NCBI GenBank assembly: GCA_038208905.1
Contig: JBBQYG010000028.1
Span: forward strand, 1-32,255
Direction of reading: 5' to 3'
DNA: 32,255 bases
From: Candidatus Sumerlaeia bacterium
GTDB taxonomy: Bacteria; Sumerlaeota; Sumerlaeia; SLMS01
The position numbers and the translations under genes were made by a program. The notes beneath the pieces are model-generated. The model was given only the letters and a program-made list of their open reading frames with translations. It was not told the origin of the DNA and ran no database searches. Shown here piece after piece: positions 1-32,255 of this stretch (its first letter is position 1; every line of letters starts with the position of its first letter).

Positions 1-10
1 CGTGCCGCAA

Positions 11-61
11 AGATTACAACTACGATTATGCTGCGCAACAAAAATTGTGTTTTTTTTTTTT
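11..61 (-). promoter_or_regulatory. Candidate leftward sigma70-type promoter with upstream A-tract, for a gene outside the window
   Basis: Minus strand reads A12 tract (50-61) ... TTGCGC (33-38) - 16 nt - TAATCT (11-16) - TTGCGGCACG. It is an AT-rich island in otherwise GC-rich DNA. Confidence 0.4.
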
Positions 62-284
62 GAGCCAAGTTTTTCTTGGTTTTTCTCATCCGAATCGAGC
101 CTCAGCACCTCCCTTCCTGATCCTCTAGCGGACTGATGGACGGGTCCCATACGACCGCCCGACGAGTACTTGCCCTTGGCCTACCTCCCCCTTCGCAGCG
201 GATAAGTACCACCGTGCCAACAGTGCCGCTGTTCAAACCTGCCCCACCCACCCGTCATACTTCGCCCGAAACCCCACTCGGATA

Positions 285-298
285 GATGTATAGACATC
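285..298. promoter_or_regulatory. Palindromic operator GATGTATAGACATC resembling GntR/HutC-subfamily sites (GTnTAnAC core)
   Basis: GATGT-ATAG-ACATC inverted repeat in non-coding DNA. The core TGTATAGACA matches HutC/NagR/DasR-type boxes. Confidence 0.45.
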
Positions 299-387
299 CA
301 AGGGGGGGCGGGCCCATTTCCTGCGGGGCCATGTTCTGGCAGAAGCGCGTCATGTTGGCGTGGGCCTCGCCCTGCTCCCACCCCCCA

Positions 388-1803
388 TCACCCCGTCGCG
401 CTCGCGCTTGCCGAGGGGTCGCCGGGGCGGGGGAATTCGATGACGAAGCGGGCGCCGCCGAGGGGGCTGCGGGTGGCGGAGATGCGGCCGCAGTGGCCTT
501 CCATGATGCGGCGGGCGATGGAGAGGCCGAAGCCGGTGCCGCCGGCCTTCTTGGAGACGAAGGTCTTGAAGATCACCGAGGCGTCCTCCTCGGGGATGCC
601 GGGGCCGGTGTCGTCCACAAACACCCGCCAAACACGGCGGTCGGCCTCTGCGGAAACCACCACCCGCCGGTCCTTGCTGTCGGAGAGCGCCTGTCGGGCG
701 TTGATGAGGACGTTGTGGAAGACCTGCTGAAGCGCGTTGTAGTCGCCGCGGATGGGGAGTTCGGCGGGGAGATCGACGGTCAGCTCGATCCCGTCGGCGG
801 CGAACTCGGCGCCATAGAATCCCGCCGCCTCGCGGATCAGGTGGTCCAGGCGAAGGTCCTGCATCTCGAGTTTGCCACACACCGTGGCGCTCAGGAACTC
901 GGTCACGATGTGGTTCAGGTGCCCGATCTGGTTCATGACGCGCTTGATGCACTCGCCGGTCTCCGCGGCGTCGGCGTGGCCGCTTTCGATGTCCTCGCGG
1001 GCGACCCCCAGATGGAGGTTCATGGCGTGGAGGGGATTGCGGATTTCGTGGGCGAGGCCGCTGGCGAGTGTGCCGAGGGATGCCAGGTGCTCGGCCTCCG
1101 CCGCGCGGTGCTGGAGTTCCATCTGGCGGCGGAAGGCGTAGTAGGCCAGCACGATGGTAAGCAACGTGATCGATACGGCGATCAGGACGAGCATCATCAG
1201 GGTCCCGGTGATCCGCTGACCCAGAAGGTCGATGCGGGCCATCGACAGATTGGTCGAAAGCGCTACGTGGACACTGCCAATGAATTCGCCATTGCTCTGG
1301 AGCGCGATCTCGACGGGTACCAGGCTGGCGGGGAGGTTCTTGGCGGCTTGGAGGTAGTAATCGGTGGGATTTCCCGCATGGATGCCCTTCTCGATGATAT
1401 CGGGCGGGAAGCATTCGGAGACAGTTTCCTGAGAGATGTGCTGGAAAATCGCCCGCCCGCCGGTATCGTCCACGGAGACCAGGGCGATGGAACCGTCGCG
1501 CATCATCTTGTCGAGTTGGCGGCGGATTTCCGGGTTGGCGACGACAGCTTCAAGGGGCTCGCCGGGGTGGGACTGGAGAATGGTGCGGATCCGTTCGGAG
1601 GCGAGCGATGCCGCCAGATGCGCATCCTCGCGGGCTTCATCCACCAGTTGGTCCTTCAGGCCATTGATTGTCCAGGCGGACAGGAATACGGCGAGGGCCC
1701 CCAGCGCGACCAGCGCGGCGGTGGCGAAGAGCATCGTCTGGATGCCGATGGGCACCTGAGAGGGCGCGCCGCCGCCCCGATGCCACCCCTTGACTTCCGC
1801 CAT
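388..1803 (-). CDS. Membrane sensor histidine kinase, NtrB-like class (2 TM, extracytoplasmic sensor, HisKA + HATPase_c)
   Basis: H-box SGLAHEIRNPL, N-box QVFHNVLINARQA, G1 DTGPGI, F-box IFKTFVSKK, G2 GTGFGL, and two hydrophobic segments. Start set at the ATG at 1803 with GAGAGG upstream. Confidence 0.93.
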   Translation of the reverse strand: MAEVKGWHRGGGAPSQVPIGIQTMLFATAALVALGALAVFLSAWTINGLKDQLVDEAREDAHLAASLASERIRTILQSHPGEPLEAVVANPEIRRQLDKMMRDGSIALVSVDDTGGRAIFQHISQETVSECFPPDIIEKGIHAGNPTDYYLQAAKNLPASLVPVEIALQSNGEFIGSVHVALSTNLSMARIDLLGQRITGTLMMLVLIAVSITLLTIVLAYYAFRRQMELQHRAAEAEHLASLGTLASGLAHEIRNPLHAMNLHLGVAREDIESGHADAAETGECIKRVMNQIGHLNHIVTEFLSATVCGKLEMQDLRLDHLIREAAGFYGAEFAADGIELTVDLPAELPIRGDYNALQQVFHNVLINARQALSDSKDRRVVVSAEADRRVWRVFVDDTGPGIPEEDASVIFKTFVSKKAGGTGFGLSIARRIMEGHCGRISATRSPLGGARFVIEFPRPGDPSASASATG

Positions 1804-1861
1804 GCTCGCCGTGCCTCTCATCGCCTTCGGGATTACTGCCGCCGCCCGTTTGTCTAGGTTT

Positions 1862-1877
1862 TGCAAAGCAAGGGCCA
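1862..1877 (-). promoter_or_regulatory. Sigma54 (-24/-12) promoter upstream of the histidine kinase
   Basis: Minus strand TGGCCCTTGCTTTGCA has exact GG-N10-GC spacing with TTTGCA, about 60 nt upstream of the ATG. Confidence 0.65.
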
Positions 1878-2046
1878 GAGCACTTTCCGGGGCTCGACGG
1901 AATACCTGCGGGGGCATCAGGCGCGGAGCTAAATGAAGACACCACAGGGTTATGCGCAACTTCTACGGGACGTCGCCGCGGCGCACCGTGGGTTCGCCCG
2001 GCAACTGTTCCACCCGCCGCTGCGTCTCCCTGTCGCGCGTGGGCAC

Positions 2047-3153
2047 ATGCGGACGCCGTTGCTCTTCTACTCCCAGGTCGCTTGGGACACCGTCTGGCAG
2101 CGCCCCCAGGAGCAGGCCCTTGGGCTCGCGAAGTACCGGCCGGTGATCTTTCTGTCGCCCGTGCAACTGCACGAGGCGGCGACCCGGCTGAAGGATCGGT
2201 GGCAGTTCCACCGCACTCTGGCCGGGGGGCGGTTGCAGGTGGTCAGCCCGCTGATCTTTTCCGGCGAGTATCGGTCGGAGCCCGTCCGCCGCGCCAACCG
2301 CGCCCTTCTGCGCAGGCTGCTGGGCCGCGTCGGGGCTGGTGGCCGGTTCCATTTCATGACAAATTCGCCGTTTTCTGGATGGATGCTGCCGATGCTGGGG
2401 CCTAGGTCGATCATCTATGACTTGATCGACGACTTCTGCGCGTTCAATTGGGCGCCGCCGGAGGGGCGCCAGTTGGAGGACCGGATCGTCCGCGGGGCGG
2501 ACCTTGCCTTCGCGGGGACGGGTTACTTGCGGGATCGCTATGAGAATCGGCTGCCCGGGATCGAGTTCCTTCCATCGGGGGTGCATTTCGGCAAGCTGAC
2601 GGCCCCCCAGCCGGAGCCTGCGGACTTGGCGGCGCTGCCGCGGCCGCGGGCACTTTATGTGGGGACGCTGAACGATCGGATGAATGGCGATCTTTTTGCG
2701 GCGATGGGCAGTGCTTTTCCGGGGGGATCGGTGGCGGTGGTCGGGCCCCGGCACGAGACCTTCCGCGCGCCGGCGCTCCCCCCGAATGTCCACTTCCTAG
2801 GACTCAAGCCCCACGAGCAGTTGCCCGGCTACTATCAGCATTCCGACCTCGGGATCATGCCCTTCGCGGATTCGCCGGCGGCGCGCGCCATCAATCCGAT
2901 CAAGACGCTGGAGTACCTCGCCTGCGGCCTGCCGGTTCTCTCGACGCCGATTCCCGATGTCATCCGCTACTATCAGGGCGTCGTCACCGTGGCTGAACCG
3001 GATGCGTGGGTCGGCGCGGCGCAGCGGATGATCGCGGAGGACAGCGATGGCGACCGCGAAGCGCGGCGCGATTTCGCGCGCGGGCGGACGTGGGAGGCGC
3101 TGGTCGAGGCGATGGAGCGGCGCATCCGACGCATGGAGGCGGGGGCGGCCTGA
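2047..3153 (+). CDS. GT-B (family 4-like, TuaH-type) glycosyltransferase
   Basis: Motifs WDTVWQRPQ, IIYDLIDDF, YVGTLNDRM, HFLGLKPHEQLPGY and NPIKTLEYLACGLPVLST. Start set at the ATG at 2047. Confidence 0.9.
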   Translation: MRTPLLFYSQVAWDTVWQRPQEQALGLAKYRPVIFLSPVQLHEAATRLKDRWQFHRTLAGGRLQVVSPLIFSGEYRSEPVRRANRALLRRLLGRVGAGGRFHFMTNSPFSGWMLPMLGPRSIIYDLIDDFCAFNWAPPEGRQLEDRIVRGADLAFAGTGYLRDRYENRLPGIEFLPSGVHFGKLTAPQPEPADLAALPRPRALYVGTLNDRMNGDLFAAMGSAFPGGSVAVVGPRHETFRAPALPPNVHFLGLKPHEQLPGYYQHSDLGIMPFADSPAARAINPIKTLEYLACGLPVLSTPIPDVIRYYQGVVTVAEPDAWVGAAQRMIAEDSDGDREARRDFARGRTWEALVEAMERRIRRMEAGAA

Positions 3154-4847
3154 TGCACTTTCAATTCGCGACCTATCGCTGGGGCGACGATCTGGTGGGC
3201 GGGGCGGAACTCCATCACCGGCGCCTCGCCACGGAGCTGGCGGACCTCGGTCACGAGGTCTCCGTCCTAACGACCGACGGCGCGGGCATCCGCCCTTTCT
3301 GCCATTGGGGCGTCGTGTGGGAGACGCTGAACAAGCGCGACTCCCGCGCCGAGCCGGCCATCCCTGTGCGCCGCTTCCCGCTCAAGAAGCGCAGCGCATG
3401 GCGCCTCGCCTTCGAGGCCAAGCGGCTTCAGTTCCGTATTGAAACGGAAGAGGCGGAAATTGCCGACGACCTCCTTGGCGAGCTGCTGGCGCCCGTGGAT
3501 TCCGGCGTCCGCCTCCTCAATGGCTGGCACTATCCGGAAACCCAGAACGGCGCCGCCGTGCGGTGGAGCCACGGGACGGGGCGATTCGCAACCCGGGGCG
3601 ACGCCTCTTCTCCTGGCGTGGTGCAAGTGCGCGGCAATTCTCCCAAGCCCAACCGGATTCGATTGCTGAGGGGAAAGAGCCTCCTCGGCGACAAGGCCGT
3701 TGGCGCCGGTTGGTTCGACGTGGAGTTCGAGTTTCCCGGCGGCGGCGAAGTCTATTCGCTCGTGTGCGGCGGCACGTGGCGCCCGCTTCGCGACTTCCGC
3801 GAGCTGGGCGTTCAGGTCCACGGCATCGACGTCGTGAACGAGCGGGGGAGATTCGCGGCGGACATGTGGGAGGACTTTCGCGCGCTGGGGCGGCTCTCTC
3901 CGTCGCGATGGCAGCGATTCCTGCTGGAGCACTGCGAGGCCCGCCCCGCCAAGTTCGGCGCCATGATCGACCGACTTCGCGGGCCGGAATCGACGGGGTT
4001 GCGAAACGCGATCAAGACCTCGAAAGCGGATGTGGTGATCCACTGCAACATGCCGTGGGCCAACATGTCGTCCGTGCGCCCCGGCGATCTGGCGATGCCG
4101 CTGTGGCACATGGAGGACGAGTTCTACTACTGGCAGCATTGGATCGCGGGACTCAGGCGCGCGCGGTTCGTGCTGGCAAATACTCCATACGCGGCCCAAT
4201 CCTTCTACCCGGGCCTCGGCATCGCCGCTCACTTCGTCGGCCCGCCAATCTGGGAGCCGGTGATCGCCTCGGACGCCGTGGCCGTGGCGCGCTTCCGCGC
4301 ACAGGCAGGCGCAGCATCGGACGATGTGCTGGTGCTAACGGTTTGCCGAAAGAGCGGAGAGAAGCGCTACGATGCAATCGCAACGGCGGTGGCGGACTTG
4401 CGCGCCGCCGGAACGCCGATCCGCATGGCCGGCGTCGGGCCAGATGCCGACGGGCGCCCGTTCGAGTACGACGGTTGCCGATGGCTCGGAAAGCTGGAGG
4501 AGGCGGAGCTGTCGGCCGCCTATGCGGGTTGCGATGTGTTTGCGCTGATGTCGGAGAGCGAGAGCTTTGGCATGGTGATCCCCGAGGCCTGGCATCACGG
4601 CAAGCCCGTGGTGGTGAACCGGGCCTGTGGGCCCGCGGCCTCGCTGGTGGAGAGTGGTGCCGACGGCCTGCTGGCATTGCCGGGGCGAGAACTGGCGGAG
4701 GCGCTGAAGTCGCTTGCGGATTCGGCCCCGCTAAGGCGCCGCCTTGGGGAGGCGGGCCGCGCCAAGGCTGGACGCCTCTACGTCAGGGGAGCCGCCGCGC
4801 GAAGACTTCTGACCGCCCTGGAATCGGCACCCGCCCGGGAGTCGTAG
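3153..4847 (+). CDS. Family 4 glycosyltransferase with an inserted beta-sandwich domain
   Basis: N-terminal VGGAELHHRRLATELADLGHEVSVLT and C-terminal SESESFGMVIPEAWHHGKPVV (EX7E). TGATG overlap with the upstream GT gene. Confidence 0.88.
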   Translation: MHFQFATYRWGDDLVGGAELHHRRLATELADLGHEVSVLTTDGAGIRPFCHWGVVWETLNKRDSRAEPAIPVRRFPLKKRSAWRLAFEAKRLQFRIETEEAEIADDLLGELLAPVDSGVRLLNGWHYPETQNGAAVRWSHGTGRFATRGDASSPGVVQVRGNSPKPNRIRLLRGKSLLGDKAVGAGWFDVEFEFPGGGEVYSLVCGGTWRPLRDFRELGVQVHGIDVVNERGRFAADMWEDFRALGRLSPSRWQRFLLEHCEARPAKFGAMIDRLRGPESTGLRNAIKTSKADVVIHCNMPWANMSSVRPGDLAMPLWHMEDEFYYWQHWIAGLRRARFVLANTPYAAQSFYPGLGIAAHFVGPPIWEPVIASDAVAVARFRAQAGAASDDVLVLTVCRKSGEKRYDAIATAVADLRAAGTPIRMAGVGPDADGRPFEYDGCRWLGKLEEAELSAAYAGCDVFALMSESESFGMVIPEAWHHGKPVVVNRACGPAASLVESGADGLLALPGRELAEALKSLADSAPLRRRLGEAGRAKAGRLYVRGAAARRLLTALESAPARES

Positions 4848-4937
4848 CTCGCCGATCCTGACATTCCTGTTGTTTCCGACGCCCCCGCCCGTCCACCAAG
4901 TCATCCACGCAGCGCCACCCCGCCCCAGGACCCACGC

Positions 4938-5942
4938 ATGAGAATCGCCGTTGTTGGCGCCGTGATGCACGACCAGATCGAGACGACGGACGGGCGCCGT
5001 TTCGAGTCCTTCGGCGGAATACTCTACAACGCGCTGGCGCTCGCCGTCGTGACGCGGAAGACCGACGTCATCGTTCCCCTGACCCATGTTGGCGGCGACC
5101 ACATCGATCTGCTTCGCATGGAATTCCTGGACTGTCATCCGCAAATCAATTCGTCGCAGATTCGCATCAACCCCGCGGGGACTGACGAGAACGTCCTCAA
5201 GTACGTGACGCTGAGTTCGCGCCGCGAAAGGATGACGATTCGATCCCCCCGGATCGACTTCGCTTTGCTGGCGCCGGCATCGTTGGCGGACGCAGTCCTG
5301 ATCAATTTCATCACCGGCGAGGAACTGGACCTGGGGACGCTGCGCTGGCTGAGGGACCACTCGCGCGGGCTCATCTACTTCGACATCCACAACCTCGGCA
5401 AAGTCCGCAAGGATGGCGTCCCGGTGGAGGGAAACCGCTTCGACGACTGGGCGGATTGGTTCCACTGTGTGGACATCGTGCAGGCCAACGAGTGGGAGGC
5501 GGAGCGCCTACTCGATTTCCACCCGCGCACGGAGGAGGATTTCCGCGCGGCGGCGCTGCGTTTTCTCTCCGTGGGTGGACCGCGCGTCGCGGTGATCACG
5601 CTGGGCGAGATGGGCTGCGCGGTGGCGTGGCGGTCGCCCAACGGCGGCGCGCGGTATGCGCGAATTCCCGCGATTCCAAATCTCAAGATCGAGGACACGA
5701 CGGGATGCGGAGACAGCTTCTCCGCCGGGTTCGTCGTGGAGTACCTGCGCTCGCATTCCCCGCTCAAGGCGGCCCTTTTCGCCACCACGCTGAGCGGGCT
5801 CAACTGCATGCAGAAGGGGCTCGACGGGCTCTCCAAGCTGACCGGCATCCGCGAGCGCATGGAGGACGACTACATCGACCTGCTCCGCCAGATCGACGAG
5901 GGCTGGGACGGAGACGCGGCGGAAGACTTGACGGACCGATGA
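4938..5942 (+). CDS. PfkB/ribokinase-family carbohydrate kinase
   Basis: Motifs FGGILYNA, ANEWEA, VITLGEMG and the signature DTTGCGDSFSAGF. Confidence 0.9.
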   Translation: MRIAVVGAVMHDQIETTDGRRFESFGGILYNALALAVVTRKTDVIVPLTHVGGDHIDLLRMEFLDCHPQINSSQIRINPAGTDENVLKYVTLSSRRERMTIRSPRIDFALLAPASLADAVLINFITGEELDLGTLRWLRDHSRGLIYFDIHNLGKVRKDGVPVEGNRFDDWADWFHCVDIVQANEWEAERLLDFHPRTEEDFRAAALRFLSVGGPRVAVITLGEMGCAVAWRSPNGGARYARIPAIPNLKIEDTTGCGDSFSAGFVVEYLRSHSPLKAALFATTLSGLNCMQKGLDGLSKLTGIRERMEDDYIDLLRQIDEGWDGDAAEDLTDR

Positions 5943-5970
5943 ATCGGGCGGCAACCACGGAGACTATGCG

Positions 5971-6429
5971 ATGATCCACGGCGTGAAGACAAGGAAGCTG
6001 GCGGTGCACAGCGACGAGCGCGGGCGCCTGATGGAGATCCTGCGTGCCGACGACAAGGAAATGGACGTCCGGTTCGGTCAGGTTTACATGACCACCGCGT
6101 GGCCCGGCGTGGTGAAGGCGTGGCACTTTCACAAGCTCCAGACCGATCACTTCGTCTGCCTTTTCGGAATGATCAAGCTGGTGCTGTTCGACGACCGCGG
6201 GGACTCGCCCACGAAAGGCCAGGTGAACGAGTTCTTCCTGGGCCCCCACAGCCCCCTGCTGGTGGAGATTCCAAACCTTGTCTATCATGGCTTCAAGTGC
6301 ATCAGCGACACCGAGGCGATCATCGTGAACACGGTGACCGAGTGCTACGACTACAAGGATCCCGACGAGTTCCGCGTGGAGCCCCATACCGGGGGCATTC
6401 CATACGACTGGGCGCGCAAGGACGGCTGA
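5971..6429 (+). CDS. dTDP-4-dehydrorhamnose 3,5-epimerase family protein (RmlC-like cupin)
   Basis: Motifs DERGRLMEILR, PGVVKAWHFHKLQTD, DDRGDSPT and IPNLVYHGF. Confidence 0.88.
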   Translation: MIHGVKTRKLAVHSDERGRLMEILRADDKEMDVRFGQVYMTTAWPGVVKAWHFHKLQTDHFVCLFGMIKLVLFDDRGDSPTKGQVNEFFLGPHSPLLVEIPNLVYHGFKCISDTEAIIVNTVTECYDYKDPDEFRVEPHTGGIPYDWARKDG

Positions 6430-6433
6430 GCGC

Positions 6434-8035
6434 CTACATGCGCATGAACTCCGGAGTCATGGTGCAGAGCGCCGCGAGGTAGGCCACCTTTTCTTCGATT
6501 TCCGATTGGGCGAGGGGCGTATCGGGATCGCGTCCCTCCGCCACGAACTGGATCAGGCCCTCGCGCGTGGGACCGCTGATGCCGCGCGCGATCAGCCGCG
6601 CGGCCCAGAAATCCGCGACCTCCGCCGGGGTCCGGATTTCATCGGGCATGATCCCGGTCGTCGAGTAGTTGAATCCCTGATTGTTCCACCATCCCGAGAC
6701 CGTTGTATAGACGAAGTTCCACCGGCGCAGCATGCCGTTGGAGGAAGCCCAGTACTCGGCCACGTCGGGAGGCCCATCTGGCGGGCGCCACCCAAAGAGC
6801 GGCTGCCCCATGTCGTTGAACACCCATTCGATGCTGAAGTTGGCGGAGATGACATAGGGGATTCCCAGGACGCGCATGGCGGAGACAGTCCACTCAAGCG
6901 GGCGCTTCACCTTGGTGGAGCGGGCATCGCGGAACTCCCGGCGCTTGAGGAGAAAGCGAAGCGTCTCGCGAATCTGGTTGGGCGAATCCTTCAGGCGCCG
7001 GAACTCGTCGGCCACCGCGATCACCAATTCGTCCGGCGGATTGTCGGAAACAAATCGGCGGCATAGCTTGAACGCCAGATGGCGCGCTGTGCCGGGATGG
7101 AACGCCAGGATATCCAGAACGCTCTTGGCATCCTCCTCGGGCCCCAGATTGGCCTCGAAGTAGCGGCACATCACGAACTTGTTGAAGTGGTCGTGGCTGC
7201 CATCCACATACTTGTACTGGCCGCGGCTGGGGCTGTCGCCTGCCTGCTCGTATGTCCACCCGGTAAAGGCCCGCGCCGCCTCGTACACATCGTTGTCGTA
7301 GTAGAAGTCCCGGATCCCATCGCCATCGGCGTCCACCGTGGAGTCGCAAGTGACCGTGGGATTGATCCCCGGGCGATAGTTGATGTCGCCCATCGTGTGC
7401 AGCTCGAACATCTCGCGCGCCCAGTTCTCGTTGGGCCCGTTGCGGGTATTCAAGTAGTTGTCGAGGTAGTACAGCATCACGGGATGCTTGGCGACGGCCT
7501 CCAGCATTGCGCGAAAGTTGCCCAGCGCGTGGGCGCGGATGGTCTCGTCCCACTTGGTAAACATCGAGCGGACGATGAATTGGCTCCCCTGCACGCTGAA
7601 GTGATCGTGCCAGAAGTTGACGACGCGCTCCTGCAACTGGCGGCGCGAATGGATCATGCGAATCCACGTCGCATGGCTCACTTCGCTCAGTGGGCGAATC
7701 GCCTCCGCATATGTCGCATGATTCCGCCGGTCATAGAGCTGGGCCCATGATTCGCCAAAGGTGACGAATCCCTTGGAATCGATCATGGCCTGGCAGGCGG
7801 CGTCGTCGATGGAGGCCGGAGCTAGCTGATCGTCCACAAACGCGTCGAAGCCGAGCGCGGCGATGCGGACCACGTCGCCCGGCGCGGCGCCGAATTGGAG
7901 GCGCTGGGCCGCGTGCTCCGCCAGCGATGGATTCGGGGCCGGCGTATCTGGGATACAGGCCGCCTTCAGGGGCTGAAGGGCCTTGTCGGATGCGCCCACA
8001 AGAAAGTCGCGACGAGTTATCGTTGAAGTGGTCAT
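6434..8035 (-). CDS. DUF1800 family protein
   Basis: Motifs QLQERVVNFWHDHF, MLYYLDN, PNENWAREMFELHTMG, ARAFTGW, GQPLFGWRPPDG and terminal PEFMR. The N-terminus has TRRDFL. Start set at the ATG at 8035. Confidence 0.88.
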   Translation of the reverse strand: MTTSTITRRDFLVGASDKALQPLKAACIPDTPAPNPSLAEHAAQRLQFGAAPGDVVRIAALGFDAFVDDQLAPASIDDAACQAMIDSKGFVTFGESWAQLYDRRNHATYAEAIRPLSEVSHATWIRMIHSRRQLQERVVNFWHDHFSVQGSQFIVRSMFTKWDETIRAHALGNFRAMLEAVAKHPVMLYYLDNYLNTRNGPNENWAREMFELHTMGDINYRPGINPTVTCDSTVDADGDGIRDFYYDNDVYEAARAFTGWTYEQAGDSPSRGQYKYVDGSHDHFNKFVMCRYFEANLGPEEDAKSVLDILAFHPGTARHLAFKLCRRFVSDNPPDELVIAVADEFRRLKDSPNQIRETLRFLLKRREFRDARSTKVKRPLEWTVSAMRVLGIPYVISANFSIEWVFNDMGQPLFGWRPPDGPPDVAEYWASSNGMLRRWNFVYTTVSGWWNNQGFNYSTTGIMPDEIRTPAEVADFWAARLIARGISGPTREGLIQFVAEGRDPDTPLAQSEIEEKVAYLAALCTMTPEFMRM

Positions 8036-8092
8036 GGGGAGCAGCGCCGTGGAGATCTCGGGTTGCCAGTCGGGGCGCTCTCTGCGACACAA

Positions 8093-8108
8093 AGCATGGC
8101 CCGGGCCC
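8093..8108 (-). promoter_or_regulatory. Candidate sigma54 promoter upstream of the DUF1800 gene
   Basis: Minus strand GGGCCCGGGCCATGCT has GG-N10-GC spacing and lies about 59 nt upstream of the ATG. It is a weaker match than the site at 1862. Confidence 0.4.
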
Positions 8109-8226
8109 GCCGTCAATGATACCCGAAAGCGGCGCAATTTTCTACTGAGTCGCAGGCGCCAGAGATCGGTGTTGCCCTCCCGGTGGGGATGCGTCAGTCA
8201 TCGCCATTGGATCGAAAGTCCGTCGG

Positions 8227-9537
8227 GTGGTTTCCACCGTGCTCCTCCGCAGTCGCCGCGTCATCCTTCCCGATGGGGAACGCCCCGCGGCCCTTCGCAT
8301 CGCTGGGGGCCGGATCGCGGACGTACTCGATTACGGCATCACTTCGCTGCCGACCGAGGACGTCGTGGACGCGGGCGGATGCGTCCTGATGCCCGGGCTG
8401 GTGGACTCGCATGTCCACATCAACGAACCCGGTCGGACGGAATGGGAGGGCTTGGCGACGGCCTCGCGCGCGGCGCTTGTGGGAGGCGTGACAACGCTCG
8501 TGGACATGCCGCTGAATTGCAGTCCGGCAACGACATGTCTCGCCGCTCTCGAAGCCAAACGCGAACACTTTTTTGGGCGCAGCGCGATCAACGTCCAGTT
8601 CTGGGCCGGAGTCGTGCGGGGGAACAGCGGAGAGATCGCCGCAATGCTGGACGCGGGAGCGTTGGGCGCAAAGTGCTTCCTCACTCCCTCCGGCATCGAC
8701 GATTTTCCCCATTCGGAAGTCGAGGACCTAAGGCGCGCCATGCCGGAGCTGGCGCGACGCGGAAAGCCGCTGCTGGTCCACGCGGAACTCGACGTGCCGC
8801 GCAGCTCTCCCGGCAATCGGCGCAGCCATGCGGAGTGGGTTGCGTCGCGCCCCCCCGAATGCGAGGTGCGCGCCGTGCGGCTGATGATCGATCTATGCCG
8901 CGAGTTCGGAACCCATGTCCACATCGTTCATGTCGCGGCGGAGGAGGTGCTTCCCCTCATTCGCGCCGCGCGCGCGGAAGGCCTCCCCATCTCCGCGGAG
9001 ACTTGCCCCCACTACCTGCTGCTGGCCTCCGAAGAGGTCCCCGATGGCGCCACGGAGTTCAAGTGTGCGCCGCCGATCCGCGAGGCATGGCACCGCGAGG
9101 CGCTGTGGAGCGCGCTCCGGGATGGAACGCTGGATATGATCGTCTCCGACCATTCGCCGTGCCTGCCGTCGATGAAGGAGCGGGATTCGGGGGACTTCTT
9201 CTCCGCGTGGGGCGGGATCGCCTCGCTTCAGTTTGGGCTCCCCTTGATTTGGAATGAGGCAAGTCGCCGAGGCCTCTCGCTGGTCGACGTAGTCCGTTGG
9301 ATGGCCTTGGCGCCGGCTCGTCTCGCGGGGTTGGAAGGCCACAAGGGTGCCTTGGTCGCCGGGGCTGATGCCGACGTGGTGGCCTTGGACCCGGATTCCA
9401 CTTGGTCCATCAGGGAGGACCTGATCGAGCATCGGCACAAGTTGACGCCGTACCTCGGCAGGCACGCGCGGGGAGAAGTCCGCCGCGTGTGGATCGCCGG
9501 CCGGGAAGTGGGGCGTGGAGCGGTCTGTCCGCGATGA
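8227..9537 (+). CDS. allB: Allantoinase (metal-dependent amidohydrolase)
   Basis: Motifs DSHVHINEPGRTEWEG, DMPLNC, KCFL, VHAE, HIVHV, ETCPHYL, KCAPPIR, SDHSPC and WGGIASLQ. Adjacent to urate catabolism genes. Confidence 0.95.
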   Translation: MVSTVLLRSRRVILPDGERPAALRIAGGRIADVLDYGITSLPTEDVVDAGGCVLMPGLVDSHVHINEPGRTEWEGLATASRAALVGGVTTLVDMPLNCSPATTCLAALEAKREHFFGRSAINVQFWAGVVRGNSGEIAAMLDAGALGAKCFLTPSGIDDFPHSEVEDLRRAMPELARRGKPLLVHAELDVPRSSPGNRRSHAEWVASRPPECEVRAVRLMIDLCREFGTHVHIVHVAAEEVLPLIRAARAEGLPISAETCPHYLLLASEEVPDGATEFKCAPPIREAWHREALWSALRDGTLDMIVSDHSPCLPSMKERDSGDFFSAWGGIASLQFGLPLIWNEASRRGLSLVDVVRWMALAPARLAGLEGHKGALVAGADADVVALDPDSTWSIREDLIEHRHKLTPYLGRHARGEVRRVWIAGREVGRGAVCPR

Positions 9538-9576
9538 AGGTTGACCCCGGGACAATTCACGCCGAGACCCTGAAGC

Positions 9577-10452
9577 ATGACAAACGCTCCCGAGACACTC
9601 GCCTGGCTCAATGCACTTTCCGCTCCTGAATGCGTGGCGGCGCTGCGGCGCGTATGCGGGAGCGCGCGCTGGGCGGGATCGCTCGCCGCGCTAAGGCCTT
9701 TCGCCACGCTGGAGCACCTCCATGCCAAGGCCGACGAGGTCTGGTGGTCGCTTTCAGGCGAGGAGTGGAATGAGGCATTTTTCCACCATCCTCGCATTGG
9801 CAGCCGCGACGCGCTGAAGGAGAAGTTCGCATCGACGCGCACATGGGCCCAGGGCGAGCAGGCCCGCGTGGAGGCTGCGGCGGAGGCCACCATCGAGGGG
9901 CTTCTGCAAGGCAACGAGGAACACGAAAAGCGATTCGGGTACATCTTCATCGTCTGCGCCACGGGAAAGAGCGCGGAGGAGATGCTCGCCATCCTGAGGC
10001 TGCGGCTCGCCAACGACGCCGCGACGGAACTTCGCGCCAGCGCCTGCGAGGAAAACCGGATCACGCATATACGTTTGGCCAAGCTGCTGGCTCCCGCCGC
10101 CCCGCCCGCGCCGGGCCACATTACGACCCACGTGTTGGACACCGCGCTCGGCAAGCCCGCTGCGGGCGTGGCGATGCGACTGGAGCGGCTACTCGGCGAC
10201 CGGTGGGAGACGATCGGCGCGGGATCCACCGATGCGGACGGACGGCTGAAGACGCTCTATCCCGCGGGTGAGCCCCTGTGCGCCGCCAGCTACCAGCTCA
10301 CTTTCGAGACTGGCGCCTATCTCGCCGGGCTGGGCCTTCCGTCGTTTTTCCCCTGTGTGCGGATCGTCTTTGCCGTGCCCGATGGCGCGTCTCACTATCA
10401 TGTGCCGCTGCTCCTGTCTCCATTCGGATATTCCACGTACCGGGGAAGCTGA
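9577..10452 (+). CDS. uraD-uraH: Bifunctional OHCU decarboxylase / 5-hydroxyisourate hydrolase (UraD-UraH fusion)
   Basis: N-domain HHPRIG, EQ and RFGYIFIVCATGK. Pro/Ala linker APAAPPAPG. C-domain ITTHVLDT, DGR and HYHVPLLLSPFGYSTYRGS. Confidence 0.93.
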   Translation: MTNAPETLAWLNALSAPECVAALRRVCGSARWAGSLAALRPFATLEHLHAKADEVWWSLSGEEWNEAFFHHPRIGSRDALKEKFASTRTWAQGEQARVEAAAEATIEGLLQGNEEHEKRFGYIFIVCATGKSAEEMLAILRLRLANDAATELRASACEENRITHIRLAKLLAPAAPPAPGHITTHVLDTALGKPAAGVAMRLERLLGDRWETIGAGSTDADGRLKTLYPAGEPLCAASYQLTFETGAYLAGLGLPSFFPCVRIVFAVPDGASHYHVPLLLSPFGYSTYRGS

Positions 10453-10456
10453 TCGC

Positions 10457-11299
10457 ATGGCCCGGCTCGTCCAGCACAATTACGGCAAGTCGCGCGTGCG
10501 CCTCGCGAAGATCACGCGCCATCCCGACCGGCACGACTTCACCGAGCTGACCGTGGACACCGCGCTGGAGGGCGATTTCGAGACTGCCCACTTGGAGGGC
10601 GACAACAGCAAGGTCATCCCCACCGACACCCAAAAGAACACCGTCCACGCGCTGGCGCTGGATCACGCGCTGGAGGACATCGAGTCCTTCGGCATCGCGC
10701 TCGGGCGGCACTTCGTCGACTCGTTTCCCGCCATCGTGACGACCGCGCGGATCACACTGAACCAGAGACTCTGGAAGCGTATCGTCCTTGGCGGTCAGCC
10801 CCATCACCACGCTTTCGAGGGCGCCGGAACCGAGCGCCGTCTGGCGGAAGTCATCGCAACCCCCGGCGACGCGCATATTCGCGCCGGCATCCGGGACCTG
10901 CACGTCCTCAAGACCACCAACTCCGCGTTCAAGGGCTATCCCCGTGACCGCTACACGACGCTTCCCGAGACCGATGACCGCATCTTCGCAACTGCCGTCA
11001 ATGCATGGTGGAGCTATCGCGCGGCGCCGAAATCCTTCAACGCGGCCTACTCGGCGATCCGCGCCGCGCTGGTGGAGACTTTCGCGGAGCACATGAGCCT
11101 CTCGGTGCAGCAGACGCTTTTCGAAATGGGGCGCGCGGCGCTGGACGCCTGCGCGGAAACGGAGGAGATTCGCATCTCGCTTCCCAATAGCCACTACCTG
11201 CCGCTGAATTTCCAGCCCTTCGGCTTGGCGAATCCCAACGTGATCTTCCTCCCCACCGACGAGCCCCACGGCCTCATCGAGGCGACCATCGTGCGATAG
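10457..11299 (+). CDS. pucL: Cofactor-independent urate oxidase (uricase)
   Basis: Motifs NYGKSRVRL, IPTDTQKNTV, VLKTT, TLPETDDRIF, SVQQTL, PNSHY and PTDEPHGLIEAT. Start set at the ATG at 10457. Confidence 0.95.
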   Translation: MARLVQHNYGKSRVRLAKITRHPDRHDFTELTVDTALEGDFETAHLEGDNSKVIPTDTQKNTVHALALDHALEDIESFGIALGRHFVDSFPAIVTTARITLNQRLWKRIVLGGQPHHHAFEGAGTERRLAEVIATPGDAHIRAGIRDLHVLKTTNSAFKGYPRDRYTTLPETDDRIFATAVNAWWSYRAAPKSFNAAYSAIRAALVETFAEHMSLSVQQTLFEMGRAALDACAETEEIRISLPNSHYLPLNFQPFGLANPNVIFLPTDEPHGLIEATIVR

Positions 11300-11334
11300 T
11301 CGGAAAGTAGCATGGTGCCATCGCGCGTGCGAGC

Positions 11335-11391
11335 GTGAACGATATGGACAAAATGGACTTGATGGACGTCCATCGTATTCATCGAGTCCAC
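11335..11391. repeat. Palindromic array of ATGGAC-type hexamers with 9-nt period between convergent genes
   Basis: GTGAAC(11335), ATGGAC(11344, 11353, 11362), then GTCCAT(11368), ATTCAT(11377), GTCCAC(11386). The centre is the perfect 14-bp palindrome GATGGACGTCCATC at 11361-11374. Confidence 0.85.
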
Positions 11392-11404
11392 CGTGAGGCA
11401 CAAG

Positions 11405-12589
11405 CTACTTGCCGAAAGGACGTATATACGGGAGGATCGTCTTGCGGTTGAATTCCTCCTTCATCGCCCAGAACATCGAATCGTACCAATAGTGCAGGAA
11501 GGCGATCGACATGATCGTTGCGTTGGCAAGCGTGAAGAGGGCGGTATTGACGGTGGCTTCCTTGGTGAAGAGGGAGAACTGGCTGCCATAGAAGAACAGC
11601 GCCAGCAGGCCCGTAATGCCCAGGGTGAAAGCGGCGAAAAGCCAGACTCCGGCGAAGCTCAGCCGGCCGGTTATGAGCTCGGGAACGACCTCCACCTGGT
11701 CTGCGAGTTCGGTGCGCTCGGCCCGGGGGCGGGCCTTGAACTTGTTGGTATTGAACAGCGCGACGATCGCCGTGTACTGGATGCCGTGGGCAAGCTGGGC
11801 GAAGCTGATGACGGCAAAGAACATGACTTCCGTCGGAGCGTCGATGAACAGTGGCCACGCCAGCGGAAGCGGGCCGAGGATGGCGCTGGCAATCATCGTC
11901 AGGTAGGGCCAGGATTTACCGCCCGTTTCGCGCAGGAAAGCCAGCCGCTTCGCCGCCATCCTTGCGAACGTGTAGAGAAACCAAACCGCCACTGCCGCAA
12001 GGATCGCCCAGTCGATCCAGTACTCGAAGATGAATTCGGGAAAGAGCCGCCGATAGTCCGCCGGAAAGAAGCACTGCACCGCGGTCAGGAACCCCACAGC
12101 CGCATAGACGGGCGCGTTGTCGATAGCCTTGTCGGCGGGGGAGCGCATTCCCCACTTCACGCGGTAGAAGCTCACGAGCCCAACGCTCTGGCGCATCCAG
12201 TGGTAGGCAGTATAGACAACCGCGAACAGGGTGATGTATGGCCGCGTCGTCTCGTTCAGCATCAGCCCGAACACCAGCGCGATCTGGGCCAGGGGAAACA
12301 GGAATGTCGCCACGATGCGCTTGCTGTAGTAGTCCCAGATCTGGCGGTCGAAGAAGAAGAAGAACGTCATCACCGTATGGGCGGTGTTGATCCCCCATAC
12401 CACGCCAAACAGAAGGGCTCCCGCCAGCCTGTCGTGATGGAGAAAGGCGAACGGGATCAGGACAAGCAGCGACCAGGCGTAGGAGAAGATGAAGAAAACG
12501 AGATCGAATGTCCGCCCCGCGATCCAGCGGTTGGGTTCCGCGGAGCTTTGGGAAATCGTAGGCGCGGGATGTGAAACTGCGACGCTCAT
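11405..12589 (-). CDS. Uncharacterised polytopic membrane protein with four His motifs
   Basis: About 10 hydrophobic segments, with motifs NTAHTVMT, YHWMRQSVG, AHGIQY and LHYWYDSMFW. Start set at the ATG at 12589. Confidence 0.8.
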   Translation of the reverse strand: MSVAVSHPAPTISQSSAEPNRWIAGRTFDLVFFIFSYAWSLLVLIPFAFLHHDRLAGALLFGVVWGINTAHTVMTFFFFFDRQIWDYYSKRIVATFLFPLAQIALVFGLMLNETTRPYITLFAVVYTAYHWMRQSVGLVSFYRVKWGMRSPADKAIDNAPVYAAVGFLTAVQCFFPADYRRLFPEFIFEYWIDWAILAAVAVWFLYTFARMAAKRLAFLRETGGKSWPYLTMIASAILGPLPLAWPLFIDAPTEVMFFAVISFAQLAHGIQYTAIVALFNTNKFKARPRAERTELADQVEVVPELITGRLSFAGVWLFAAFTLGITGLLALFFYGSQFSLFTKEATVNTALFTLANATIMSIAFLHYWYDSMFWAMKEEFNRKTILPYIRPFGK

Positions 12590-12659
12590 GATGCCTTCCG
12601 GCGACGCAATTTGCCGCCGCCCTTCTTGTCCACAAGACACGATCCGGGAGCGGATCAGG

Positions 12660-13289
12660 TCAAGGCAAGTATCCTTTAACCAGTACCCACGTCGTCATCG
12701 TCCGATGACTGTGGACAATCGTCGATTTGATCGGGTCGAGGAGTTCGCCGTCGAAGATGATTCGTGTCAGGCTCGAGAGCATTGGCTCATCCACCAGGAA
12801 CACGGGCGAGCCACCATCCGGCAAGTGGTAGAGTCGGTCGCCGAGCGGCTCGATCAGATGTTCCACGCCGTGGGTGCTCATGAGACGCGCGAAGAAGATG
12901 CCTCCTGGCTTCAGGACGCGCGACATCGCCGATAGCATGGCGCCGAAATGAGCTTCGCCCCGGGCAAAGTGCAGCACGGCGTTGCATATGACGAAGTCGA
13001 AGCTGGCGGGCGCGAACAGCATCGCCTCGATGGGGGTGGCAGTGAAGTTCTCTCGCGTCAGCTTGGGGGCGAGCATCGCGGCGAGCGCGCGTACCTCGCG
13101 GATAGCGCCGGCATCCTCGTCCACTCCATGCACGTCGAATCCGTGGCGCAGCAAGTACACCAGGTTCCGCCCGCCACCGCAACCCGCGTCCAGAACTCGC
13201 ATCCCGGGAGCCAAGCGACCCTTGACGAGTTGGTCGAAGAGATAAACGTCGATGGGGCCAAGGTATTCGCGAAGTTCGCCGGGGCTCAC
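12660..13289 (-). CDS. Class I SAM-dependent methyltransferase
   Basis: Motif I VLDAGCGGGRN, plus FDFVICNAVLHF and RVLKPGG. GTGA overlap with the upstream gene. Confidence 0.9.
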   Translation of the reverse strand: MSPGELREYLGPIDVYLFDQLVKGRLAPGMRVLDAGCGGGRNLVYLLRHGFDVHGVDEDAGAIREVRALAAMLAPKLTRENFTATPIEAMLFAPASFDFVICNAVLHFARGEAHFGAMLSAMSRVLKPGGIFFARLMSTHGVEHLIEPLGDRLYHLPDGGSPVFLVDEPMLSSLTRIIFDGELLDPIKSTIVHSHRTMTTWVLVKGYLP

Positions 13290-14803
13290 TGGAATTCATA
13301 TTCCACGGTCATCTTGTGCTTCCAGTCGTCGTAGTAGAGGTTGCCACCGGCCCACTCAACTTCGCCGCGCTGATTGTCGATATTGTCGGAGGGCCAGTGA
13401 GTCTTCGCAGGAACGAAAGGCTGTGCATAGTCCATGTTCGCAATCATGCGGAAGGGATCGATGTGCCCGATGTAGAAATCGCGCACGCGCGGATCGTCGT
13501 GTGTGCGAAGGCCGAAGGAGGGATCGGCGGGGAGCCAGCCGTGGGGCTCGACGTAGAACTCCGCCCAGTCATGGAGGTTCTCGCTCCCCGGCCGCATCGC
13601 CCAGCCCGATTGCCACCGCGCCGGAATCCCCGACGCGCGGCAGAGTGCGATGAACAGCAGCGCGTGGATGCCGCAATCTCCCGCGCGCTGATTCAGGGCC
13701 TTGTCGGTGATGCCGGTGATGATGGAATACTCCATCTCCGCGCAGTAGCGGAAGTTGCCGCTGATCCAGCGGAAGATCCTGTCGGCGGCCAAGTAGGGGT
13801 TCTTTTCGCCGCCAACGATCTCCGCCGCGAGGGAGCGAATCGCTGGCGAAAGATCGACATGCGGCGGCTGGTCGCGCGTGAACTCGCGAAAGATTTCGGA
13901 ATCCGGCGATGCCGCAGTGACCTTCGCTGGATCGATACTCGGTATATATGCGGAAGTGGTATAGACATACTCCAGGCGGAACTCCAGCGGCGTTCCCGAT
14001 GCTGGCGCCGGTGCCTCGAAATAGGCGGTGCGGAATCCAGATCCCTTGGGCGCGATGAGGGGATCGGCGGGCGACGCGGAGAGGAGCTTCACGTCGCGCT
14101 GTCGATGGTACTCCTGCGGATACGGAATCCAGCAGCGAACCGTCTCTCCCTCGGGCACGGCGCCGGGATTCACGGTAACGGTGTGGGTGGCGTGGATTTT
14201 CAGCGCGCCCGGCGTCTCCGTGCCCTGCTCCTCCGCCTCGGCAAGGTGCCTGAGCACGTAGTCGTGAAGGTCGAACTTCGCCGTGACGCGCGCGCTGGGG
14301 TCGCCATCGGGGCCGGTGCTGGCCTTCTTCGTGGCGGCATCGCGGCGTTCGCGCGCCTCTGCGGAGAGGCGATACAGATTCGACGGCTCACGGCGGAAGT
14401 AGCACACCTCCCCGTCTATACGCAGCCACTGCAAGTGCCCCGCCTCGCGCCACCGCTCCAAGTCGCCCGCCGTCGCATCGGGGATCGTCTTGGTCAGCGT
14501 TGCCAGCAGATCGCCCGAACTAACCCGGTAGTCCCGTCGAAGGCGCCTCAGTCGCTCGCGCTCGATCACCAGCGGATCCGTCGGCGCCGCGCCCTTGCCC
14601 ACCGCCCGGTCGATCCATGCCTCGGCGTCGGCGATACGGCCTTCGCGCTGGAGGGAGGCAAGCTCACGAGGCAAATCGCGACCTACGAGTTCTGGCGGAA
14701 GGGCAGTCATGGATGAACGATCGGCCTTGGTGGGAGTTGTAGAAGGACTGCCTGCGCAGGACATCAGGAGGAGTGCTGCGGCGGCGGGAAAAAAAACTCT
14801 CAT
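13286..14803 (-). CDS. Transglutaminase-like (Cys-His-Asp) domain lipoprotein
   Basis: Signal MRVFFPAAAALLLMSC (lipobox-like) with AAGGAG RBS. Catalytic motifs GDCGIHALLF, ARWQSG, HDWAEFY and GWLPADP. Confidence 0.88.
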   Translation of the reverse strand: MRVFFPAAAALLLMSCAGSPSTTPTKADRSSMTALPPELVGRDLPRELASLQREGRIADAEAWIDRAVGKGAAPTDPLVIERERLRRLRRDYRVSSGDLLATLTKTIPDATAGDLERWREAGHLQWLRIDGEVCYFRREPSNLYRLSAEARERRDAATKKASTGPDGDPSARVTAKFDLHDYVLRHLAEAEEQGTETPGALKIHATHTVTVNPGAVPEGETVRCWIPYPQEYHRQRDVKLLSASPADPLIAPKGSGFRTAYFEAPAPASGTPLEFRLEYVYTTSAYIPSIDPAKVTAASPDSEIFREFTRDQPPHVDLSPAIRSLAAEIVGGEKNPYLAADRIFRWISGNFRYCAEMEYSIITGITDKALNQRAGDCGIHALLFIALCRASGIPARWQSGWAMRPGSENLHDWAEFYVEPHGWLPADPSFGLRTHDDPRVRDFYIGHIDPFRMIANMDYAQPFVPAKTHWPSDNIDNQRGEVEWAGGNLYYDDWKHKMTVEYEFQ

Positions 14804-14842
14804 GGTGGCTCCTTGGCGCGATGCTGGAGGCCACCATGAGAG
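14789..14842 (-). terminator. Intrinsic terminator-like hairpin after the mut-mmd operon, overlapping the RBS and ATG of the transglutaminase-like gene
   Basis: Minus strand CTCTCATGGTGGC-C-TCC-13 nt loop-GGA-GCCACCATGAGAG-TTTTTTTT gives a 13-bp perfect stem, 3 further bp and a U8 tail. Confidence 0.75.
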
Positions 14843-14871
14843 AAACTCGACGGCCAGGCAAGCCGATGTTA

Positions 14872-16320
14872 CTACTGCAAGTGAGACAAAAGCACGCCAG
14901 CCGCCACCGCCGATCCAATGACACCCGCCACGTTGGGCCCCATCGCGTGCATCAGGAGGAAGTTCTGGCGGTCCTCCTCGTGGGCGACTCGTTGGACAAC
15001 CCGGGCCGACATGGGAACGGCGGATACCCCAGCCGCCCCGATGAGTGGATTGATCTGCTCCTTCGACACCAGATTCATCAACTTGGCGAAAAGCACGCCA
15101 CCCGCGGTCGCCATGCTGAAGGCGATCACCCCAAGGACGAAGATGCCGATGGTCTGCCACGTGAGGAAGTTCGATGCCTGGGTCTTTGCACCCACCGTAA
15201 GCCCCAACAGGATCGTCACGATATCGATCAGGGACGTCTGCGCGGTCTTGGCGAGACGTTCCGTCACCAGCGACTCGCGCAGCAGGTTGCCGAGGAACAG
15301 CATCCCGAGCAGTGCGAGCGCTGCGTTGGCGATGAAGGCCGTCAGCAGGAAGCCAAGAACCGGAAACAGGACGCGGATCAGCCGCGGTGTCTCCACCGGT
15401 GGCGGCATCCGGATCAGTCGCTCTGCCCGCGTCGTCAACAGGCGCATGATGGGCGGCTGGATGATGGGAACCATCGCCATGTAGCTATACGCCGAGAGCG
15501 CCACCGCGCCCAATAGGTGGGGCGCCAGTGTGGAACAGGTGAAAATCGCCGTTGGTCCATCTGCGCCGCCAATGATGCCGATGGAGGCAGCCTCCTTCAT
15601 GTCGAAGCCAAGGAGCACCGCGCAGGCCAGCGCGCCAAAGATGCCCACCTGGGCAGCCGCGCCGAGCAGGATCAGGCGAGGCTTGGCGAGGAGCGGGCCG
15701 AAGTCCGTCAGCGCGCCGACGCCAAGAAATATCAATGGAGGAAAAAATCCCCATTCGATCCCGCGAAAGAGGATCCAGAGAACGCTCGCATTCCATGCAT
15801 CCTGCTGGGTTAGTGGTATCACCACGGGATACCGGTGATCCTCCCGCGCCTCGGCCACGAATACCATGTGGCCGCCGCGTCGGAGCTTGTGCTGGCCGGG
15901 CGGCGGTGGCACCACCTTGCCCGATTCATCGCGATGGATATAGACAATCGACTCCTCGGAGTGAGCCATCACGGCCTTGCCCTGTTTCACCAGATCGAGA
16001 TGCGCGGAAAGGTATGGCCTCTCGATCTTCTCGTTGGCGGCATACTCCTTTCCCAGTATCTCCATCGCCTCTGTCGTGTAGTAGTCCAGCTTGGCCTCGC
16101 TCACGGGGCCGTCGTACACGCTCAGGCTCAGCTTCTCCGCGTTGTAGGGGATATTGCCCAGCAGAATGCCGAATCCGATCGGAACGAGCAGCAGCGGCTC
16201 GAAGCCCTTCCGTATAGCAAGATAGATAAATAGCAGGCCGATTCCGATCATTACCATGCTCCCGCCGGTGAACTGGCCAAAGCCGGAATCGTGGATGAAT
16301 CTAAACAGCGTCTCGCCCAT
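14872..16320 (-). CDS. mmdB: Na+-translocating decarboxylase beta subunit (OadB/MmdB family)
   Basis: Motifs FEPLLLVPIGFG, FPPLIFLGVGALTDFGPL, IGIIGGADGPTAIF, AYSYMAMVPIIQPP, GVSAVPMSARV and HAMGPNVAGVIGSA. Confidence 0.96.
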   Translation of the reverse strand: MGETLFRFIHDSGFGQFTGGSMVMIGIGLLFIYLAIRKGFEPLLLVPIGFGILLGNIPYNAEKLSLSVYDGPVSEAKLDYYTTEAMEILGKEYAANEKIERPYLSAHLDLVKQGKAVMAHSEESIVYIHRDESGKVVPPPPGQHKLRRGGHMVFVAEAREDHRYPVVIPLTQQDAWNASVLWILFRGIEWGFFPPLIFLGVGALTDFGPLLAKPRLILLGAAAQVGIFGALACAVLLGFDMKEAASIGIIGGADGPTAIFTCSTLAPHLLGAVALSAYSYMAMVPIIQPPIMRLLTTRAERLIRMPPPVETPRLIRVLFPVLGFLLTAFIANAALALLGMLFLGNLLRESLVTERLAKTAQTSLIDIVTILLGLTVGAKTQASNFLTWQTIGIFVLGVIAFSMATAGGVLFAKLMNLVSKEQINPLIGAAGVSAVPMSARVVQRVAHEEDRQNFLLMHAMGPNVAGVIGSAVAAGVLLSHLQ

Positions 16321-16356
16321 ATAACTGCTCTTTTCTTGAGAAGTGCGTGCGCCGAC

Positions 16357-16743
16357 TCACTCGAATTCCACGAGCGCCTGTCCGGCCTTCACCGCGTCGC
16401 CAACCGAGACGAGTACCGCCTTGATGCGCCCCGTGCGGTCGGAGGAGATGGCGGTCTCCATCTTCATCGCCTCCAGCACCAGCATCTCGTCGTTTGGCTT
16501 TACCTGATCGCCGGCCTTCACGTGAATGCCCCGGATCGTTCCAGCCAGCGGCGCAACAAACGTATTCCCCCCGGCTGGCGCTGGCTGGGCTGCCGCCGCC
16601 GGAGCCACCGCGGGAGGATCGGCCCGATGCACCGGCGCCGGCGAGGCCGCCAGGATAGGCGGGGCGGGGTGCACCGTGTGATCGTCCAGAATCTCAACGT
16701 CCACGTCGTATGCCGTACCCTGAACGGTGATGCGCAGCTTCAT
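16357..16743 (-). CDS. mmdC: Biotin carboxyl carrier (gamma) subunit of methylmalonyl-CoA decarboxylase
   Basis: EAMKME biotinylation motif, Ala/Pro-rich linker and operon context. Confidence 0.92.
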   Translation of the reverse strand: MKLRITVQGTAYDVDVEILDDHTVHPAPPILAASPAPVHRADPPAVAPAAAAQPAPAGGNTFVAPLAGTIRGIHVKAGDQVKPNDEMLVLEAMKMETAISSDRTGRIKAVLVSVGDAVKAGQALVEFE

Positions 16744-17123
16744 GAGTCTCTTCTCCTCGGATGGTGGGAGGTCTGCACTTCGCGGCGACCCGTTTCAGAC
16801 CAGGCGGAGCCGGCCGATGGAGCCGCGATTCGGATGCGGGTGACGCGGGCACCGGTGCCCAGGGACGCGACAACGGCTGCACTGATGACGGCGACGATCT
16901 CCGGGGGGATGCCCGTGGGCTGCGTGGCGGGGGACTGGATAGTGGGAGTCTTTTCCGCCACTGGCGCGGGAGTGAGCGAGAATCGTCGGAGCAGAACCAG
17001 CAGGCCCTGCATCGCAACCAGCGCGGCAAAAACCACCGCGATGCCCACCGCGGAAAGCTGCAATGCATCGATGAAGCGCGTCTCGGCGACTTCCAGGTCA
17101 TAGGCCAACAGTATCAGCGACAT
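16740..17123 (-). CDS. mmdD: OadG/MmdD family membrane anchor (delta) subunit
   Basis: Single TM segment (GIAVVFAALVAMQGLLV), Pro-rich linker, EIVAVISAAV and W-x3-GR C-terminal motif, lying between mmdA and mmdC. Confidence 0.85.
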   Translation of the reverse strand: MSLILLAYDLEVAETRFIDALQLSAVGIAVVFAALVAMQGLLVLLRRFSLTPAPVAEKTPTIQSPATQPTGIPPEIVAVISAAVVASLGTGARVTRIRIAAPSAGSAWSETGRREVQTSHHPRRRDS

Positions 17124-17134
17124 CGTCCAGTCCT

Positions 17135-18706
17135 TTACATGGGAATCAGGCCGTGCTTCTTCTCTGGCCTAAGCTCGCGTTTGCGATACAGAGTCTCCAG
17201 CGCCTGCGCCAGATAGCGTCGTGTGTCGCCGGGATCGATCACGTTGTCCACCAGTCGGCGAGAGGCGGCAGTGTAGGGAGAGGAGAACGTGTCGCGGTAC
17301 TCGAGGATGAGCTCCTCGCGGCGAGACGCGGGATCCTCAGCGGCCTCGATCTCCTTCTTGAAGACGACGGCGACGGCGCCCTCCGCGCCCATCACCGCGA
17401 CTTCCGCCGTGGGCCACGCGGCGACGCGATCCGCGCCCAGGTCCTTCGAAGCCATCGCGACATACGCGCCGCCATAGGCCTTGCGCAGGATGATTGTGAT
17501 CTTGGGCACTGTGGAAGCCGAATAGGCGAAAAGGATCTTTGCTCCGTGCCGTATAATGCCACCGTATTCCTGCCGCGAGCCGGGCAGGAATCCCGGCACA
17601 TCCACGAAGGTAATAATCGGAATGTTGAACACATTGCAGAAGCGCACGTGCTCCGCGATCTTGTCGGAACTGTCGATATCCAGCACTCCCGCCACGGCGT
17701 TGGGCTGATTTGCGACGAGTCCGACGGAGCGACCCAGTATGCGCGCGAAGCCGACCACCACGTTTTTGGCAAAGAGCGCCTTTACCTCCATGAAGTCGGC
17801 GTTGTCCACCACGCGCTTGACGATGTCGCGGACGTCGTACGCGCGTTTGCTGTCGTCGGGGATGACATCGACGAGGGTGCTGTCGTAATCCACCATGCCG
17901 TCGTGGGCCAGGTGTGGCGGATCCTCCAAGTTGTTCTGGGGAAAGAAGGCGAGAAGGCGCCGCGCGATCCGCATCGCGTCGCGGTCATCCTCCGCGATGA
18001 AGTGGATGTTCCCCGCGCGGGACATCTGGCTGACGGGCCCGCCGAGTTCCTCGGCGCTGATATCCTCGCCGGTGAGTTGCTTGATCACGGCGGGGCCCGT
18101 GATAAACATCTGGGCCTGGCGCGTCTGGATGACGAAGTCGGTGAGTGCGGGGCTGTACGCGGCGCCGCCCGCGCACGGCCCGCAGATCAGCGAGATCTGG
18201 GGCACGACGCCGGAGAGCAGCGTATTGTGAAAGAAGATGCGGCCATAGGCGCCGAGCGAATCGATCCCCTCCTGAATGCGCGCGCCGCCGGAATCGTTGA
18301 TGAAGATGAACGGCGCACCGGTCTTGAGCGAGAGCTTCATCATCTCCACGATCTTGTCGGCGTGCACCTCTCCCACGGCGCCGCCGCCGGTCGTGAAATC
18401 CTGGCTGGCAAGGTGCACCTGTCGCCCGTCGATCTGGCCGATTCCCGTCGCAACTCCATCTGCGTGCATCTCCTGCTTCTCCATGCCGAAAACAGTCACG
18501 CGGTGGCGGGCAAAGAGGAAGAGCTCGTGGAACGAATCCGGGTCCAACAGCTCTGCGATGCGCTCGCGGGCAGAGAGTTTACCCTGCTTGTGCATCTTCT
18601 CCACGCGGTCGGGCCCGCCCATGGCGAGCACCGTGGCGCGCCTCCGGGCCAGATCCTCCACCTTCTCTCGGTTCGTCATCTGCTTGCGGCGTTCATTCTT
18701 GGCCAT
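17135..18706 (-). CDS. mmdA: Carboxyltransferase (alpha) subunit of methylmalonyl-CoA decarboxylase
   Basis: Motifs GKLSARERI, DSGGARIQEG, GPCAGGAAYSPALTD, DVPGFLPG, RKAYGGAY and KKHGLIPM. GGGAG RBS upstream. Confidence 0.93.
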   Translation of the reverse strand: MAKNERRKQMTNREKVEDLARRRATVLAMGGPDRVEKMHKQGKLSARERIAELLDPDSFHELFLFARHRVTVFGMEKQEMHADGVATGIGQIDGRQVHLASQDFTTGGGAVGEVHADKIVEMMKLSLKTGAPFIFINDSGGARIQEGIDSLGAYGRIFFHNTLLSGVVPQISLICGPCAGGAAYSPALTDFVIQTRQAQMFITGPAVIKQLTGEDISAEELGGPVSQMSRAGNIHFIAEDDRDAMRIARRLLAFFPQNNLEDPPHLAHDGMVDYDSTLVDVIPDDSKRAYDVRDIVKRVVDNADFMEVKALFAKNVVVGFARILGRSVGLVANQPNAVAGVLDIDSSDKIAEHVRFCNVFNIPIITFVDVPGFLPGSRQEYGGIIRHGAKILFAYSASTVPKITIILRKAYGGAYVAMASKDLGADRVAAWPTAEVAVMGAEGAVAVVFKKEIEAAEDPASRREELILEYRDTFSSPYTAASRRLVDNVIDPGDTRRYLAQALETLYRKRELRPEKKHGLIPM

Positions 18707-19127
18707 TGCTTACTCCCGCTGGATTAGGCTCGCAGAGTTCGGTGAGAATCCCCGCACTGGACTTCGGATGGAGGAAGGCAACCTTCATGTGGTGGGCGCC
18801 GATGCGCGGCGTCTCGTCGATCAGGCGCACGCCCTCTGCCTTCAATTCGTCGAGGCGCGCCTGGATGTCCTTCACTTCATAGGCAATGTGGTGCATCCCC
18901 TCGCCCTTCTTCTCGATGAACTTCGCGATGGTGGAATCGGGAGTCGTCGGCTCCAGAAGTTCCAGCTTCACCCCGCCGATGCGGAAAAAGGCGACGCGGA
19001 CTTTCTGCTCGGGGACTTCCTCGATGCCTTCGAAACTTGCGCCCAGCGTCTGCTCATAGAAGGGGCGTATCTCGTCGATCGAGCGCACGGCGATTCCGAT
19101 GTGGTTCACGGCGCCGGGTGTCTTCAT
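18693..19127 (-). CDS. mce: Methylmalonyl-CoA epimerase
   Basis: VOC-fold metal ligands in NHIGIAV, LELLEP, GEGMHHIAY and FLHPKS..GILTELCE. Start set at the ATG at 19127. Confidence 0.94.
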   Translation of the reverse strand: MKTPGAVNHIGIAVRSIDEIRPFYEQTLGASFEGIEEVPEQKVRVAFFRIGGVKLELLEPTTPDSTIAKFIEKKGEGMHHIAYEVKDIQARLDELKAEGVRLIDETPRIGAHHMKVAFLHPKSSAGILTELCEPNPAGVSNGQE

Positions 19128-19128
19128 T

Positions 19129-20217
19129 CTATTGTTCCTTTCCCGATTCGCGAAACGCGAGATCGACAAGCTGGGTGGCGGCATCGAAGGGGGAAAGCGC
19201 CCCCTCCATCACGCGACGCTCGGCGATGGCCCGTGCGCCGTCGATGCCGGGGGTATTTGCAAAACGCTCGCGCACGAGGTACTCGATGGTCTGGTTCATC
19301 CAAAAGACGGATTGCTCCCGTCGCTTGGCATCGCGGCGCCCGAGCCTGACAGACTCGGCCATCCACGCGCGCAGATTCCCCCACAGGCTCTCGATTCCAG
19401 TCCCCTCCTTCGCGGAACAAAGCACCACCTGTGGGGAAGGGGCGTTGGCGCGTGGCGCGATGAGGTGCAGGGACGCGCGCAGCAGGGACATCGCCTTGCG
19501 CGCCGCGGGAAGGCTCTCTCCGTCGGCCTTGTTGATCGCGATGCCATCGGCGATCTCCAGAATGCCGCGCTTGATGCCCTGCAACTCGTCACCCGCGCCG
19601 GGCATCATCAGCAGGAGGAAGAAATCCACCATCGAGGCGGCTTGGGTTTCGGACTGACCGACGCCGACGGTCTCCACGATCACCAGGTTGAATCCCGCCG
19701 CCTCGCACACCAGAATCGATTCGCGCGAGGCGCGCGCGACCCCGCCAAGCCAAGAGCCGCTAGCCGATGGGCGCACCATCGCATCGGTGTGCATCGCCAG
19801 GCGCGTCATCCGGGTCTTGTCGCCCAGAATGCTGCCGCCGGTGATTTCGCTGGATGGGTCGATGGCGAGCACGGCCACCCGCGTGGCGCTTGCCTCGATG
19901 GCGTGCATTCCCAGTGCCTCGATGAAGGTGCTCTTGCCGACGCCGGGGACGCCGCTGATCCCAAGGCGGAATGAGCGTCCCGCGTGGGGAGCCAGCAGGG
20001 CGAGCAACTCCCGCCGTTCGGCCTGGTGCCGCCCGGCGGTACTTTCCAGCAGTGACAACGCCCTCCCAATCGAGACGCGGTCACGCGCGATGACCCCGGC
20101 CGCCAACACATCGGGCGCGAGGTTTGCCTTGCGAAGGAGAGTCACGTCCTCCCTCACGGCGGGCGATTCTGGCTCGCCGGGCATGACGCGTGGAGCGGTG
20201 CCGCGCTTGGTGCTCAT
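19129..20217 (-). CDS. meaB: Methylmalonyl-CoA mutase-associated GTPase MeaB
   Basis: Motifs [49 protein letters not shown] and INKAD. ATGA overlap with mutB. Confidence 0.95.
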
Positions 20218-22376
20218 TTTGAGGGCTGTTCCATCGCTTCGTGTCCCGCCTGACGGAGGAGAAGGTGAAGAATCTGCTTCGCCGCCTCGGGGATCACCGT
20301 TCCCGGGCCGAATACGCCCACGCATCCGGCGTCATGGAGGAACTTGTAGTCCTGGGCGGGAATCACGCCGCCACAGATCACCAGGATGTCGGGGCGTTTC
20401 AGCGCGCGCAGCTCGGCGATCAGCTCCGGCACCAGGGTCTTGTGCCCGGCGGCAAGCGAGGACACGCCCACCAGGTGCACGTCGTTCTCCACGGCTTGGC
20501 GCGCGACTTCCGCGGGGGTCTGAAACAATGGGCCGATGTCCACATCGAATCCCATATCGGCAAAGGCCGTTGCGATCACCTTGGCGCCGCGGTCGTGGCC
20601 GTCCTGGCCCAGCTTCGCGACGAGGAGGCGCGGTCGGCGCCCCTCGAGCTTGGCGAATCGCGCGGCCAGTTCGATCCCCTCCTTCAACGCCGGCATGTTC
20701 TCCGCCTCCTGTCTATACACGCCGCTGATCTGGTGGATCTGGGGCTGGTAGCGTCCAAAGACCGATTCCATCGCGGTGGAGATTTCTCCGAGCGTCGCGC
20801 GCTTGCGCACGGCGTCGATGGCGAGCTCCAGCAGGTTCGCATCGCCCGCTGCGCCCGTCGCGATGGCTGAGAGGGCCGCTTGGACTTCGCTTTCTACGCG
20901 GTTCGCGCGTAGCTCCGCCAAGCGGTGGAGCTGCGCCTCGCGCACGGCATTGTTGTCGATGTCGAGGATATCGATCGGGTCTTCCTTGGCAAGCCGATGC
21001 TTGTTCAGGCCCACGATTGTTTCGCGCCCACTGTCGATGCGGGCTTGCTTGCGGGCGGCGGCCTCCTCGATCCGCATCTTGGGGATGCCGGTTTCGATGG
21101 CGCGCGCCATGCCGCCCAACTCCTCCACCTCCTCGATCAGGGCCCAGGCCTTGTCCATCAACTCCTTCGTCAGCGATTCCACGTAGTACGATCCCGCCCA
21201 CGGGTCCACCACCTTGCAGATGTTGGTCTCCTCCTGCAGGATCAACTGGGTGTTGCGGGCGATGCGGGCGGAGAAGTCGGTGGGAAGCGCAATGGCCTCG
21301 TCGAGAGCGTTGGTGTGGAGCGACTGGGTGTGGCCAAGAGCCGCGGCCAGCGCCTCGATCGCCGTCCGCGTCACGTTGTTGTAGGGATCCTGCGCCGTGA
21401 GGGACCAGCCGCTGGTTTGCGAGTGTGTGCGCAGCGCCATCGACTTCGGGTTCTTTGGATCGAAACCCTTCACCAGGCGGGCCCACAGCACGCGTGCCGC
21501 GCGCATCTTGGCCACCTCCATGAAGTGATTCATCCCGATGGCCCAGAAGAAGGAGAAGCGTGGCGCGAAGTCGTCCACCGCCAGACCGGCGGCCAGGCCC
21601 GCGCGTATATACTCCACGCCATCGGCCAGGGTATAGGCGATCTCCAGGTCAGCCGTGGCGCCAGCCTCCTGCATGTGATAGCCAGAGATGGATATGGAAT
21701 TGAACTTGGGCATGTTCCGCGAGGCGTAGGCAAAGATGTCGCGGATCAGCCGCATCGACGGAGTGGGGGGATAGATGAAGGTGTTCCTGACCATGAACTC
21801 CTTCAGGATGTCGTTCTGGATCGTGCCAGAAAGCTTGTCCGGCGCGATGCCCTGTTCCTCTGCGGCGACGATATACATGGCGAGGATCGGAATCACCGCG
21901 CCATTCATCGTCATGGAGACGGAAATCCTGTCGAGCGGGATGCGGTCGAAGAGGATCTTCATGTCCAGGATCGAATCGATCGCGACGCCCGCCTTGCCAA
22001 CGTCCCCCGCCACGCGCGGATGGTCGCTGTCGTAGCCGCGATGAGTCGCGAGGTCGAAGGCCACCGAGAGTCCCTTCTGCCCCATCGCCAGATTTCGCAG
22101 GTAGAAGGCGTTGGACTCCTCCGCCGTGGAAAAGCCCGCGTACTGACGCACGGTCCAGGGCTTCAGCGCATACATCGAGGCATAGGGCCCGCGCAGGAAG
22201 GGCGCTATTCCCGGCAGGTAGTCCAGATGATCCATCGCGGCCAGGTCCCGCTCTGTATAGACAGGCTTGACGGCGATTCCCTCGGCTGTCATCCACGGGG
22301 GCGCGACTGACGGGGGCCCCGTTGCATCGCCGCGTTCCACTTCGTAGGCAATCTGGGTGAAGTCAACCGATGTCAT
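20214..22376 (-). CDS. mutB: Methylmalonyl-CoA mutase, catalytic large subunit
   Basis: Motifs [42 protein letters not shown] and the B12-binding motif [10 protein letters not shown]...SSLAAGH. Confidence 0.97.
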
Positions 22377-24559
22377 GATACTGTCTCCTGCCTCGTATCG
22401 AGGCGGTCGAGGAGCGCCGTCATTTCTGTCAGGATGTTTGAGCGGACGTGGACGAAGCCATCGACACCCGCCGCGCGGAGCGCCTCGGCCGTGGGGGGAT
22501 TCCCCGCGATATACACGAGCGGCCTTGTGGTCGCGGGCCCCAGCTCTGCCATCAACCGCTTCGTAAAATCCATGTATGAGTCATCGTCGCTGCACGCCAC
22601 CACCACGTCGGGGTGGGCCTCGCGAATATTTGCGACGGCCTTGGTGGGGTCGGCGGCGGGGGAGGACTCTGTGATGGAAAAGCCCGCCGCAGCAAATGCC
22701 GAGTGCGAGAAATCCGCGCGCGCCCGGCGCATTCCCGCGGGACCAAACGTCAGCAGCAGCACGCGGGGAACACCCGCGCCCCGGGTCGCGACGCGCGCGC
22801 GGAGCATCTCGTATCCTTCCGACAGCCGGATCGCGGGGAGCGGCTTCACCGCGATCGCTTCGTCGCCCTTCGCGGCCGCGTCCAGCGCGGCGCAAATCTC
22901 TCCGATCGTCGCTCCGCACTCGGCGGCTTTCAGCGCCACGGCAAACGCGCCACCCACGACATTCTGACTCAGCGACTCCGTCAGTTCGCCCAGCAGCGCG
23001 GCGACTTCCCTGGCGGGCCGCGTCCCCCTCAGGAGCGCGAGGCGATGGCGGCGCTCCTCTACGAATTCCGCGCGGGGAATGTGGCTGGTGGGAAGCGGCT
23101 TCTCCGCCGGATCTGCGTAGTTGCTGACACCGACAACAGGCGCGCGACGCGCAGCCACGGCAGAAAGGCGCTCCTTCGCGGTGGCAAGCACCGTCTCCTG
23201 AATACGGCCCGACTTGAGCGATGCGACGATGCCGCCGTCGGACTCGATCCGCTGAAATTCCGCCCACGCGGCGCGCGCCGCCGAATCGGTTAGGGACTCG
23301 ATCAGATAGCTGCCGCCGGCGGCGTCCACGACGCGTGCCAGATGGGCTTCCTCCTGAAGCAATAAATGCTGATTCCGCGCCACGCGCATGGAGAAGTCGT
23401 CGGGGCGCCCGGCCACCTCGTCGAACGGCGCGATATACAGCGAGTCGCATCCGCCCAGCCCCGCGGCAAAGCCCTCCACCGCCGCCCGGACGATGTTGTT
23501 GTAGGGATCCACGCGGCTCTTGGTCATGGCACTTGTCCGCGCGTGGAGGAACATGCGATGCGCCGCGGGGTCCTCCGCGCCCATCAACTTGGATATACGC
23601 GCCCACAGCATCCGCGCCGCGCGGAGCTTGGCGATCTCCATGTAGAGATTCGTCGAAACCGAGAAGCTGAACATCATGCCCATCGCAGCCGTGCCAGGCT
23701 TTGTCCCGTGGCCGATGAGGCGGCGTATGTACTCCACACCGGTAGCCAGAGTCGCCGCCAGTTCCTGCGTCGCGCTGGCCCCTGCGTTGTGCCACGGGTG
23801 GCTGTTCACGACCACCGGGCGGATTCCCGGTGCATGGAGAGCGCACCAGTCAACCATCTCGGCCATCTCGCGGAACCGCATGGCGAGCGACCCGCCGCGC
23901 ACGTGCCCCGACTTGACCAACTCCCTCACGGGGTCGCACTCCACCGATCCCGTCAGCACGCGTGGATCGACGCCGCGTTCAAGCGCCACGGCAATGTGCA
24001 TCGCCAGCACGGGAAACGCCGCGGAGCCCGTGCGGAAGGAGACCGGGTGCTCGGCCAGATTCACATCCTGCAGTGCGACGCGGATTCCATTGACCGAGGT
24101 TGCAGCCATGCCGCCGCGCCCCACCAGGTCCGCCGCGCGTGCCTCGTCCCCGTCCAACCCGCGCCGGGCCGCGTTGTCCAGCCGGATGCCCACAGCCGTC
24201 CCGCCGCGGGCCAACCCGTCGCGAATCGCCGCGTTGGCTTCCGCCGGGGAGGCCAACAACACGTCCTGCCTGATCTGCCACGGGGGGAGCACACCGGATA
24301 GCGCCTCGCACCCGCGAACGTAAGGCGCCGCCCCGGGATCGCTATTCAGATGCGGCAAATCGGCGATGTCCTCCCGCCGATACAGCGGGTTCACCGCGAT
24401 CCCCTCCGGCGTCCGCCAAACCAGCTTCTTCTCAAAGGGGGCCCCCGCCAAATCCTTCTCAACCGCAGAGCGCCACGCTTCCATGCTGGGCACGGGGAAG
24501 ATCTCGCCCAGCGGAGCGGCGGCGACTCTCGGCTGATCGGTGATGACCGGTTGGCTCAT
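22373..24559 (-). CDS. mutA: Methylmalonyl-CoA mutase, non-catalytic small subunit
   Basis: Mutase homology ([41 protein letters not shown]) with no DxHxxG motif. GGAGG RBS before the ATG at 24559 and ATGA overlap with mutB. Confidence 0.93.
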
Positions 24560-24796
24560 GGCGTCCCTCCAGATTCCTGACCTACTCGCTTTTTGGGGGC
24601 TGTACTTACAGTAGCGCCCTGACGGCCCCAAGAGTGCGAGAGAAATCGGGGCGGAATCAAGACAAAATAGGTCGAAGTTATCGCCTTTATTGAGGCGAGG
24701 CCTCGTCGCATTATTCCATCTGGATCCCGCAGGACTTTCGCGGTGGGCGGATGCTGCCATCTGCCCGGCTATTTCTTCCCCGACCGCGCCTTTAAG

Positions 24797-24828
24797 GGGA
24801 TTCCGTCCCACGCTTTTGGACGAATCCC
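24797..24828. terminator. GC-rich hairpin just downstream of arsM (possible terminator or stability element)
   Basis: GGGATTC-C-GTCC-9 nt-GGAC-GAATCCC, 17 nt from the arsM stop. It lacks a good U-tract. Confidence 0.45.
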
Positions 24829-24845
24829 GAAGGAGAGCTTGCCGT

Positions 24846-25724
24846 TCACTCCGATGCCTTCCGCGCGCTGAAATTCAGGCTCGTCACAAAATCCGAGGCC
24901 TTCGATCCCGCGGGGAGTTCCGAGACCACCCGCGCGTATAGCGGGTCGTTCCATCCGGTCATCGCATCCACATAGCCGTCCTTGCGCTCCAGAACGATGT
25001 CCGCGAGGCCAGCCTCGCGGGCGAGGCGTTCGGTTTCGCTGATCAGCGAGGCGCCGGAAACGCAGCCGACGAGGGCCTCGACCATCTGGGCGACGGCGGT
25101 CGGAAGCGGCTTCACCAGGGCGATGTCCGACACGGCAACGCGGCCACCGGGCTTGAGAACGCGGGCGATCTCCCGCCAGACCTGAGGCTTATCGGGCGAG
25201 AGGTTGATGACGCAGTTGCTGATGATCACGTCCACGCTGGCGTCGGGGAGGGGCAGGTGCTCGATCTCTCCGAGGCGAAACTCGACGTTGTCGAGGCCGC
25301 TGGTCTCGCGATACTTGGCGGAGTTTCTGCGGGCCTTGGCCAGCATCTCCGGCGTCATGTCCACGCCGATGGCGCGGCCCGCGGGGCCGACCTTGCGACC
25401 GGCGATAAACACGTCGAAACCGCCTCCCGAGCCGAGGTCCACGACAACCTCTCCCGGGCGAAGCGCGGCGAGCGCCGTGGGATTGCCGCATGAAAGGCCC
25501 ATATTGGCGCCCTCGGGCACCCCGGAAAGGTCGGCGGCGGCGTAGCCGATGGCCGTGGCAAGCGCCTCTGCGTCATCGGCGCCGTCGGGTCCGCAGCAGG
25601 ATGACCCCGCGCAGCAACCGGTGGCGCTGCCCCTGGGCTCGGGATTCTGTTCCGCGATGGCGGCGTACCCCGCGCGGACGGTTTCGCGGACGGTCTGGTG
25701 TTGAAGGGACTCGGCGATCGACAT
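24846..25724 (-). CDS. arsM: Arsenite S-adenosylmethionine methyltransferase
   Basis: Motifs [46 protein letters not shown] and GCVSGA. AAAGGAG RBS upstream, and the gene lies downstream of arsR. Confidence 0.92.
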
Positions 25725-25796
25725 GGTGATATCTCCTTTGATTCGGGCGAGGGTGGAATGGAGATGAGAATCCGGTGTAGCTACGACCTGCAAGTC

Positions 25797-26222
25797 CTAC
25801 ACGTGGCTCACGGCGGCGCTCCCTTGGCCTGTGCCAGCGGCGCAGCATTTGATCCCCTTCGCCTGAAGCTGACACAGCTCCTCTGGCGAGTAGGAAAGGA
25901 TGGTCCCCAGTTTGCAGCAGTCTGAAACGATGGCCTTCTCCTTGGCGGCCTGCCGGCACAGCCATCCAAGGATCTCCGCCGCGTCCTCCGGTATCTCCGA
26001 TTCGTCGGAAATGCGGTAGTACGCCCATCGACCTTCCTTGCGGGACTGCACCAGCCCGGCGCCGGAAAGCAGGCTGAGGTGCTTGGAGGTGGTGGAAGGC
26101 GCCAAGGCGAGAAGCTCCTGGATCTGGCAGACGCAAAGCTCCCCCCGGCCCTTGAGGGCGCAGAGGACGCGAATCCGGTTCAGATCCGATAGGGCCTTGG
26201 TGATGGCGAGGATGTGGCGCAT
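25797..26222 (-). CDS. arsR: ArsR/SmtB family metalloregulator
   Basis: KALSDLNRIRVL, ELCVCQ alpha3 motif, SKHLSLL..AGLV..RKEGRWAYY, and a Cys-rich C-terminus. Confidence 0.92.
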   Translation of the reverse strand: MRHILAITKALSDLNRIRVLCALKGRGELCVCQIQELLALAPSTTSKHLSLLSGAGLVQSRKEGRWAYYRISDESEIPEDAAEILGWLCRQAAKEKAIVSDCCKLGTILSYSPEELCQLQAKGIKCCAAGTGQGSAAVSHV

Positions 26223-26236
26223 GTCGTTTCTCCGTC

Positions 26237-26283
26237 AGTTCGCCATTTAGGGAAATATAGGATGTGGGACGGCGCAAGGACAA
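26237..26283 (-). promoter_or_regulatory. Candidate arsR promoter and ArsR operator
   Basis: Minus strand TTGTCC-18 nt-TATATT overlaps the imperfect inverted repeat ATTTCCCTAAATGGCGAACT (26237-26256) just upstream of the arsR RBS. Confidence 0.5.
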
Positions 26284-26397
26284 GAACAGCACGGAAGCCG
26301 AAAAACCGATGCCATCGGCGCAGCGGCTTCGCTTGTGGACCTGCCCGGTCTCCGCAAAGCTCACCCCGCCTAACCCCTACCAGAGGAGACTGGACCG

Positions 26398-28944
26398 TTG
26401 AAACGACTCAATCGCGTAATCCCCGCTCTTGCCATCGCCGCATCTTGCGGTGCTTCGGCATGGGGCGCCGAACTGGCCTATGATATCGTTATCTGCGGGG
26501 GCTCCTTTAGCGCCCCCGCCGCCGCCTTTGCCGCCGCGCGGACTAATCCCAGCGCCCAGGTGCTCCTGATCGAGCCCACCGACTGGCTCGGCGGGCAGGG
26601 CACGAGCCAGGGTGTCTCGGCGATCGACAACTCCTATCACGCGCCCGCCAACACGCTGATGGCCAACAACCAGTCAACATACTATCCGGCGGACTATCGG
26701 AACTGGCTGGACCGCATGAGGACCGCGCCGCAGGCCGCTCCGGGCGAGGGGTACGCGGGGTTCTCCGGCTGGGTGTCGCGGGATTGCTATGACCCGCGGA
26801 CGGGTGCGTGGGCGCTCGACGAGATATCGGCGACGTTTCCCAATCTCACGGTGATGAAGCTGACCGTGGTCAAGTCGGTGCAGACCGAGGCCGTGGCCGA
26901 CGAGCACGGCGCGGGGCTACGGATAACGGGGCTCACGCTGATCCAGCGCGCTCCCCAGGTTGGATATTCGCCCTTCGACGACTTCCTCTCCGAGGAACTT
27001 CCCGACTGGTACAGCGCCGCCGCTTCCGCGCGCTTCACAAAGCAAACCCACACGGTGACCGCGCGAGTCCCCGCGAGGGGAATGGTCGTGATCGAGGCCA
27101 GCGAACTCGGCGACGCGATGGTGCTCAGTGGCGCCGTCTATACACAGGGCCGCGAGGTCAGCACGGAGAAGGTGGCTGAAAACGGCGCCCTTCCCGCCTA
27201 TAACGACGCCCAGCCGATGGCGCTCGTGTATCCGTTTGCGATGGGCACCGGCGCCGCCGATGCCGAGGAGGGGCTGAAGACGCCGTGGGCGGATTTCGAG
27301 GCCTATCTGGCGGAGCGCACGGCCAACTACTTCAGTCTGGCCTCGTTTACATGGACCCAAGTGTGGACATACCGGCGACTGTTGCTCGGGGCCGGCGGAT
27401 CGAACTCCCAGAGCGTCATCAACGCCGGCGACGTATCCATGCAGAACTGGAATCCCGGCAACGACTATCGACAGGGGTCGTGGCTTCTTGGCAAGGCCGC
27501 GACCGATGCCCAGGCCGCCGACTGGTCTGGCGCGACCAACCTGGAATCGATCTCCCGCGCGGAGCAGCAGGCCGTGGCGTGGTACTTCTGGCTCAAGGGC
27601 CGGAAGCCCGCCGGATTCACCGCGCCGGATACCCGGCTCCTCCGGGGGAGCGACTCGCTCAACATGATGGGCACCAAGCACGGCCTCGCAAAGTTCCCGT
27701 ATATACGCTGCATGCGGCGCCTGGTGGGAATCGACAACTTCCGCATTTCCAGCCGGTACTTCGTGAATACCCAGGGCGTCGGCTACGCCGACGAGACGTC
27801 CTATCGCTACTTTGATTCCGTCGGCATCGGCAGCTATACCGCCGACGTCAGGCCGCTGCTCTCCAGCACCGGCGTTGTTCCACCGTTCAGCTTCTGCGCG
27901 CCCTTCTATATCCCGTACCGCGCGCTGGCTTCCCAGAACGTGCGCAACCTGCTGGCGAGCGGCAAGGCGATGGCGCAGACGTATATCACCAATTCCGCCT
28001 ACCGGCTGCACCCGATCGAATGGCAGAGCGGCAGCGCGGCGGGCACCGCGGCGGCGCTGATCTGGCGCGACGGCATCACGAATCGCGACATGCTGGAGAT
28101 TCCCGCGCTCCGCGAGCTGCAGGCTGAGGTGGCCACGAACGCGCCGATCCGGTGGGCCTATCGCGGCGAGCCCGTGATCCCGCCCCAAGACGGCGACTTG
28201 ATCGTGTTTGACCTGAATCCGCTGCCGCGAAACATCACCTTCGAAGTCGAAGCCTATCACCCCAACGCGGTGCGCGCGGAGATCCGCGTCAACGGCACGT
28301 TGATCGGAAGCACGACGACGCGCGCCAACGGGCGGCTCCTGTACATCGGCAGCGACGTCGTCAGCGCGGTATCGCCCGCGGTGTTCGAGGCGCGTTGCTT
28401 CGGCGCGGGGGACACGCTCGTCGCCACGCTGACCGCCAACGTGGTCATCACCGATCCCGTGACGCCGTGCGAGGTCGAGGTCGGCGTTACCGACAACGAC
28501 GACACCGACGGCTACTTCACGACCACTGGCTCATGGAGCTCCGGCACCGCCCAGCCCGATCGGTGGTGCCCCTCGCGGCCCGGTGCTTCCTACGCGCTGA
28601 CCAGCAGCAACGATGGCAATCGCATCGCACAATGGCGACCGAGGATTTCCGTGCCCGGTATCTATGAAGTCTCGATCTGGTATTCCGCCTCCTCGAACCG
28701 CGCGACCGATGCGCGGTTCACGGTTATCCACCGCGACGGCGCGGCCGCATCGCGGGTCAATCAGCGCCTCGCCGGTGGGCAGTGGCGCGTGCTGGGCAGC
28801 TATCCACTGACGGGCGACGTCGATGAGCGCGTAGAGCTTCGAAACAGCCACACAACCAACGGCGAGTTCATCATCGCGGATGCCGTGCGAGTGAGGCTCA
28901 TCGAGCCGTTCACAACCGAAGTCGGGGCGTGGGCCATCTTTTGA
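26398..28944 (+). CDS. Secreted FAD-dependent oxidoreductase-family protein with a C-terminal golvesin/xanthan-lyase-CBD-like domain and VxxWxxF tail
   Basis: Signal peptide ending SAWG-A. N-domain DIVICGGSFSAPAAAFAAAR..VLLIEPTDWLGGQ, PYIRCMRRL, PFYIPYRAL and YRLHPIEW. C-domain DNDD..FTTTGSW, GIYEVSIWY, VNQR..GGQWRVLG and IIADAVR. TTG start with GAGGAG RBS. Confidence 0.82.
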   Translation: MKRLNRVIPALAIAASCGASAWGAELAYDIVICGGSFSAPAAAFAAARTNPSAQVLLIEPTDWLGGQGTSQGVSAIDNSYHAPANTLMANNQSTYYPADYRNWLDRMRTAPQAAPGEGYAGFSGWVSRDCYDPRTGAWALDEISATFPNLTVMKLTVVKSVQTEAVADEHGAGLRITGLTLIQRAPQVGYSPFDDFLSEELPDWYSAAASARFTKQTHTVTARVPARGMVVIEASELGDAMVLSGAVYTQGREVSTEKVAENGALPAYNDAQPMALVYPFAMGTGAADAEEGLKTPWADFEAYLAERTANYFSLASFTWTQVWTYRRLLLGAGGSNSQSVINAGDVSMQNWNPGNDYRQGSWLLGKAATDAQAADWSGATNLESISRAEQQAVAWYFWLKGRKPAGFTAPDTRLLRGSDSLNMMGTKHGLAKFPYIRCMRRLVGIDNFRISSRYFVNTQGVGYADETSYRYFDSVGIGSYTADVRPLLSSTGVVPPFSFCAPFYIPYRALASQNVRNLLASGKAMAQTYITNSAYRLHPIEWQSGSAAGTAAALIWRDGITNRDMLEIPALRELQAEVATNAPIRWAYRGEPVIPPQDGDLIVFDLNPLPRNITFEVEAYHPNAVRAEIRVNGTLIGSTTTRANGRLLYIGSDVVSAVSPAVFEARCFGAGDTLVATLTANVVITDPVTPCEVEVGVTDNDDTDGYFTTTGSWSSGTAQPDRWCPSRPGASYALTSSNDGNRIAQWRPRISVPGIYEVSIWYSASSNRATDARFTVIHRDGAAASRVNQRLAGGQWRVLGSYPLTGDVDERVELRNSHTTNGEFIIADAVRVRLIEPFTTEVGAWAIF

Positions 28945-28956
28945 TCGGAGAGCAGC

Positions 28957-29565
28957 GTGCAGGCAGCCTACCGTGTCGAGGAACGCGAATCGCCGCCGTG
29001 GATCGTCGAGGTGCAGCCAGCCGACGGCTTCATCATGAACACGCGCTATACCACGGATTTCCGCATTCGCGGCGTGGTGTATGAGATGCTGAAGAAGGCG
29101 CGCGCGGCGCTCCCCGCTGGATATGCGATCGTCGTGTACGAGGCGTTCCGCCCCCGCGCCCGGCAGTGGGAGCTGTGGAATGGAATGGAAGCGAAAATGC
29201 GCGCAGCGTTTCCTTCGGAGAGCGACGAGCAGATCTACACACGCACCCGCGAGTTCGTCGCTGATCCACGTGGATTCGGAAGCGGCCATCAGGCCGGCGG
29301 CGCCATCGACGTGACGCTGTCCGACGCCGCCGGGCGAGAGCTGGACATGGGCACGGAAATGGACGAGGTGACGGAGAAGACCCACACCGATTCGCCCCAT
29401 CTCTCCGACGCGCAGCGTGCCAATCGGCGCATCCTCCTCGATGCAATGGCCGCAGGCGGGCTGGTCAACTATCCCTCGGAGTGGTGGCACTATTGCTATG
29501 GCGACCGCCTCTGGGCCGAAATGACAGACGCTCCCGTGGCATTCTTTGCCCCCCTCGCGGAGTAG
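28957..29565 (+). CDS. D-alanyl-D-alanine dipeptidase (VanX/DdpX, M15D metallopeptidase)
   Basis: Motifs YEAFRP..RQ, SGHQAGGAIDVTL, LDMGT and YPSEWWHY. Confidence 0.9.
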   Translation: MQAAYRVEERESPPWIVEVQPADGFIMNTRYTTDFRIRGVVYEMLKKARAALPAGYAIVVYEAFRPRARQWELWNGMEAKMRAAFPSESDEQIYTRTREFVADPRGFGSGHQAGGAIDVTLSDAAGRELDMGTEMDEVTEKTHTDSPHLSDAQRANRRILLDAMAAGGLVNYPSEWWHYCYGDRLWAEMTDAPVAFFAPLAE

Positions 29566-29633
29566 GCCCACGCAGGCCTTGACGCGCGGCCCCCTAGCGC
29601 ACGAGCCGACCCATCTTTTTTCGGAGCCCCCTC

Positions 29634-30890
29634 ATGTCACTCGCCGCCGACCGTCGCGTTTCCACCGTCGATGAAATCCGCGCCCATTTCCCCGCGCTGG
29701 AGCGGCGACACCGCGGATTTCCCGTGGCCTATTTCGACGGCCCCGGCGGCACCCAGGTCCCGCGCCGCGTGGTGGAGGCAATGGCCGACTACCTGTATTA
29801 TCACAATGCCAACACACACTGGGTCTATCCGACGAGCGCGGAGACCGACCTGTTGATCGCGGAGGCGCGTGCGGCGGTGGCGGATTTCCTGAATGCCGGA
29901 TCGCCGGAGGAGATCGTCTTCGGCGCCAACATGACAACGCTCACGTTTCACCTCGCGCGGGCCCTTGGCGCGGCGTGGGGTCCCGGCGACGAAGTGATCG
30001 TGACGGAGCTGGACCACCACGCCAACGTCGCGCCGTGGCAGCGCCTCGCGGCGGAGCGCGGCGTCACGGTCAAGGTGGTGCGGATGATTCCCGACACCGG
30101 CCAGTTGGACTACGCGCACCTTGAGGAGGTGCTGACTGGCAGGACGCGGCTCCTCGCCATCGGCGGAGCCTCCAACGCCATCGGCACGATCAACGATCTG
30201 CCGCGCGCCATTGAGCTGGCACATCGTGCGGGGGCGCTCGTGTTCGTGGACGCCGTTCACTACGCGCCCCACGATCTGGTGGATGTGCGGGCGTTGGATT
30301 GCGACTTCCTCGGGTGTTCCGCCTACAAATTCCACGGCCCCCACGTGGGGATCATCTATGCAAAACGCCATCTGCTCGCCTCCGCCGATTTTGCGAAGCT
30401 GATTCCGGCGCCTGACGCAGGCCCGGATCGCGCGGAGACCGGGACGCTGAATCACGAGGGGATCGTTGGCACCGCGGCCACGGTGGATTTTCTCGCGTCG
30501 CTTTGCGAGGGCGAGACGCGCCGCGCGCGGCTGGTTGCCGCCTACGCGGAACTGCATGTTCGCGGGATGGAGCTGGTGGCGCGGCTGTGGGGCGGGCTCT
30601 CCGCCATCGATGGCGTGCGTCTATACGGGCCTGAGCCCCACCTTCCGCGCACGCCGACGGTTTCGTTCGTTGTGGATGGCGTGACTTCCACGCGCGTGTG
30701 CGAGGTGCTTGCCGAGCAGGGACTCTTCCTCTCCAACGGCGACTTCTACGCCAAGACCGCCGTCGAGCGGCTCGGCCAGTCGCGCGACGGCATCGTCAGG
30801 GCGGGCTGCGCGTGCTATGCCACGGCGGACGAAGTGGATCGCCTGATTGCGGGGGTTCGGGAAATCGCAACGCGCCGCGCGGTAGAGTAG
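29634..30890 (+). CDS. Cysteine desulfurase-like PLP protein (class V aminotransferase, VC1184-like subfamily)
   Basis: Motifs YFDGPGGTQVP, FGANMTTL, LDHHANVAPW, DAVHYAPH, CSAYKFHGPHVG and ETGT. The catalytic RxGxHC loop is replaced by SNGDFYA. Confidence 0.9.
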   Translation: MSLAADRRVSTVDEIRAHFPALERRHRGFPVAYFDGPGGTQVPRRVVEAMADYLYYHNANTHWVYPTSAETDLLIAEARAAVADFLNAGSPEEIVFGANMTTLTFHLARALGAAWGPGDEVIVTELDHHANVAPWQRLAAERGVTVKVVRMIPDTGQLDYAHLEEVLTGRTRLLAIGGASNAIGTINDLPRAIELAHRAGALVFVDAVHYAPHDLVDVRALDCDFLGCSAYKFHGPHVGIIYAKRHLLASADFAKLIPAPDAGPDRAETGTLNHEGIVGTAATVDFLASLCEGETRRARLVAAYAELHVRGMELVARLWGGLSAIDGVRLYGPEPHLPRTPTVSFVVDGVTSTRVCEVLAEQGLFLSNGDFYAKTAVERLGQSRDGIVRAGCACYATADEVDRLIAGVREIATRRAVE

Positions 30891-30913
30891 TTCCCGCGCG
30901 GCGCGCTGCAGCA

Positions 30914-32255
30914 TTACGTCACATTGGGATCGGCGTGGATGAGATGCTCCTCGTCCGCCTCGTCGGTAAGTGTTTCATCCCGGCGATGCCACAGCCGATA
31001 CAGGGCCGGGAGCACAACCAGCGTCAGTAGCGTTGAGGAAACGATCCCGCCGACCACAACAGTCGCGAGGGGGCGTTGGACCTCCGCCCCGTTGCCGGTG
31101 GAGAGCGCCATCGGCACAAAGCCGAGGCTTGCCACCAGCGCCGTCATCAGGACGGGACGCAGCCGCGTCATGGCGCCGTCGCGGATTGCGTCCTCCAGCC
31201 CCATGCCTTGCTTGCGGAGGTGGTTGATGTAGCTGACCATCACCAGTCCGTTCAGCACCGCGACGCCCGACAGCGCGATGAAGCCCACGGCGGCGGAGAT
31301 CGAAAAGTCGATCCCGCGCAGCCACAGCGCGAACACGCCGCCGGTCAATCCCAATGGAACTCCGGTGAAAACCAGCGTCGCATACTTCACCGAATTGAAG
31401 GTGGAGAACAGTAGCAGGAAGATGACGAAGAAGCAGACCGGCACCACGATCAGCAGCCGCTCGCGGGCGCGCTGAAGATTCTCGAAGGTGCCACCGTATT
31501 CGAGCCAGCTTCCCGCGGGAATCGCGAGGTCGCTGGCGATGCGGGAACGGGCCTCGGAGACGTAGCCCCCCAGGTCTCGCCCGCGGACGTTGGCCTGGAT
31601 CACGATGCGGCGCTTGCCGTTCTCGCGGCTGATCTGATTCAGCCCCTCCTCGATGCGGATCGTGGCAATCGATCCGAGGGGGACATAGGATGCCGGCGGC
31701 ACCGCGTCGAGACCCGCGACCTGAAGATCGTCCTCCACGGGGATCGGAATCGGAAGCCCCTCGATGGCGGTGATGTCGCGGCGGACTTCCTCGGGAAGCC
31801 GCACGACGAGGCTGAATCGACGGTCGCCCTCGAAGACAAGGCCCGCCTCGCGTCCGCCAATGGCGATGGCGATGACCTCCTGGACGTCCTCCATCGTGAG
31901 GCCAAAACGCGCCGCCGCGCCGCGGTCGATGTCGATCGTCATCACGGGAAGCCCCTCGATCTGTTCCACCTTCACGTCCTCGCCGCCGGGGATTGCGCCC
32001 AGGACCCGCGCGATCTGGTTGGCGGCGGGGAGCAACACGTCGAAGTCGTCGCCGTAGAGCTTGATGGCGAGATCGCTTCTCACTCCGGCGATCAACTCGT
32101 TGAATCGCATCTGGATCGGCTGGAGGAATTCGTAGTTATTCCCCGGGAGCTTGGACACGGCCGCCTCCACGCGCTGGCGCACGTCCTCGATGGAGTCGCC
32201 GGGATTCGGCCACTCGCTCTTGGGCTTCATGATGATGAAGGTGTCGGAGACGCTG
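30914..32255 (-). CDS. CzcA/CusA family heavy-metal efflux RND permease (3' part; gene runs beyond the window edge)
   Basis: Motifs QPIQMRFNELIAGVRSD, ISRENGKRR, NVRGRDLG, VGFIALSGVAVLNG, RLRPVLMTALVASLGF and EVQRPLATVVVGG. The frame is open to the window end. Confidence 0.95.
   Translation of the reverse strand, partial: SVSDTFIIMKPKSEWPNPGDSIEDVRQRVEAAVSKLPGNNYEFLQPIQMRFNELIAGVRSDLAIKLYGDDFDVLLPAANQIARVLGAIPGGEDVKVEQIEGLPVMTIDIDRGAAARFGLTMEDVQEVIAIAIGGREAGLVFEGDRRFSLVVRLPEEVRRDITAIEGLPIPIPVEDDLQVAGLDAVPPASYVPLGSIATIRIEEGLNQISRENGKRRIVIQANVRGRDLGGYVSEARSRIASDLAIPAGSWLEYGGTFENLQRARERLLIVVPVCFFVIFLLLFSTFNSVKYATLVFTGVPLGLTGGVFALWLRGIDFSISAAVGFIALSGVAVLNGLVMVSYINHLRKQGMGLEDAIRDGAMTRLRPVLMTALVASLGFVPMALSTGNGAEVQRPLATVVVGGIVSSTLLTLVVLPALYRLWHRRDETLTDEADEEHLIHADPNVT

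What the first reader, a model, noticed from the sequence alone, without database searches (positions are those of the whole stretch)
28912..28944. C-terminal 'TTEVGAWAIF' tail: candidate lineage-specific protein-sorting signal
Seen: after the last folded domain (..IIADAVRVRLIEPF), the 848-aa secreted protein ends in a short Thr spacer and V-G-A-W-A-I-F-stop, i.e. VxxWxxF at the extreme C-terminus. It has no TM helix or basic cluster, so it is not LPXTG, PEP-CTERM or GlyGly-CTERM, and it is far too short for a T9SS CTD. Recollection, not verified here: unrelated secreted proteins of Candidatus Sumerlaeota (BRC1)-type genomes often end in similar VxxWxx[YF] tails. Inference: it is a targeting motif for an uncharacterised secretion or surface-attachment system, and a hint to the taxon.
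Basis: partly seen in the sequence, partly recalled or inferred. Interest (0 to 1): 0.75.

Follow-up and report, generated by a model that had tools for sequence, protein, structure and literature searches.

The report
Short tryptophan tail on exported proteins
A four-to-ten-residue tryptophan-containing tail ends dozens of unrelated exported proteins in this little-known group of bacteria, which looks like a new kind of address label for the cell surface or outside, though its reader is still unknown.

Summary
The 848-aa ORF 26398-28944(+) ends TTEVGAWAIF-stop.

- **Enrichment.** In the window's own 4.24-Mb genome, W-x-[LIMV]-[FYH] followed by 0 or 1 residue ends 50 of 2891 ORF-genes, against 1.5 expected.
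- **Carriers.** 44 of the 50 look signal-peptide-bearing. They fall into 44 BLAST-unrelated groups and more than 15 Pfam families.
- **Not part of a fold.** The tail lies outside the Golvesin_C domain and is modelled as low-confidence coil. Its Trp is invariant in 10 of 10 orthologues while the linker varies.
- **Taxon.** The motif is not exclusive to them: a second phylum-level group of 35 genomes has it more densely, and one Sumerlaeota family nearly lacks it.
- **Known systems.** No known sorting domain fits the tail, and neither sortase nor exosortase was found.
- **Linkage.** Tail genes sit next to genes of an expanded pseudopilin-like family more often than chance.

Best reading, about 60%: a new TM-less C-terminal sorting or surface-retention signal. 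Its function and its receptor are not shown.

The parts
26398..28944 (+). Gene for the 848-aa exported FAD-oxidoreductase/Golvesin_C protein that carries the tail (TTG start of the longest ORF; true start not determined)
26398..26469 (+). Signal-peptide-like N-terminus (LKRLNRVIPALAIAASCGASAWGA); the cleavage site is inferred, not predicted by a trained tool
   Evidence: sequence; crude heuristic
26482..28125 (+). FAD_oxidored domain (PF12831), residues 29-576
   Evidence: E 1.2e-46
28489..28893 (+). Golvesin_C domain (PF25275), residues 698-832; the last modelled strand reaches residue 837
   Evidence: E 2.4e-29; strand 231-239 of the 250-aa fragment
28912..28929 (+). Variable linker TTEVGA (residues 839-844); its length and sequence are not conserved among orthologues
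28930..28941 (+). Tail core W-A-I-F (residues 845-848); W845 is invariant in 10 of 10 aligned orthologues and the stretch is modelled as coil with pLDDT below 50
28942..28944 (+). TGA stop codon directly after the tail; the next ORF (M15 D-Ala-D-Ala dipeptidase-like) starts 12 nt later at 28957

Best explanation
The tail is a short linear motif selected at the protein level. Its consensus in this genome is P-P-S-S-[VA]-x-[ND]-W-x-[LM]-[YF]-(N/E/Q). It hangs on a flexible linker at the extreme C-terminus of Sec-exported, mostly extracellular-type proteins: glycosidases, proteases, a nuclease and adhesin- or CBM-like repeat proteins.

Most likely it is a C-terminal sorting or surface-retention signal. 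After export by the N-terminal signal peptide, an envelope component would read the free, unstructured W-x-hydrophobic-aromatic end. It would then either pass the protein across the outer membrane or hold it at the cell surface.

Shown here:
- the motif exists and sits strictly at the C-terminus;
- it associates with signal-peptide-like N-termini;
- it is independent of the preceding domain;
- it is conserved across orthologues;
- it is confined to two lineages among those scanned.

Inferred: that it is a sorting or retention signal. The route is a guess. The only lead is the excess of pseudopilin-like genes (type II secretion / type IV pilus-like) next to tail genes.
For: **Enrichment and position.** 50 of 2891 genes against 1.48 expected, confined to registers 0 and 1. 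A leave-one-out PSSM gives 50 terminal W sites of at least 4 bits against 0.40 expected.

**Export.** 44 of 50 are signal-peptide-like against 1026 of 2841 other genes (odds ratio 13, Fisher 7e-14). Most have classic N-termini of the type MKK + hydrophobic stretch + AxA.

**Modularity.** With the last 15 residues removed, the 50 proteins form 44 BLAST-unrelated groups. 27 of 50 have Pfam hits, in more than 15 families. None is an inner-membrane or housekeeping periplasmic family; one (CP_ATPgrasp) looks cytoplasmic. In a random sample of 20 signal-peptide-like proteins without a tail, at least 6 of the 13 annotated ones were membrane or housekeeping proteins.

**Not part of a fold.**
- AF2 models of two unrelated families end their last strand 10-13 residues before the C-terminus and give the tail pLDDT below 50.
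- Three database proteins of other architectures that end in Golvesin_C stop 2-5 residues after the domain, with no tail.

**Purifying selection.**
- The Trp is invariant in 10 of 10 orthologues of the focal protein.
- It is also invariant in 11 of 11 members of a second family at 25-56% identity. Linkers vary in both.
- Synonymous codons vary and the DNA downstream is not conserved.

**Distribution.**
- A narrow DNA pattern gives 208 hits against 16 reversed-pattern controls for register 0, and 146 against 20 for register 1, over the 75 genomes of the phylum.
- A second phylum-level group of 35 genomes gives 333 against 26.
- Five outgroup genomes give 3 against 4.
- A scan of the whole genome-contig collection (stated by the tool as one genome for each of 185,579 species) with an extended pattern gave 62 matches. 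The 26 in long ORFs came only from Sumerlaeota/BRC1-labelled records (13), unlabelled records (11), one Omnitrophota-labelled and one Spirochaeta-labelled record.

**Anchor-like context.** A sub-threshold choice-of-anchor Q match (22.5 against a 25-bit cut-off) lies directly before the tail of one protein.

**Pseudopilin linkage.**
- 6 of 89 immediate neighbours of tail genes are pseudopilin-like, against 0.95 expected (p 3e-4).
- 12 of 79 pilin-centred loci from other MAGs carry a tail ORF end, against 20 of 400 random windows in this genome (p 5e-4).
- One pair, pilin followed by a tail protein, is syntenic in 11 of 13 other genomes examined.
Against: - No experiment or expression data bear on localisation.
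- No receptor, protease or transporter was identified.
- The pseudopilin-like family reaches the scoring cap of the search (up to 39-40 matches) in about a third of the 75 genomes, and tail-poor families have counts (13-39) in the same range as tail-rich ones, so it does not track the tail.
- Secretin counts run, if anything, opposite to tail density: f7 has 2-4, f16 has 7-13.
- The secreted 2xPDZ protein has orthologues in only 3 other genomes.
- Many extracellular-type proteins of this genome lack the tail.
- 3 of 17 database orthologues of the focal protein lack the Trp, and one has it 13 residues from the end. The tail is therefore dispensable for that enzyme.
- The focal tail scores poorly on flank context.
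- Gene calls and signal-peptide calls are crude.
Confidence: 0.6

Rival explanations
1. The tail is a ligand for a periplasmic PDZ protease or tail-specific protease (HtrA/DegS-like or CtpA). It would act as a quality-control, degradation or maturation tag, as C-terminal Y-x-F of outer-membrane proteins does for DegS. It would not be an address label.
For: The genome encodes a DegS-like protease, an HtrA-like protease, RseP and an S41 CtpA-like protease. 28 of 50 tails end in a free aromatic residue preceded by a hydrophobic one. That PDZ domains of these proteases bind hydrophobic C-termini is established knowledge, recalled and not tested here.
Against: 22 of 50 tails carry an extra polar residue (N, E, Q, K or D) after the aromatic, and orthologues switch between the two registers. 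That fits poorly with recognition of a hydrophobic terminal residue. The conserved positions are p-3, p-1 and p0 rather than the usual p0 and p-2. These proteases are near-universal, whereas the tail is confined to two lineages. The only unusual PDZ protein, a secreted 2xPDZ protein, is not conserved across tail-bearing genomes.
Confidence: 0.12
2. The tail is a self-sufficient anchor. The Trp, hydrophobic and aromatic side chains would insert into the outer-membrane interface, or bind lipopolysaccharide or peptidoglycan directly, holding enzymes at the surface without any dedicated machinery.
For: The motif is rich in interfacial residues (W, Y, F, L, M), sits on a flexible Pro/Ser linker and is modelled as unstructured. 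No dedicated machinery was found.
Against: Three to four hydrophobic residues give little membrane affinity (general knowledge). The strict requirement to lie within 0-1 residue of the C-terminus is not explained by simple membrane partitioning. The conserved N/D before the Trp and the S-S-[VA] stretch suggest recognition by a protein.
Confidence: 0.15
3. The tail is an artefact: chance, composition, a DNA repeat at gene ends, or the last strand of the preceding domain.
For: The motif is short and the genome is GC-rich, with many spurious ORFs. The gene caller is home-made.
Against: - 50 observed against 1.48 expected, with a sharp register profile.
- Only 9 of 15164 non-gene ORFs end this way.
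- Reversed-pattern controls are about 10-fold lower in 110 genomes.
- Codons vary and downstream DNA is unconserved.
- The tail lies outside Pfam domain limits and outside modelled strands.
Confidence: 0.02

Closest known systems
Tripartite C-terminal sorting domains (LPXTG/sortase, PEP-CTERM/exosortase, GlyGly-CTERM/rhombosortase, MYXO-CTERM/myxosortase)
   Same: A short signature at the C-terminus of many unrelated signal-peptide proteins of one genome, with a lineage-restricted distribution. The panel of these signals was read only in search listings and abstract openings (bioRxiv 10.1101/2023.06.07.544157; PMC3237569; PMC11980579).
   Different: Those signals have a signature motif followed by a transmembrane helix and a basic cluster, and each has a cognate processing enzyme. 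Here the protein ends 3-4 residues after the Trp with no TM segment. No sortase or exosortase was found in the 94%-complete genome. No NCBIfam sorting-domain model hit the last 80 residues of the 43 (of 50) tail proteins scanned.
T9SS C-terminal domain (Por secretion tail)
   Same: A C-terminal tag on Sec-exported hydrolases and adhesins that directs them across or onto the outer membrane.
   Different: The T9SS CTD is a folded domain of about 70-100 residues (recalled). This tail is about 4-12 residues and modelled as disordered. TIGR04183 gave one weak internal hit in the genome and none in the tails. The searches for T9SS parts were uninformative because their controls stayed silent.
Outer-membrane-protein beta-signal / DegS-activating Y-x-F C-terminus
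   Same: A C-terminal aromatic residue preceded by hydrophobic residues on exported proteins of a diderm. BamA is present.
   Different: The beta-signal is the last strand of a beta-barrel with alternating hydrophobic positions (recalled). Here the conserved positions are W(-4), hydrophobic(-2) and aromatic(-1), after a Pro/Ser linker, on soluble enzyme and CBM-type proteins. 22 of 50 add a polar last residue.
WxL domain of Gram-positive surface proteins
   Same: A W-x-L motif near the C-terminus of surface proteins that attach non-covalently (recalled from memory).
   Different: WxL is a domain of about 150-200 residues with two W-x-L motifs (recalled). No WxL Pfam family was reported among the 50 tail proteins at E 1e-5. 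The preceding domains are unrelated to each other.

Membership tests
Tripartite sortase-type C-terminal sorting signals (LPXTG, PEP-CTERM, GlyGly-CTERM, MYXO-CTERM) | Signature motif followed by a hydrophobic transmembrane helix and a basic cluster | tested here: not met
   The protein ends W-A-I-F-stop. All 50 tails end 3-4 residues after the Trp.
Tripartite sortase-type C-terminal sorting signals | Cognate processing enzyme (sortase, exosortase) encoded in the genome | tested here: not met
   PF04203: no match, and the control rang in 3 genomes. PF09721: no match, and the control rang in 1 genome. The genome is 93.9% complete. Rhombosortase and myxosortase were not searched.
Tripartite sortase-type C-terminal sorting signals | Match to a curated sorting-domain model | tested here: not met
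   NCBIfam scan of the last 80 residues of 43 of the 50 tail proteins at E up to 0.05. No sorting-domain model matched; the only relevant hit was choice_anch_Q, below its cut-off.
T9SS C-terminal domain | Folded C-terminal domain of about 70-100 residues matching TIGR04183/PF18962 | tested here: not met
   No hit in the tails. The tails are modelled as coil with pLDDT below 50 after the last domain strand.
T9SS C-terminal domain | T9SS machinery (SprA/Sov and others) present | tested here: inconclusive
   SprA_N gave no match, but the control rang in no genome. TIGR04183 gave one weak internal hit and its control was silent.
OMP beta-signal | Terminal aromatic residue as the end of the last strand of a beta-barrel, with alternating hydrophobic residues | tested here: not met
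   Terminal aromatic in 28 of 50 only. The conserved positions do not alternate. The motif follows a Pro/Ser-rich linker on enzymes and CBM-like proteins.
PDZ-recognised C-terminal ligand | Free hydrophobic C-terminal residue at a fixed position | tested here: inconclusive
   28 of 50 end in F, Y or H. 22 of 50 have one more polar residue. Orthologues switch register. No binding test was possible.
Golvesin_C domain (integral last strand) | The tail aligns within the Pfam model or the modelled fold, and is present in Golvesin_C proteins of other lineages | tested here: not met
   The Pfam match ends at residue 832, at profile position 130 of 132. The last strand ends at residue 837. P0018, P0019 and P0023 end ...ADA[IV]R[IVL]ER[IV].. 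with no tail. The tail also follows more than 15 other families.
WxL domain | Domain of about 150-200 residues with two W-x-L motifs (recalled) | tested here: not met
   No WxL family among the Pfam hits of the 50 proteins at E 1e-5.

The most novel reading that the evidence does not exclude
The tail is a previously undescribed class of bacterial sorting signal. It would be a TM-less motif of 10 residues or fewer, shared by Sumerlaeota and a second candidate phylum. It would be read by a pseudopilin-based (type II secretion / type IV pilus-like) apparatus, perhaps by docking exported enzymes and lectin-like proteins onto members of the hugely expanded pseudopilin family, and would route or display roughly 2-4% of the proteome.
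Probability: 0.25. Interest if true: 0.85.

Novelty: new variant of a known kind. Interest (0 to 1): 0.74.

Why it matters
Known C-terminal sorting signals are of a few kinds: the sortase-type tripartite domains, the T9SS domain, type I secretion signals and the barrel beta-signal. A tag of about 4-10 residues with no TM segment, sitting on some 2% of the genes of uncultured, polymer-degrading phyla, would add a new kind. It would also imply an unknown piece of envelope machinery.

Practical uses:
- It gives a simple rule for predicting the exoproteome of these organisms: chitinases, amylases, proteases and nucleases.
- It marks these lineages in metagenomes.
- Because tail density varies within the phylum (one family nearly lacks it), comparative genomics can directly test which genes read the tail.

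Tried and rejected
- **Complex prediction.** Complex prediction of the pseudopilin-like protein (alignment A2, residues 50-221) with its operon partner tail protein (A3, residues 22-305) returned 'no answer' (score 0.02, mark 0.32). It counts neither for nor against binding.
- **Phylogenetic profiling of candidate readers.**
  - The pseudopilin family is found in every genome; about a third reach the scoring cap, and tail-poor families are not depleted.
  - Secretin counts show no positive link to tail density.
  - The giant 1420-aa secretin is present in 70 of 75 genomes, tail-poor ones included.
  - The secreted 2xPDZ protein has orthologues in only 3 other genomes.
  - None of these tracks the tail.
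- **Orthologues in the tail-poor family f16.** Neither the focal protein nor the A3 family was found there with these queries (0 of 7 genomes each). So I could not ask what replaces the tail in that family.
- **Alternative anchors in other phyla.** Homologues of a beta-helix tail protein numbered only 4, too few to see alternative anchors.
- **T9SS parts.** The controls did not ring, so those searches say nothing.
- **Literature.**
  - 'Sumerlaeota' + 'C-terminal': 8 papers listed, none on this.
  - 'Sumerlaea' + 'secretion': 10 papers listed.
  - 'Sumerlaea chitinivorans' + 'BRC1': 1 paper.
  - A five-term search on C-terminal sorting signal and tryptophan: 0 papers.
  - PMC8092238, searched by passages for secretion, pili, pilin, outer membrane, signal peptide and extracellular: no mention of such a tail.
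  - 'golvesin': only Dictyostelium cell-biology papers.
  - Supplements were not read. Subscription-journal papers are outside the library.
Full report
**1. The observation**

The ORF 26398..28944(+) encodes 848 aa and ends ...IIADAVRVRLIEPFTTEVGAWAIF, followed by TGA. Positions 28912-28944 are exactly TTEVGAWAIF plus the stop. Pfam finds FAD_oxidored at residues 29-576 (E 1e-46) and Golvesin_C at 698-832 (E 2e-29, profile positions 3-130 of 132). The last ten residues therefore lie outside the last domain. The N-terminus (LKRLNRVIPALAIAASCGASAWGA) looks like a Sec signal peptide (heuristic).

**2. Is it more than chance?**

The whole assembly was laid in the script box: 4.24 Mb, 301 contigs, 64.5% GC; the window is contig C28. 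No gene finder was available. I called genes with a home-made codon-bias score and greedy overlap removal. This gave 2891 ORF-genes of at least 80 aa covering 81.5% of the DNA.

- Trp is the most enriched residue at position -4: 85 genes, 2.1-fold. At -5 it is second only to Lys: 65 genes, 1.6-fold.
- The same pattern within the last ten residues occurs 16 times against 0.74 expected, and 15 of the 16 are signal-peptide-like.
- The alignment of these ends showed the real core: W-x-[LIMV]-[FYH] followed by 0 or 1 residue. It ends 50 of 2891 genes against 1.48 expected from 283 internal occurrences in 1.10 million positions (Poisson 3e-57).
- The register profile is 28, 22, 1, 0, 2, 0, 1, 1, 1, 1, 1, 0... 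for 0, 1, 2... trailing residues.
- Only 9 of 15164 rejected ORFs end this way.

The logo is P-P-S-S-[VA]-x-[ND]-W-x-[LM]-[YF]-(N/E/Q). A leave-one-out PSSM finds 50 terminal sites of at least 4 bits against 0.40 expected, plus a few variants such as WMLR, WQWFD and WMMLSD. The focal tail scores only 0.5 bits on its flanks, so it is an atypical member.

Leu, Tyr and Phe codons vary (CTC 12, CTG 7, TTG 5, CTT 3, CTA 3; TAC 19, TAT 6; TTC 13, TTT 6). Nothing is conserved downstream of the stop. The signal is therefore in the protein, not in a DNA repeat.

**3. Who carries it?**

- 44 of 50 carriers pass my crude signal-peptide test, against 1026 of 2841 other genes (odds ratio 13, Fisher 7e-14). 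The test is permissive, calling 37% of all genes positive.
- The printed N-termini are mostly textbook type-I signal peptides. Four have a lipobox-like Cys. Several of the six negatives are cut by contig ends or have over-extended starts.
- With the last 15 residues removed, the 50 proteins form 44 BLAST-unrelated groups.
- 27 of 50 have Pfam hits at 1e-5:
  - enzymes: alpha-amylase (with LTD), Endonuclease_1, Glyco_hydro_18, CotH (with LTD), Trypsin_2, GHL10, Reprolysin, Arylsulfotransferase and Lactonase;
  - repeat, binding or structural domains: TSP_3/FG-GAP, Golvesin_C (three proteins), fn3, F5_F8_type_C, Beta_helix, NHL, Glucodextran_C and CBM96.
- One carrier, CP_ATPgrasp, has no signal peptide, looks cytoplasmic and is probably a chance match.
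- A random sample of 20 signal-peptide-like proteins without the tail included GT2, FtsW/RodA, HlyD, M48, a 7TM transglutaminase and a DegS-like protease. It also included tail-less extracellular-type proteins.

So the tail marks a subset of exported, extracellular-type proteins, not all of them.

**4. Not part of a fold, and under selection**

*The focal protein and its orthologues*
- Nine full-length orthologues from relatives (72-49% identity) end GWSIF, GWAIH, GWAVY, LWVMN, SWELE, TWSLHDY, SWHLY, SWVVR and SWILSEKAAGVR.
- In the alignment the Trp is invariant in 10 of 10 sequences, while the 4-10-residue linker varies in length and sequence.
- An AF2 model of the last 250 residues (mean pLDDT 76) ends its last strand at residue 837 of the protein. 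It leaves residues 838-848 as coil, with the last four below pLDDT 50.
- Among 17 database proteins with the same two-domain architecture, 13 have a Trp within the last five residues. One has it 13 residues from the end. Three lack it.
- Three proteins of other architectures that end in Golvesin_C stop 2-5 residues after ...ADA[IV]R[IVL]ER[IV] with no tail.

*A second, unrelated family*
- This is a 305-aa protein encoded downstream of a pseudopilin-like gene. It keeps the Trp in 11 of 11 members and the core regex in 10 of 11, at 25-56% identity.
- Its model (pLDDT 78) also ends in a low-confidence tail.
- Its fold weakly resembles carbohydrate-binding jelly rolls: 8wab and 7vbo, target TM-score 0.55.

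**5. Which organisms?**

*Within the phylum*
- A deliberately narrow DNA pattern, [ND]-W-x-[LM as HTG]-[FY]-TRA, has a built-in reversed-pattern control. Over the 75 genomes of the phylum it gave 208 hits against 16 controls in register 0. With one extra codon (register 1) it gave 146 against 20. In G000 it catches only 3 + 5 of the 50.
- Density varies by family:
  - f7, f1, f15 and f5 are rich;
  - f13, f12 and f6 use mainly register 1;
  - in f16, six of seven genomes have 0-1 hit in both registers together, while G072 has 7.

*Direct censuses of fetched DNA*

| Genome | Family | DNA examined | Core tails / genes | Expected |
|---|---|---|---|---|
| G057 | f7 | 400 kb | 6 / 282 | 0.13 |
| G043 | f13 | 390 kb | 2 / 261 | 0.19 |
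| G069 | f16 | 200 kb | 0 / 132 | 0.10 |

In G057, 11 ends fit [AGSKN]V..W..[YFH].

*Outside the phylum*
- Five non-Sumerlaeota genomes gave 3 hits against 4 controls.
- A scan of the whole genome-contig collection for [ST]-S-V-x-D-W-x-[LM]-[FY]-stop found 62 places.
- 36 of them lie in short open frames, which I read as chance. 26 lie at the end of long ORFs.
- Of those 26, 13 are in Sumerlaeota/BRC1-labelled records, 11 in unlabelled 'bacterium' records, one in an Omnitrophota-labelled record and one in a Spirochaeta-labelled 3.3-kb contig that also carries the Sumerlaeota-type pseudopilin.

*A second phylum-level group*
- The unlabelled and Omnitrophota-labelled records received new handles, outside the 75 of the phylum.
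- Their phylum-level group has 35 genomes of 4.1-8.4 Mb. It gave 333 pattern hits against 26 controls, up to 24 per genome.
- One of its families ends ...WFWG[LV]DN[IV]xIWG-(4-5 residues)-V-x-[DEN]-W-S-L-[YF] in 8 of 8 members read. The single Verrucomicrobia-labelled homologue continues differently and has no tail.

The motif is therefore lineage-restricted but spans two phylum-level groups.

**6. What could read it?**

The genome is diderm-like, with one Omp85/BamA, four secretins and two S41 peptidases. No sortase or exosortase was found. No NCBIfam sorting-domain model matches the last 80 residues of the 43 tail proteins scanned. The only relevant hit is a sub-threshold choice-of-anchor Q match (22.5 against 25 bits) ending about 13 residues before the C-terminus of C3_10281 (...DAGAYQFGTYSDARQWQLYY). 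Its paralogue reads ...DVGAFEDMASVYEWSMF.

An unbiased look at neighbours found one recurrent family. It has 31 paralogues of about 200 aa sharing the N-terminus GFTLIELLIVVAIIAILAAIAVPNFLEAQTR. Pfam gives N_methyl and weak T2SSG. The NCBIfam GspG and PilA models match below their cut-offs.

- Six of 89 immediate neighbours of tail genes belong to this family, against 0.95 expected (p 3e-4).
- In 79 pilin-centred loci from other MAGs, 12 hold a core-tail ORF end within 1.5 kb. In G000, 20 of 400 random gene-centred windows do (binomial 5e-4), and 4 of 25 pilin-centred windows do. The background is taken from G000 only.
- The pair on contig C44, pilin followed by the tail protein, is syntenic in 11 of 13 other genomes examined, sometimes with overlapping stop and start codons.
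- The same pilin family has 61-150 matches in the 11 genomes of the second group that were tested, and none at 1e-10 in three outgroup genomes.

Against a specific link:
- Every Sumerlaeota genome has this family, and tail-poor families are no poorer in it than tail-rich ones; about a third of the genomes reach the scoring cap.
- Secretin numbers do not rise with tail density.
- The giant secretin is near-universal in the phylum.
- The secreted 2xPDZ protein is confined to four genomes.

**7. Reading**

Shown: this is a real, protein-level, C-terminus-locked motif on exported proteins of unrelated families. It is conserved where everything around it drifts, and it is confined to two candidate phyla.

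Inferred, about 60%: it is a sorting or surface-retention signal read by an envelope component.

- The tolerance of one extra polar residue and the non-alternating conserved positions fit poorly with PDZ recognition or with a barrel beta-signal.
- The strict closeness to the C-terminus argues against simple membrane partitioning.
- The pseudopilin neighbourhood is the only lead to a route. It is statistically real but weak as a mechanism.

**8. Novelty**

I found no description of this tail. See the searches listed under Tried and rejected. Of the sorting-signal papers I saw only listings and abstract openings. Of PMC8092238 I saw passages. It differs in architecture from every sorting signal I could list. 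I file it as a new variant of the known kind 'C-terminal sorting motif', and its function is untested.

Noticed in passing
G000 contigs, e.g. C44:7435-8100, C49:11151-11747, C248:2363-3109 (outside the window): An expanded family of about 200-aa prepilin-type proteins with near-identical N-termini. G000 has 31 by motif. In 11 genomes of a second phylum-level group it is 61-150.
   Followed up: partly
G000 C44:7435-9060; loci L230-L242: A conserved two-gene unit: a pseudopilin-like gene followed by a 270-305-aa exported jelly-roll (CBM-like) protein with the tail. It is syntenic in 11 of 13 other genomes, sometimes with overlapping stop and start codons.
   Followed up: partly
G000 C1:40486-44748: A giant secretin-domain protein of 1420 aa, encoded near PilM-like genes. 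Homologues of 1100-1950-aa open frames occur in 70 of 75 genomes of the phylum.
   Followed up: partly
handles G080-G115 (second phylum-level group); loci L286-L341: A group of 35 genomes of 4.1-8.4 Mb. The record titles seen here (11 of these genomes, plus relatives found) are unlabelled or labelled Candidatus Omnitrophota. The group carries the same tail at higher density (333 pattern hits against 26 controls), and the 11 genomes tested carry the same pilin expansion. Its relation to Sumerlaeota was not determined.
   Followed up: partly
family f16 of the phylum (G067-G073): Six of seven genomes have 0-1 tail-pattern hits in both registers, while G072 has 7. A 200-kb sample of the complete 6.0-Mb genome G069 has none among 132 genes.
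   Followed up: partly
G000 C26:8741-10659: An exported protein with two PDZ domains and no protease domain, directly upstream of a pseudopilin-like gene. Orthologues occur in only three other genomes of the family.
   Followed up: yes
window 14875-24811 (-): A methylmalonyl-CoA pathway cluster: two MM_CoA_mutase genes, a glyoxalase-type epimerase-like gene, a carboxyltransferase, OAD gamma, a biotin carrier and OAD beta (a Na+-pumping decarboxylase type).
   Followed up: no
window 24849-26222 (-) and 28957-29562 (+): The focal gene is flanked upstream by a divergent ArsR-family regulator plus a SAM methyltransferase. Downstream, 12 nt after its stop, lies an M15 D-Ala-D-Ala dipeptidase-like gene.
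   Followed up: no
window 30917-32230 (-): An AcrB-family ORF matches only profile positions 620-1020 of 1021 and starts about 25 nt from the window and contig end. The gene is probably cut by the contig boundary.
   Followed up: no
window 26917-28260 (-): A 447-aa antisense ORF lies inside the focal gene. This is typical of high-GC DNA, and it was not chosen by the codon-bias gene caller.
   Followed up: no
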